DNA of 41,305 nt from a virus. Within the stretch, counting starts at the first letter, position 1. Each line of letters begins with the position of its first letter. The stretch lies in the IMG/VR virus record IMGVR_UViG_3300045589_000107. One strand, 5' to 3'. Shown one piece after another: positions 1 through 41,305 of the stretch. The position numbers and the translations under genes are program-made. A model generated the notes under the pieces. The model searched no databases, was not told the DNA's origin, and saw only the letters and a program-made list of their open reading frames with translations.

Positions 1-127
1 TTCACTGGCACAATCAGTGTCCTTGGTCTAAATGCCACCGATCAGGTTGTGGCTGAGGGAATCAAAGAATTCCCACAAAAATACCCCGACCTAGTTAGCA
101 GACTAGACGGGGCGCTGAAGAAATTGA
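1..127. repeat. Terminal 127-bp sequence identical to 41179..41305 (circular closure overlap)
   Basis: Compared by eye base by base: ttcactggcacaatcagtgtcc...gcgctgaagaaattga occurs at both ends. Confidence 0.95.
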
Positions 128-141
128 ATTTGAAAATCTAA
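1..141 (+). CDS. 3' end of the ParB-like gene that starts at 40339 and wraps across the circular junction
   Basis: Position 1 is in frame with 40339. Translation is FTGTISVLGLNATDQVVAEGIKEFPQKYPDLVSRLDGALKKLNLKI, with stop TAA at 139..141. Confidence 0.8.
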   Translation, partial: FTGTISVLGLNATDQVVAEGIKEFPQKYPDLVSRLDGALKKLNLKI

Positions 142-153
142 GGAGAGATCAAC

Positions 154-954
154 ATGTTAGCAGTACCAGAAGAGAATAACAAGCGCACTGAAGAAATGAC
201 ATTACCAATCAAACAGTTATCGCTGGCCCAGTACCAGCGGGGCCTGCAGTCAAAAACTGTTACTTATATTGTAACGCACTATGACCCGAAGGTCATGCTG
301 CCGATTGAAGTCAGTGCCCGAGATGGGCTGTATCTAGTATTGGACGGTCAGCACCGGATTGCAGCATTAACGCAGCTGGGTATCAAGACGGTTCGGGCAC
401 ACGTGCACTTTGGCATGACTGAATCTGAGGAAGCCGAGTTCTTCGCCGCACAAAACGGGTATGGCACATCAGTTGCCCGGTCAATTGAAAATGCTCACGC
501 CGCTCTGATTGCCGGTGATCCTGTAGTGCGGGAAATTAACGACATCGTGGAGCGCGAGGGGCTGCGGATTGCCTGGGATGGTAAGCAACGGTTTGGCTGC
601 GTGACTAAGTGGGTGCCATTGGAACAAGCCTATCGCAAGTATGGCGCCAGGAACTTAGCAATGACACTACGGGTGATGCATCAGTCCTTTGGTGGGGATC
701 CCAAAGCTTATCTGTCTTATTCCATTGCTGCACTGTCTAAGATGCTTGATCCTTATGATCATGACCCTAACTTAAAAAGCGCTACGTTGCTGGTGCGGGC
801 GTTGCATCGAGAAGGATACAAACGTCTTTATCAGCAGGCCAAAGACTTGGCGGCACAAACTCGAAGCAAATTAGCAGATGCAGCACGTGTGGTCTTTATT
901 GACGCGTACAACTACCGAAAGCCTGTCGACAAACGGCTGAGCAAGTTTCTGTAA
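154..954 (+). CDS. ParB/Srx-fold protein with DGQHR motif (DndB-like/ParB N-terminal domain)
   Basis: 266-aa ORF. RBS AGGAGAG lies 6 nt upstream of the ATG. Motif is LVLDGQHRIAALTQLGIKTV. Confidence 0.8.
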   Translation: MLAVPEENNKRTEEMTLPIKQLSLAQYQRGLQSKTVTYIVTHYDPKVMLPIEVSARDGLYLVLDGQHRIAALTQLGIKTVRAHVHFGMTESEEAEFFAAQNGYGTSVARSIENAHAALIAGDPVVREINDIVEREGLRIAWDGKQRFGCVTKWVPLEQAYRKYGARNLAMTLRVMHQSFGGDPKAYLSYSIAALSKMLDPYDHDPNLKSATLLVRALHREGYKRLYQQAKDLAAQTRSKLADAARVVFIDAYNYRKPVDKRLSKFL

Positions 955-967
955 AGGAGGAAGCAAA

Positions 968-1228
968 ATGAAGCTAACAATTGAAGCCAGCGCCACCGAA
1001 TTACAAAAAATGCTCCGGGCTATTGCAGGTAGCCAGGAGCACGAAGAAGGGTTTCAGTCCAGCAGCTCTGAAAACATTATCATGCCGCTATCAAGTGATC
1101 GCGTGAAAAAGATGTGGAATACATTATCTACCCTTTGCTTTCTCGGTCCAGATGGTTTTACGTGTCTTTCTGATCAACATAAATCTGACCATTTCGTGAC
1201 AAAATCGGATAATTTGAAAAAGCAATAA
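968..1228 (+). CDS. Hypothetical protein (86 aa)
   Basis: Strong RBS AAGGAGG lies 7 nt before the ATG. The 3' 71 nt overlap the convergent gene 1158..1439. Confidence 0.55.
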   Translation: MKLTIEASATELQKMLRAIAGSQEHEEGFQSSSSENIIMPLSSDRVKKMWNTLSTLCFLGPDGFTCLSDQHKSDHFVTKSDNLKKQ

Positions 1229-1439
1229 GCGTTTTCATTTTCTGATCAAAATCAGTGAAAAGCAAAACTCCATCCGAATTTCGCATATACGCCTGGAAAT
1301 GGTATCCGTCTGCTTTAGCATAGTGATCTAACATTTTCGCGTTGGGACGAGTAGCAACTTTTATTGAAGCAATTTCATTGCTGACAAGCCGGTAATTCAT
1401 GTCGGGCCAGGGCAGATCCGTTATTTCTTTGATCTCCAA
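1158..1439 (-). CDS. Hypothetical protein (93 aa), reverse-oriented inside the early operon
   Basis: TTG start is preceded by AAGGAGG at 8-9 nt on the - strand. A globular-looking sequence and a 226-bp spacer separate it from the next + gene. Confidence 0.6.
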   Translation of the reverse strand: MEIKEITDLPWPDMNYRLVSNEIASIKVATRPNAKMLDHYAKADGYHFQAYMRNSDGVLLFTDFDQKMKTLIAFSNYPILSRNGQIYVDQKDT

Positions 1440-1469
1440 TTAATTTCGCCTCCTTCCTGTGACGCCACA

Positions 1470-1478
1470 ATTATCCCA
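1470..1478 (-). promoter_or_regulatory. Candidate extended -10 promoter (TGgGATAAT on - strand) for the reverse gene
   Basis: The reverse complement of 1470..1478 reads TGGGATAAT, about 25 nt upstream of the RBS of 1158..1439. The -35 is weak (TTCACC). Confidence 0.35.
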
Positions 1479-1665
1479 CTCTCGGAGGCTGGTGAACCAT
1501 GAAAAATTATGAAAGGGTTGATTGGCATGTTAGTCATTGACATCCCGTCCGCCATCATTGGTGGCATCATCATCAGTGCCTGTTGGTCAGAAGGTAAAGC
1601 AGTTTGGGCCAACCGGCACGAAGTTGTCAAGCTACTCCGGAGCAATTGGAAAGGAGGCGAGCATC

Positions 1666-2031
1666 ATGCTGCTGGGGACAAAAATAGAAGCCAATGTCAA
1701 CGGAATGGCTCTGATGATCCAACTGCCAACTGGGCTTCACGTCGTTGACGACGAATACGTAGCAGAACACGACGCCGCTCTGGCAAGAGCGGATATGGCC
1801 GGATGGTGGACAATGCCGGAATTGGTAAAACGATATCACCAGAATCCAACTTGGTTTGCAGACAACGTGTTTCAAGTTCCGCGGTTCATGAAAGTTCTTC
1901 GAGGGCAATGTGTCATGTACCCGCGTGAAGGCGTCAAGGGCTATACATGTGAGCCGGAAGCATTTGGAGAGTTCATGAAAAAGTGGTTTCCAGAAATTGC
2001 CAGGAACGCAATGAAAGGTGGCAAATCTTAA
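1666..2031 (+). CDS. DUF771-like protein
   Basis: An internal ATG at 1666 has RBS AAGGAGG. The sequence WWTMPELVKRYHQNPTWFADNVFQVPRFMKVLRGQCVMYPREG resembles the DUF771 family. The N-terminal extension from 1537 is rejected. Confidence 0.7.
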   Translation: MLLGTKIEANVNGMALMIQLPTGLHVVDDEYVAEHDAALARADMAGWWTMPELVKRYHQNPTWFADNVFQVPRFMKVLRGQCVMYPREGVKGYTCEPEAFGEFMKKWFPEIARNAMKGGKS

Positions 2032-2177
2032 TGGAACCAATTGATCAGTATCGGTTAGAGACAGTCGAAGCCTACCGAGCACAAGCGTCAAGCGACTGGC
2101 AGAAGCAGTTAGCAGACAGCATTTACATGCGTTTGTTGATCAGCTGCCGCAAGAAAGAAATGGAGGAACAACGATGA
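2031..2177 (+). CDS. Hypothetical small protein (48 aa)
   Basis: TAATG stop/start overlap with the upstream gene, in the operon reading frame. Confidence 0.5.
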   Translation: MEPIDQYRLETVEAYRAQASSDWQKQLADSIYMRLLISCRKKEMEEQR

Positions 2178-2419
2178 TGCCTGATTGGTTGTACTACATC
2201 AAGGATTACGAAGCGTTCGAAGAAAACTTGGACCGTGTCCGGAATTATGCCACAGAGGTAGACAATGACGTTTTCATCGATGACGCTTCGCCGGAAGCAG
2301 ATGCCACAGCGTTGAATGTTGCGCTTGATGTCCTGGACGCGCAAATCAATCGTGCAAAAAAAGCCGCCGACGGGGCAACGTCAGACGGCAATGTGAAAGG
2401 AAATGTTTTACATGAATAG
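2174..2419 (+). CDS. Hypothetical acidic protein (81 aa)
   Basis: RBS GGAGG lies 7 nt upstream. ATGA overlap with the previous ORF. Confidence 0.6.
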   Translation: MMPDWLYYIKDYEAFEENLDRVRNYATEVDNDVFIDDASPEADATALNVALDVLDAQINRAKKAADGATSDGNVKGNVLHE

Positions 2420-3302
2420 CTTAAACCAAAACGAAGTATCTGTCACGAACTTCGGTGTCAAATTTACGCCGGCGTCTCTGGCTATCCAGAACTATGACGC
2501 CATGGTTGAGCAGACCAAGGCTATTGCCGCCAAGTACGCTAATCTGATGATTACCGAACGGACACTAAAAGCAGCCAAGCAATCACGAGCTGATCTTCGC
2601 AAGTTTCGGATGGCCATTGAGGACAAGCGCAAGGAAGTTCGACGGGAATATGCCAAGCCTTACGACGATTTTAAGGACAAAGTAGACGCGTTGACTGGCA
2701 TCATTGACCAGGCCATTGCCCCAATTGATCGGGGTGTCAAGGATCTTGAAGAGCAGCAACGGCAAGAACGGGAAGAAGCCGTGCGTCAGGAGATCAAGAC
2801 CATCACAGAATCCCGTGGCTTGGCACCGGAAGATATTCAATACGATCAGCACTGGGAAAACAAGTCGTTATCCAGCATTGAGCGCACCCGTCAGATTGCG
2901 GCCGCAGCCGATTTCGTTAAAAGCCAGAAGGAAAAGCATGAGGCTGACTGCAAGGCAATTACTCGTTACGCCAAGGCTCTCGATGTTGACGCTGGGGGCT
3001 GGCTCGGGCTGGTTGACCAAGGTGTTGAGATGACCGACGTCATGGCCCGCATGGATGCCTACGTGGAGCAGCAGAAGCAGGAAGCAGCAGCTGAGAAGCA
3101 GCGTCAGGAAGCACAAGCAGCCATCGATGCTCTCCACCAGCAGAAGGTCGGTGAACAAGTGGTGGACACGGAAACCGGTGAAGTCGTGGATGCTGGCCCT
3201 AACAAGTACAGCTATGTGATTGAAGTCTCTGCCACGCCAAAAGAAATGGACGCGCTCCAATCCTACATGACTACGAATGGTTTGACCTGGGTGGTGAAGT
3301 AA
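2403..3302 (+). CDS. DUF1351-like protein (recombination module partner)
   Basis: 299-aa ORF, coiled-coil rich, immediately upstream of ERF as in many Firmicutes phages. The start may be the ATG at 2412. Confidence 0.75.
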   Translation: MFYMNSLNQNEVSVTNFGVKFTPASLAIQNYDAMVEQTKAIAAKYANLMITERTLKAAKQSRADLRKFRMAIEDKRKEVRREYAKPYDDFKDKVDALTGIIDQAIAPIDRGVKDLEEQQRQEREEAVRQEIKTITESRGLAPEDIQYDQHWENKSLSSIERTRQIAAAADFVKSQKEKHEADCKAITRYAKALDVDAGGWLGLVDQGVEMTDVMARMDAYVEQQKQEAAAEKQRQEAQAAIDALHQQKVGEQVVDTETGEVVDAGPNKYSYVIEVSATPKEMDALQSYMTTNGLTWVVK

Positions 3303-3385
3303 TGCCGATTGAAGAGATGGATCGCATGAGCGACGACGAGATTCGGCGTTATTTGGAACGAATGGATGAGGAGGACGACATATGA
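3302..3385 (+). CDS. Hypothetical 27-aa acidic peptide
   Basis: MPIEEMDRMSDDEIRRYLERMDEEDDI. TAATG overlap upstream and ATGA overlap downstream. Below the size cut-off of the ORF track. Confidence 0.4.
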   Translation: MPIEEMDRMSDDEIRRYLERMDEEDDI

Positions 3386-4071
3386 AACATTCTGACTCAA
3401 TCAAAAATCTCGCACGTGCTTTGGTACTATTCCGTAGTCAGCTAGTTCAGCCAGTTAAGGACAAAATAAACCCGTTCTTAAAGAACAAGTATGTACCCCT
3501 TGAGGGTGTTGTGGAAGCTGTAGACAAGGGCATTCATGGAACGGGCCTGTCTTACACACAAAGCGTCTCAGGAGGCGACAAGAGTATTACTGTCACTACT
3601 GTCATTACGCATGAAAGTGGGGAGTGGTTAGAAATGGATGGCCTCACACTGCCAATGGCCAAACAGGACGCACAGGCAGGCGGTTCCGCCATCACCTATG
3701 CTCGCCGATATTCGCTGTCAGCTGCGTTTGGAATCACATCAGACACAGACGACGACGGTGATACAGCAAGCCGAAGGCAGGATACTAATCTAGCAGATGG
3801 CAGGCGAGCAAGCGGTACACAGCAGGCGCAGCCAGCACAACGTATCCAGCCAAATGAGCTAATCGTTCTGGAGCAACTGGTAAGTGATTATGCCAAGCAG
3901 TTGGGAATGAATGACGCCAAGGTTTGGGCATGGATTCTTCACAAAACGAAGAGCAGGACGGCCAACATTAAGGATTTATCGCCCCAAGAAGCTGGGCAGG
4001 TCAAGCTGTTTATCAAGAACAACCCAGCGAACAAGTTGCTCGAGATGCATCGGGAGAAAGAGGCTAAATAA
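3382..4071 (+). CDS. ERF-family single-strand annealing protein
   Basis: Motifs NPFLKNKYVPLEGV and GGSAITYARRYSLSAAFGI. Confidence 0.9.
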   Translation: MKHSDSIKNLARALVLFRSQLVQPVKDKINPFLKNKYVPLEGVVEAVDKGIHGTGLSYTQSVSGGDKSITVTTVITHESGEWLEMDGLTLPMAKQDAQAGGSAITYARRYSLSAAFGITSDTDDDGDTASRRQDTNLADGRRASGTQQAQPAQRIQPNELIVLEQLVSDYAKQLGMNDAKVWAWILHKTKSRTANIKDLSPQEAGQVKLFIKNNPANKLLEMHREKEAK

Positions 4072-4772
4072 TGATTACTGGGCATGTCAAGAATATCAAA
4101 GGGAGAGAAATTACAATCGTTTCCGACGATGATCTGGACATGCTACAGATTGCCAAACTAAGCAATGGAAAAATGCTGAGTGCTCAAGTAGCAATCAATG
4201 ATGGTCGGCATATCTCGCCAGATCAGCGCAAGAAGGCATGGGCATTGATTAACGATTTCGCCAGCTACACAGGATATCTTCCGCAGGAAATGGAGCAATT
4301 GATGAAAGCAGAGTACATGATTCGCACTGGTGCTGACTGGTTTAGCATGACGGACTGCTCAATGAGTACAGCAGCAGGCTTTATCACGGCAATGCTGGAC
4401 TGGGGATTTGCCAATGATATCCCATGGACGCTCAAGACGTGGGATATGATCCCCACAGACTATCATCTGACTATCCAATGCATCCGTCATCGGAAATGCA
4501 TCATCTGTGGCAAGTCGGCCGATATTGATCATGTAACAACTGTCGGAATGGGCAACAATCGCAACCACATCGACAATCGTGGCCGGTACTTTCTCCCGCT
4601 CTGTCGCATTCATCACACGATCCGGCATGAAATGGGTGTCACCAGCTTCACGGATATGTACCATATCAAACCGGTAAAGCTGGACGACAAAACAATTAGA
4701 TCACTTAAGCTCAACACGCAAGCACAATTCGATGAATTTGATGAAAGGAGGAGCACAGATGGAACAGCCTAA
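4071..4772 (+). CDS. HNH-motif nuclease-like protein (DUF968-like)
   Basis: CIICGKSADIDHV...LCRIHHTIRH Cys/His motifs. ATGA-type overlap with erf. Confidence 0.65.
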   Translation: MITGHVKNIKGREITIVSDDDLDMLQIAKLSNGKMLSAQVAINDGRHISPDQRKKAWALINDFASYTGYLPQEMEQLMKAEYMIRTGADWFSMTDCSMSTAAGFITAMLDWGFANDIPWTLKTWDMIPTDYHLTIQCIRHRKCIICGKSADIDHVTTVGMGNNRNHIDNRGRYFLPLCRIHHTIRHEMGVTSFTDMYHIKPVKLDDKTIRSLKLNTQAQFDEFDERRSTDGTA

Positions 4773-5475
4773 TTACTATGCAATTATCCCGGCAAATATT
4801 AGGTATGATAAAAAAATTACGCCTGGTGCCAAGTTGCTTTACGGAGAAATCACTGCACTGAGCAACAAAAAGGGATTTTGCTGGGCCAAAGACCAGTATT
4901 TCATGAATCTCTATAACGTTGGACAAACAACTGTTCAACGCTGGCTGCACTCATTAGAATCTGGCGGGTACATCAAACGCAGTGTTCAGTACAAAGAGGG
5001 AACCAAAGAAATAGAAAATAGGTATATCCGAATTCGGGCATACCCTATACCCGAAAATGGGCATACCCCTATGCCCAAAAACGGGCAAGAGAATAGTACA
5101 AGTATTATTAATAATACAAGGGTTAATAAGAACCATAGTCCGGTTAGCACCGGACAGCACCCCTCAATCGACTATTCAGGAATCATTGGGTACTTAAATC
5201 AGAAAAGCGGTAAGCACTTTAGAGATACGGCTGCAACTCGGAAGCTGATCTCTGCACGTCTTAATGACGGTCACTTTACTGAAGCTAGCGTCCGTCAAGC
5301 AATCGATAATGTCGTGTCGTCATGGTCAGGAGATCCCAAGATGGATAAATATGTAAGGCCAACTACGATATTTAAGCAGTCTAAGTTTGAAGATTACGTA
5401 TCCGCGCCGCCATATAACAGTCGGCGCAAGCAAACACAGGAGGATGGCGAATCGTATGGAGGCATTGTCTTTTAG
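4759..5475 (+). CDS. Replisome organizer / replication initiator (HTH N-domain plus conserved phage C-terminal domain)
   Basis: RBS AAAGGAGGAG precedes the ATG at 4759. N-terminus is NYYAIIPANIRYDKKITPGAKLLYGEITALS. C-terminus is IIGYLNQKSGKHFR...RPTTIF. Confidence 0.85.
   Translation: MEQPNYYAIIPANIRYDKKITPGAKLLYGEITALSNKKGFCWAKDQYFMNLYNVGQTTVQRWLHSLESGGYIKRSVQYKEGTKEIENRYIRIRAYPIPENGHTPMPKNGQENSTSIINNTRVNKNHSPVSTGQHPSIDYSGIIGYLNQKSGKHFRDTAATRKLISARLNDGHFTEASVRQAIDNVVSSWSGDPKMDKYVRPTTIFKQSKFEDYVSAPPYNSRRKQTQEDGESYGGIVF
5020..5087. repeat. Origin-like cluster of direct and inverted repeats inside the organizer gene linker
   Basis: Imperfect 30-bp palindrome centred on GAATTC (5020..5049). 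GGGCATACCC occurs at 5036..5045 and 5059..5068. Palindrome GGGCATAccccTATGCCC at 5059..5076. An AT-rich stretch follows. Confidence 0.5.
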
Positions 5476-6277
5476 TGCTATACAAGGGATAGCCTGCATG
5501 ATGAACAAGATTTGCCCGATTCACGGCACGCATATGCTTGTCGTACCTGGTCATGCCCCATTTTGTCCCCAGTGCGCTAGTGATGAGCGCGACAAACGAG
5601 AGCTCGGTGCAATCCACCAGCATATGGCTAAACGTGCTGAGAGAGCTACTACAGGCGTTCTAACGCATGACTCGATATTTGATGATCCGGATGCAGTGGA
5701 TTGTACTTTTAACAACTACATTACAGAGCCGGATACGGAAGCAGCGACAAATCTATATAAAGCACGTCATCTTGCCGGCCGCTATCTAAATCCGGAGTAT
5801 CGAGCCAATACGATCCTGACAGGCAACCCAGGAACCGGTAAGACCCATCTCGCTATGGGCATGCTGCATGCGGTTAACGACCATATTCAGCCGCCCGTCG
5901 CTTGCATTTTTATCAGCGTTAACGAGATGACTAGACGGGTCAAGGATAGCTTTAACAACCGGCAGTCGTGGTACACCGAGGAACACGTGACGCGCATGGT
6001 CAGCAAGGCTAATTTGCTGGTACTGGACGACTTGGGATCAGAATCATCTATGCGGAGCATGTCCAATGAATCGTCTGACTGGACGCAACAGTTTCTGTTC
6101 GGTCTGCTTAATAAGCGCAAAGGCCGGACCATTATCACTACAAATCTGAATAGCCATGAACTCACTAAAATATACAACCCCAAGCTTATATCACGGATGT
6201 ACTGGGGTGTTGAAAAGAATGGTGGCGTCATCAAATTCACGGATGCCACACCTGACAAAAGAAAGGATCTGTTTTGA
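5456..6277 (+). CDS. DnaC/IstB-like AAA+ helicase loader
   Basis: Walker A GNPGTGKTHLA and Walker B LLVLDDLG, with an N-terminal CxxC...CxxC. The start is ambiguous (ATG 5444 or 5456). Confidence 0.85.
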   Translation: MEALSFSAIQGIACMMNKICPIHGTHMLVVPGHAPFCPQCASDERDKRELGAIHQHMAKRAERATTGVLTHDSIFDDPDAVDCTFNNYITEPDTEAATNLYKARHLAGRYLNPEYRANTILTGNPGTGKTHLAMGMLHAVNDHIQPPVACIFISVNEMTRRVKDSFNNRQSWYTEEHVTRMVSKANLLVLDDLGSESSMRSMSNESSDWTQQFLFGLLNKRKGRTIITTNLNSHELTKIYNPKLISRMYWGVEKNGGVIKFTDATPDKRKDLF

Positions 6278-6432
6278 TGACCAAGTGCAAGCTATGCGAT
6301 GGCCGTGGTGTTATCTGGGTAGCTCAGCCGGACATTGGCGGCTACATGATCGAACCGTGCCCACAGTGTAATAAGGCATATCGAGGAAGCCAAGGATATG
6401 GACCTGTGAAGGAGGAAAAACAGGATGCTTAA
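6277..6432 (+). CDS. Small zinc-ribbon protein (51 aa)
   Basis: MTKCKLCDGRGVIWVAQPDIGGYMIEPCPQCNKAYRG..., with two CxxC pairs. ATGA-type overlap with the loader gene. Not in the ORF track. Confidence 0.55.
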   Translation: MTKCKLCDGRGVIWVAQPDIGGYMIEPCPQCNKAYRGSQGYGPVKEEKQDA

Positions 6433-6835
6433 TCAAGTAGCACTAATTGGGCGGTTGACAAGAGATGTTGACTTACGAAAAACACAATCAGGCAAGGAGG
6501 TTGGACAGTTTATCCTCGCCGTTAACAGAAATTACAAGAACGCGCAGGGCAATGTGGATGCAGACTTTATTTCTTGCCAAGTCTGGCATAACGCTGATGT
6601 CTTGAGTAAATACACGCACAAGGGATCGTTAATCAGCATCACAGGTCAAATTCAGACTGGCAGTTATGACAATAAACAAGGCCAACATGTCTACACCACC
6701 GATATTGTTGTTGATCACTTTGATTTTTTGGAAAGCAAGAGCAGCGGCACACAGCCAAGACAAAACAACCATCAGTCACTGCAGCAGAATGACGATCAGA
6801 CACCGATAATTAGTGGCGATGATCTACCGTTCTAG
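6425..6835 (+). CDS. ssb: Single-stranded DNA-binding protein
   Basis: OB-fold N-terminus MLNQVALIGRLTRDVDLRKT and acidic tail DDLPF. Confidence 0.93.
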   Translation: MLNQVALIGRLTRDVDLRKTQSGKEVGQFILAVNRNYKNAQGNVDADFISCQVWHNADVLSKYTHKGSLISITGQIQTGSYDNKQGQHVYTTDIVVDHFDFLESKSSGTQPRQNNHQSLQQNDDQTPIISGDDLPF

Positions 6836-6846
6836 GAGGTTATTGG

Positions 6847-7371
6847 ATGAGCACTATGACACATAAGGAACGCCAGACAGTGGGCCGTCTGCTAGCTGCC
6901 AAACTGTTGGACAAGCGCGTACCAGAAGACGCGCCAGAGTGGCAACAAGTACGCGAACTGCTTGGCGGCATAAAAGAGAAAAAGGCAAACAAGCGCCCAG
7001 CCAAGATCAGCGGCACTAAAAAGCGCCAGTTAGAAGCCATCAAAAAGCGCAAGCAGATATACCCAAGACTCATTGATCAAGGATATGCTAGCTATCAGAT
7101 CGCGGCCGAGCTAGGAATTAGCCGATCCGTTGTATCACATGATCTTATGCGCTTTGGCTTGCAAGCCCATCAACGCTATCGCTGGCGAGCAACCAACACG
7201 GCAACTGGGAAGACTGGATACTACACGTCGCCAGTCGACATGCGATCCGATACTCACGTGACAAAAGCACTGTGGCGTATCGACAGGCAAGCAGTTGTTG
7301 GTCCGTGGCTGGTCGAGCGCGGGTGCTGGTATCAGGACAGCCAGGGCAACTGGTATGAGGCGCCGAAATGA
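6847..7371 (+). CDS. HTH-containing protein (174 aa)
   Basis: RBS AGGAGG lies 7 nt upstream. Putative HTH is YASYQIAAELGISRSVVSHDL. Confidence 0.65.
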   Translation: MSTMTHKERQTVGRLLAAKLLDKRVPEDAPEWQQVRELLGGIKEKKANKRPAKISGTKKRQLEAIKKRKQIYPRLIDQGYASYQIAAELGISRSVVSHDLMRFGLQAHQRYRWRATNTATGKTGYYTSPVDMRSDTHVTKALWRIDRQAVVGPWLVERGCWYQDSQGNWYEAPK

Positions 7372-7800
7372 TCAGGATCGAAATACCAGGTGATCCCGTT
7401 GCGCAAGGACGGCCAAGATTTGCTAGGCGAGGTAAATTTGTTAGCACATACGACCCGCCTAAGTCACGAGCCTACAAACAAAAGGTAGCCATATACGCAC
7501 GTACCTCTATGGCGTCCAGAGAGCCGTTTACCGGCCCGTTAGAAGTGACTGTGTATATTTTACCGGCAGATACAGCAAAGTGGCTCACAGAGGCTGAAAC
7601 AGGCCAAACTAGATGGCAAGATATTGCCAACTGTCAAACCAGACGTGGACAACGTTTTTAAGGCCGTCACGGACGCCTGCACAGGGATCGTTTGGCACGA
7701 CGACAACCAGATCGTTAAAGCCCACATCATTAAAAAGTACAGTGATCAGCCACGAGCGGTATTGGAAGTAGAGGAACTTGGAGAGGAGCAGGAAAAATGA
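7368..7800 (+). pseudogene. rusA: RusA-family Holliday junction resolvase split by a +1 frame change near 7551..7562
   Basis: Frame 0 gives MIRIEIPGDPVAQGRPRFARRG...PLEVTVYI. The +1 frame, open from 7549, gives FYRQIQQSGSQRLKQAKLDGKILPTVKPDVDNVFKAVTDACTGIVWHDDNQIV... and ends at TGA 7798..7800, overlapping the next ATG. Confidence 0.7.
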
Positions 7801-8081
7801 GTTATGTGATTATCGGCATTAAATCCCGGAAACAGTACGGCGGTGAGTTTAACACCATCATTGATGCGCATCGGTATCTTAACGATAAGCTAGAACGACG
7901 GACAATGGCTCGACGTCCAGAAAGCACTAAGGTCGGCTTAGATGAGCCGATGTTTATCGCCAAGGCCAACGCTCCTATTGATGCCCAGCTGCCTGACATG
8001 CGACGAGACGCCACGTTGTACGAATTCGAAAGAGTGCATAACTGGATGACCGCTAATCGTGTACGGGAGCGGATCGGATGA
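7797..8081 (+). CDS. Hypothetical protein (94 aa)
   Basis: RBS GAGGAG lies 8 nt upstream. ATGA overlap with the rusA end. Confidence 0.65.
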   Translation: MSYVIIGIKSRKQYGGEFNTIIDAHRYLNDKLERRTMARRPESTKVGLDEPMFIAKANAPIDAQLPDMRRDATLYEFERVHNWMTANRVRERIG

Positions 8082-8314
8082 ACAGTTATGATGTTGGCGA
8101 CTGGGTCCGTTACAAAGGCGTTCCTTGCCGGGTGATTGGACATTGGCATGACAAACAATGGGTGGACCACCTTGTACTGTGCGTGCCAGAAAATGTTGGA
8201 ACGCTTCGAAAAGCCAAGCAAGTGACTCGCTGGAGATTCGTCGGAACTGCGTTGCCAGAGACGGTAAAACCGATTGAAGAAATGAGACAACTGGAGAGGA
8301 TTGATGAAAGATGA
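8078..8314 (+). CDS. Hypothetical protein (78 aa)
   Basis: Overlapping stop/start in the operon, with a GGAG RBS. Confidence 0.6.
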   Translation: MNSYDVGDWVRYKGVPCRVIGHWHDKQWVDHLVLCVPENVGTLRKAKQVTRWRFVGTALPETVKPIEEMRQLERIDER

Positions 8315-8556
8315 AGACATACACCAAAAAAGAAATGCAAAAGCTGGTTGGTATTGAGGCCGTATTTGCGACTGCTGCTATTGCTGGCAAAGGGATTCAA
8401 GAGCTGATGATTCAGTACAACCTTGATGAGTATGATTTGCCGGACGGGGTATTTGATGACCTAAACGTCGCGTTGGGTCGGCTGGCAAACGTGCAAGTGG
8501 CGTTGCAGAAGGAAAGCCATGATCTATTGAGCAAGGAGGAGCAAGACCATGAATAA
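8311..8556 (+). CDS. Hypothetical protein (81 aa)
   Basis: Overlapping stop/start in the operon. Confidence 0.6.
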   Translation: MKTYTKKEMQKLVGIEAVFATAAIAGKGIQELMIQYNLDEYDLPDGVFDDLNVALGRLANVQVALQKESHDLLSKEEQDHE

Positions 8557-8992
8557 GCGACATTTTGAACCGATTGCGGGCTATACCGGCCCATTACCTA
8601 AACGAGCTACGGCATACTCCGCTGGTTACGACATTGCGGCAGCAGAAACGGTGGTCATTAATCCCGGCAAGATTGCGCTGATTCCGACGGGTATCAAGGT
8701 GAAACTTGGCCGCTATGAGTATTTGGAGCTGGTTTCTCGATCATCATTGCCACGCAAACGGCACTTGGTAATGCCGAACAGTATTGGAATCATCGACAGT
8801 GATTACTATCCACACGAAATCATGGGCCAGTTTTGGAACATCGGTCAGGTGCCAGCCATCATCAATACCGGCGACCGCATCATGCAGGGTATTTTCCGGT
8901 CGTATCTGTTGGCTGACAATGATGCAGCGACAGGCGTGCGCAGTGGGGGATTTGGATCAACAGACAAGGAGAATGAAGAAAATGACTGGTAA
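8549..8992 (+). CDS. dut: dUTP diphosphatase
   Basis: Motifs AGYDIAA, IGIIDSDY and GGFGSTD. RBS AAGGAGGAG. Confidence 0.92.
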   Translation: MNKRHFEPIAGYTGPLPKRATAYSAGYDIAAAETVVINPGKIALIPTGIKVKLGRYEYLELVSRSSLPRKRHLVMPNSIGIIDSDYYPHEIMGQFWNIGQVPAIINTGDRIMQGIFRSYLLADNDAATGVRSGGFGSTDKENEENDW

Positions 8993-9317
8993 AATGACTA
9001 AAGAAGAAGCAAAGTATGATATCACAACACAGTTATACGGCGAGTTGTCTAACAAGCTAGCTATGCCATTTAAAGAACAAATTATTCGTCAAGTTATCGA
9101 CATCGTCGACAGGATTGATTCTCCTGAAACACGATATCTGGTCAGCACGGCAATGCCTGGTGTTACTCATCAAGTTTTTTATGTGCAATACGCATATGGC
9201 ACGGATGGCGTTGAACTTGGGTGGACCAGTGAGCGAGATAGAGCTGACTCTTTAACACTAGGTCTCATTAATAAATTGGGGCTGGAAGCGTGTAAAAGAG
9301 AGAGAATAGGTGACTGA
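8982..9317 (+). CDS. Hypothetical protein (111 aa)
   Basis: In-frame ATG at 8982 lies 10 nt after AAGGAG. The longer ORF from 8784 overlaps dut and is trimmed. Confidence 0.6.
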   Translation: MTGKMTKEEAKYDITTQLYGELSNKLAMPFKEQIIRQVIDIVDRIDSPETRYLVSTAMPGVTHQVFYVQYAYGTDGVELGWTSERDRADSLTLGLINKLGLEACKRERIGD

Positions 9318-9319
9318 CG

Positions 9320-9658
9320 ATGATCAATGAGACGAAGCGGGACGTGCTAAAAGAGGCACTGCTGTACGTGCCAACAGATTACGAATACGATTGGGCGGAA
9401 GGCAAGGAGGCTGGCAATCTTGCTGAGCAATTGCTTGCTCGTTATACTGCCGCCTTGCCAGATGATCTGCCAGTGATCCCGGAAGCATGGGGAGATACGA
9501 TTGAAGAGTTTAAGGCTAACCACTACCGATTAAGCGAAATTTTCACTGAATGGGATTGGAACTATGATGAACAAGAACTTATTGCACGTGCCTGGCTGCT
9601 AGGTGTCTGGCGCGTTGAGGAAACAGGAGAAATCGTGAAATTGGAGGAAGAAAAATGA
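9320..9658 (+). CDS. Hypothetical protein, DUF1642-like
   Basis: 112 aa. The C-terminal ARAWLLGVWRVEE pattern recalls DUF1642. Assignment is tentative. Confidence 0.6.
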   Translation: MINETKRDVLKEALLYVPTDYEYDWAEGKEAGNLAEQLLARYTAALPDDLPVIPEAWGDTIEEFKANHYRLSEIFTEWDWNYDEQELIARAWLLGVWRVEETGEIVKLEEEK

Positions 9659-9939
9659 CAACACCAAGGAATGAACAGGAAACGATTCTCAGTTATGATC
9701 GGGAGCTAGATCAGTGGCACTACTACAGTGATGTACCGAAACATAATCGCAAGTGGGCTGATTTAGTCCATAACCGTACACAATTCGTGGAGAAAAACGG
9801 AACGATCGAAGTTCTTGAAGGAACTATCAACGGAAATGTTTCAATCCGAAAACACACATCTATGTCAGAAGAAATGAGAGCAAAAGCGGCTGCTCGGTTG
9901 AAGACATATCGGGACAATAAATTGGAGGCGGAGAAATGA
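9655..9939 (+). CDS. Hypothetical protein (94 aa)
   Basis: RBS GGAGGAAG. ATGA overlap. Confidence 0.6.
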   Translation: MTTPRNEQETILSYDRELDQWHYYSDVPKHNRKWADLVHNRTQFVEKNGTIEVLEGTINGNVSIRKHTSMSEEMRAKAAARLKTYRDNKLEAEK

Positions 9940-10340
9940 AACGAGAGATTAAGTTCAGAGTTTGGGACCATAACACGAATACGATGATGATCCCCGATAA
10001 TTTTGAGTTTTACGATGGCAAAATTGGCTGGATTGATGCAGGCCGAGAAGCAGGACCAGGATCGGGCAATGATGGTTATCCAGATCAGTTCGAGATTATG
10101 CAGTACACCAATCTCAAAGACAAGAACGGGCGGGAAATATACGAAGGCGACATCGTAGATATTGGTCTTAAAAACCAAGACGGCAAGTTGGTATTAGCGC
10201 CGGTGATCTATGGGGAGTATATCGCGGGTTATGTGCTTGACAATGGTGGCAATGGCATCTGGCAACGGTTAACAGAAGATTGCAAGGTCATCGGAAATAT
10301 TTATGAAAACCCGGATTTACTGGAGGCACAACATGATTGA
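9936..10340 (+). CDS. YopX-family protein
   Basis: N-terminus MKREIKFRVWD and C-terminus VIGNIYENPDLLE are typical of YopX. Confidence 0.8.
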   Translation: MKREIKFRVWDHNTNTMMIPDNFEFYDGKIGWIDAGREAGPGSGNDGYPDQFEIMQYTNLKDKNGREIYEGDIVDIGLKNQDGKLVLAPVIYGEYIAGYVLDNGGNGIWQRLTEDCKVIGNIYENPDLLEAQHD

Positions 10341-10593
10341 AACAGTAAAAGATGTGTTTGAAGAATGTTTGGAACGGCTTCGGTATCGGCCAGACAATAA
10401 GGGTGGCATTTTTGACCGCGAAGCAGTGGAATTGCATGATCGTTTTGAAGCGGCACTGGCAGCAGAAACCGAGGCCCAGAAGAGTTGCCCATACTGTCAC
10501 GCAGCGATGGGGAATAAAATTGTCGGAAAGATCGTTTCTTATAATGATTACAACTTTTGCCCAATGTGCGGACGCCGATTGGAGGAAAAATAA
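10333..10593 (+). CDS. Zinc-ribbon protein (86 aa)
   Basis: ATG at 10333 follows GGAGG. Motif is CPYC...CPMC. Confidence 0.6.
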   Translation: MIETVKDVFEECLERLRYRPDNKGGIFDREAVELHDRFEAALAAETEAQKSCPYCHAAMGNKIVGKIVSYNDYNFCPMCGRRLEEK

Positions 10594-10775
10594 TGGAATT
10601 AGCCCCAAAAATAGTGCTTTTTGACCTTTTGATTATCTATGTAGGCGCCATCTTGACACTATCAGGTTTCCCATTATGGATCCGTGCAGCAGGTATCGTT
10701 ATTATGCTTTTTCCAATATACAGCGATGCGGAATGGCTGTTTGAGCACAAAAAGATGGAGGGACTAAAAAAGTAA
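10593..10775 (+). CDS. Small membrane protein (60 aa, two hydrophobic segments)
   Basis: RBS GGAGG lies 8 nt upstream. Last gene of the early operon. Confidence 0.55.
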   Translation: MELAPKIVLFDLLIIYVGAILTLSGFPLWIRAAGIVIMLFPIYSDAEWLFEHKKMEGLKK

Positions 10776-10799
10776 AAAAAAGGCCGCATGAGCGGTCTT
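10774..10799 (-). terminator. Hairpin at the end of the early operon; the canonical U-tract is on the - strand
   Basis: AAAAAAAAGGCCGC-atga-GCGGTCTT. An A8 tract precedes the stem on the + strand, giving T8 after the stem on the - strand. Only TT follows on the + strand. Confidence 0.5.
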
Positions 10800-10858
10800 C
10801 CATGCACAGCTACGTGCACTAACAAGTGATAAATACAGTATAACACAGGAGCGTGGCC

Positions 10859-11317
10859 ATGGTGCGGGTAACACAACGATTTTCAAGAGTAGACAGGGAC
10901 AAAACAGCGGCCAATGCGGAAAATATCTTAATCCAGTATCCGCATCGAAAAGCGATGGCAATGAGCCGTGAAAACACGCTAGCATCACCAGCTATGGACG
11001 GTATGCCGCGAATCCCGTCGGTTGAAAACCATGCGGACGATAAGATCATCAATTATCTCGAAAATGACGACAAGCAATTCTGCGATAGGTGCGAAAAGAT
11101 CATCAACACACTTTTGCCCCAAACGGCAGTCAACGATAAATGGCCGATCATCCTCAAGATGCGCTACGTGACGCTTAAACCACTGTCTGACGACGTGATA
11201 ATGGAACGTGTGGGCTATCAGTCGAGCCAGTATTACGAAGCCGTCAAAGACGCTCTATGTGCGTTTGCTGAGTGGTGGCCGAACTATCCAGGAAGCCTCG
11301 TCGTCAGCAAATTCTAG
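10859..11317 (+). CDS. ArpU-family late transcriptional regulator
   Basis: AGGAG lies 7 nt before the ATG at 10859. The position just upstream of the packaging genes and the sequence ILKMRYVTLKPLSDDVIMERVGYQSSQYYEAVKDAL fit the ArpU family. Confidence 0.8.
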   Translation: MVRVTQRFSRVDRDKTAANAENILIQYPHRKAMAMSRENTLASPAMDGMPRIPSVENHADDKIINYLENDDKQFCDRCEKIINTLLPQTAVNDKWPIILKMRYVTLKPLSDDVIMERVGYQSSQYYEAVKDALCAFAEWWPNYPGSLVVSKF

Positions 11318-11379
11318 ACCGGACATTTACCGGACAAACACCGGACAAAGACCGGACACAAACCGGAGTGATTCGGACG
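11318..11379 (+). promoter_or_regulatory. Six phased direct repeats (ACCGGACA-type, 11-bp period), putative late-activator binding array
   Basis: The CGGA cores start at 11320, 11331, 11342, 11353, 11364 and 11374. The array begins right after the arpU stop and abuts a -10 box. Confidence 0.7.
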
Positions 11380-11388
11380 TATTATAGT
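11380..11388 (+). promoter_or_regulatory. Late promoter -10 region (TATTATAGT) without a recognisable -35
   Basis: TATTAT/TATAGT overlap at 11380..11388. The -35 position is occupied by the repeat array. Confidence 0.55.
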
Positions 11389-11454
11389 ATTGTGCCAATT
11401 TGAAGGACAGCCTGCGAAAGCTTTCTTCTATGAAACCTCCTTTCATTGATTGGC

Positions 11455-11497
11455 GCGGCGAATGGTTGAAAGCCGGGTTCGATTCCCGGTCGCCGCA
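11455..11497 (+). ncRNA. tRNA-like minihelix: perfect 7-bp acceptor stem plus canonical T-arm, with no D or anticodon arms
   Basis: GCGGCGA-aatggttgaaag-CCGGG-TTCGATT-CCCGG-TCGCCGC-A. Confidence 0.5.
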
Positions 11498-11613
11498 TTG
11501 CCCTCAAATTCTATATAAAGGATGTGGTATGGCTCACTCCTTCTTGCAATCGATGTGTTCATACCTGAGGGCAAAAAAAGTCATGCGATGACCCGTAAGG
11601 CGAGCGTGGCAGT

Positions 11614-11686
11614 GCAATCGTAGCGTCAATGGTAGAGCATCTGGCGAAAAAACTAGATTGTGCGGGTTCGATTCCCGCCGGTTGCA
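11614..11686 (+). tRNA. Degenerate tRNA-like gene (73 nt) with an 8-nt anticodon loop CGAAAAAA lacking U33
   Basis: Acceptor GCAATCG/CGGTTGC (one G-U pair). D-arm GCGT-CAATGGTA-GAGC has one mismatch. Anticodon stem is TCTGG/CTAGA. T-arm is GCGGG-TTCGATT-CCCGC. No encoded CCA. Confidence 0.5.
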
Positions 11687-11782
11687 TAAGCCCACCAAAC
11701 TTTCGAAAGGAAGCGAAGACCGCCTGAACTCGGTCGTGGGCTGAAAAAAATAAATTACTAGGTTACGAGGAATTGTAACAAT

Positions 11783-11812
11783 ATAGGCGCTGCCATGGGC
11801 GCCTATTTTAAT
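11783..11812 (+). terminator. Terminator-like hairpin immediately upstream of the methyltransferase gene
   Basis: ATAGGCGC-tgccatgg-GCGCCTAT followed by TTTTAAT. Confidence 0.45.
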
Positions 11813-11829
11813 GCGCTAATGGAGATAAT

Positions 11830-12801
11830 ATGAAAAAAACAGAAAAATGGAAACGCGGATTACCCTATGTTGGCAATAAGGGCCAAAAGGCAGAAAAGAT
11901 CATCGGCATCTTGCCTGCCGGCCACCGTTTCATTGACGTATTCGGGGGGGGCGGATCAATCAGCCTGACAGCAGCCTCATCTGGTAAATGGGACGCAGTA
12001 GTTTACAATGACCAGCGAAAAACGGTTGTTAGTCTGTTGAAAGCGTTGATCGAAGACAACCCTCATTTTAATTTGATGAATTATGTGTATATGGATCGCG
12101 AAACGTTTTACAACTGGCGAGACAGCATGCCTGATTCGATTGAACGTACTCTTGTGTTGACCGTTTGGAGCTTTAGCAACAACCTACACGATTATTTGTG
12201 GGGAAAGAAAATCGAAAAAGACAAATTGCAACTGACGCGAGCAATCTTTTGGGGAGACACAGGGACAAAGCTTGATGACCTTTATACATACACAAAAAAT
12301 GAAGCCACTATTTCTGACAAATATCAGATGTTTCACAAATGGCGATTGGAAAAAATGAATATTCACGGTCGTTATGACATGCTCCAGCAGCTCCAGCAAC
12401 TACAGCAACTCGAGCGACTACAGCGACTACAGCAACTACAGCAACTCGAGCGACTACAGCGACTACAGCAACTACAGCAACTCGAGCGACTACAGCAACT
12501 ACAGCAACTACAGCAACTAAATTCGATTGAATATTCAACGTTAGATTATCGATTTCTTAACATAAAAAATGATGATATTGTTTATTGCGATCCGCCCTAC
12601 TTTGGCACGGGTGAGGATTACGGTGGCTTTGACAATGAATCATTTCAGCACTGGCTTGCTAACTGTCCAGCAAAGCAAATCTATATAAGCGAATACACAC
12701 AGCTGCCTCATACCGAGGTGGCTTTTATTTTAGGAAAAAAGCTATCTTTTCAGGCCAAAGGCAAGCGACCTGACGAACTACTGCTTAAATACGTAAAGTA
12801 A
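11830..12801 (+). CDS. D12-class (Dam-like) N6-adenine DNA methyltransferase with an internal LQQ repeat
   Basis: Motif I is IDVFGGGGSISL and motif IV is VYCDPPYFGT. The N-terminus is LPYVGNKGQKAEKII. RBS GGAGA lies 5 nt upstream. Confidence 0.85.
   Translation: MKKTEKWKRGLPYVGNKGQKAEKIIGILPAGHRFIDVFGGGGSISLTAASSGKWDAVVYNDQRKTVVSLLKALIEDNPHFNLMNYVYMDRETFYNWRDSMPDSIERTLVLTVWSFSNNLHDYLWGKKIEKDKLQLTRAIFWGDTGTKLDDLYTYTKNEATISDKYQMFHKWRLEKMNIHGRYDMLQQLQQLQQLERLQRLQQLQQLERLQRLQQLQQLERLQQLQQLQQLNSIEYSTLDYRFLNIKNDDIVYCDPPYFGTGEDYGGFDNESFQHWLANCPAKQIYISEYTQLPHTEVAFILGKKLSFQAKGKRPDELLLKYVK
12382..12519 (+). repeat. In-frame tandem repeat: 15 x 9 bp (CTACAGCAA-type), higher-order 36-bp unit x3
   Basis: Encodes LQQLQQLQQLERLQRLQQLQQLERLQRLQQLQQLERLQQLQQLQQL. 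It contains three CTCGAG sites. Confidence 0.95.
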
Positions 12802-12814
12802 GAAAATCAATTTA

Positions 12815-14020
12815 ATGAGGAGCACACAAACATTGATTTGGACAAAAGGGATGACAGACCGAGCAATCAAGCTGACAGACCAAGGATACACGCACGCCAA
12901 GGTGGCAGCCGTATTATCCAACGAATACAGTACCAACATTACCGGCAACGCTGTGCGCAAGCGACTCAAACGAGCACATCACAGCGAACAGCCTGCCGCA
13001 GCGTCAGTACAGTTTAACGATGACGGCACACAGACGGCCACAGCACTGTTTCGGCTGAAACACGAGCCGGACAAGTCGCCGGAAACACTCATGCGGCTTT
13101 GCGGGTACGATCCCGAAAGGTTCGAGATGATCAGTGGCGACTACAAGGTGTACGAACAGCACAGCACCAAGGACGGCACCGTGCCGCAATACTCTATCCA
13201 CGTGCGAGTTAAGCCAAAGAGCGGAATCAACGTCCAAGAACTGGTGACAATCCTGAATAAGGGCATCAAGCCCATCACCATTAAGCAGGCCAACAGCGGC
13301 GACCACAATCTGGTTATCCCACTGTTTGACCTGCATTTCGGCATCACGACGTATGCTGGTTTGCAATCACTGCTTAACCAGCTTGTTGATGTCATCCAAC
13401 ACGGCTATCACGACATCGCTATTGAGATTGGCGGTGACCTGCTGCACTCAGACTTTATGGGTAAGACGCAGACTGTTCGTGGTACCCAATTAGACCATAC
13501 TGATACGGTACAGGCATGGACAGATGCCAAGCGCTTTATCGACATTATTATTCGTACCGCTGCCGTAAATGCAGATAGTGTGTCTGTTTGGGCGGTTGGC
13601 GGCAATCACGATTACGACATGCAGTGGGCGTTCGTGGACGGCTTAGCAGACCGTTATCCGCAGATTACGGTTCACAACACAATTGGCTACCGTCAGGCGT
13701 TTCAGCTCGGCCATGTGGGTATTCTGATGGCACACGGTGATGTGGCGCTTAAGTCACTACCGATGCTGTTTGCTAACGAGCACAGTGATATCTGGGCAGC
13801 CTGCAAATGGCGCGAAATACATTACGGTCATTTTCACCACGAGATAGTGAATGATGCTAGCGGCGTTATTCTGCGGCAAATGGGCACACCTAAGCCGGCT
13901 GACGGATATGAGACTAAAAATGGGTACACGATGGCGCACAAGACGATGCAGGCGTTTGAGTATGACGATCGGCAACTACGGGTGACATACAGCATTGGAG
14001 GCAATGATGATGGACGATGA
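12815..14020 (+). CDS. HTH-domain plus calcineurin-like metallophosphoesterase fusion protein
   Basis: Motifs LFDLHFG, GGDLLHSD, GGNHDYD, AHGD and HYGHFHHE. The N-terminus TDRAIKLTDQGYTHAKVAAVLS is HTH-like. The start is uncertain (ATG 12815 has no RBS; TTG 12833 follows AGGAG). Confidence 0.75.
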   Translation: MRSTQTLIWTKGMTDRAIKLTDQGYTHAKVAAVLSNEYSTNITGNAVRKRLKRAHHSEQPAAASVQFNDDGTQTATALFRLKHEPDKSPETLMRLCGYDPERFEMISGDYKVYEQHSTKDGTVPQYSIHVRVKPKSGINVQELVTILNKGIKPITIKQANSGDHNLVIPLFDLHFGITTYAGLQSLLNQLVDVIQHGYHDIAIEIGGDLLHSDFMGKTQTVRGTQLDHTDTVQAWTDAKRFIDIIIRTAAVNADSVSVWAVGGNHDYDMQWAFVDGLADRYPQITVHNTIGYRQAFQLGHVGILMAHGDVALKSLPMLFANEHSDIWAACKWREIHYGHFHHEIVNDASGVILRQMGTPKPADGYETKNGYTMAHKTMQAFEYDDRQLRVTYSIGGNDDGR

Positions 14021-14207
14021 GCATAGCCAAGGCGGCTTAGGCATTGTTGAGGTGGCCACGATTGTATTGGTAATTCTCAAACTGTTTGGACTAATCAACT
14101 GGAGTTGGTTGTGGGTACTTGCACCGTTAGCAATCGCGTGGGCATTTTTACTGGCTATGGCCGTCGTGGTCATGGCATATGCCGCATGGACGGAGAGACG
14201 ACAATGA
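14010..14207 (+). CDS. Small membrane protein (two TM segments)
   Basis: GGAGG lies 8 nt before the ATG at 14010. Hydrophobic stretches are IVEVATIVLVILKLFGLI and WVLAPLAIAWAFLLAMAVVVMAY. Confidence 0.6.
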   Translation: MDDEHSQGGLGIVEVATIVLVILKLFGLINWSWLWVLAPLAIAWAFLLAMAVVVMAYAAWTERRQ

Positions 14208-14533
14208 GACGCACGGAATATGGATATGTCAGCGACACCGAGTACTTGGTTGACTTAGATCTCGATCACTGGCTTAAGGAGCGTAACAGATTGCAAGCAA
14301 TTGTATATACAAATCCAGGATGTGGCAAATGTCGCATGACCATCAACATGCTGCGTAAGGCAATGCCAGTGCGGTCAAAACAGGCGGAAACGCATGACCT
14401 GGAAGCATTTAAGGCAGCCGGCATCCGGGTGATGCCAGTTGTCTACGTCTTTAAAAATAACAAGCCGATTGATCAATGGTCTGATATGCGTGTGGACAAG
14501 ATTAAGCATTATATGGGCACTCACAATGCCTAA
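14204..14533 (+). CDS. NrdH/glutaredoxin-like thioredoxin-fold protein
   Basis: CGKC redox motif in IVYTNPGCGKCRMT. GGAGAG RBS precedes the ATG at 14204. Confidence 0.65.
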   Translation: MRRTEYGYVSDTEYLVDLDLDHWLKERNRLQAIVYTNPGCGKCRMTINMLRKAMPVRSKQAETHDLEAFKAAGIRVMPVVYVFKNNKPIDQWSDMRVDKIKHYMGTHNA

Positions 14534-15029
14534 GGTACATCGCTGCAAGGCACCCAGATGTCACGCCATGGTGCAGTGGCCAGCTAATTACTGTCCAGCA
14601 CACGCAGGCATGGAAGCGGCGCTCGAAGCCAAGCATGCCAAGTATCGTGACCGTTCACGATACAACCGAGTGACACGAAACAGTAGTGGGAGTAAACGGC
14701 AACAGTACGCGTTCTACCGATCAGTGGAGTGGCGTCATCTGCGTAAGCAAATCCTCCAACGGGACTACTACTTGTGCCAGTACTGCAAAGCAATGGGCAA
14801 GCTGACATCGGCAAAGACGGTCGACCATATCGTCCCGATCGAAGTGGATGGTGGGATGGAGACCAATCCGACCAATCTCGCGACCATCTGCCGAGATTGT
14901 CACCGACGCAAGACGGTCTGGGAGCAAAAATACTACGGGACCGGGAACCAGTCCGACAATCTCACTGGCGCACCGAAAATTACAAGCGTGGCGGAGATTT
15001 CCATAAAAATAAACAAGCCGGCGGAATAG
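14526..15029 (+). CDS. HNH endonuclease (packaging-associated)
   Basis: Contains CQYC...VDHIVP...N...CRDCH. ATG at 14526 overlaps the previous stop. It lies directly upstream of the terminase genes. Confidence 0.88.
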   Translation: MPKVHRCKAPRCHAMVQWPANYCPAHAGMEAALEAKHAKYRDRSRYNRVTRNSSGSKRQQYAFYRSVEWRHLRKQILQRDYYLCQYCKAMGKLTSAKTVDHIVPIEVDGGMETNPTNLATICRDCHRRKTVWEQKYYGTGNQSDNLTGAPKITSVAEISIKINKPAE

Positions 15030-15180
15030 AAACCGCGTCAGAACGGCGTTTGTAAAACAATATCCCCCCCTCATGCGCCTATAACGGGGAGCCACACACC
15101 AGAATCGTCTTGTGGCGAAACCTCTCGCCAAACTTTTTAGGCATGGGGGGTCACCATCCGTACCATCCCAGAAAGGAGGC
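15030..15180. other. Probable cos region
   Basis: Non-coding stretch between HNH and TerS. It has a C7 run (15064..15070), a G6 run (15145..15150), the flanking imperfect inverted repeat CCCCCCCTCATGC / GCATGGGGGG, and the hairpin GGCGAaacctcTCGCC. The cut site cannot be read from sequence. Confidence 0.4.
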
Positions 15181-15667
15181 GGTCACCATCGCCAATAAAA
15201 AGCCGTACTATCAACAAAATAACGGCCATTTGCCGCAGCGGCCGCCTGAGCATTTGGGGAAAACGGCTGCGGCTATGTGGCGCAAAGTGGTCCCCTTTAT
15301 AGAGACGCATACGCCGGCTGAACGCATTGACTCCAGCCTAGTAGAAGCATACTGCACTCAGTACGAGATCTATCGAGCGGCATATCAGTCAATTGCCAAA
15401 GACGGGATCCAGACGCCAATTTACAAAACGCTCCAGGATTCTAGCGGTTCGATAGTTGGCAAGGATTTCCTAGGCTTTAAGCGCAACCCGGCGACGAGCG
15501 TATATAACGACGCTTTGAAACAGCTCAATTCGGTTGGCTCTGAGCTTGGCTTGTCGCCCAAGAGTCGAGCAGAACTCGCCAAGATTAAGCCAGACGACGA
15601 TAAGCCGGACATTTCGGAGGCCATGGCTAAATTTCTGAATGGAGGCGACGAACACGAAAAGAATTGA
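15110..15667 (+). CDS. terS: Terminase small subunit, P27 family
   Basis: LGKTAAAMWRKVVPFI...EAYCTQYEIYRAAYQSI...LGLSPKSRAELAKI. The start is unresolved: the best SD (AGGAGG 15174..15179) precedes an in-frame ATC at 15188, and the upstream ATGs lack an SD. Confidence 0.8.
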   Translation: MWRNLSPNFLGMGGHHPYHPRKEAVTIANKKPYYQQNNGHLPQRPPEHLGKTAAAMWRKVVPFIETHTPAERIDSSLVEAYCTQYEIYRAAYQSIAKDGIQTPIYKTLQDSSGSIVGKDFLGFKRNPATSVYNDALKQLNSVGSELGLSPKSRAELAKIKPDDDKPDISEAMAKFLNGGDEHEKN

Positions 15668-17552
15668 TCTCACCCAGTCCCATGACGTGACCGGTGCTTA
15701 CCATTCCGAGGATTACGACGACGTGCGCCAGCGATTTGACGACGCCGGGACGCGCTATGCGTTCGATGTGCTGGACGGCAAAGAAGAAACCGGGTATCTT
15801 ATCAAGCTCGCCGCGTTGCGCCACGTGCGTGACTTGCAACGGTATCTGGATGGTGCCAAGCAGTTTCCATACCGCTATGACCTGAATAAGGTGCGTAATA
15901 TCCTCAACTTCGCCGCCGTTTGCCCGGACGTGGATACCGGCGAACCCAGCAAGCTCATGCCATGGCAGAAATTTATTCTTGCTCAGCTCATTGGCTGGCG
16001 CAACGGCGATGGTGGCAAACGATTCAGTCGGGCCATTGTGAGCGTCGCGCGTGGCCAAGGGAAAACATATCTGATGGCAATCATTGCGTGCTACTCGTTT
16101 CTGATTGAGAGCTTCGGCCTGAGCAACCAGGATTATCTGGTAGCGTCCATCAATTACAAGCAGACCAGTAAGATTCTCGGCTACATTAAGACGATGCTGC
16201 GCAAGGTTCTAGATGTGGAACCATTTTCCACGCTCGCCGACACAGTTGGCCTGAGCAAGGACAGCCTCGGCAGTCAGTCGGATCAGATTGTCATGCGTAA
16301 GACCAATAATATTCTCCGGGCAATCAGCCACGAGTCCGGGCAATATGATAGTTTCCATTTCACCACGGCCATTTTTGATGAAATTGGCGAGATTGAAACG
16401 CGGGCGAAAATAAGCAAGATTGTCAGCGGCCAAATCAAGGTCAAGAACCGCCAGTTTATCCAGATCTCCACAGCATATCCAAAGCCCGGCGTGCCATTCC
16501 ACGAAGATGAAAAGATGATTCAGCAGGCCATGGAGCAAGACTACAAACGGGACGCTGACACATATCTGGGCTTAATTTGGGCGCAAGACAGCCTGGATGA
16601 AACGTTTAAGCCGGCCACCTGGGTCAAGAGCAATCCACTACTGAATTTGCCCAGCCAGCATGACGTATTAATGCAAGGACTGACCGATAAGCGAGATAGC
16701 GATGAGCTGTCCAGCAATATTGGTGACTTTCAAAATAAAAATCTCAACATGTGGCTTCAGGAAGCCCAGGACAGTTACCTCAAACTGGCCGATATTGAGC
16801 GGTCTATTATCCCCAAGTTCGACATGACCGGACGCGATGTCTACATCGGCTTCGACTACTCCATGTTTTCGGACAATACGGCCATCGGGTTTGTGTTTCC
16901 CTATTTGGACGGCGACAACAAGCACTGGTTTATTTACGAACACTCGTTCATTCCATGGCAGAAGGCTGGTTCCATTGAAGCCAAAGAAAAGCAGGACGGC
17001 ATTGCTTACAGGGAACTGGCCAAGACCGGTTACTGCACGATCACCAGTCACCCAGAAGGTATCATCGTGGATGATGAGGTCTATCACTGGCTGATGGCTT
17101 TTACTGAAAGCCACAAGCTCAACGTATTGGCCTTTGGGTATGACGCCTGGGGCGCAACAAACCTGACTAAGGCCGTAGATAGTAACAGCGGCTGGAACGT
17201 TTTGCCTGTGCCACAGAATACCAAAGAGCTCAAAGACCCGACTAAGTTTCTGCAAACCGCATTTATTACGGGGCAAATCAAGCGATTTGATGACAAAATC
17301 ATGGAGAAAGCGCTGCTTAATGCCCAAATCAAAGAGGATAAGGTCGGTATCCAGGTAGATAAGGCCAAAGCTACGCTCAAAATCGATGTCGTGGACGCCT
17401 TAATCGATGCTTTGTACCAGGGCATGTATCACTTCGAAGATTATGGTATTGCCAACGACCGCACAAAGGAGGTCGACCTTATGACTCCAGATAAGCTCAA
17501 GAAGATGATCGACGAGGGCAACTTCGGGTTCGGAGGTGATTCCATTGGTTAA
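15639..17552 (+). CDS. terL: Terminase large subunit
   Basis: 637 aa, with the typical Terminase_1 architecture (VARGQGKTYL Walker A-like, IFDEIGE). Follows TerS with an overlap. Confidence 0.93.
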   Translation: MEATNTKRIDLTQSHDVTGAYHSEDYDDVRQRFDDAGTRYAFDVLDGKEETGYLIKLAALRHVRDLQRYLDGAKQFPYRYDLNKVRNILNFAAVCPDVDTGEPSKLMPWQKFILAQLIGWRNGDGGKRFSRAIVSVARGQGKTYLMAIIACYSFLIESFGLSNQDYLVASINYKQTSKILGYIKTMLRKVLDVEPFSTLADTVGLSKDSLGSQSDQIVMRKTNNILRAISHESGQYDSFHFTTAIFDEIGEIETRAKISKIVSGQIKVKNRQFIQISTAYPKPGVPFHEDEKMIQQAMEQDYKRDADTYLGLIWAQDSLDETFKPATWVKSNPLLNLPSQHDVLMQGLTDKRDSDELSSNIGDFQNKNLNMWLQEAQDSYLKLADIERSIIPKFDMTGRDVYIGFDYSMFSDNTAIGFVFPYLDGDNKHWFIYEHSFIPWQKAGSIEAKEKQDGIAYRELAKTGYCTITSHPEGIIVDDEVYHWLMAFTESHKLNVLAFGYDAWGATNLTKAVDSNSGWNVLPVPQNTKELKDPTKFLQTAFITGQIKRFDDKIMEKALLNAQIKEDKVGIQVDKAKATLKIDVVDALIDALYQGMYHFEDYGIANDRTKEVDLMTPDKLKKMIDEGNFGFGGDSIG

Positions 17553-17745
17553 GAGATTCCGCCATTTATCCGGGCTCACCATTGCATTTGTCATTGCCAA
17601 CCTACAAACGCTGCTATTCCTTGCTGGATGCGGCGTTTTTGTCTGGGCAATGTACGGCATCACTAGGACGGCTGGCAACTTGTCCATTGCCGGTGTGCTG
17701 CTACTCATTGCCGTGCTTATGGATCGCGCCAAAGGAGGCGATTAA
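17536..17745 (+). CDS. Small membrane protein between terminase and portal
   Basis: Two hydrophobic segments. The start is likely TTG 17545, 8 nt after GGAGG. Confidence 0.5.
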   Translation: MIPLVKRFRHLSGLTIAFVIANLQTLLFLAGCGVFVWAMYGITRTAGNLSIAGVLLLIAVLMDRAKGGD

Positions 17746-18927
17746 TTGTTGTTTGATTTTCTTGCCCCGAAAGTTCGGGGCCAAACGCCACAGTACCAAC
17801 AGATTTTGGAGTCAGTCGGTGAGGATAGCTTCGGTGGTCTCATTGCCGATCCCAAAAGTTATGTGAGCGCCCAAAAGGCACTGCAAAACTCTGACCTGTA
17901 CGCCACGATTTACCAGTTGTCCGCTGACTTGGCGACTTGCTATATGACCAGCCAGCAGCCACGGACCCAGGCGTTATTGGACAATCCCACAACCACCACG
18001 AACCGTCAGGCGTTCTGGCAGTCCATGACAGCCCAACTTTTGCTGGACGGCAACGCCTACGCCTACATCTGGCGGAATCAGCTCACCGGACAACCAGTGC
18101 GTTTGGAGTATCTGCGTCCGTCCCAAGTATCTGTTTATTTGCTTGATGATGGGACGGCGCTAACCTACAACCTCAGCTTTGACGAACCCAGTGTCGGCAT
18201 GCTCAACAATGTTCCACAGTCTGACATTCTTCATTTCCGATTGATGGGCGTGGGCAATGGTGGCCAAGTCGGCCGCTCACCGCTTCTGGCACTGCAAAGT
18301 GAGCTCAACATCAAAGACAATTCAAACAGCCTAACGCTCGCGGCACTGGCCAAGATGATCACGTCCAACGGTGTGCTGACCGTTAAAAATGGTTCGGCGT
18401 TGAGTGCCAAAGAAAAAGCGGCGATGTCCAATGGTTTTATGCAGCAGGCCCTTAGCAATAAAGGGCCAGTCGTCATCGACGACCTGACCACCTATGGCCC
18501 ATTGCAACTTAACAACGATGTGAGCAAGCTCCTGGCGTCAACTGACTGGACCAGTAAGCAAATCGCCAAGACATACAACATCCCCGACAGTTACCTCAAT
18601 GGCCAAGGCGACCAGCAATCCAGTCTGAGCATGATCGAGGGCATGTATGCCAACTCCCTCAACCGTTACGCACAGGCAATTGCCAGTGAGCTCAACAACA
18701 AGTTCGCGGCTCATATTGACGTGGATATTCAGCCGGCCATTGATCAGGATCGGAGCAGCTATTTAGCAGCCGTTGGGGGGGCTGTCAAAAACGGCGCGCT
18801 TTCTGGCAACCAATCCGACTTTTTGCTTCGCCGAGTTGGTTTCTTGCCAGACGATGCGCCTAAGCTCAATCCAGACCAGTCTAACCTTAAAGGAGGTGAT
18901 ACGAATGGCAGTAACGGTACCAATTAA
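17746..18927 (+). CDS. Portal protein (HK97 family)
   Basis: 393 aa. TTG start follows AAAGGAGG. Positioned between terminase and protease. Confidence 0.9.
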   Translation: MLFDFLAPKVRGQTPQYQQILESVGEDSFGGLIADPKSYVSAQKALQNSDLYATIYQLSADLATCYMTSQQPRTQALLDNPTTTTNRQAFWQSMTAQLLLDGNAYAYIWRNQLTGQPVRLEYLRPSQVSVYLLDDGTALTYNLSFDEPSVGMLNNVPQSDILHFRLMGVGNGGQVGRSPLLALQSELNIKDNSNSLTLAALAKMITSNGVLTVKNGSALSAKEKAAMSNGFMQQALSNKGPVVIDDLTTYGPLQLNNDVSKLLASTDWTSKQIAKTYNIPDSYLNGQGDQQSSLSMIEGMYANSLNRYAQAIASELNNKFAAHIDVDIQPAIDQDRSSYLAAVGGAVKNGALSGNQSDFLLRRVGFLPDDAPKLNPDQSNLKGGDTNGSNGTN

Positions 18928-19627
18928 GGGCGTTATCTCCAGCGAGGACGACGCTGAAGTCTATCAGTTGTTTGGCTATTCTACCGTGACACCATCTGAC
19001 TTGGCTGGGGCGCTAGCTCAGGCCGGTGATCAGGCCGTTACCTTGGAAATTAATTCTCCGGGCGGCGATGTGTTTGCTGGCTCCGAGATGGCCACGGCTA
19101 TCAAGAATTACGCTGGCAAAGTCGAGGCCGACATCGTTGGCTTAGCAGCTTCTGCTGCATCTGTTGTCGCCTTGGCAGCCAATAAAGTCATGATGGCGCC
19201 TACTGCGCAGCTCATGATCCACCGGGCGGCAATGACCGCTGACGGCAATGTAGACGTTATGGATGGAGCCAGCCAAGCGCTTAACAGCATTGATCAGACC
19301 CTGGTGGACGTCTACACCGCTAAGACGGGCATGAGCCAAAGTGATGTCTATGCATTGATGGAAAAAGAGACGTGGCTGAATCCTAAGTCAGCCGTGGATA
19401 AGGGATTTGCGGACGGCATCATGTTTGCCGAGGCGCCGGTGGCGACAAATGCCACGCTGGTGATCAATCCCACGGCTATCGCCTCAGTCAAGCATCTCTT
19501 GGCGGAGGTCAAGTTGCCGAAAAAGACTATTGAAAAACAAGACACTCAACTCACTCCAAGCCAGCCAAAGGCCATCAGCCCGAAGCTGGCTTTGTTGTTG
19601 GGTATTAAAAATAAGGAGGCCAAATAA
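18905..19627 (+). CDS. ClpP-like head maturation protease
   Basis: ATG at 18905 follows AAAGGAGG. Sequence is INSPGGDVFAGSEM...GLAASAASVVALAANKVMMAPTAQLMIHR. Confidence 0.9.
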   Translation: MAVTVPIKGVISSEDDAEVYQLFGYSTVTPSDLAGALAQAGDQAVTLEINSPGGDVFAGSEMATAIKNYAGKVEADIVGLAASAASVVALAANKVMMAPTAQLMIHRAAMTADGNVDVMDGASQALNSIDQTLVDVYTAKTGMSQSDVYALMEKETWLNPKSAVDKGFADGIMFAEAPVATNATLVINPTAIASVKHLLAEVKLPKKTIEKQDTQLTPSQPKAISPKLALLLGIKNKEAK

Positions 19628-20871
19628 TGGCTAGTGTAAACGATTTAAACACCGCATGGATTTCAGCGGGGCAAAAGGTAACTGATTTGCAAGACAAGTC
19701 GCAAAAAATGGCAGTCGCCTTGGCATCTGACCCGTCCACTTATACGGAAGATGACGTTAAGAAAGTAACGGATGATTTGAAGGCTGCTAAGACCGCTCGA
19801 GACTTTGCAAAGTCAGCGTTGGATGACGCTAAAGCTGAAGCAGAGGCAGAGAAACCAACTAATATTGCTGGAAAGAAAGTGAACATTTTACCAGAAAAGA
19901 ATCCGGCAAAAGATTTTGTTCACAATTTTGTAGATTTGGCTACGGGCAAGAAGCAGATTACGGATTTAGTCACTTCTGGCAATACTGACGGTGATACGTC
20001 TAACGCAGGGCTGACGATCCCGCCTGATGTTCAGACTAACATCAATCAACTAAAACGGCAGTACGCTTCTCTTGAACAGTATGTAAAGGTTGAGAACGTT
20101 TCTACCCCAACCGGATCACGTGTGTATGAGCCTTTTGAAACGATCACACCATTGGCAAACCTTGACGATGAAAATGGTTTGATTGGCGACAACGATGATC
20201 CCAAGCTGGCACAAGTCAAATACACCATCCACCGGTATGCTGGCATTTCTACAATGCCGAATACTTTGCTCAATGATAGCGATCAAAATATTCAAGCGTG
20301 GATTGAACAATTTGTTTCCCGCAAGGATGTTGTAACACGTAACGGCGTCATCATCTCAGCAATGAACAACGCTCCTAAGAAGCCGACCATTGCTAAGTTT
20401 GACGACATTTTGGATATGATCTACACAGCTGTTGACCCGGCTATCCAGTCCACATCGATTTTGATGACCAATGTTAGCGGGTTCGCACAGCTGGCAAAGG
20501 TCAAGGACGCCATGGGCCAGTATCTCATTCAGGCCAACGTTGTTCCTGACATGCCTTACAGCATTCGTGGCCATCAGGTGGTTGTCATCTCTGATCGTTG
20601 GCTGCCAAGCACAGGCACCGCTGCTGCACCAGTTTATCCACTGTATTATGGCGATCTCTCTCAGGCCGCGACACTGTTTGACCGTCAGCAGATGAGCTTG
20701 GTTGTCACCAACATTGGCGCTGGTGCGTTTGAGCATGATCAGACTAAGCTGCGTGTCATCGACCGCTTCGATGTGCAAGCAACTGATGCCGATGCCTTTG
20801 TTGCTGGGTCCTTCTCTGCAATTGCTGACCAGCAAGCAAACTTTGCTGCCAGCACGACATCTGGCAATTAA
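19627..20871 (+). CDS. Major capsid protein (HK97 fold) with an N-terminal coiled-coil delta domain
   Basis: 414 aa, immediately after the protease. RBS AAGGAGG. Confidence 0.9.
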   Translation: MASVNDLNTAWISAGQKVTDLQDKSQKMAVALASDPSTYTEDDVKKVTDDLKAAKTARDFAKSALDDAKAEAEAEKPTNIAGKKVNILPEKNPAKDFVHNFVDLATGKKQITDLVTSGNTDGDTSNAGLTIPPDVQTNINQLKRQYASLEQYVKVENVSTPTGSRVYEPFETITPLANLDDENGLIGDNDDPKLAQVKYTIHRYAGISTMPNTLLNDSDQNIQAWIEQFVSRKDVVTRNGVIISAMNNAPKKPTIAKFDDILDMIYTAVDPAIQSTSILMTNVSGFAQLAKVKDAMGQYLIQANVVPDMPYSIRGHQVVVISDRWLPSTGTAAAPVYPLYYGDLSQAATLFDRQQMSLVVTNIGAGAFEHDQTKLRVIDRFDVQATDADAFVAGSFSAIADQQANFAASTTSGN

Positions 20872-20943
20872 TACGACATGGTCGCTTAAGAAATACACAG
20901 TGCGCTGTTGATTCAGCGGGCGGCTGATAAAGGAGACGATTAA

Positions 20944-21252
20944 ATGGCTGATGATGGCGGCTTCCAATCTGGAATTGTTGATGACCTGATGACGGAGCTT
21001 AATCTTGATGAGGCCGAGAAAACAACAATCACAAACTTGGTTGCTGGCGCTACGGGAGTGGTTACAAGCTCAGTGGGGGTACTTGATGAGACCGATCCGA
21101 TTGCCAAGCTCGCCATTAAAACAATGGCTACCCAGCAATACTATGATCGAGCCCTAGAAAACGGGCTGTCGCAAGGCGTTTTGATGATGTTGCTTCATTT
21201 GCAGGCCAATCAGCCAACTAATTCGGATAGTGGTGATACTGATGGCAATTAA
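20944..21252 (+). CDS. Head-tail connector (gp6-like)
   Basis: 102 aa. Position and size fit; RBS AAAGGAGA. Confidence 0.7.
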   Translation: MADDGGFQSGIVDDLMTELNLDEAEKTTITNLVAGATGVVTSSVGVLDETDPIAKLAIKTMATQQYYDRALENGLSQGVLMMLLHLQANQPTNSDSGDTDGN

Positions 21253-21586
21253 TTTTAAGCCAAGCGATTTCAGCCGGACCGTTGAGCTTGGCGTGCCGCA
21301 GTCACATCGCACAGGTGCTGGGCTGAACATTTCAACATTTGTTCCTGCATATACGCTGCATTACAGGCAGCAGAAACGAACGCTCACCCAGCAGTACACG
21401 CTTGTAGGCACGCGCTTGGATAACTCAATCACGATCATCACTCGGCATGATACTAGGAATGCTGCGCAGAAGCAGGCACGCCTTGATGGTGTGGTATATG
21501 ACATTGCCGATGTTTCTCCTGACGACAGCAATGATGCCATCCGGTACGATTATCTGACCCTCACGAAGATTACCAAGGGGGCGTAG
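21242..21586 (+). CDS. Head closure / head-tail adaptor protein
   Basis: ATG at 21242 overlaps the previous stop. About 114 aa, in the syntenic position. Confidence 0.7.
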   Translation: MAINFKPSDFSRTVELGVPQSHRTGAGLNISTFVPAYTLHYRQQKRTLTQQYTLVGTRLDNSITIITRHDTRNAAQKQARLDGVVYDIADVSPDDSNDAIRYDYLTLTKITKGA

Positions 21587-21588
21587 CA

Positions 21589-22008
21589 ATGGATATGAGC
21601 GAAGCGCTTGATCAGTGGCTGAAACAGGTGTCTAAAGCTGCGCAGCTGAGTATCACAGACCAGGAAAAAATAACAAAAGCAGGAGCCGATGTGTTGGCAG
21701 ACCGGTTGAGAGAAGCCACTAAGGCTAAACACCCCGATACTAAAGGTAATGGCGGTAAGTATGGGCACTTGTCCGACAACATAATCAGTGCCAAAGGTGA
21801 CATTGACAGGGAACACAATGGTACGTCAACTACTGGTTTTGGTGATAAAGCCTTTGTTGCTAGATTTTTGAATGATGGGACAAAAACAATTCGCGGCGAT
21901 CATTTTGTTGATAATGCCAGAGACGACGCCAAAGATGCCGTATTTACAGCTGAAGCTGAGGAGTATCAGGCCATTATCGCCAAGCTGAACGGTGGTGGAG
22001 ACAAATGA
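21589..22008 (+). CDS. HK97 gp10-family tail component
   Basis: 139 aa. LNDGTKTIRGDHFVDNA is typical of the gp10 family. Confidence 0.75.
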   Translation: MDMSEALDQWLKQVSKAAQLSITDQEKITKAGADVLADRLREATKAKHPDTKGNGGKYGHLSDNIISAKGDIDREHNGTSTTGFGDKAFVARFLNDGTKTIRGDHFVDNARDDAKDAVFTAEAEEYQAIIAKLNGGGDK

Positions 22009-22376
22009 GTGCGGTAGATGATGCAGTGACGCTGATTAATCAAGCCAATATCACGGGAATTGACGCGGTTTATGGCAACAATCTACCCCAAGAAGCTGTT
22101 GATAACATCAATTCTACTATTGTTTTGGTTACTGATTCTGCCAATGATCCAGCCAGCTATGGCAATGATGACTTTTGGGCATTGAATCAGGAAGTAGAAG
22201 TACAGATTTGGTACTCACATGAGCTTGAAACTGATCCAGAGACCATCGAGATAGCCATGATGAAGGCGTTCACCCACCAATATTGGCAAGTAGCAGCAGT
22301 CAGGCAACGCACACTAGACCCTGACACGCAGCAGTTGAGCAACACGTTCTATTTCAGCAGGACAAAAAACATTTAA
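22005..22376 (+). CDS. Tail completion/terminator-like protein
   Basis: 123 aa, in the syntenic position before the major tail gene. Confidence 0.65.
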   Translation: MSAVDDAVTLINQANITGIDAVYGNNLPQEAVDNINSTIVLVTDSANDPASYGNDDFWALNQEVEVQIWYSHELETDPETIEIAMMKAFTHQYWQVAAVRQRTLDPDTQQLSNTFYFSRTKNI

Positions 22377-22388
22377 GGAGACGATTTA

Positions 22389-23024
22389 ATGGCAACAGTA
22401 GGGCTTTACCAAATCCAGATGGCACTGGTTGATGAATTACAAAAACTGATCTCTGGCACGGGCACGGGTTTGGGAACAGATGGGATTTACACCGTTGATC
22501 ACAAAGATTTAGGTACAAAGACAGCCAACATCACTGGCTTAGCAGGAACCATTACTAAGATTTATGGCAACAACAACGTTCAAGACGTTACGGTCGGAAC
22601 TTCAGAACCGTCAGTAGCCTTGGACATTAACAACTTGGACTACGCAATCAAGCAACAAATCAAAGGGTTTGTCAGTGATAGCAAGGGTGGCTATACAGAT
22701 GAGAACTTGAAGGCTCATGTGGCTTTGTTAATTACCACACAAACAATTGATCGGGTGCACTTTGTTTACTATGGCTTTGGTGACGGTATTATGACCGAAA
22801 CAGCAGCCAACATTCAGACTGACGCAGCAGCCGAACAACGTGTGGATGATGCTCTGACTTACACAGCGCTCTCCACTGCGGCTTTCAACAATCAGCCATA
22901 CAAGATTTACAGCGACCTGGATAGTAATTTTGACAAGGCCAACATGTACAAAGAGGTGTTTGGTGGATATGTACTTCCCACAACGCCTGCTGGTGGTTCA
23001 GACAGCGGTACAGTTGGTGGTTAA
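22389..23024 (+). CDS. Major tail protein
   Basis: 211 aa. RBS AAGGAGA. Followed by a 200-bp spacer and the chaperone genes. Confidence 0.85.
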   Translation: MATVGLYQIQMALVDELQKLISGTGTGLGTDGIYTVDHKDLGTKTANITGLAGTITKIYGNNNVQDVTVGTSEPSVALDINNLDYAIKQQIKGFVSDSKGGYTDENLKAHVALLITTQTIDRVHFVYYGFGDGIMTETAANIQTDAAAEQRVDDALTYTALSTAAFNNQPYKIYSDLDSNFDKANMYKEVFGGYVLPTTPAGGSDSGTVGG

Positions 23025-23224
23025 GGCAGCGGTACGCAAGGCTAGTTACAAATAGTTAGTGCTGAGAAGCCGATTCTAAGGGCCAACTAAACAATAAGAC
23101 GAATGAGTTATACAGTAGCGAGCACTAGAATGACGAGCTCAACGCAGCCGGTAGCAGCACACTCATTGGGGCAGGTCCAATGGCCGGCATTTTTTAATAC
23201 TTAAAAAAAGGATGGATAGCACAC

Positions 23225-23581
23225 ATGAAAATTAAAGCAACGGCAATTAGCAACAAGGAACACGAGGTGAAGACCAGCAACAAGAACATGGAAAAGATGT
23301 ATGATCTTCAGCTCAAAATGGCAACATCTGATGATATTGCAGAAAAGGAACCAGTTGAAATCATCAAAACTCAAAGAGACATGATTCATGGCGCAATTGA
23401 TTTCTTGACTACTGTATTAGGGCTGGACAAAAAGGAACAAGATAAGCTGGCTGATATGGACTTCAAAGAGACTTTGGAAACAGTCAATTATGTATTTGAG
23501 CGCATGATGGGCATGTCTGATGAGGACATTGACCTGGCTAAGAAAAAGAGTGAGGCAGCCGACAAAAGTAAAGAGGGTTAG
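23225..23581 (+). CDS. Tail assembly chaperone (gpG-like)
   Basis: 118-aa acidic protein directly upstream of the tape measure gene. Confidence 0.8.
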   Translation: MKIKATAISNKEHEVKTSNKNMEKMYDLQLKMATSDDIAEKEPVEIIKTQRDMIHGAIDFLTTVLGLDKKEQDKLADMDFKETLETVNYVFERMMGMSDEDIDLAKKKSEAADKSKEG

Positions 23582-23795
23582 TCCCCCTGAACGTGTTTAT
23601 GAGCTACAAAACAGGCTGGAAGACTTTCGGTTGATGAAAAAACAATCGGCCATGTATTTTCACTGGTCTATGCAGGCCTATGACGATGCCGATTACTACG
23701 AAATGATGGAAATGATGTCATCCCGCGAGACAAAGGACCGTCCAGTTGACCCAGGCAAGATGTGGCAACAATACAACGAGACAAAGAAAGGGTGA
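23520..23795 (+). CDS. Tail assembly chaperone extension (gpT-like), reached by a frameshift into the +1 frame
   Basis: An open frame overlaps the end of 23225..23581 and is offset by +1 (23520-23225 = 295). It has no RBS of its own and ends 7 nt before the TMP start. Confidence 0.6.
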   Translation: MRTLTWLRKRVRQPTKVKRVSPPERVYELQNRLEDFRLMKKQSAMYFHWSMQAYDDADYYEMMEMMSSRETKDRPVDPGKMWQQYNETKKG

Positions 23796-23801
23796 TGTAT
23801 A

Positions 23802-26800
23802 ATGGCTCAACAAATAAACGCGACAATGAGCACAAGTGTTGCCCTTGACCTGCTTCAAGCGTCCAACTCTATCAAATCGCTTACACGACTTGTTTCCTCC
23901 AACCAGTCAGCATGGAAGGCCCAAGAAGCCGAGATGAAGTCTGCTGGTGATATGGCTGGCGCTGCTCAGGCTAAATATGAAGGCTTAGGCCGTTCAATCG
24001 CTGACCAGCAAGCCAAGATTGATGCATTAAAAAACAAGCAATCAGAGCTTAAAGGCAACACTGCCGAGACTGCCCAACAATATCTTAAATATCAGCAACA
24101 AATCGATGGCGCAACTAAGCAATTAGCATCAATGCAAGCTCAGCAAGACCGCGCCAAACAAGCAATGGACTATCAAAAGTCTGGTCTGGCTGGTTTACAG
24201 AGTGAATATACTGCTGCTGCCAGAGCTAATAAGGCATATGTTGAGCGCTTACAAGCAGAAGGCAATCAGCAAGAAGCCAATAAGGCAAAGATGGAGGGTT
24301 ATAAGTCCTCCATTACCAATCTGAATGAGCAACTGTCTAAACAGTCTTCTGAGTTGGATAAGATTGCGAGTGCTAGTGGCAAGGATTCAGACGCTTGGCG
24401 CACCCAAAAGATGCGAGTGGACGAAACTGCCACATCCTTAGCCCACGCTAAGTCTTCTATGGCTAACTTGTCCGATGAGATGGAGAAAATGAATCCCAGC
24501 CCCTGGGCACGGTTGAAGAGCAGCATCACCGAGACCAACGACAAGGCCAAGAAAACTCATTCCATTTTCCATGAAGTATTCAGTGCGGACATGGCGTCCA
24601 ACATCGTGAAATCCGCTTGGCAGCATCTGTCCGGCTGGATTGGTACCGCTGTTGATTCAGCCAAGGAATACAGCTTAGCCCAACAGACTATGAACGCAAC
24701 TTGGACTACCTTAACCGGCAATGCCAGCGAAGGTAAAAAGATGGTCAATATGACCGACCAAATGGCGATTAGCGCCAACAACGCTACTGAAATGGTTGAC
24801 CAGTTGAACCAGAAGTTCTTTGCGATCAATCATTCAGCCGATGGTACTAAAGCCTTAACCAAGTCTGTACTGACTCTACAAGATGCCTTTGGTCAGACGG
24901 ATGACGCTGTTATGAACTTTGGGACGCAGTTTGCCCAGATGATGGCTAACGGCAAAGTGGGCGCCCAAGACATGATGAGCTTCGTCAATACATTCCCTGT
25001 TTTGAGAACTAACTTGTTGAAGACGGAGCAGCAAATTACCGGTAATCACAAGATGACGATGAGTCAGATGAATGACCTGATGTCAGCCGGTAAGATTAGC
25101 TCATCCACCATGGAAAAGGTGCTGGAAAGTACCGCCAAGGAATACGGTAAAGCCACCGAGAACTTTGGCAAAACCATTCCAGGTATGATACGCACGGCCA
25201 AAAGCCAGATACCGGTTCTGCTGTCCGCTATCTCTTCCCCGCTGACCAAGGCGGCTAACCCAGTGGTTGGCGCCGTCAGCAATTGGGTGGCATCCCCTAA
25301 GACCAAGACCGCCTTTAGTTCACTGGGCAAGACGTTCTCTGACGGGCTTAATAAAGCCATCAGCAGTATGTCCGGCGGCGCTAGTAACGGGGCTGGGATG
25401 ACCAAGGCACTGGATAACGGGATTCAGGGTCTACAGAAGACCGTCAGCGGGTTCTTTGGTTTCTTAGCCACGCATGGTAAAGACTTGGCTGGTATCACAG
25501 GTTCACTGGGTACAATCGTGAAAATCTTTGCTGGGACCATATGGCATACGATTGCTGGCGTTGTTTCAGGTATTGCTAAGAGCTTTGGACTGATGGGCAG
25601 TGGTGCGAAAAAGTCAGCCGATCCTTTGAAGAATGCTAACACAGCCTTAGGCAACATAGCCAAGAACAAGTCTGGTATTCAGACAATAGCTAAAATTGTA
25701 CTGGGCTTATGGGCAGCTGTAAAAGGTGGAGAAATTGCTTCAAAAATTGCCAAGGGCGCAATTACGGCAATCAGTGGGGCAATGGATCTATTTTCGAAGC
25801 GTGCTAAGATCATGGCCGCTGCTCAAAAAGCACTTAATTTCGTTGTGGAAGCTAATCCTTGGATAAAACTAGCAGTTGTTATTTTGGCTGTTGGAACGGC
25901 ATTGGTTGAACTCTATAAGCACAACGCAAAGTTTAAAGCCTTTGTCGATGGCATTGTAAAATCTGTACAGAACATGTGGAAAGGCATGGAGAAATGGATT
26001 AGTCAGCTGGTCAAAGGCTGGAACAATGCTTGGAAATCAGTGGGCAAAGGCTGGAACGGATTCCTTAAGACAATGGGCAGCTGGGGCAAATCAATTGCTT
26101 CCGCTTGGAATAAGATTTGGGCGCCAATCACCAAGGGCATGTCTGCCGTCTGGAAGGGCGTTGTTAATGTCACCAAGTCTGCCTTAAACGTTCTAAAGCT
26201 GGCTATCGTATTACCAATTGCCCTTATCGTTGGGCTTGCTATCAAAGCGTGGCAAAAGATAGAAAAGCCGTTCATGACGGTATGGAATGACATTGCTAAA
26301 TTCATTAAGCCTATTCTGACTAGCATCAGCAAGTTCATCACTGGCACAGCAAAAGACGTATCCAGTGCGTGGAACAAGTATTGGCAGTTCGTTGCCAAGT
26401 TCTACACTGGCATTTGGAACACAATTGTTAAGGCCGGCACGACGGCTTTTAACACTGTCAGCAAGGGCATTAGTTCGTTCTTGTCAGCCGTCAATAAGGT
26501 ATGGACCGAATCTTGGAACGCCATCTCCAAATTCTTCAGCAGCATTTGGAATGGTATTGTCAAGCTTTTCACGCCGATCATTAATGGTATTTCAAGCACA
26601 ATAAGCACTGTTGTTAATGCCATCAAAAAGACGTGGAGCACGGTGTGGGGTGCCATCTCTAAATTCTTTGGTGACACCTGGAACAGCATGGTCAAGTTCT
26701 ATTCACCAATCATTCACGGTATTTCAAGCACAATTGGTAGTGTCATTAACACAATCAAAAAGGTGTGGAAAGACGTTTGGGGTGATGTAGGATCATTCTT

Positions 26801-28223
26801 TGGCGGCATCTGGGACGGCATCAAAAAGGCAGCAGAAAGCGGCATTAATTTCGTTGTCAGCGTTATTCGTGCTGGCTTGTCGGCAGTCAATGACGTTCTT
26901 GGGTTCTTTGGAGTAAAGAAAGTCGGCTTGCCGTCTTACGTACACTTTGCCCAAGGTGGTGAAGTTGGTAAAGATGGTACGCAATTGGCTATGGTCAACG
27001 ATGACGGCAGCGAGCATTACAAAGAATTGATCCACAAGAAGCGCACAAATCAGTGGATATATGCTGAAAAGCGCAACACTATTCTTCCGCTTGAAACTGG
27101 TGACCGTATTTACAATGGCAAAGAAAGCAAAGCAATTGCAGATATGTATGGCATTCCCGGATTTGCACAAGGCGGCATCATCGGCAGTGTGTGGGACGGA
27201 ATTAAGAATGCCACCTCGTATGTTGCTGACAAAGCCGAAGACGTAGGGAAGTGGATAGGAGACAAAGTGACAGCAATCACTGACTGGATTGCGCATCCGA
27301 TTAAACACGTTACAGTACTGATTGAGAAGTCAATTGGTAGTCTGATTGATTCAGCGCCAGTTAAAGCATTTGGGCAGCTCGGCGAAGGCATATTCAAGCA
27401 TGCTTATAACGGCATTGCTGCATGGATCAGTAAGCAGCTTAAAAAGATTCAAGATTCAACTGATTTAGGTGGCGGAGCCAAAAAGTCCTACCCAGAGTTG
27501 GAAGCACTTGCTCGCCAAGCTGCTAGCATCATGGGCGTAAATCCTTCGGATGACTTTATCAAAGCCCTAGCTAACGTTGCAATGTCCGAATCCGGCGGCA
27601 ATGCTGGTGCAGCTAACTTGACCGATGATAATGCCCGTGCCGGCATGGCTTCTGTTGGACTTCTGCAGTACATTCCAAGCACATGGGCTTATTACAACGT
27701 CCCTGGGCATAATAACCGTAACAGTGTTCTGGATAACTTTATCCATTTCTTCAATAACTCTGACTGGCAAAATTCCATTGGTTACGTTACCTATCCATCT
27801 TGGGGCGGTATGTACAAATGGGACTGGCGAAACAATGGCCCTCAAGGTGCACCACGAATGGCCAATGGTGGCTTAATTAATCGTCCGATTTCCGCAATTG
27901 TTGGCGAAGACGGTCCAGAAGCAATCATGCCGCTAGGCGCAGCTAAAGCAAGCCGGGCGTGGCAGTTGTTGGGGCAAGCGGTGAGCAATATTAACCAGAA
28001 TCTTGGTGCTTCATCAACCAACAATGGTCAATCAGACAGCGATATCAGCGACAAACTAGACACGCTCATTAGTTTGTTCACGATTGTTGCCCAGAACAGC
28101 CAGAGCGACAGCACGTCAGTAATGAGCAGCAACAGATTTGCCGATCAATTAGCCAAGATGCTAGCGCCGAAAATGCAGCAGCAACTAACAAATCAGAAAT
28201 TAAGAGGAGGGGTGATTATTTGA
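23802..28223 (+). CDS. Tape measure protein with a C-terminal lytic transglycosylase (SLT-like) domain
   Basis: 1473 aa, with coiled-coil and TM-rich segments. AMSESGGNAGAANLTDDNARAGMASVGLLQYIPSTWAYY lies at about 27497..27700. Confidence 0.93.
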   Translation: MAQQINATMSTSVALDLLQASNSIKSLTRLVSSNQSAWKAQEAEMKSAGDMAGAAQAKYEGLGRSIADQQAKIDALKNKQSELKGNTAETAQQYLKYQQQIDGATKQLASMQAQQDRAKQAMDYQKSGLAGLQSEYTAAARANKAYVERLQAEGNQQEANKAKMEGYKSSITNLNEQLSKQSSELDKIASASGKDSDAWRTQKMRVDETATSLAHAKSSMANLSDEMEKMNPSPWARLKSSITETNDKAKKTHSIFHEVFSADMASNIVKSAWQHLSGWIGTAVDSAKEYSLAQQTMNATWTTLTGNASEGKKMVNMTDQMAISANNATEMVDQLNQKFFAINHSADGTKALTKSVLTLQDAFGQTDDAVMNFGTQFAQMMANGKVGAQDMMSFVNTFPVLRTNLLKTEQQITGNHKMTMSQMNDLMSAGKISSSTMEKVLESTAKEYGKATENFGKTIPGMIRTAKSQIPVLLSAISSPLTKAANPVVGAVSNWVASPKTKTAFSSLGKTFSDGLNKAISSMSGGASNGAGMTKALDNGIQGLQKTVSGFFGFLATHGKDLAGITGSLGTIVKIFAGTIWHTIAGVVSGIAKSFGLMGSGAKKSADPLKNANTALGNIAKNKSGIQTIAKIVLGLWAAVKGGEIASKIAKGAITAISGAMDLFSKRAKIMAAAQKALNFVVEANPWIKLAVVILAVGTALVELYKHNAKFKAFVDGIVKSVQNMWKGMEKWISQLVKGWNNAWKSVGKGWNGFLKTMGSWGKSIASAWNKIWAPITKGMSAVWKGVVNVTKSALNVLKLAIVLPIALIVGLAIKAWQKIEKPFMTVWNDIAKFIKPILTSISKFITGTAKDVSSAWNKYWQFVAKFYTGIWNTIVKAGTTAFNTVSKGISSFLSAVNKVWTESWNAISKFFSSIWNGIVKLFTPIINGISSTISTVVNAIKKTWSTVWGAISKFFGDTWNSMVKFYSPIIHGISSTIGSVINTIKKVWKDVWGDVGSFFGGIWDGIKKAAESGINFVVSVIRAGLSAVNDVLGFFGVKKVGLPSYVHFAQGGEVGKDGTQLAMVNDDGSEHYKELIHKKRTNQWIYAEKRNTILPLETGDRIYNGKESKAIADMYGIPGFAQGGIIGSVWDGIKNATSYVADKAEDVGKWIGDKVTAITDWIAHPIKHVTVLIEKSIGSLIDSAPVKAFGQLGEGIFKHAYNGIAAWISKQLKKIQDSTDLGGGAKKSYPELEALARQAASIMGVNPSDDFIKALANVAMSESGGNAGAANLTDDNARAGMASVGLLQYIPSTWAYYNVPGHNNRNSVLDNFIHFFNNSDWQNSIGYVTYPSWGGMYKWDWRNNGPQGAPRMANGGLINRPISAIVGEDGPEAIMPLGAAKASRAWQLLGQAVSNINQNLGASSTNNGQSDSDISDKLDTLISLFTIVAQNSQSDSTSVMSSNRFADQLAKMLAPKMQQQLTNQKLRGGVII
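26499..26830 (+). repeat. 132-bp (44-aa) tandem repeat x2.5 inside the tape measure gene
   Basis: Units start at 26499, 26631 and 26763: VWTESWNAISKFFSSIWNGIVKLFTPIINGISSTISTVVNAIKK / TWSTVWGAISKFFGDTWNSMVKFYSPIIHGISSTIGSVINTIKK / VWKDVWGDVGSFFGGIWDGIKK. Confidence 0.9.
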
Positions 28224-28966
28224 CGACAGCTATTGGCGGCATCACATGGAATGGGCAAAACAGTGCCGACCTCGGTCTAGCAATTACCTACGACAGTAGC
28301 CAGCTGGCTGGTGGGTTATTCTCATCGACACTCACACAGATAGGTGGGCAGTCAGCAGCTGTTATTCAGGCCAACAACCGGTTCGATAACGTGTCCCAGG
28401 TGTTCAACTTCACCACATATCACCCTATTCAGCAGGCCGATATTGCTCCGCTGCACCGTGCAGTCCAAGGCTGGCTGTTTGTTGGTGTTGATTTAAGCCA
28501 GTATCAGCGGCTGGCATTCGACGGCTACCCAGATTACTACTGGCAGGCCGTGCCGAGTGCCCTGACACCGTTTTCGATGAACAAAGGGGTAATAACATTC
28601 TCGGTGACGTTTAGCTGCCTGCCCTATGCTTACGAGACTGGCGGTGACCAATATCAACCGGTCAGCACTGGGTCGGTCATCAACAATGTACGGCTGTATG
28701 ATGCTAAGCCATTATGGCACGTTAAAGGCACTGGCAATGGCAGCTTCGTGCTGAACGGCGTCACATACAATTTTCTGGGGATTAATGGTGACCTGTATGT
28801 TGATTCAGACACTGAAGAGGTTTACGACGCCAGCAATAACTATCAGCCGGGTATGGTACAGTTCGACAACTATGTGTTTCCAGCCCTTGATACGGGCAAG
28901 AACACGTTCGGAACGCTTACAAATATTACATTGGAGGTGATGCCAAGATGGCGGACGTTGCTTTAA
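28220..28966 (+). CDS. Distal tail protein (Dit)
   Basis: 248 aa. TTG start overlaps the TMP stop. In the syntenic position. Confidence 0.8.
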   Translation: MTTAIGGITWNGQNSADLGLAITYDSSQLAGGLFSSTLTQIGGQSAAVIQANNRFDNVSQVFNFTTYHPIQQADIAPLHRAVQGWLFVGVDLSQYQRLAFDGYPDYYWQAVPSALTPFSMNKGVITFSVTFSCLPYAYETGGDQYQPVSTGSVINNVRLYDAKPLWHVKGTGNGSFVLNGVTYNFLGINGDLYVDSDTEEVYDASNNYQPGMVQFDNYVFPALDTGKNTFGTLTNITLEVMPRWRTLL

Positions 28967-31779
28967 AATCTCCGCTGGTTTATGAACATAGCACAGACGA
29001 CCAATCCACGCTAGGGATGGGGCACGTGGAGCATGTGATCAGCTGCCAGGTGGAGTCTGTATATGACCAATTTCCACAAATGACACTGATTTGCGAATAC
29101 ACGCAGTCTAACGCCGACCGCCTGCTGAAAGACAGGATTCTGCTGGCAGATGTGGGCGATGGCTGGCACAAGCAGATGTTCCGTATCAATTCAGTCGAGA
29201 GCGATTGGTCAGACAATCAGCGTGAAATGACGATTATTGCCACGCATGTAGCGAGCGATTTGTCAGGGAACGTGCTGACCGCCGATGTGAGCACGGCCAA
29301 TGCTAGTCCAAGCCAAGTGTGGGACATGGTTACATCAAATTTGGCTGAGCCAACTGATGTAACGGTCAACAGCAGCATTACCGATGTGGCCATCGTGAAC
29401 TGGGACGCTACTCAAGTCGACCAGCTGAGCAGCATTCTCTTCGGGCGCGACAATAACAGCCCATCTTTCACGAGTCTATATGACGCAGAATGGTGGTTTG
29501 ATAATTACACCTGGACATTTGAGCATCATGTTGGACGAGATACAGGCATTGTTATCAAATACGGCAAACATCTGAAGTCACTACAGAACACGGACACGGT
29601 CGCCGGTGTATATACTGCTGTGCGGCCAATCAGTAAATATACGCCTGGCCAGACCGGCACTGGCGATGACAGTAATGTCATTTCACTGGATGGTACGGCA
29701 ATGATCCAGTATGCCGGCACAGGCGGATTGCCCGTGTTCGACACTCCATTCAAAGGGCAAGTGGCGACTGGCAAGACACTGACCAATGGCTCACGGTTCA
29801 AAATCTATAGCTATGCCGAATCTGGCACAGTCAATGACCACACATGGTACAACCTCGGCGGTAAGCAGTGGGTCGATGGCAATTATCTGTCATTTGATAA
29901 AGGCCAAACAGGACAGTTCCCCAGCACCGTGGGCAACAAGGCAACAGGCAAGGGCACGATCGCAGCTGGCCTGGCTGACAAACCAGGCGTCATTTCAAAA
30001 TATGATGGCGTAATTACAGTCAATTACGTAGGCCCTGGCAAAGTGGCAATTTGGGACAGTCCCTGGGCCGGTCGTCATGTGACGGGCAGTTATATGGCTA
30101 ATGGATCGGCTTACAACGCATATGGCAAAGCCACTGACGAATCAGGCCAAACTTGGTACAACTTGGGCGGTAATCAATGGGTCAGTGCTCAGTATGTCGC
30201 GCTTGACAAGGCAAAAGACTATGCCTATCAAAAGGTACGCGGGATCGGCACAGCTAAGGTCGATAAAGGCAAGATTGCGCTGTGGAACCGGCCCAGCTTT
30301 AACGGCTCGATTGTCCGCATGATTAGTTCTGGCACTCGCTGGCAAATCTATGGCGAAGCGTCGGGTGGCGGCAGCAGTACATGGTACGACCTCGGTGGCA
30401 ACCAATGGATTGACGGTCAATACATGGACTTTTCAGCGGCTAATGACGTGGAACCACAGCCAGTCGGTGGCGACAGCAGTAGTGACACGAGCAGCGACAC
30501 GTCCGACACAGTGTGGAGCTACAATTCGCCAGGCACGTGGAATACTCGGGTCAAGCAGTACACCACGGGCAATCAGGTCACGATCTATGGACAAGGAACA
30601 GCCGGTGGGGCTACTTGGTACAACATCGGCACAAACGAATGGCTGGCCGCTGATTACTTGACGTTTGACAACAACACCGATGTGGATCCCAGCGGGTCTG
30701 CTGATGACATGACTGCAGAAGCCACTGAAGTCACGGTAACCCTGCCGGAAAAATACATTGCCGTACCGATGCCAGATGGTCAGCAATACGAGCATCAGCG
30801 CATCGTCAATTTCGATGCAAGCAGTTACAACATCGACAATGTGGATGACCTTCGGTCAATCACCCAGGCCTACATCCGAGACAATAATATTGGCAAGCCG
30901 CAGATCACGCTGACCATCGATTACGATGAGCTACAAGGGCATTACCAAAACCTGGCAAGCGTCCGGTGTTATGACGTTGTCACAGTGTTTCTGCCAGAGA
31001 TCGGTCTTAACATCAAGGCCGAAGTCACTGATGTTATTTATGACACACTGCTGCAGCAAAACACCCAGGTGACCATTGGCAATCGGCCGCTAACAACGAC
31101 AGATGATCTGCAAGCTTGGGTCAAGAAGGCAGAAGACAAAGCTAGCACGGCGGCTCAGAAAAATAGTGATGCCGTGGATGATATGGACTTGGCTTGGAAA
31201 AAGGCAGTAGATGACACTAATGCAGCATTTAAGGATGGTGATCTTGCTAATGCGCAGCAGCAGACAGAATGGGAAAATCAATTCAAACAAACAATTGACC
31301 AAGCGATCAATGACTTCAAGAGTACCGTGGGCAGCGAGGTGGAGCAGGCCAACAAGTTAGCCAGTATTGTCCACTACGACAATAACGAGGTCAGTTTCTT
31401 CAACGGGTCTGGTACCCAAGTTGGTAGTTTAGGCGCAGGTGGACTGGTTTATTATAACGGGTCTGGCAACCCGACAACCGTAGTGAGTTCGGACGGCAAA
31501 ATCATCGCTAGTGAGATTGCAGGGAATGAGCTGACAGGCACTGTGATTAAAGGTGGAGAAATTGACGGCGGCACGGTAGACGGAATGGATTTTCTTAGGA
31601 GTAAAAGCGGAAGCAGTTACGCTGTGATGTCTTATGCAAATGGGTTTTCCATTAGCAATGGATCAGCGACCAGTGCCCTAGGACCGACCTCATTAAAAAT
31701 TCAAGGGGAATCACTGCAGCTGATTGATGTCAAGAACTTACACTATTTACTAGAAAAGAATGGGATGGATCATGGATAA
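28948..31779 (+). CDS. Tail-associated lysin-like protein (Tal) with four SH3b-like WYNLGGxQW repeats
   Basis: 943 aa. Repeats end in TWYNLGGKQWVDGNYLSF, TWYNLGGNQWVSAQYVAL, TWYDLGGNQWIDGQYMDF and TWYNIGTNEWLAADYLTF. Confidence 0.85.
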   Translation: MADVALKSPLVYEHSTDDQSTLGMGHVEHVISCQVESVYDQFPQMTLICEYTQSNADRLLKDRILLADVGDGWHKQMFRINSVESDWSDNQREMTIIATHVASDLSGNVLTADVSTANASPSQVWDMVTSNLAEPTDVTVNSSITDVAIVNWDATQVDQLSSILFGRDNNSPSFTSLYDAEWWFDNYTWTFEHHVGRDTGIVIKYGKHLKSLQNTDTVAGVYTAVRPISKYTPGQTGTGDDSNVISLDGTAMIQYAGTGGLPVFDTPFKGQVATGKTLTNGSRFKIYSYAESGTVNDHTWYNLGGKQWVDGNYLSFDKGQTGQFPSTVGNKATGKGTIAAGLADKPGVISKYDGVITVNYVGPGKVAIWDSPWAGRHVTGSYMANGSAYNAYGKATDESGQTWYNLGGNQWVSAQYVALDKAKDYAYQKVRGIGTAKVDKGKIALWNRPSFNGSIVRMISSGTRWQIYGEASGGGSSTWYDLGGNQWIDGQYMDFSAANDVEPQPVGGDSSSDTSSDTSDTVWSYNSPGTWNTRVKQYTTGNQVTIYGQGTAGGATWYNIGTNEWLAADYLTFDNNTDVDPSGSADDMTAEATEVTVTLPEKYIAVPMPDGQQYEHQRIVNFDASSYNIDNVDDLRSITQAYIRDNNIGKPQITLTIDYDELQGHYQNLASVRCYDVVTVFLPEIGLNIKAEVTDVIYDTLLQQNTQVTIGNRPLTTTDDLQAWVKKAEDKASTAAQKNSDAVDDMDLAWKKAVDDTNAAFKDGDLANAQQQTEWENQFKQTIDQAINDFKSTVGSEVEQANKLASIVHYDNNEVSFFNGSGTQVGSLGAGGLVYYNGSGNPTTVVSSDGKIIASEIAGNELTGTVIKGGEIDGGTVDGMDFLRSKSGSSYAVMSYANGFSISNGSATSALGPTSLKIQGESLQLIDVKNLHYLLEKNGMDHG

Positions 31780-32002
31780 TACGATGAGTTATGCAACAAA
31801 TGCGCTGGCTAATCACATGGCTGGCATGGCGGCACAGATTGGCATTCTTCAGCAAAAGGTAGATGAGTTGAGCCAAGCCAACCAGATTCTGAAGGATCAG
31901 CTAAAGCAGAAAGAAGGTAATGTGAATGACACTGCCAAACCTGACACTGACAATGGACAAGCGAACGAACAGCCAGCAGAAGCTACACCTGCGGCAAAGT
32001 GA
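31760..32002 (+). CDS. Hypothetical coiled-coil protein (80 aa)
   Basis: Overlaps the Tal stop. The start is uncertain (31760, 31772 or 31784). Confidence 0.5.
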   Translation: MGWIMDNTMSYATNALANHMAGMAAQIGILQQKVDELSQANQILKDQLKQKEGNVNDTAKPDTDNGQANEQPAEATPAAK

Positions 32003-33851
32003 GCGTGGTCTGAGTTTAACTGCTCAGCTGCTGGACTATGATGGTACGCCTTACAATCTGACTGGCTTATCAGTTCGGTTCAAGGACGCTAAAGCCGGCG
32101 GTAAATCGGTATCTGATGACAATGTGACCGTTTCGACTGACCCGAAAACCGGTGTCGTCACATACCCAGTTCACAGCCAAGTTTTTGCCGCAGACGGTAT
32201 TGGCTGGTTCGAGTTGTACAACACAGGTGGGACCTTAGTAGATAGCACCCAAAATATCGTTATCAAAGTTGAACAAGACATTTCTGGCACTATAGACAAT
32301 AGCGACTACATCAGCGGACTAGATGGCATCAAAGCTCAGCTTCAAGGCATCGTCAATAGTGCCCAGCAAACATTAGACAATGCAGTTTCAGGCGCCAACA
32401 CCGCAGCTAGTAATGCAAATCAAGCCGCACAAGCAGCACAAACATTGGCTAATGACATCCCTAATAACCCTAAGTATCGTGGACCACAAGGCGTTAAAGG
32501 CGACGATGGCAAGACGCCGTATTTCCACACAGCATGGTCTTATAGCGCAGATGGTACGGACGGTTTTACGACTGTTTATCCGAATTTGAATTTGTTTACA
32601 GGGACTTCTGATAAGCCTTCTACAATAACAGGGGGAAATTGGAACCAGGCCATTATCGGTGTATACAAGACACCTAAAGTTGGCCAAGAATACACGCTTT
32701 CTGTTGAAGTTCCTGAGGCTGACCATGACGCCATTATGGAAGTATATCGCTGGAACAATGCGGGAGCCAGAATAGACGCCGCTTGCCCCCCCACGCTGAT
32801 AAAGTCTGGAGAAAAGGCTCATACAACATTTACTTGGCCAGACCCTGGAGATAGTGGTGCAACGCAATTTGCAGCCGACTTGGCATGGACTAATGGCACA
32901 GATACCGGTACGTATTCGTACTGTAAAGCTAAATTAGAAATCGGTAACACTGCTTCTCCTTGGATGCCCTCAGCTAGTGAAGTCACAACTGCTGACTGGC
33001 CGAGCTACATTGGTCAGTACACAGATTTCACACAGGCTGACAGCACTAATCCAGCTGATTACAACTGGGCGCTTTTCAAAGGTGCGGATGGCAAAGACGG
33101 GAAAGATGGTACGGGTATTCAGCTCAAAGGATCAGCTGATTCTGTCGATAAGCTGCCGGCCACTGGTAACACAACTGGTGATACCTATCTAGTAGCCGGC
33201 CACTTGTACATCTGGGAAAGCAACGCTTGGGCCGATGGTGGTGAGCTGCAGGGGCCAAAGGGAGATGATGGCCGTCAAGTCTGGTTGTACCCTTTTGATC
33301 GAGGAGATAACCAGACAAGTAGCTATTGGTCAGACTTGAGGCCTGTTCCATCAGCTACTAATCCTCCTAAAGTAGGAGATACATTAATTGATATTAATGG
33401 CAACCTTTATCAAATAACCAGAGTTACTGTTAAAGTTGATCCTACTTATGGCGGCGGCACATTCGACTATGGTAGTAAAATCATTAATCTCAAAGGTGCC
33501 ACTGGTGCACCTGGCGCAAAAGGCGATACTGGCAACACTGGTGCTACTGGTCCCGCTGGTCCTGCCGGAAAATCTGCTTACCAAGTATGGCTGGACGCTG
33601 GCAACACCGGTACAGAAGCCGACTATTTAGCATCACTAAAAGGTGCTACCGGCCCTGCTGGCAAGGATGGCACGACACCTGACCTAACGCCTTACTTAAA
33701 GTCCACCGATGCTGCAAACACCTATCAGACCCCAACACAGGTCCAAGCACGCGTGGATGCCAAGATTGTACCTGTGGCTGATGAAACGACAGCATCTAGT
33801 GATTCTTCCAAAAACACTACCGTCCTTTACCTTGTACCGGAGGCAAGCTAA
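31926..33851 (+). CDS. Baseplate upper protein (BppU-like N-terminus) / receptor-binding fibre with collagen-like G-X-Y stretches
   Basis: N-terminus is LHLRQSERGLSLTAQLLDYDGTPYNLTGLSVRFKDAKAGG. G-X-Y run is GATGAPGAKGDTGNTGATGPAGPAGKS. The start is 31926 or 31953. Confidence 0.8.
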   Translation: MTLPNLTLTMDKRTNSQQKLHLRQSERGLSLTAQLLDYDGTPYNLTGLSVRFKDAKAGGKSVSDDNVTVSTDPKTGVVTYPVHSQVFAADGIGWFELYNTGGTLVDSTQNIVIKVEQDISGTIDNSDYISGLDGIKAQLQGIVNSAQQTLDNAVSGANTAASNANQAAQAAQTLANDIPNNPKYRGPQGVKGDDGKTPYFHTAWSYSADGTDGFTTVYPNLNLFTGTSDKPSTITGGNWNQAIIGVYKTPKVGQEYTLSVEVPEADHDAIMEVYRWNNAGARIDAACPPTLIKSGEKAHTTFTWPDPGDSGATQFAADLAWTNGTDTGTYSYCKAKLEIGNTASPWMPSASEVTTADWPSYIGQYTDFTQADSTNPADYNWALFKGADGKDGKDGTGIQLKGSADSVDKLPATGNTTGDTYLVAGHLYIWESNAWADGGELQGPKGDDGRQVWLYPFDRGDNQTSSYWSDLRPVPSATNPPKVGDTLIDINGNLYQITRVTVKVDPTYGGGTFDYGSKIINLKGATGAPGAKGDTGNTGATGPAGPAGKSAYQVWLDAGNTGTEADYLASLKGATGPAGKDGTTPDLTPYLKSTDAANTYQTPTQVQARVDAKIVPVADETTASSDSSKNTTVLYLVPEAS

Positions 33852-34285
33852 TGCCAATTTACTATGGTAGCAAAAAAATCAAGTCACTGTACTTTGGTGG
33901 CAAAAAAATTGCTAGTGCTTGGTACGGTGGAAAAGTAATATATCGTGATGTGGTCGCACTATTTTCAGGACCAAAGACAACCAAGGGGTTTGATGATTAT
34001 ATTTATGTTGACATCCCGGCTGGGACAAAGTCAATTGTGATCAAACTTGATAAATATATTACCAGTGCAACGGCAGAAATGAACGGGACAACTATTAGTA
34101 TAAAAAACGGCTGCATTGTTTTTCCCGTGCCAACTAGCGACTTTGAAGAATACATTGATGGTACAGTATCGTTTGATCTTTTGTTTTCCGATTCTAGTGG
34201 CGAAAAGGTTTTGCAGATCAGCTGTATAGACCCCATGGGCAACGTTGGCAGTCCAGTAACTGTAGTAGGAATTTACGCAGGATAA
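33851..34285 (+). CDS. Hypothetical tail-associated protein (144 aa)
   Basis: RBS GGAGG lies 7 nt upstream. TAATG overlap with the fibre gene. Confidence 0.65.
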   Translation: MPIYYGSKKIKSLYFGGKKIASAWYGGKVIYRDVVALFSGPKTTKGFDDYIYVDIPAGTKSIVIKLDKYITSATAEMNGTTISIKNGCIVFPVPTSDFEEYIDGTVSFDLLFSDSSGEKVLQISCIDPMGNVGSPVTVVGIYAG

Positions 34286-34297
34286 AGGAGAATAAAA

Positions 34298-34660
34298 ATG
34301 GCAGAAACAGACACGTACAAACAGGTCTTCGTGACCTATCCGGTTCAGCAGCAGGACGGCAATTTTTATCATATTGACTACGTTCCCCAGTATGTACCGG
34401 TAGAATACCCGAAAACAACGGACCCGATCCCGGCCGAATTGCAAGGCAAAATTGCAAAATATGACTGGCAGACGGGCGAATGGATCGATTCTAAAATTGA
34501 CCCAACCACTGCGGCCATTACGGCTCTGCAAGCAAACGCTGCACTGCTCATGGTCCAGTTCACAACGATCAAAACTGCACTGGCAGGGTTACAGAAGCAA
34601 GTTGCGGCATTAACTAATCCGACAAGCACTACAGCAGCCACTACCAATAAGGAGGCGTAA
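34298..34660 (+). CDS. Hypothetical protein (120 aa)
   Basis: RBS AAAGGAGA. Precedes the XkdX-like gene. Confidence 0.65.
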   Translation: MAETDTYKQVFVTYPVQQQDGNFYHIDYVPQYVPVEYPKTTDPIPAELQGKIAKYDWQTGEWIDSKIDPTTAAITALQANAALLMVQFTTIKTALAGLQKQVAALTNPTSTTAATTNKEA

Positions 34661-34662
34661 GC

Positions 34663-34803
34663 ATGGACAGATTTGTGTTGATGTATTACAAGATGGGGTT
34701 GTTCGACAAGCCCACGATGCAGCTATTCGTACAAGCAGGGGAAATCACCGCTGACCAGTACAAGCAAGCCACAGGCGAGGATTATGTGGCACCGGCAGCG
34801 TAG
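34663..34803 (+). CDS. XkdX-family small protein (46 aa)
   Basis: MDRFVLMYYKMGLFDKPTMQLFVQAGEITADQYKQATGEDYVAPAA. RBS AAGGAGG. Not in the ORF track. Confidence 0.75.
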   Translation: MDRFVLMYYKMGLFDKPTMQLFVQAGEITADQYKQATGEDYVAPAA

Positions 34804-34817
34804 ATTGGAGGCAGATA

Positions 34818-35114
34818 ATGCACATTATTTTAGGTCTGTCGATTGCTGAATGGGCTGAAACACTGACTGCCCTTGGGGTGCTGGTGAGTGCTGGCAGCTG
34901 GCTGTTTAAGAAAATTGCTCTGGACCCGCTGCGTGAGGACATTCAGCGCTTGTCCGAGCAGATTGGGCAACAGCTCAAAGTCCACGAACAAACACTTGCG
35001 TCGATCAATGGGCGTATTAAGGAACATGACAAAGAACTCGGCAGCCACTCGGAACGAATTACCCGTCTGGAAGACCATGCAGGAATTAAGGAGGAAAAAG
35101 AGAATGAAGATTAA
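34818..35114 (+). CDS. Membrane-anchored coiled-coil protein of the lysis cassette
   Basis: N-terminal TM segment followed by a coiled coil. RBS GGAGG. Confidence 0.65.
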   Translation: MHIILGLSIAEWAETLTALGVLVSAGSWLFKKIALDPLREDIQRLSEQIGQQLKVHEQTLASINGRIKEHDKELGSHSERITRLEDHAGIKEEKENED

Positions 35115-35496
35115 TTGGAAAGTACGTTTTTTGAGCGTGAAGTTTTGGCTGGCCTTGGTGCCAGCTATTTTATTGGTCGGGCAAGCGGTCGCTGCGGTGT
35201 TTGGCTATAACTGGGACTTTGCTAGTCTGGGCAAGGAGCTGACTGGTGTGATCAATGCAGTATTCGCCGTGCTGGCTATTCTCGGAGTGGTGACGGATCC
35301 TACGACAGCTGGCGTTACCGACAGTGCCCAGGCACTCACTTACAGTAAACCAGCCAAAGATGCCGTACCGGATCCGGTACCGGCTGAACCGCTGCAAGCC
35401 AATGGGCAGGGCCAGCTGGTCAAGGACACTCTGCCAGACGGCTCTGCCGCGGACACCACTACGAATGGAGCTGACAGTAATGTCGTTCAGCATTGA
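35104..35496 (+). CDS. Holin (phi LC3-type)
   Basis: MKINWKVRFLSVKFWLALVPAILLVGQAV...GVVTDPTTAGVTDSAQALTY. ATG at 35104. Confidence 0.85.
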   Translation: MKINWKVRFLSVKFWLALVPAILLVGQAVAAVFGYNWDFASLGKELTGVINAVFAVLAILGVVTDPTTAGVTDSAQALTYSKPAKDAVPDPVPAEPLQANGQGQLVKDTLPDGSAADTTTNGADSNVVQH

Positions 35497-36370
35497 TGCC
35501 GCAATCAATTACATGTACAAGCTGCAAAAGGCTGGGGTCACTTACAGCATGGATGGCAGTCGCGTTGGCACAGATGGCACAGCTGACTGCTCAGGCGCTG
35601 TTTACGCGGCACTTCGTGCTGGCGGTATGCCCAGTGCTGGCTGGGTGCTCAACACCGAATCCATGCACAATTGGCTGTTAGCTAACGGCTGGCAGCGGGC
35701 AGCAGACAACAGCGACTGGAATGCCCAGCGCGGCGACGTGTTTATCTGGGGAAAGATTGGCGACAGTGCAGGTGCTGGTGGTCACACGGGTATCTTTGTT
35801 GACCACGACAACATTATCCACTGCAACTACGCACACAATGGTGTCAGCATCAACAATCATGACGCATACTGGGCCGCCGATGGGTGTCCCTATTTTTATG
35901 CGTATCGGTATGCCGGTGCGCAAGAAGCAGATCAAGGAGATGATACCGATATGGATTTGAGCAAGTTGACTAGCTTGGCACCAGTCACTGCCTACGGCGT
36001 GGCTTGGATCACTAACCCAAATGGGGCGGCCTTGTGGGACAACACCGGCAAGGTGATTAAACGCCTGCCTTATGGCACATCTTGGGTCGTAGTAGACGTC
36101 AACAAGGGTCGGCTTAACGTGGGCGGCTGGATCGACCCAGGGGATGCGGTAGTAAAGATCAACAAGGGCGCAGCTGGAGACTGGTCAGGCACCGTGGCCC
36201 GAGTAACCGCTGACGACGCATACACGCAAGCTCAGCCCAAGCCTAATCAAGCAGGTATCCAGTATCTGCCCAAAGGCAGCCGCTGGAAAGTCGTTGGTGT
36301 AAGCAAGGACGGGAATTATGTCAACATTGGCGGATACGTTGATGCCAGCAAGGTGAACATCGAATTGTAG
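35480..36370 (+). CDS. Endolysin: N-terminal CHAP/NlpC-P60-type peptidase plus two SH3b-like C-terminal repeats
   Basis: DGTADCSGAVYAAL...GGHTGIFV (Cys/His pair). ATG at 35480 overlaps the holin end. Confidence 0.88.
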   Translation: MSFSIDAAINYMYKLQKAGVTYSMDGSRVGTDGTADCSGAVYAALRAGGMPSAGWVLNTESMHNWLLANGWQRAADNSDWNAQRGDVFIWGKIGDSAGAGGHTGIFVDHDNIIHCNYAHNGVSINNHDAYWAADGCPYFYAYRYAGAQEADQGDDTDMDLSKLTSLAPVTAYGVAWITNPNGAALWDNTGKVIKRLPYGTSWVVVDVNKGRLNVGGWIDPGDAVVKINKGAAGDWSGTVARVTADDAYTQAQPKPNQAGIQYLPKGSRWKVVGVSKDGNYVNIGGYVDASKVNIEL

Positions 36371-36375
36371 CAGAA

Positions 36376-36404
36376 AACCCGGGGCTTCGGCCTCGGGTTT
36401 TTTT
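36376..36404 (+). terminator. Rho-independent terminator of the late operon
   Basis: AACCCGGGGC-TTCG-GCCTCGGGTT followed by a T-run. Confidence 0.85.
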
Positions 36405-36447
36405 GCGATCGGAAGAAGACTACAGGTATCCGTTCAGTAGGCATGCG

Positions 36448-36535
36448 TGCTATAATGTAATCGGTTTCCATCCCCCACTCAGGTTTGGAAGCGTACCGCC
36501 TTTGGCCCTGGGGAGCAATCCCTAGGGCTTTTTTT
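36448..36535 (+). ncRNA. Candidate sRNA unit A (promoter TGcTATAAT, C-rich loop hairpin, terminator)
   Basis: The -10 is at 36448..36456. Stem 36464..36470/36486..36492 carries the loop UCCCCCACUCAGGUU. The terminator 36505..36535 has a 10-bp stem plus T7. Confidence 0.5.
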
Positions 36536-36577
36536 GTGCCATCAAGCCTATTATGTGTATACCCATAATGGTCAAAG

Positions 36578-36665
36578 TGATATAATGAAGCCGATTGCAT
36601 TGTGCTATAATTTGGGTACGGCAACAGAATACCTTTCGGCCTCACTTCGGTGAGGCTTTTGTATT
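36578..36665 (+). ncRNA. Candidate sRNA unit B (tandem promoters TGaTATAAT and TGcTATAAT, UUCG-loop terminator)
   Basis: The -10 boxes are at 36578..36586 and 36603..36611. The terminator GCCTCAC-TTCG-GTGAGGC-TTTTGTATT is at 36639..36665. Confidence 0.4.
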
Positions 36666-36694
36666 GGCATGGCATAGACAATTCCCTTGATAAA

Positions 36695-36794
36695 TGGTAG
36701 TATGACTTTTGCCAGGGCATCATTCCCCCTGGCCCAGGTTTTCCTCAATAGTCACCACTTGGGGCTTCTAGCAGAAATTCTGGAGGCCCTTTTT
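36695..36794 (+). ncRNA. Candidate sRNA unit C (promoter TGgTAGTAT, two hairpins, terminator)
   Basis: Hairpin GCCAGGG-catcattcc-CCCTGGC is at 36711..36733. The terminator 36762..36794 has a 10-bp stem plus T5. Confidence 0.45.
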
Positions 36795-36827
36795 GTGTTT
36801 GATAAGATGGACATGACGGGCGATTCG

Positions 36828-36935
36828 TGTTATATTTCGGTTGTTGGAACTTTCCATTCTGACACCCCATGATCATCCTTCCCCCAGATGCGACGATCAT
36901 ACAAAAAACCCTGGCATAAATGCCGGGGATTTTTT
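36828..36935 (+). ncRNA. Candidate sRNA unit D (promoter TGtTATATT, C-rich loop hairpin, terminator)
   Basis: Hairpin 36869..36900 has the loop CUUCCCCCA. The terminator CCCTGGCA-taaa-TGCCGGGG plus T6 is at 36909..36935 and is flanked by A6. Confidence 0.45.
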
Positions 36936-36949
36936 GTGGGAAATGGTAT

Positions 36950-37213
36950 ACCTAATCAAAATGCCGATCGACGCAGGCAACTTAGACTAGCAGTAAGCAT
37001 ATTATGAGTGAGGACATTCCGAGGACAAATAGGCGTAAAGCACTGATACAATAGCATTATATACGCACGTCACCTCCATAGTGTACACTATTTCTGAGTT
37101 TTTCTGACCCCCAAAATGCCGATATAAAGGCGTTTTGGGGGGTTTCAATTGCTTTGAGTTTCATTCAACTTCAAAAAATTGAGGACAAATTGAGGATATC
37201 TAGGGACACCATT
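36950..37213. other. attP region with paired direct repeats (candidate integrase arm-type sites)
   Basis: CAAAATGCCGAT is at 36957..36968 and 37112..37123. GAGGACAAAT is at 37021..37030 and 37181..37190. Variants GAGGACATTCC (37010..37020) and GAGGATATC (37192..37200) also occur. The region lies directly downstream of int. Confidence 0.55.
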
Positions 37214-38380
37214 TTATAGCTTAGACAAGGCTTTAACTGTGGCGCTGATTTGGTCTAACTCGACGTCTTTAAGCATGTGAGCGTAAACGCGAAGCGTGAT
37301 CTGGACGTTGGCATGTCCCAGCCGTTTGGAAATGTAACTAATATCCACGCCGTGAGCCAGTAGATAAGCAACATGACTGTGCCGGAGACCGTGGAATGTG
37401 ATCACGGGGTTGATGCCCAGCTTTTGCTCAATGTCTTTGAGGTGGCGGTTGACGATGCCATTGCTCAGTAGCTCATGGCGATAGTTGCGGAATACCAGAT
37501 GATACGGGTCCCGGTAACCTGTCGCCAGATTGCTGGCCTCTTGCTCGGTTTTGAGTTGGCGCAACAGCGCCACGAGTTGTGGAGAAATATCAATATCTCT
37601 GTTACTGGTCGGATTTTTCGTTGGCATGAAGCCAGTCCTAAATTTGTAATCCCATGTGTGCCGAATGTGCACTACAGCGTTGTCCAGATCCACATTGGGC
37701 CAATCCAATCCGCCAACCTCTGCGTATCTTGCACCAGTGAGAATGCCAAAGGCAATCATGTAGTTGTAAATCTTGGATAGCTTCGCGTTGCCTGTGCAAA
37801 ATTTGAGCAACTTATCAAAGTCGTCTGCTTGAATATATTTAAGGTCGGCGGCTTTACCTTTGTTTCCGGAGAGGACAACATCATGCGTAAAGTTGGTGTA
37901 CAGTATCTGGTCATCAACGGCAGAGTTGACCATTGCCCGGACGTACCCGTTGAGTTTACTGACGGTGTCCTTTGACCGATTAACAATTGCCTTTTTATTA
38001 CCAATACGTTTGACGCGGTGTGTGGCAAAATGATTGATGAATGCTTGCCAGTCGCTTTTGCTAATAGTGCGCAGCTTTCGGCTAGTGCCAAAATAGTCGA
38101 CCAGTTCCTTACGAATTGTCGCATAGCGGGCCTCAGTGACACGCGTATGCTTGCCGGCTTTGTAAAGGTCAATCCAGCGATCCCAATATTCTATGAGGGT
38201 CGTGTCTTGCTTGTTCAAGTCAGCGCCCTGCATCAAATGATGCTCCACTTCAGCCGCAGCATTTTCTGCCATCTTTTTTTTAGCGAACCCACCCAATGTT
38301 TTCTGATGTCGCACCCCGTTTGAATCCGTATAATTGACCACGTACGTCCAGGTTTTTCCACGTTTGCGAAAGCTTGCCAT
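37214..38380 (-). CDS. int: Tyrosine recombinase / phage integrase
   Basis: The start is trimmed to MASFRKRGKTWTYVV (RBS GGGAGG). C-terminal catalytic motifs are HGLRHSHVAYLL and RLGHANVQITLRVYAH. Confidence 0.93.
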   Translation of the reverse strand: MASFRKRGKTWTYVVNYTDSNGVRHQKTLGGFAKKKMAENAAAEVEHHLMQGADLNKQDTTLIEYWDRWIDLYKAGKHTRVTEARYATIRKELVDYFGTSRKLRTISKSDWQAFINHFATHRVKRIGNKKAIVNRSKDTVSKLNGYVRAMVNSAVDDQILYTNFTHDVVLSGNKGKAADLKYIQADDFDKLLKFCTGNAKLSKIYNYMIAFGILTGARYAEVGGLDWPNVDLDNAVVHIRHTWDYKFRTGFMPTKNPTSNRDIDISPQLVALLRQLKTEQEASNLATGYRDPYHLVFRNYRHELLSNGIVNRHLKDIEQKLGINPVITFHGLRHSHVAYLLAHGVDISYISKRLGHANVQITLRVYAHMLKDVELDQISATVKALSKL

Positions 38381-38490
38381 TGTGTTTACCTCCCAATCTG
38401 GTAAAATAGGGTATACGAAGAGCGTTGCCTTACGAATGGCTTTCATGGCATCGCTCTCCCACTCCATTCATTCAATTTTTCACCCTTGCT

Positions 38491-38529
38491 CACCCGTCTC
38501 GGTCAAGAGATGCGGGTGGGCTTTTTTTT
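38491..38529 (+). terminator. Strong + strand intrinsic terminator located upstream of the int start (antisense orientation)
   Basis: CACCCGTCTC-ggtcaa-GAGAtgCGGGTG, then GGC and T8. Confidence 0.55.
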
Positions 38530-38535
38530 AATATC

Positions 38536-38635
38536 CGGATTTAAAATCCGAGTATTATTTTCGACATTTTGAATGTCGAAACCTCGTGCTATGTACGGGC
38601 CGTGAGGCCCGAGAAAGGTCGCATTGGGAATGCGA
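38536..38635. repeat. Cluster of four perfect short palindromes/hairpins
   Basis: CGGATTTaAAATCCG (38536..38550). TTTCGACATT-ttg-AATGTCGAAA (38559..38581). CGGGCC-gtga-GGCCCG (38596..38611). TCGCATT-ggg-AATGCGA (38619..38635). Confidence 0.8.
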
Positions 38636-38637
38636 GC

Positions 38638-39132
38638 TCACAGCCCTAACAGTTGCTTTTTCTTGGCGTCATATTCTGACTGCGTAATTGCACCATCATC
38701 CAGCAATTGCTTGAACTTTGCCAGCTCATCGGCCGGAGAATCAATTTTCTCAGGATCGTTGCCATGTTTGAAAGAATCGATTTGTTTTACAATATAATCA
38801 TTCATTTTCTGGGATTCACGTCCAGTTTTTCTGTGAATGGCAGACAAAATTACCGTATTTGCATCTGCCATTGCAGCGCTTGAAGTGCCGATAATCCCAA
38901 CTCTTTGGTTTGTGGCAAGTTCAGCATTAGTGATAAATTGCAGATACCCGTTTGCCCAAATCGTAGGCTTTTTATATTCAACTGCTTTTATGTCTTGATA
39001 ATAAATTTTCCGATTGCCCTTTATGCCTTGAGCCAAAAATCCGGTAATGGTCTTGCGTGAGATTACTACGTGATCATTGTAAGCATAAACAATCCCGTTA
39101 GTTCCCTTTAGTTTCATTATTTCATCATTCAT
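38638..39132 (-). CDS. bPH/DUF4429-like protein with a C-terminal SHOCT motif (lysogeny-module accessory gene)
   Basis: RBS AAGGAGG. The C-terminus DELAKFKQLLDDGAITQSEYDAKKKQLLGL is SHOCT-like. Located between int and the repressor. Confidence 0.8.
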   Translation of the reverse strand: MNDEIMKLKGTNGIVYAYNDHVVISRKTITGFLAQGIKGNRKIYYQDIKAVEYKKPTIWANGYLQFITNAELATNQRVGIIGTSSAAMADANTVILSAIHRKTGRESQKMNDYIVKQIDSFKHGNDPEKIDSPADELAKFKQLLDDGAITQSEYDAKKKQLLGL

Positions 39133-39201
39133 AGTTTGCCTCCTTACAAATATTTGGTACCTCCGTATTTTACCCCTCGCAGAGCAGGGCGGCGAAAAAA
39201 G

Positions 39202-39867
39202 TTACAGAATGACCACGTAAACCACTACCTTGCCAATTATCTTGACATCTTCGTCTTGCAGTTCTTCGTATGTATAGGTGATTGGCCGAAAACGTTTGTC
39301 AGTGGAATCTGGGATAAAGGTAATGATCTCTTTTTCGCGGTCATTGTAGAAGTACTTGACAGCATAATCACCGGCGTCTGCAAACACAACAATATCCCCG
39401 TCTTGAAGATCCTGAATATCATCGTAAGCCTTGACAGCTATAAGAGACCCATCGGGAATTGTTTGGTCCATCGACTCCCCATTAACATGCATCATCAGGA
39501 GATCTGTGTCGCCAGCATATTTGCCGAGAACCTTGTCAGATATTTGGATAGACTCAATTTCATCGGAGGTGAATGGATCCACACTGCACAGAACGCCGGC
39601 TGAAATACCGGCGGGAATGTACTTGTACGTGCCAACCCCGGAAACATTTAGTTGGTTATGATCGGTGGTCAAATAGCTTATGTTAACGCCATAATGGTCT
39701 GCAATTGTTTGCAATGACCCACTGCGAGGCATTTTTTTAGCATGCAACCAGTCCGATACTGTCGAGAAGGCGACGCCAATGCGATCAGACAGTTCCGTCA
39801 AATTTTCTCCACGAGAATCCATTAGCTGTTGCAGGTTCTTCGCAAATATTGTCTTGATGTCGTCCAA
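39202..39867 (-). CDS. cI-like repressor (XRE HTH plus S24 LexA-type peptidase domain)
   Basis: TTG start lies 7 nt after GGAGG. HTH is LTELSDRIGVAFSTVSDWLHAKKMP. The S24 part is VNGESMDQTIPDGSLIAVK. Confidence 0.9.
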   Translation of the reverse strand: MDDIKTIFAKNLQQLMDSRGENLTELSDRIGVAFSTVSDWLHAKKMPRSGSLQTIADHYGVNISYLTTDHNQLNVSGVGTYKYIPAGISAGVLCSVDPFTSDEIESIQISDKVLGKYAGDTDLLMMHVNGESMDQTIPDGSLIAVKAYDDIQDLQDGDIVVFADAGDYAVKYFYNDREKEIITFIPDSTDKRFRPITYTYEELQDEDVKIIGKVVVYVVIL

Positions 39868-40035
39868 AATGTTTCCTCCTATTAGTGGTAAGAATGTTTT
39901 CTACGGTTCCCATACTACCACCAAAGCGAAAATAATCAACGCCGCTAGAAAAATATTTTTCGTTGATGGCGAAATTTTTGTTGCATTTCGCTAAAAGCGT
40001 GATAGTATAGACAATGTAGAAAGGAGGAAAAAATC
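39868..40035. promoter_or_regulatory. Genetic switch: divergent promoters and operator-like repeats
   Basis: The - strand promoter has TTGATT (39934..39939) and TGgTAGTAT (39912..39920). The + strand promoter has TTGCAT (39981..39986) and TGaTAGTAT (40000..40008). Palindrome GCGAAAT-N9-ATTTCGC (39969..39991). Inverted repeat ATCAACG/CGTTGAT (39935..39941 / 39961..39967). Confidence 0.7.
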
Positions 40036-40305
40036 ATGGACATTCCTGAAAAAGTGCCAGTCTACTTGAAGCACACACTAAGAGACCTGCGAGTTCGCAA
40101 AGGGCTTCCCCAATCTGATGCAGCAAAAATGATGGGTGTAACAGAGCCAACCCTTCGCCGTTGGGAAAAGGACTCGTCTGATCTAACAATGCAACAGATC
40201 TGGAAGATTAGCAAAATTTATTCAATCCCTCAAGACTATATTTTTTTTGGAAGCAATAACGCTTTTAGCGAAAAGCTTAATGAACAAAAGGAGGTTTCAC
40301 GATGA
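40036..40305 (+). CDS. Cro-like XRE-family HTH regulator
   Basis: RBS AAAGGAGGA. HTH is LPQSDAAKMMGVTEPTLRRWEKD. Confidence 0.85.
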   Translation: MDIPEKVPVYLKHTLRDLRVRKGLPQSDAAKMMGVTEPTLRRWEKDSSDLTMQQIWKISKIYSIPQDYIFFGSNNAFSEKLNEQKEVSR

Positions 40306-40338
40306 GCGAGCCACAAGACGCTAAGAAGGATGAACGTC

Positions 40339-41305
40339 ATGAGTAATGACATTGTGTCTGTTCCACTCACCAATTTGAGTATGGACGATGCCATCACCAA
40401 TCTTGTTCCGGGAATGACCGATGAAGAGTGGAAAGACTTTTTCACCAGCTGCAAAAGGGATGGCATTCGTCAGCCAATTGATGTCCGTGATGATGGTGTG
40501 ATTCTGGATGGTCGGCATCGGTACAAAGCAGCAATCAAGTTGCACATGGAATCAATCAAGGTGATTTATCACAAGCTGACCAAAGAACAATCCATCGAGT
40601 TTGTTCGGGACACAGCTGTTAACCGGAGAAACCTAACCCCGGTACAAAAGGCTGATGTGATGCTGAAAAGTGAAGACATCATCAACGAGCTGGAGCAAGC
40701 AGCCAAGAAACGTCAGGCAGAATATCATGGAAACCGATTTGATTCAAAGAAAGTAGACTTTTCTTCCCGGGAAGAAAAGTCTAAGAGCAGCAAGATTAAT
40801 AATACTGAACAAATTGGGAAGATGGCTGGACTATCTGGCACAAGCGTATCTCGAATGAAGAAGATCAAACGGGAATCACCTGACAAATACCAAGAGGTTG
40901 TGTCTGGTACTAAGCCAATTAAAACAGCTTATAAGGAGCTTCCGTCAGTTCAGGCCCACAAGAAAGTTGTTCCTCTTGTCCCTGAAAAGCCGGTCAACGT
41001 CAACGATTATTCCGTTGATTACACCGGCATGACGCCGACGGAGGTTGCCAAGTACAAATCCATCAAGGACCCTGCACAACGGCACTTTGACTGGCTGAAC
41101 CATAAGTACCACAAGGTTGAGCAGCCAAAAACGACGGCAGACAACGTGGTTGCGAATATCAAAATGGCCGTCGAAAATTTCACTGGCACAATCAGTGTCC
41201 TTGGTCTAAATGCCACCGATCAGGTTGTGGCTGAGGGAATCAAAGAATTCCCACAAAAATACCCCGACCTAGTTAGCAGACTAGACGGGGCGCTGAAGAA
41301 ATTGA
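40339..41305 (+). CDS. ParB N-terminal domain protein with a central HTH; continues at 1..141 across the circular junction
   Basis: Open to the window end, so absent from the ORF track. Sequence is MSNDIVSVPLTNL...IDVRDDGVILDGRHRYKAAIKL...IGKMAGLSGTSVSRMKKI. Confidence 0.8.
   Translation, partial: MSNDIVSVPLTNLSMDDAITNLVPGMTDEEWKDFFTSCKRDGIRQPIDVRDDGVILDGRHRYKAAIKLHMESIKVIYHKLTKEQSIEFVRDTAVNRRNLTPVQKADVMLKSEDIINELEQAAKKRQAEYHGNRFDSKKVDFSSREEKSKSSKINNTEQIGKMAGLSGTSVSRMKKIKRESPDKYQEVVSGTKPIKTAYKELPSVQAHKKVVPLVPEKPVNVNDYSVDYTGMTPTEVAKYKSIKDPAQRHFDWLNHKYHKVEQPKTTADNVVANIKMAVENFTGTISVLGLNATDQVVAEGIKEFPQKYPDLVSRLDGALKKL
41179..41305. repeat. Second copy of the 127-bp terminal overlap
   Basis: Identical to 1..127. 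Confidence 0.95.

What the first reader, a model, noticed from the sequence alone, without database searches (positions are those of the whole stretch)
11455..11686. Two non-canonical tRNA-like elements in the late-operon leader
Seen in sequence:
- 11614..11686 folds as a 73-nt cloverleaf with a good acceptor stem (GCAATCG/CGGTTGC) and a textbook T-arm (GCGGG-TTCGATT-CCCGC).
- Its anticodon stem (TCTGG/CTAGA) closes an 8-nt loop, CGAAAAAA, that has no U33. The D-stem has a mismatch and no CCA is encoded.
- 11455..11497 is a 43-nt minihelix: a perfect 7-bp acceptor stem (GCGGCGA/TCGCCGC), a canonical T-arm (CCGGG-TTCGATT-CCCGG) and discriminator A. Only 11 nt (AATGGTTGAAAG-like, a D-loop remnant) replace the D and anticodon arms.
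- TGCAATCG, the 5' acceptor half of the second element, also occurs at 11546..11553.

Inference: these are unlikely to be decoding tRNAs. Options are RNase P/RNase Z processing signals that cut the late leader, decoys for host anticodon nucleases or tRNA-targeting defence systems, a frameshift-suppressor-like tRNA (8-nt loop), or decayed tRNA genes.
Basis: partly seen in the sequence, partly recalled or inferred. Interest (0 to 1): 0.65.

Follow-up and report, generated by a model that had tools for sequence, protein, structure and literature searches.

The report
tRNA-like punctuation in phage late leader
Two tRNA look-alikes that cannot decode sit in the untranslated leader of this Lactobacillus-type phage's late genes; they are conserved across a whole group of dairy phages and most likely serve as cutting signals for the host's tRNA-processing enzymes, which has not been tested.

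Summary
11614..11686 passes the Rfam tRNA model (45.9 bits), yet ARAGORN calls no tRNA. It has an 8-nt anticodon loop without U33 and a bulged D stem. 11455..11497 is a 43-nt acceptor/T-arm minihelix. The repeated 8-mer TGCAATCG occurs at chance level.

Both elements lie in a 512-nt intergenic leader. Upstream are an ArpU-type late activator gene, five ACCGGA repeats at 11-bp spacing and a TATTATAGTATTGTGCC promoter motif. Downstream is a terminator-like hairpin.

The same modular leader occurs in about 25 metagenomic or genomic relatives, and 45 published phage records match the J-1 version of it (J-1, PL-1, A2, phiAT3, Lc-Nu, Lrm1 and others). Some of its spacer modules also lie in the ROOL-linked tRNA island of myophage Lbab1.

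Across these, the 12-bp acceptor/T-arm stack covaries strongly. The anticodon arm is variable, aberrant or absent. No CCA is encoded, and a U always follows the discriminator.

These are therefore conserved, non-decoding tRNA-like modules, not a frameshift suppressor and not random decay. The best mechanism is inferred only: RNase P/RNase Z punctuation of the late leader, as with plant mitochondrial t-elements or mascRNA. I found no prior description.

The parts
11318..11372 (+). Five ACCGGA(C/G) repeats at 11-bp spacing; probable binding sites for the ArpU-type late activator encoded at 10853..11317
   Evidence: the repeat finder gives four overlapping 22-nt copies spaced 11 nt apart. The repeat number varies among relatives, and the other leader types have different repeats at the same place. 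The activator role is inferred from the gene's PHROG match (phrog_248, 1.7e-31) and from the RinA/ArpU literature (PMC3152322).
11380..11396 (+). Promoter-like motif TATTATAGTATTGTGCC (-10 region, no -35); predicted start of the late leader transcript a few bases downstream
   Evidence: The motif TAT[TG]ATnnTATT[GA]TGCC is conserved in every leader type, including J-1, A2, Lc-Nu and T25. The sigma-70 scan does not call it, because it has no -35. The transcription start site is not mapped.
11402..11446 (+). Two 5' hairpins; the second (11430..11446) displays CCUCC in its loop (11436..11440), within ACCUCCUUUC, which resembles an anti-Shine-Dalgarno sequence
   Evidence: The MFE structure is, but z = -0.1, so it is not significant alone. 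A CCUCC/CUCCCC motif lies 9-33 nt upstream of module 1 in all five leader types.
11455..11497 (+). Module 1: 43-nt tRNA-like minihelix with a 7-bp acceptor stem, an 11-nt linker containing GG, a canonical T arm and discriminator A; no D or anticodon arm and no CCA
   Evidence: Sequence and fold are. It sits 70-76 nt after the start of the -10 motif in three leader types, with different acceptor sequences: GCGGCGA/TCGCCGC, AGGACGG/TCGTCCT, GGTGGTG/TGCCATC. In the covariation test 97.4% of cells are paired, 9 of 12 pairs change on both sides, and 0 of 500 shuffles reach this.
11498..11574 (+). Spacer domain closed by the long-range stem UUGCCCUCA/UGAGGGCAA, which starts at the first base after the module 1 discriminator
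   Evidence: The fold of 11498..11613 gives -37.6 kcal/mol, z = -3.6. The stem is kept in relatives with G.U and other changes, while its interior varies or is replaced.
11580..11610 (+). K-turn-like hairpin GUCAUGC-GAU-GA-C-CC-GUAA-GG-C-GA-GCGUGGC: C-stem, 3-nt bulge, tandem G.A/A.G, then a short capped stem; it ends 3 nt before module 2
   Evidence: The motif table covers 22 variants from leaders and the Lbab1 island. The GA on the 5' strand is invariant. The opposing dinucleotide is GA in 20 variants and GG in 2. The C-stem covaries between leader types, the bulge varies and the cap length varies. The K-turn assignment comes from my comparison with the consensus and was not tested; there is no Rfam hit.
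11614..11686 (+). Module 2: 73-nt tRNA-like cloverleaf with a 7-bp acceptor stem (one U.G), a D arm with a bulged G, an anticodon-like arm (5 bp plus the 8-nt loop CGAAAAAA, no U33), a canonical T arm and discriminator A; no CCA
   Evidence: RF00005 scores 45.9 bits and ARAGORN calls nothing. Elements at the same place have the same kind of acceptor and T arm but very different or missing anticodon arms. In the covariation test 98% of cells are paired, 10 of 12 pairs change on both sides, and at most 1 of 500 shuffles reaches the observed value on any measure.
11689..11742 (+). Three-way junction module AGCCCAC / CUUUC-GAAA-GGAAG / GACCG-CCUGAACU-CGGUC / GUGGGCU, starting 2 nt after the module 2 discriminator
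   Evidence: The fold gives -21.8 kcal/mol, z = -3.2, with 0 of 200 shuffles as stable. The sequence is nearly invariant in distant leader types: an exact-pattern scan returned 14 viral contigs. There is no Rfam hit.
11783..11812 (+). Terminator-like hairpin AUAGGCGCU-GCCAUG-GGCGCCUAU followed by UUUAAU, just upstream of the SD (GGAGA) and the ATG at 11830 of the first late gene
   Evidence: The fold is (z = -2.2 for 11750..11829). The simple terminator scan does not call it, because the U run is short. Each relative examined has a hairpin plus T run at this place. In several of them (J-1, L137, L145, R23.9, BH1, P7.1) an anti-SD/SD pairing is part of it or wraps around it.

Best explanation
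The two elements are conserved, non-decoding tRNA-like modules built into the structured leader RNA of the phage's ArpU-dependent late transcription unit.

What selection keeps is the top half of a tRNA. That is a 7-bp acceptor stem stacked on a 5-bp T stem with a GGUUCGAUUCC T loop, a GG-containing D-loop surrogate or D arm, an unpaired discriminator, no encoded CCA, and a U right after the discriminator. This set is what RNase P, RNase Z and the CCA-adding enzyme need, according to published work on minihelix substrates that I recall but did not re-check.

I therefore propose the following, all of it inferred:
- Host RNase P cuts at 11454/11455 and 11613/11614.
- Host RNase Z cuts after A11497 and A11686.
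- These cuts release a 43-nt and a 73-nt tRNA-like RNA.
- They also free the structured spacer 11498..11613, which holds the long-range stem and the K-turn-like hairpin.
- The downstream late RNA is left with a new 5' end that pairs into a stable helix within 0-2 nt (UUGCCC... and UA-AGCCCAC...). Such a helix would shield it from 5' exonuclease.

Shown here: the structures, their conservation and covariation, their fixed place in the leader, and the loss of anticodon function. Inferred: transcription from the late promoter, cleavage by RNase P and RNase Z, and any stabilising effect.
For: (a) tRNA-likeness. RF00005 scores 45.9 bits for module 2. The MFE of module 1 is the minihelix. Both carry GGTTCGATTCC, which matches the GGTTCRANYCC motif used to find plant t-elements.

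(b) Not decoding. ARAGORN finds nothing in the window. Elements at the module 2 position have 4-nt hairpin loops (L009; GGC-AUAA-GCC in A2, L065, L001), a 7-nt loop GCAAAAA (L135), 6-nt loops (Lc-Nu, CL2, called 'tRNA-???' or annotated 'tRNA-OTHER'), no arm at all (L136, L159), or are bare minihelices (L152, L166).

(c) Selection on the acceptor/T-arm stack. For module 1, 97.4% of cells are paired and 9 of 12 pairs change on both sides. For module 2 the figures are 98% and 10 of 12. At most 1 of 500 shuffles reaches the pairing, double-change or covariation-score values; the count of additional pair types is weaker (4 of 500 for module 1). Sliding the partner columns drops pairing to 24-56%. 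About 19 of the 156 module 1 cells are G.U pairs, which points to an RNA read from the + strand.

(d) Fixed place. Module 1 lies 70-76 nt from the -10 motif in three leader types with unrelated acceptor sequences. Module 2 follows the K-turn-like hairpin by 2-6 nt.

(e) RNase Z signature. No module encodes CCA, and every module has T at +1 after the discriminator. B. subtilis RNase Z acts on CCA-less precursors and is stimulated about 200-fold by a U within 2 nt of the discriminator (PMC10100781). It cuts directly after the discriminator (PMC8549757).

(f) Precedent. t-elements are non-canonical tRNA-like structures in mRNA leaders and trailers that direct RNase P/RNase Z cleavage (PMC1920247).

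(g) The same spacer modules lie between tRNA genes in the tRNA island of myophage Lbab1. This ties the leader to tRNA-type transcription and processing units.
Against: - No RNA ends, cleavage data or expression data exist for any of these phages in what I could search, so every processing step is inferred.
- A terminator-like hairpin lies between the leader and the first late gene. The leader may therefore be a separate small-RNA unit, or it may work through antitermination rather than processing.
- Some positional homologues have T loops that depart from the consensus (UCCGAGU, UCUGAUU, UGCAAAU) or a 6-bp T stem. These should be poorer RNase P/RNase Z substrates.
- The K-turn-like hairpin sits only 3 nt upstream of module 2 and could hinder RNase P.
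- The fixed distance of module 1 from the promoter, the strongly conserved K-turn-like element and the three-way junction suggest a concerted RNA machine rather than mere punctuation.
- The T at +1 may simply be part of the conserved downstream stems.
Confidence: 0.5

Rival explanations
1. The tRNA-like modules are structural or recruiting domains of one large cis-acting riboregulator: 5' anti-SD-like hairpin, minihelix, K-turn, cloverleaf, three-way junction and terminator. This RNA would control late genes by letting RNA polymerase read through the terminator, or by gating the Shine-Dalgarno sequence of the first late gene. tRNA mimicry would be used to bind a host factor rather than to be cut.
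For: - A terminator-like hairpin precedes the first late ORF in each leader examined, in several with an anti-SD/SD pairing in or around it.
- Module 1 lies at a fixed distance from the promoter.
- The K-turn-like and three-way-junction modules are conserved more strongly than the tRNA-like modules.
- The leader travels with the ArpU gene and promoter, whatever the first late gene is.
Against: - The modules are exchanged, duplicated or dropped freely between phages. The leader can be as small as module 1 plus the hairpin (R23.9, L145), which is unlike a single co-folded machine.
- The same spacer modules work in a tRNA island without ArpU (Lbab1).
- No known antiterminator RNA family matches.
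Confidence: 0.25
2. The modules are released as small RNAs that act in trans as decoys or sponges. Their targets would be host defence toxins or enzymes that recognise the acceptor/T-arm or the CCA end of tRNAs, for example acceptor-stem nucleases, or nucleotidyl- or pyrophospho-transferase toxins.
For: The conserved part is the acceptor/T-arm half, so only an acceptor-directed target would fit. The modules would be made at high level from a late promoter. That phages carry tRNA variants to escape tRNA-targeting defences is my own knowledge, not tested here.
Against: - Late expression is poorly timed for countering abortive-infection toxins.
- Acceptor sequences differ widely between phages of the same hosts, so no specific tRNA is mimicked.
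- The fixed cis position argues against a purely trans role.
- No defence-related gene was linked to the elements.
- An anticodon-nuclease decoy is excluded by the non-conserved or absent anticodon arms.
Confidence: 0.1
3. They are remnants of an old phage tRNA gene cluster that are decaying without function (pseudogenes).
For: The anticodon arms are degenerate. One published record annotates such an element as 'tRNA-OTHER'. Some relatives carry fragments such as a partial initiator-like tRNA-Met. The window minihelix looks like a deletion derivative of a three-arm form: its TGGTTGAAA linker matches the extra arm in L160.
Against: Decay would not preserve 12 stacked base pairs through many compensatory changes. 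It would not keep module 1 at the same leader position across the leader types examined, in sequences that include 45 phage records matching the J-1 leader and about 25 metagenomic loci. It would not keep the CCA-less, U+1 3' context throughout.
Confidence: 0.07
4. Element 2 is a working decoding tRNA, for example a quadruplet-reading frameshift suppressor that uses its 8-nt loop.
For: The Rfam tRNA score is above threshold. The 8-nt loop is identical in four independent assemblies, so it is not a sequencing error.
Against: There is no U33 and the D stem is bulged. ARAGORN rejects it. The loop is not conserved outside one close lineage, and elements at the same place lack any anticodon arm. 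No CCA is encoded.
Confidence: 0.02
5. The sequences act at the DNA level, as an integration core (attP copy of a tRNA 3' end), a packaging site or a replication origin.
For: Temperate phages often carry tRNA 3' fragments at attP. BH1-type phages integrate into a tRNA-Ser gene (PMC6950654).
Against: - The elements lie about 26 kb from the integrase gene (37214..38467).
- Both acceptor strands are present.
- Many G.U pairs make the structure strand-specific. For module 2, the minus strand folds worse.
- The position downstream of the late promoter is conserved in phages with different integration and packaging modules.
Confidence: 0.02

Closest known systems
Plant mitochondrial t-elements (tRNA-like processing signals in mRNA leaders and trailers)
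   Same: Non-canonical cloverleaves or minihelices that keep the GGTTCRANYCC T-arm motif and an acceptor stem. They are embedded in untranslated parts of longer transcripts. They are proposed, and in part shown, to direct RNase P and RNase Z cuts that create mRNA ends (PMC1920247).
   Different: Here the elements are in a bacteriophage late leader, occur as two or more modules with conserved structured spacers (K-turn-like hairpin, three-way junction), and no cleavage has been shown.
mascRNA / MEN-beta tRNA-like modules of MALAT1 and NEAT1 (Rfam RF01684)
   Same: A tRNA-like structure with an acceptor and T arm but a defective or absent anticodon function. By my recollection it is cut by RNase P and RNase Z to define the ends of a long RNA and to release a small tRNA-like RNA. 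The minihelix gives its best + strand Rfam hit to this family (23.9 bits, E = 0.034).
   Different: The score is far below the family's gathering threshold of 42.5, so there is no homology. Those RNAs are vertebrate nuclear lncRNAs, and their 3'-end triple helix is absent here.
tRNA-like domain of tmRNA
   Same: An acceptor stem plus T arm plus a D-loop surrogate, without an anticodon arm. This is the same architecture as module 1.
   Different: There is no mRNA-like reading frame, no pseudoknots and no G3.U70. ARAGORN and the Rfam tmRNA models find nothing beyond the T arm. The two strands are joined by 11 nt rather than by about 300 nt.
Phage tRNA islands with associated large structured RNAs (ROOL, GOLLD)
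   Same: A phage location and a mix of tRNA(-like) genes with conserved structured non-coding RNA. In Lbab1 a ROOL RNA (201 bits) and a tRNA-Ser-like gene are directly followed by spacer modules also found in the J-1-type leaders. One of these modules, the K-turn-like hairpin, has a counterpart in this window. tRNAs are sometimes embedded in GOLLD linkers (PMC12286853).
   Different: The ROOL and GOLLD covariance models do not match the window or the siphophage leaders. The tRNA-likes here are non-decoding, and the unit is driven by the late promoter.
Small phage RNAs matured by RNase P (P1/P7 C4 RNA, P4 CI RNA, T4 stable RNA species 1 and 2)
   Same: Phage transcripts that use tRNA-like features so that host RNase P matures them (my recollection, not checked here).
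   Different: There is no sequence or structural relation. Those RNAs are regulators in Gram-negative phages, not acceptor/T-arm minihelices in a late leader.
Frameshift-suppressor tRNAs with 8-nt anticodon loops (sufD-type)
   Same: An 8-nt anticodon loop on an otherwise tRNA-like body.
   Different: Suppressors keep U33 and a defined four-base anticodon and are charged and used in translation. Here U33 is absent and the loop is not conserved among homologues.

Membership tests
Canonical decoding tRNA | Cloverleaf recognised by tRNA gene finders | tested here: inconclusive
   Rfam RF00005 scores 45.9 bits (gathering threshold 29) for 11614..11686, but ARAGORN reports no tRNA in the window. 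The minihelix is found by neither. tRNAscan-SE was not available.
Canonical decoding tRNA | 7-nt anticodon loop with U33 and a purine at position 37, closed by a 5-bp stem | tested here: not met
   The loop is CGAAAAAA, 8 nt, with G where U33 would be. Module 1 has no anticodon arm at all.
Canonical decoding tRNA | Anticodon arm conserved among orthologues | tested here: not met
   Positional homologues carry 4-, 6-, 7- or 8-nt loops, long inserts or no arm. ARAGORN calls them 'tRNA-???' or gives implausible anticodons such as aaa, or taa on a 3-bp stem.
Frameshift-suppressor tRNA | 8-nt loop with U33 and a conserved four-base anticodon | tested here: not met
   There is no U33. The loop is present only in the window, L003, L011 and L147.
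tmRNA | tRNA-like domain plus a tag reading frame and pseudoknots; detected by ARAGORN or the Rfam tmRNA models | tested here: not met
   ARAGORN finds no tmRNA. The only tmRNA-model matches are 17-nt T-arm matches of 11-13 bits, against gathering scores of 47-84.
t-element / mascRNA-type processing signal | Acceptor stem stacked on a T arm with the GGTTCRANYCC motif, and non-canonical or missing other arms | tested here: met
   Both elements contain GGTTCGATTCC flanked by 5-bp T stems and 7-bp acceptor stems. The stack covaries in relatives.
t-element / mascRNA-type processing signal | Embedded in the untranslated part of a longer transcript | tested here: inconclusive
   The elements lie in a 512-nt intergenic region between a conserved promoter-like motif and the first late ORF, on the coding strand. 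Transcription itself was not observed.
t-element / mascRNA-type processing signal | 3' context suited to RNase Z: no CCA after the discriminator, and a U within 2 nt | tested here: met
   The contexts are A|UUG (module 1) and A|UAA (module 2). Every module in all relatives has T at +1 and none has CCA. The rule is taken from PMC10100781.
t-element / mascRNA-type processing signal | Actual cleavage by RNase P at the 5' end and RNase Z at the 3' end | not testable with these tools
   This needs RNA-end mapping or in vitro cleavage. No such data were found in the literature searches.
ROOL / GOLLD large phage RNAs | Match to the Rfam covariance models RF03087 / RF01998 | tested here: not met
   There is no match in the window, even at E up to 10 for 11000..12100, nor in the siphophage relatives. 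ROOL is found only in Lbab1, upstream of the shared spacer modules.
Kink-turn (for the hairpin at 11580..11610) | C-stem, 3-nt bulge, tandem sheared G.A/A.G pairs, then a non-canonical stem | tested here: inconclusive
   The sequence pattern TGC-NAN-GA-y-CC[cap]GG-n-GA-GCG fits. The GA on the 5' strand is invariant. The opposing GA is GG in 2 of 22 variants. The C-stem covaries. The three-dimensional kink and protein binding cannot be tested here.

The most novel reading that the evidence does not exclude
The whole leader of about 430 nt is a new class of modular, multi-domain phage RNA. It comprises an anti-SD-like hairpin, a tmRNA-TLD-like minihelix, a K-turn hairpin, an anticodon-less cloverleaf, an invariant three-way junction and a terminator or SD-sequestering hairpin. 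It is evolutionarily tied to ROOL-bearing tRNA islands. In this reading it uses tRNA mimicry to couple late-gene expression to the host's tRNA-processing or translation machinery. That coupling could be processing-dependent release of the SD or of a 5' stabiliser, or recruitment of a K-turn protein or RNase P for terminator read-through.
Probability: 0.2. Interest if true: 0.85.

Novelty: new variant of a known kind. Interest (0 to 1): 0.62.

Why it matters
If these modules are processing signals, tRNA punctuation would extend to the late operon of temperate Gram-positive phages. Until now it is known from organelles and from a few nuclear long non-coding RNAs. It would also explain odd 'tRNA-OTHER' or 'tRNA-???' calls, and some spurious small ORFs, in well-known dairy phages (J-1, PL-1, A2, phiAT3, Lc-Nu).

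It gives a testable handle on how ArpU-type late transcripts are matured, stabilised and made translatable in phages that spoil Lacticaseibacillus fermentations. The sharing of spacer modules with a ROOL-linked tRNA island offers a new comparative clue to what ROOL/GOLLD-type phage RNAs do near tRNAs.

Practically, phage annotation pipelines should not count these elements as decoding tRNAs.

Tried and rejected
- blastn (distant mode) of 11300..11800 against 50,697 phage records found nothing. The relation to the J-1-type leaders only emerged by following the ArpU gene, because the similarity is confined to short patches.
It hit ordinary tRNAs in unrelated bacteria, and only L065 (Schleiferilactobacillus harbinensis) was relevant.
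- The metagenome scan with the promoter motif gave mostly chance hits; only L145 and L147 were relevant.
- The homology search with the ArpU protein returned just four clusters.
- A conserved small ORF was rejected. The 63-aa ORF at 11400..11591 has no family match. Length differences in relatives shift its frame, and in L145 most of the region it spans is absent.
- The idea that TGCAATCG at 11545 forms an alternative pairing partner for the module 2 acceptor was rejected. The count is at chance level, and the copy is kept in relatives that lack module 2.
- Membership of tmRNA, Y RNA, T-box, ROOL or GOLLD was rejected for lack of any covariance-model match.
- An attP origin was rejected on distance from the integrase gene and on the presence of both acceptor strands.
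- A look at a Streptococcus pyogenes prophage (Javan459) with a distant ArpU homologue showed a similar -10 motif, a lone GGTTCGATTCC and a terminator, but no clean tRNA-like arms. I did not pursue it.
- Literature searches found no description of these elements.
Full report
**What is in the window.** The window is a temperate siphophage of the Lacticaseibacillus/Schleiferilactobacillus type.
- Its structural genes are 74-81% identical to Lacticaseibacillus phages.
- A near-identical leader lies on a Schleiferilactobacillus harbinensis contig (L065).
- The gene at 10853..11317 encodes an ArpU/DUF1492-type late transcriptional activator (phrog_248, 1.7e-31; 34-40% identical to the ArpU genes of Lc-Nu, J-1, PL-1, T25 and BH1).
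- A 512-nt intergenic region follows (11318..11829).
- After it come a D12-class adenine methyltransferase, an exonuclease, a thioredoxin-like gene and the large terminase. The integrase is far away at 37214..38467.

**The observation.**
- 11614..11686 matches the Rfam tRNA model over its full length (45.9 bits against a threshold of 29). The alignment needs one extra base in the D stem and one in the anticodon loop.
- ARAGORN reports no tRNA or tmRNA anywhere in the window.
- Read directly, the anticodon-like arm is TCTGG/CTAGA closing CGAAAAAA. That is 8 nt with no U33. No CCA follows the discriminator A11686.
Its only Rfam matches are sub-threshold; the best on the + strand is mascRNA-menRNA (E = 0.034).
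- GGTTCGATTCC occurs only at these two sites.
- The 8-mer TGCAATCG recurs at 11545..11552, not 11546..11553. Three copies against 2.33 expected is chance.

**Context: a late leader.**
- Upstream of the elements are five ACCGGA repeats spaced 11 bp apart (11318..11372) and the motif TATTATAGTATTGTGCC (11380..11396).
- That motif, TAT[TG]ATnnTATT[GA]TGCC, is conserved downstream of the ArpU gene in every relative I found. Different phages place different phased repeats in front of it.
- It has no -35, so the sigma-70 scan misses it. This fits an activator-dependent late promoter. ArpU/RinA proteins sit upstream of the morphogenetic cluster and RinA activates the late promoter; the ArpU role has been proposed but not tested (PMC3152322).
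- A terminator-like hairpin with a short U run (11783..11812) lies just before the SD and the ATG at 11830. Each relative examined has a hairpin plus T run there, and in several an anti-SD/SD pairing is part of it or wraps around it.

**Relatives.**
- Exact-pattern scans, ArpU-based locus searches and look-ups of ArpU homologues gave about 25 metagenomic or genomic loci.
- Following the ArpU gene into published genomes showed the same architecture in J-1, T25 and Lc-Nu.
- A blastn search with the J-1 leader then hit 45 phage records. They include PL-1, A2, phiAT3, Lrm1, CL1, CL2, iLp84, iLp1308, PLE3, BH1, LJ and the R/C/P series.
- I found no description of these elements in the genome papers or elsewhere. 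CL2 carries a 'tRNA-OTHER' feature on one of them, and several records annotate small hypothetical ORFs over the region.

**The leader is modular.** Its order is:
1. promoter
2. a 5' part of about 60 nt with a CCUCC-type motif
3. tRNA-like module 1
4. a stem that starts at the base after the discriminator (A|UUGCCC or A|UUGUCC)
5. a conserved hairpin of the form TGC-NAN-GA-y-CC[cap]GG-n-GA-GCG
6. zero to three further tRNA-like modules
7. further structured modules
8. a terminator or SD-sequestering hairpin

Module 1 is present in all five leader types. In one relative, P7.1, its 3' acceptor strand has been replaced and the stem no longer pairs. Module 2 is optional: it is absent in L145, R23.9, BH1 and P7.1.

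**Module 1, the minihelix.**
- It sits 70-76 nt after the start of the -10 motif in three leader types whose acceptor stems are unrelated in sequence: GCGGCGA/TCGCCGC, AGGACGG/TCGTCCT and GGTGGTG/TGCCATC. L163 shows a compensatory G-C to A-U change.
- Two further types (GCGGYUU/AAGCCGU, and GUGGCAA/AUGCCAC in J-1-like phages) have longer middles.
- I aligned 13 distinct acceptor-plus-T-arm sequences with the linker removed. In this alignment 97.4% of cells pair, 9 of 12 pairs change on both sides, and no shuffle in 500 reaches these values. Sliding the partners drops pairing to 37-56%.
- One caveat: I chose the 5' strands by pairing, so the percentage paired is partly built in. The fixed offset and the 7 of 7 pairs in independent lineages are not.
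- Many pairs are G.U, so the structure belongs to the + strand RNA.
- The linker always contains GG two to five bases after the acceptor strand. This suggests a surrogate for the D-loop G18-G19, as in the tmRNA tRNA-like domain (inference).
- L160 and the J-1 type carry an extra hairpin in the linker. The window's linker TGGTTGAAA matches the 5' half of the L160 hairpin, so the 43-nt form is probably a deletion derivative that was kept.

**Module 2, the cloverleaf.**
- The elements that follow the conserved hairpin share acceptor stems of the GCAAYCG/CGRUUGC kind, or covarying alternatives (GCAUCUG/CAGAUGC, ACCGUUG/CAACGGU, GCAACUG/CAGUUGC), and canonical T arms.
- In this alignment 98% of cells pair, 10 of 12 pairs change on both sides, and at most 1 of 500 shuffles reaches the observed values.
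- The anticodon region is free to vary:
  - the 8-nt loop only in the window, L003, L011 and L147, which are four independent assemblies, so it is not an error
  - a 4-nt hairpin in L009
  - a conserved GGC-AUAA-GCC mini-hairpin in A2, L065 and L001
  - GCAAAAA in L135
  - 6-nt loops in Lc-Nu and CL2
  - virtually no arm in L136 and L159
  - a bare second minihelix in L152 and L166
  - long inserts in other module types
- ARAGORN either rejects these elements or labels them 'tRNA-???', Phe(aaa) or Leu(taa).
- Selection therefore acts on the top half of the tRNA shape and not on decoding. This excludes a frameshift suppressor and an anticodon-nuclease decoy, and it is the opposite of random decay.

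**Mechanism.**
- From what I recall of published work on minihelix substrates (not re-checked here), an acceptor/T-arm stack with a discriminator is what RNase P, RNase Z and the CCA-adding enzyme require.
- None of the modules encodes CCA, and every one has T at +1 after the discriminator.
- B. subtilis RNase Z processes CCA-less precursors. It is stimulated about 200-fold by a U within 2 nt of the discriminator, and it cuts right after the discriminator (PMC10100781; PMC8549757).
- Plant mitochondrial t-elements are the close functional precedent. They are non-canonical tRNA-like structures recognised by the GGTTCRANYCC motif, placed in mRNA leaders and trailers, that direct RNase P/RNase Z cuts (PMC1920247).
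- I therefore propose tRNA-style punctuation of the late leader. Cuts at both borders of each module would release two small tRNA-like RNAs and the structured spacer 11498..11613.
- The downstream RNA would then start 0-2 nt before a stable helix (UUGCCCUCA..., z = -3.6; AGCCCAC three-way junction, z = -3.2). Such a helix could protect against 5' exonuclease. This last step rests on general knowledge of 5' stem-loop stabilisers in Firmicutes and is speculative.
- No step of this mechanism has been observed.

**Arguments for more than punctuation.**
- A terminator or SD-sequestering hairpin follows the leader.
- Module 1 lies at a fixed distance from the promoter.
- A CCUCC motif lies upstream of module 1 in all five leader types. 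In the window it is ACCUCCUUUC, which resembles the 3' end of 16S rRNA as I recall that sequence.
- The K-turn-like hairpin is very strongly conserved. Its 5'-strand GA is invariant, the opposing GA is GG in 2 of 22 variants, and the C-stem covaries.
- The 54-nt three-way junction is nearly invariant.

Together these suggest a concerted regulatory RNA. I keep this as the main rival and as the most novel reading.

**Link to tRNA islands.** In the L. casei myophage Lbab1 a ROOL RNA (RF03087, 201.5 bits) and a tRNA-Ser-like gene are directly followed by several of the same modules:
- the roughly 150-nt insert also seen in Lrm1 and BH1
- the UUGUCC hairpin
- the K-turn-like element
- a spacer segment also found upstream of module 2 in Lc-Nu, Lrm1 and CL2

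The ROOL and GOLLD models do not match the window or the siphophage leaders. The shared modules nevertheless tie this leader to the phage tRNA-island world in which ROOL and GOLLD reside (PMC12286853, PMC5737381).

**Verdict.**
- The finding is confirmed and is larger than reported: two conserved, non-decoding tRNA-like modules of a modular structured late leader common to L. casei-group and Schleiferilactobacillus phages.
- The kind of element is known (t-element or mascRNA-like tRNA mimic).
- The setting, the minihelix form and the accompanying conserved RNA modules appear undescribed.
- I rate it a new variant of a known kind, with interest 0.62. My confidence in the processing mechanism is moderate (0.5). 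My confidence that these are functional, non-decoding tRNA-like RNA structures is high.

Noticed in passing
window 11580..11610: Hairpin with a kink-turn-like signature (C-stem GUCAUGC/GCGUGGC, bulge GAU, tandem GA/GA, CC-GUAA-GG cap). It is conserved in all leader types and in the Lbab1 tRNA island, always 2-6 nt upstream of the second tRNA-like module. It is a possible binding site for an L7Ae-family protein.
   Followed up: partly
window 11689..11742: A 54-nt three-way junction (AGCCCAC / CUUUC-GAAA-GGAAG / GACCG-CCUGAACU-CGGUC / GUGGGCU). It is nearly invariant in sequence across otherwise divergent leaders and has no Rfam match. It is conserved more strongly than the tRNA-like modules.
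   Followed up: partly
window 11434..11443 (loop at 11436..11440): ACCUCCUUUC, which resembles the 3' end of 16S rRNA (from memory). Its CCUCC is displayed in the loop of a small hairpin. A CCUCC/CUCCCC motif lies upstream of module 1 in all five leader types, so it may be an anti-SD element.
   Followed up: partly
window 11318..11372: Five ACCGGA(C/G) repeats at exactly 11-bp spacing in front of the late -10 motif. Relatives have 4-6 copies, or a different repeat (TCCGGAA, CGTAAG), at the same place. They are probably specificity sites for each phage's ArpU protein.
   Followed up: partly
window 11783..11812; L169 (J-1), L145, L137, L181: A terminator-like hairpin sits between the leader and the first late gene in each phage examined. 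In several relatives an anti-SD (UCACCUC) pairs with the SD (GAGGUGA) of the first late gene around that hairpin. This implies that read-through and SD release must be regulated.
   Followed up: no
L182 (phage Lbab1, MT758689.1) 147..719 and 739..1400: A ROOL RNA (201.5 bits) lies next to a tRNA-Ser-like gene. It is followed by the same spacer modules as the siphophage late leaders.
   Followed up: partly
L004, L005, L065, L161, L175 (JNU_P9), L177 (R24.2): A third kind of tRNA-like module. It has a class-II-like D arm (UG-GCGGAAUAGGUAGACGC), acceptor AUCACUG/CAGUGAU, a 6-bp T stem and the odd T loop UGCAAAU. A structured insert of 60-90 nt replaces the anticodon arm.
   Followed up: no
L176 (Lrm1), L178 (BH1), L182 (Lbab1): An insert of about 150 nt (UUUCACCCGUGAAGG...GGUCGUGGCAC) is shared by two temperate phages and the myophage. 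In the temperate phages it lies between module 1 and the UUGUCC hairpin; in Lbab1 it follows the tRNA-Ser-like gene that occupies the module 1 position. It looks like a mobile or exchangeable RNA module.
   Followed up: no
L137 700..766, L135 3908..3979: An initiator-like tRNA-Met piece (C1.A72 mismatch, canonical CUCAUAA loop) with defective D and acceptor parts lies in some leaders. This is the reverse pattern of the other modules.
   Followed up: no
L184 (Streptococcus phage Javan459) 1670..1900: Downstream of a distant ArpU homologue lie a similar -10 motif (TTATTATAGTAC), a lone GGTTCGATTCC without clean stems, and then a strong terminator. This may be a degenerate counterpart in S. pyogenes prophages.
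   Followed up: partly
L172 (CL2) 803..875; L169 (J-1) 2018..2167; L173 (A2) 866..1045; L174 (LJ) 571..900: Published annotations place a 'tRNA-OTHER' feature (CL2) or small hypothetical ORFs (J-1, A2, LJ) over this leader RNA. These are probably mis-annotations.
   Followed up: partly

What the first reader, a model, noticed from the sequence alone, without database searches (positions are those of the whole stretch)
36440..36940. Array of four promoter-to-terminator non-coding units with a shared UCCCCC element between endolysin and attP
Seen in sequence:
- The roughly 540 bp after the late-operon terminator contain no ORF with a usable RBS.
- They carry five extended -10 matches on the + strand: TGcTATAAT 36448, TGaTATAAT 36578, TGcTATAAT 36603, TGgTAGTAT 36695, TGtTATATT 36828.
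- A GC-rich hairpin plus T-run follows within about 45-100 nt (36505..36535, 36639..36665, 36762..36794, 36909..36935).
- Three units display the same C-rich element: UCCCCCACUCAGGUU as a 15-nt loop (36471..36485), CAUUCCCCCUGG (36721..36732), and CCUUCCCCCAG in a loop (36877..36887).
- In units A and C the UCCCCC is followed 3-5 nt later by CAGGUUU, which suggests paralogy.
- The complement reads GGGGGA(N)AUG, which looks like a Shine-Dalgarno sequence plus a start codon.

Inference: this is a small family of trans-acting, RBS-occluding sRNAs carried as a moron cluster. After integration it would sit at the prophage end next to attR and be transcribed outward. I do not recall such an sRNA array being described for this phage group.
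Basis: partly seen in the sequence, partly recalled or inferred. Interest (0 to 1): 0.75.

Follow-up and report, generated by a model that had tools for sequence, protein, structure and literature searches.

The report
Prophage array of small RNA genes
Between the lysis gene and the integration site, this temperate Schleiferilactobacillus phage carries four tiny non-coding genes, each with its own promoter and terminator; related prophages conserve and reshuffle them, they look like regulatory small RNAs, and their targets are unknown.

Summary
Window 36440..36940 contains four + strand promoter-to-terminator units with no conserved ORF. All three perfect TGNTATAAT matches in the 41 kb window fall here. 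So do 4 of its 7 strongest terminator-like hairpins and 3 of its 7 TCCCCC sites.

The host is Schleiferilactobacillus harbinensis. Homologous arrays (69-89% identical) lie at the same place, between the endolysin terminator and the att arm, in several S. harbinensis prophages. Unit D alone also occurs in S. perolens.

Across four alleles, identity is 92% for the -35 boxes, 85% for the extended -10 boxes and 77% for the terminators, against 45% for everything else. Unit D keeps a three-hairpin fold with compensatory changes and an invariant UUCCCCC loop.

Units are present or absent, and they recombine as cassettes (A+/-, B1/B2, C1/C2, D1/D2/D3).

- The second -10 of unit B is not conserved.
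- The UCCCCC of unit C reads UCACCC in its closest relatives.
- Unit B has no C-rich element.
- A model of unit D does not detect A or C, so paralogy is unsupported.

No Rfam family matches. The units are most likely moron-type, trans-acting small RNAs with C/U-rich seeds that pair with Shine-Dalgarno regions, as in RsaE/RoxS, IsrR and SprX. I found no target, and there are no expression data.

The parts
35483..36370 (+). Endolysin (Amidase_5/NlpC-P60), the last late gene and left boundary of the array
   Evidence: Pfam Amidase_5 E 2.4e-48. Homologues are annotated in S. harbinensis.
36374..36401 (+). Late-operon (endolysin) intrinsic terminator
   Evidence: Fold -22.5 kcal/mol, z -4.5. Inverted repeat I5. 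Conserved after the endolysin in all related loci.
36448..36456 (+). Unit A extended -10 (TGcTATAAT)
   Evidence: Identical in L025.
36463..36536 (+). Unit A RNA, about 74 nt (5' end inferred). Hairpin 36464-36492 with a 15-nt loop (36471-36485) carrying UCCCCC; terminator 36504-36529.
   Evidence: Fold -32.8 kcal/mol, z -3.0. Terminator scan. Present only in the window, L041 and L025; absent from the L026a and L040 arrays.
36548..36571 (.). Conserved imperfect palindrome C(C/T)ATTATG-N8-CATAATGG just upstream of the unit B promoter; candidate operator
   Evidence: 22 of 24 positions invariant over 4 alleles, including the 70%-identical copy. The only such site in the window.
36578..36586 (+). 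Unit B extended -10 (TGaTATAAT), the conserved one of the two
   Evidence: Conserved as TGATAYAAT in all alleles. The second -10 at 36603-36611 is destroyed in L026a and L040.
36593..36664 (+). Unit B RNA, about 72 nt (5' end inferred). 5' hairpin plus terminator 36638-36657. No C-rich element. The body is replaced by unrelated sequence in allele B2.
   Evidence: The terminator and the flanking CCTTTCGG...TTGGCATGGCATAGACAA are invariant in all alleles.
36675..36703 (+). Unit C promoter: -35 TAGACA, 17-nt spacer, extended -10 TGgTAGTAT
   Evidence: Promoter scan. The -35 is invariant, the -10 is kept as TGNTANTAT, and the spacer diverges in C2 alleles.
36710..36797 (+). Unit C RNA, about 88 nt (5' end inferred). 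Hairpin 36711-36733 whose 3' arm is the C-run; unpaired pyrimidine-rich linker GGUUUUCCUCAAUA; terminator 36761-36790.
   Evidence: The C2 allele has an analogous hairpin (GUUGGG/CCCAAU) and a CUUUUUCUUUCCCC linker. The terminator stem shows two double compensatory changes between alleles (read).
36808..36836 (+). Unit D promoter: -35 TGGACA, 17-nt spacer, extended -10 TGtTATATT
   Evidence: Best promoter-like match in the region, 10 of 12. The boxes are conserved in 5 alleles, including S. perolens, while the spacer is largely different.
36842..36937 (+). Unit D RNA, about 95 nt (5' end inferred). SL1 36842-36864; CCCC linker 36865-36868; SL2 36869-36900 with loop 36878-36891 carrying the invariant UUCCCCC (36879-36885); terminator 36909-36928 plus U-run. 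An A6 run precedes the terminator, so it could also terminate minus-strand transcripts.
   Evidence: Fold z -4.4. The same three-hairpin fold appears in 6 variants. Model R1 finds all copies. 98.9% of cells are paired, 6 pairs have changes on both sides, and 0 of 500 shuffles reach that.
36948..37213 (.). attP region (inferred). GAGGACA repeats at 37010, 37022, 37181 and 37192 flank hairpin 37108-37141. Homology with the other arrays ends at 36947 (GTGGGAAAT).
   Evidence: Repeat family D3 and inverted repeat I4. The alignment end point is the same in all arrays. The hairpin is 77-79% similar to one beyond the array in integrated prophages.
37214..38467 (-). Tyrosine integrase, right boundary
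   Evidence: Pfam Phage_integrase plus Arm-DNA-bind_4.

Best explanation
Window 36440..36940 is a tandem array of four independently transcribed small non-coding RNA genes: A about 74 nt, B about 72 nt, C about 88 nt and D about 95 nt. Each has an extended -10 sigma-A-type promoter and its own intrinsic terminator. The array is accessory 'moron' cargo at the right end of temperate Schleiferilactobacillus harbinensis siphophages, between the endolysin terminator and the P arm of attP. After integration it lies at the attR end and points outward.

The units behave as exchangeable cassettes. They are present or absent, and different alleles are joined at the conserved promoter and terminator blocks.

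The most likely mode of action is inferred, not shown. The RNAs are made from the prophage. A, C and D use unpaired C/U-rich segments (the UCCCCC loop of A, the UUCCCCC loop and CCCC linker of D, the UUUUCCUC linker of C) to base-pair with G-rich Shine-Dalgarno and start-codon regions of mRNAs in trans, blocking translation. This is the logic of the C-rich-seed sRNAs of Gram-positive bacteria. Unit B has no such seed and may act differently.

The promoter-terminator architecture, non-coding status, conservation and RNA fold are shown here. Transcription, 5' ends, trans action and targets are inferred.
For: Local signal:
- All 3 perfect TGNTATAAT sites in the window, 4 of the 7 strongest terminator-like hairpins, and 3 of 7 TCCCCC sites fall within 500 nt on one strand.
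- The phage's own early promoter upstream of the cro-like gene is also of the TGnTAGTAT type.

Conservation:
- Homologous arrays lie at the same position in S. harbinensis prophages L025, L026/27/38/42 (two copies each) and L040. An identical copy occurs in a second sample (L041). Unit D alone occurs in L002 and in S. perolens L003.
- Over four alleles, invariant positions are 92% in -35 boxes, 85% in extended -10 boxes, 77% in terminators and 92% in the palindrome, against 45% elsewhere.
- The promoter spacers of C and D diverge while the boxes stay.

Structure of unit D:
- All variants share the three-hairpin fold.
- 98.9% of cells are paired, against at most 51% when partners are slid. Six pairs change on both sides, against 1.9 in shuffles (0 of 500).
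- The model detects the untrained S. perolens copy at 36 bits.
- UUCCCCC is invariant in the SL2 loop, while the SL1 loop and the linkers vary.

Other points:
- The C terminator shows compensatory C-G to U-A changes.
- No ORF is conserved on either strand.
- The same intergenic slot holds other morons in relatives: MazE/PemK, a restriction-modification system and hypothetical ORFs. Some related prophages lack the array (L001, L039).
- Published precedent covers single-stranded C-rich regions pairing with SD sequences (IsrR, PMC9410917; 6C, PMC6486639; RoxS, PMC5419742) and adjacent, independently expressed sRNA genes on a Firmicute prophage (sprY/sprX2 on phi12, PMC8501977).
Against: - There are no expression data of any kind. 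Promoters, 5' ends and termination are all predictions.
- The family was found in one genus only, so the covariation rests on 8 distinct D sequences, and the alignment was fitted to the model.
- The C-run of unit C is not conserved (UCACCC in L025 and L026a) and is partly buried in a stem. Unit B has no C-rich segment.
- Unit A is known from two nearly identical copies, so nothing can be said about selection on it.
- In B and C the promoter and terminator blocks are far better conserved than the RNA bodies. That could mean the signals are what is selected, not the RNAs.
- No convincing target was found in the phage genome or in about 349 kb of related sequence. The host genome could not be searched.
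- Any C/U-rich RNA will look complementary to an SD, so the complementarity argument is weak on its own.
Confidence: 0.5

Rival explanations
1. Signals rather than RNAs. The region is a stack of terminators, with incidental or decayed moron promoters, that insulates the late operon from attP and the antisense int gene, and insulates the prophage end from host transcription. The short transcripts have no function of their own. Some parts are scars of deleted moron genes.
For: - Terminators and promoter boxes are much better conserved than the bodies of B and C.
- In L002, unit D lies at the 3' end of a 61-aa ORF and serves as its terminator. The window ORF 36687..36872 ends with the same 10 residues.
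- The A terminator is an allele of the endolysin terminator seen alone in L039.
- The unit D terminator in the window could act on both strands.
Against: - An insulator does not need four outward promoters whose -35 and -10 boxes are kept while the spacers drift.
- SL1 and SL2 of unit D are not terminators, yet they keep pairing through compensatory changes, and the loop motif is invariant across two species.
- Arrays persist in a prophage remnant at 70% identity.
Confidence: 0.15
2. Small RNAs that do not act by occluding ribosome-binding sites. Possibilities include protein-binding or sponge RNAs, decoys against host defence, or RNAs aimed at competing phages. The cassette exchange would then reflect diversifying selection.
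For: - Alleles with unrelated bodies (B1/B2, C1/C2) sit between identical promoter and terminator blocks, and arrays are mosaics (L040 = B1+C2+D2).
- The slot otherwise holds defence-type cargo: restriction-modification in L035, MazEF in L026, AAA/DUF6414 in L044.
- Unit B lacks a C-rich seed.
- SprY on phi12 acts as a sponge, not on SD sequences (PMC8501977).
Against: - No partner was identified.
- No similarity to any Rfam family, including ToxI-type antitoxins.
- No adjacent toxin or effector gene in the window.
Confidence: 0.15
3. A cis or antisense role at attP, like the sib retroregulation of phage lambda. Minus-strand int transcripts run through attP into the complement of unit D, terminate at its terminator, and pair with D RNA. 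Int expression would then differ between the circular phage, where int and the array are joined, and the prophage, where they are separated.
For: - Geometry in the window: int (minus strand, ends at 37214), then attP, then unit D.
- The scan lists no minus-strand terminator-like site between int and the D hairpin.
- The D terminator has an A6 run before it and a U6 run after it.
Against: - The A-run is missing in D alleles L025, L026a, L026b and L040.
- This would explain only D, not A-C.
- The array is joined to at least two different att/int modules.
Confidence: 0.08
4. The units encode very small proteins rather than RNAs.
For: Mechanical ORFs exist: a 20-aa TTG ORF at 36709, a 16-aa ATG ORF at 36868, and a 41-aa minus-strand ORF at 36870 preceded by AAGGA.
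Against: - None is conserved. Indels between D1 and D2 change the frame, the minus-strand ORFs differ in every allele, and most lack an SD.
- Substitutions preserve base pairing instead.
Confidence: 0.03

Closest known systems
SprX2/SprY sRNA gene pair on Staphylococcus aureus prophage phi12 (PMC8501977)
   Same: Adjacent sRNA genes about 50 bp apart on a temperate Firmicute phage. Each is independently expressed and ends in a Rho-independent terminator. SprY is predicted to form three stem-loops, like unit D. Presence follows the prophage.
   Different: No sequence similarity. Two genes rather than four. SprY has no C-rich region and acts as an RNAIII sponge. The expression and targets of SprX/SprY are shown by experiment; nothing here is.
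C-rich-seed sRNAs of Gram-positive bacteria: RsaE/RoxS, IsrR, FsrA, and 6C of Actinobacteria (PMC9410917, PMC5419742, PMC6486639)
   Same: Short RNAs that end in a terminator and expose runs of 4-7 C in loops or linkers. These pair with G-rich SD regions without a need for Hfq. Unit D has two such regions (a CCCC linker and a UUCCCCC loop), like the multiple C-rich regions of IsrR and RoxS.
   Different: Those are core-genome, single-copy genes conserved across genera. No Rfam model matches here. These units are phage cargo restricted to Schleiferilactobacillus, and pairing with any SD is untested.
Prophage-encoded sRNAs and anti-sRNAs of enterobacteria (AgvB and AsxR in EHEC, PMC4104026) and prophage sRNA candidates of group A Streptococcus (PMC2765633)
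   Same: Non-coding regulatory cargo of lysogens, sometimes several per prophage, variably present between strains.
   Different: The EHEC RNAs depend on Hfq and mimic or sponge core sRNAs. There is no homology. A four-gene head-to-tail array with cassette-like allele exchange is not described in the papers I read.
Phage morons (accessory genes with their own promoter and terminator, inserted between conserved genes; my own knowledge of the concept)
   Same: Own promoter and terminator, location between lysis genes and att, and presence or absence among otherwise related prophages.
   Different: Classical morons encode proteins. These units have no conserved ORF.

Membership tests
Any Rfam 15 family (including RsaE/RoxS, 6C, Lacto-int, ROOL, GOLLD, ToxI, c4 antisense) | Match to the family covariance model at or above its gathering score | tested here: not met
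   cmscan of 36200..37400 at E up to 10 gave only chance-level hits (best 20.4 bits against a gathering score of 49), mostly driven by terminators. At gathering thresholds the whole window has only a tRNA-like hit at 11614-11686.
C-rich-seed trans-acting sRNAs of Gram-positive bacteria (functional class, not a homology family) | Unpaired C-rich segment (at least 4 C) in a loop or linker | tested here: met
   Unit A has a loop with UCCCCC. Unit D has a CCCC linker and a UUCCCCC loop that is invariant in 8 distinct sequences. Unit C meets this only in part: its C-run is half in a stem and reads UCACCC in L025 and L026a. Unit B does not meet it.
C-rich-seed trans-acting sRNAs of Gram-positive bacteria (functional class, not a homology family) | Discrete transcript with its own promoter and a Rho-independent terminator | tested here: inconclusive
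   Sequence signals are present and conserved, but no transcript data are available.
C-rich-seed trans-acting sRNAs of Gram-positive bacteria (functional class, not a homology family) | Seed pairs with the SD/start region of target mRNAs and represses them | not testable with these tools
No convincing target was found in the phage or in 349 kb of held loci.
Moron (accessory transcription unit of a temperate phage) | Own promoter and terminator; inserted between conserved genes; present or absent among related phages | tested here: met
   Promoter and terminator for each unit. Arrays with 0, 1, 3 or 4 units sit behind 93-94% identical endolysins.
Type I or type III toxin-antitoxin RNA | Adjacent small hydrophobic toxin ORF (type I), or a tandem repeat array followed by a toxN-like gene (type III) | tested here: not met
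   No conserved or hydrophobic small ORF. The units are not repeats of one another. The next gene is the integrase.
Lambda sib-type retroregulator | Site located beyond attP downstream of int, so that integration separates it from int | tested here: met
   Only the geometry is met, and only in the window. The features needed on the minus strand are not conserved in other D alleles. RNase III processing cannot be tested here.

The most novel reading that the evidence does not exclude
The array is an exchangeable library of small RNA genes, in which nearly invariant promoter and terminator blocks serve as recombination joints. Prophages would swap RNA bodies (B1/B2, C1/C2, D1-D3, A present or absent) under diversifying selection, for example to silence translation-initiation regions of competing phages or mobile elements. 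That would be an RNA-based form of superinfection exclusion. Unit D would be a fixed core member that also couples to int expression across attP.
Probability: 0.1. Interest if true: 0.8.

Novelty: new member of a known kind. Interest (0 to 1): 0.5.

Why it matters
Regulatory RNAs carried by phages of lactic acid bacteria are almost unexplored, and gene callers see this region as empty. One pipeline even calls a spurious 134-aa ORF across it (L041).

If the four units are expressed in lysogens, they are lysogenic-conversion factors that act on RNA in a food-fermentation species. They would be a compact case of several sRNA genes travelling and recombining together.

Unit D is a good candidate for a new RNA family. 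It has a defined fold, covariation, an invariant C-rich loop and a two-species range, and it is a tractable entry point: about 95 nt with a clear seed.

The modular reassortment at conserved promoter and terminator joints may also show how phages build and diversify non-coding cargo.

Tried and rejected
Searches for relatives that found nothing:
- blastn (distant mode) of 36371-37213 against 50,697 phage records, and of 36404-36947 against PLSDB plasmids: no match.
- Exact or degenerate DNA patterns for units A, C1 and D2, and for the B/C junction, in IMG/VR: no hits.
- The 16-mer from the D loop gave 15 IMG/VR hits. Only L002, L003/L007 and L009 were real; the rest were chance matches in coding DNA of unrelated phages.
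- A degenerate SL2 pattern found only the known copies.
- The single metagenome scan gave one contig, L038.
- The single GTDB scan, with the endolysin as query, gave only S. harbinensis and S. perolens.
- Exact look-up of the window's own endolysin failed. The useful loci came from near-identical cluster members.

Target searches that led nowhere:
- The RNAduplex scan of the window gave only sites inside ORFs: 8929-8958 and 33247.
- The scan for a G-run followed by a start codon found only generic SD sequences.
- The 10-mer complement scan of all held sequence found nothing at a translation start.
- A short blastn of the D loop against phages found nothing.

Explanations rejected:
- One large structured RNA of the ROOL/GOLLD type: no Rfam hit, and promoters are conserved inside the region.
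- Type I or type III toxin-antitoxin: no toxin.
- Riboswitch or leader: no downstream ORF and no Rfam hit.
- Small proteins: no conserved frame.
- A high-copy host repeat or MITE: the units were found only at prophage ends.
- TCCCCC as an integrase arm site: the GAGGACA repeats around 37010-37198 fit that role better, and the ACTACACA repeats fit it in the other att module.
- Mimicry of a CRISPR repeat: considered from memory only. No repeat-like hairpin is present, and I could not test it without the host CRISPR arrays.
Full report
**1. What is in the sequence**

The window is a temperate siphophage genome.
- An Amidase_5 endolysin (35483..36370, +) is followed by 843 nt of non-coding DNA.
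- Then come a tyrosine integrase (37214..38467, -), a SHOCT/DUF4429 protein and a CI-like S24 repressor.

The consensus scan finds + strand terminator-like hairpins at 36504-36529, 36638-36657, 36761-36790 and 36909-36928. It also finds -35/-10 pairs with a TG extension for units C and D.

This is more than chance would give.
- The only three perfect TGNTATAAT matches in 41.3 kb, on either strand, are at 36448, 36578 and 36603.
- Only seven terminator-like sites in 1..40000 have at least 8 pairs and at least 5 G-C pairs, and four of them are these.
- TCCCCC occurs seven times in the window on both strands, and three of those are here on the + strand.

Each unit folds better than its shuffles, with z from -2.2 to -4.4. 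The C-run lies in a 15-nt loop in A and in the apical loop of the second hairpin in D. In C it forms part of the 3' arm of a stem.

**2. Origin and relatives**

Neither the phage collection nor the plasmid collection holds anything similar to the intergenic region. Rfam gives only chance-level hits driven by terminators.

The endolysin places the phage in Schleiferilactobacillus harbinensis. The window itself is a 41,305-bp JGI contig.

Fetching the DNA around near-identical endolysins gave the comparative material. blastn with the intergenic region shows these arrangements:
- **L041:** 100% identical over all 843 nt, from a second sample, also in the phage form with int next to it.
- **L025** (S. 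harbinensis chromosome): units A-D, 86% identical. Three moron ORFs and a duplicated endolysin 3' end lie between the endolysin and the array.
- **L026/L027/L038/L042:** units B-D directly after the endolysin (84%). A second copy (70%) follows a mazE/pemK pair. Each copy is followed by GTGGGAAATTGTCCCACTACACAATT.
- **L040:** a mosaic array, 76% identical.
- **L002/L022** (strain DSM 16991): unit D only, fused to the 3' end of a 61-aa ORF.
- **L003/L023** (S. perolens): a diverged unit D with its own TGATATATT promoter.
- **L001, L039, L034, L036, L044:** no array.

All arrays end at the same point, GTGGGAAAT (window 36947). After it comes an att-arm region, which differs between the window and the others.

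**3. Evidence for selection**

I aligned four alleles (window, L025, L026a, L026b; pairwise identity 69-89%) and counted invariant positions by feature.

| Feature | Invariant positions |
|---|---|
| -35 boxes | 92% |
| Extended -10 boxes | 85% |
| Terminator stems | 77% |
| Palindrome upstream of unit B | 92% |
| All other positions | 45% |

- The spacers of the C and D promoters are largely different between alleles, while the boxes and their spacing are kept.
- The second -10 of unit B (36603) is destroyed in L026a and L040, so the conserved B promoter is the TGATATAAT at 36578.
- The phage's early promoter upstream of the cro-like gene is also of the TGnTAGTAT type, so this promoter style is in use in this phage.

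**4. Unit D is a structured RNA**

All six variants fold on their own into the same three hairpins:
- a 5' hairpin (SL1);
- a hairpin with a C-rich loop (SL2);
- the terminator.

I built a covariance model from six copies. It finds every D copy, including the S. perolens copy that was not used for training (36 bits, E 2e-5). It does not find units A or C.

On the model-fitted alignment of 8 distinct sequences:
- 98.9% of cells form standard pairs, against at most 51% when the partners are slid by 1 to 3 columns.
- Six pairs change on both sides, against 1.9 in shuffles (0 of 500 shuffles reach six).
- SL1 has G-C/A-U and G-U/G-C/A-U series. SL2 has a C-G/U-A swap.

The alignment was fitted to the structure and the sequences are related, so these numbers are supportive rather than a formal test. 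UUCCCCC is invariant in the SL2 loop, while the SL1 loop, the linkers and the 3' half of the SL2 loop vary.

**5. Units A, B and C**

- **A** occurs only in the window, L041 and L025, and is nearly identical in them. Elsewhere the endolysin terminator is joined directly to the A-type terminator. In L039 that terminator follows the endolysin on its own.
- **B** has two alleles with unrelated bodies (B1, B2) between invariant promoter and terminator blocks. It has no C-rich segment.
- **C** also has two alleles. C1 carries UCCCCC only in the window and reads UCACCC in L025 and L026a. C2 has UUACCCCC.
  - Both C alleles keep a hairpin whose 3' arm is the C-run, followed by an unpaired pyrimidine-rich linker (GGUUUUCCUC in C1, CUUUUUCUUUCCCC in C2).
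  - The terminator stem shows C-G/U-A swaps between L026b and L040.
- **L040** combines B1 with C2 and D2. The window and L026a share D1, and L025 and L026b share D2, so units reassort at the conserved joints.
- In every allele of A, C and D, a CAU lies 0-4 nt 5' of the C-run. The complement therefore reads G-run, 0-4 nt, AUG. I saw this after the fact and it rests on three independent units.

**6. Not coding**

ORFs with an SD-like sequence differ in every allele. Indels between D1 and D2 change the frame. The 135-aa minus-strand ORF 36316..36723, which one pipeline calls as a gene in L041, crosses three terminators and is frame-shifted in L026a and L040.

**7. Function**

No target could be identified.
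- The best complementary sites in the phage lie inside ORFs.
- G-rich translation starts in the phage are generic SD sequences.
- A 10-mer complement scan of all 349 kb held, and a short blastn against phages, gave nothing.
- The host genome could not be searched.

The mechanism therefore rests on analogy.
- In Gram-positive bacteria, unpaired C-rich regions are the usual seeds of trans-acting sRNAs and pair with SD sequences (IsrR, PMC9410917; RoxS, PMC5419742; 6C, PMC6486639).
- Adjacent, independently expressed sRNA genes are known on an S. aureus prophage (sprY and sprX2, about 50 bp apart on phi12; PMC8501977).
- Prophage sRNAs are also known in EHEC (PMC4104026) and group A Streptococcus (PMC2765633).

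I put about 0.5 on 'independently transcribed moron sRNAs, with A, C and D acting through C/U-rich seeds on SD regions'. The existence of sRNA genes is more likely than the specific mode of action.

**8. Rivals**

- **Signals only** (terminator stack or moron scars), 0.15. Favoured by the better conservation of signals than of the B and C bodies, and by L002, where D ends an ORF. Disfavoured by promoter conservation and by covariation in D's non-terminator hairpins.
- **sRNAs with another mode of action** (sponge, decoy, anti-phage), 0.15. Favoured by cassette exchange and by defence-type neighbours in this slot.
- **A sib-like link to int across attP**, 0.08. The geometry fits in the window, and the D terminator there has an A6 run before it and a U6 run after it. 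The A-run is absent from the other alleles.
- **Small proteins**, 0.03.

**9. Verdict**

The units are real, conserved and non-coding, and they sit at the prophage end.
- 'A family sharing UCCCCC' holds for D, probably for A, only loosely for C, and not for B. Occlusion of ribosome-binding sites is plausible but untested.
- The array is a new, unannotated member of a known kind: sRNA morons on prophages, with C-rich seeds as in other Gram-positive bacteria.
- The less usual features are four genes in tandem and cassette-like allele exchange.
- Interest is moderate at 0.5. It would rise if expression and targets were shown.

Noticed in passing
window 11614-11686 (+): Rfam tRNA model hit at 45.9 bits (gathering score 29), although ARAGORN reports no tRNA in the window. 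The cloverleaf is intact, but the anticodon loop reads CGAAAAAA (8 nt instead of 7). It could be a tRNA-like element or an unusual phage tRNA.
   Followed up: partly
window 36548-36571: Imperfect palindrome C(C/T)ATTATG-N8-CATAATGG immediately upstream of the unit B promoter. 22 of 24 positions are invariant over four array alleles, including the 70%-identical copy. It is the only such site in the window and is a candidate operator for an unknown regulator.
   Followed up: partly
window 37009-37033 and 37180-37204; hairpin 37108-37141: Four GAGGACA/GAGGATA repeats in two pairs flank a strong 13-bp hairpin. These are probably integrase arm-type sites and the attP core region. The other att module, in L025, L026, L040, L001 and L002, has ACTACACA repeats at the same position. 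A similar hairpin (77-79% identical) follows the array in the integrated prophages.
   Followed up: partly
window 36901-36937: The unit D terminator has an A6 run before the stem and a U6 run after it. It lies downstream of int (minus strand) on the far side of attP, so integration would separate int from it, as with lambda sib and tI. The A-run is absent from D alleles in L025, L026 and L040.
   Followed up: partly
L026/L027 4912-6925 (also L038, L042): The array is duplicated around a mazE/pemK toxin-antitoxin pair, and each copy is followed by GTGGGAAATTGTCCCACTACACAATT. This looks like tandem att sites: a prophage followed by a remnant that kept only the toxin-antitoxin pair and a 70%-identical array.
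   Followed up: partly
L009 4580-4640 (IMG/VR 3300044542_000304): A D3-type unit (promoter, SL1, start of SL2) is joined in the middle of its loop, right after CCCCCA, to internal endolysin coding sequence. This is either an assembly chimera or a recombination product.
   Followed up: no
window 36673-36681 and 36806-36814: The -35 regions of the unit C and D promoters share (C/G)ATAGACA(A/T). Upstream of C it is preceded by the invariant TTGGCATGGCA. This could be a shared regulator site or an UP-like element.
   Followed up: no
L035 1409-4646; L044 4014-5968; L025 4979-6315: The slot between the endolysin and the array or att holds other cargo in relatives: a type I-like restriction-modification methylase and S subunit (L035), an AAA ATPase plus DUF6414 (L044), and three hypothetical ORFs (L025). 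It is a hot spot for morons and defence genes.
   Followed up: no
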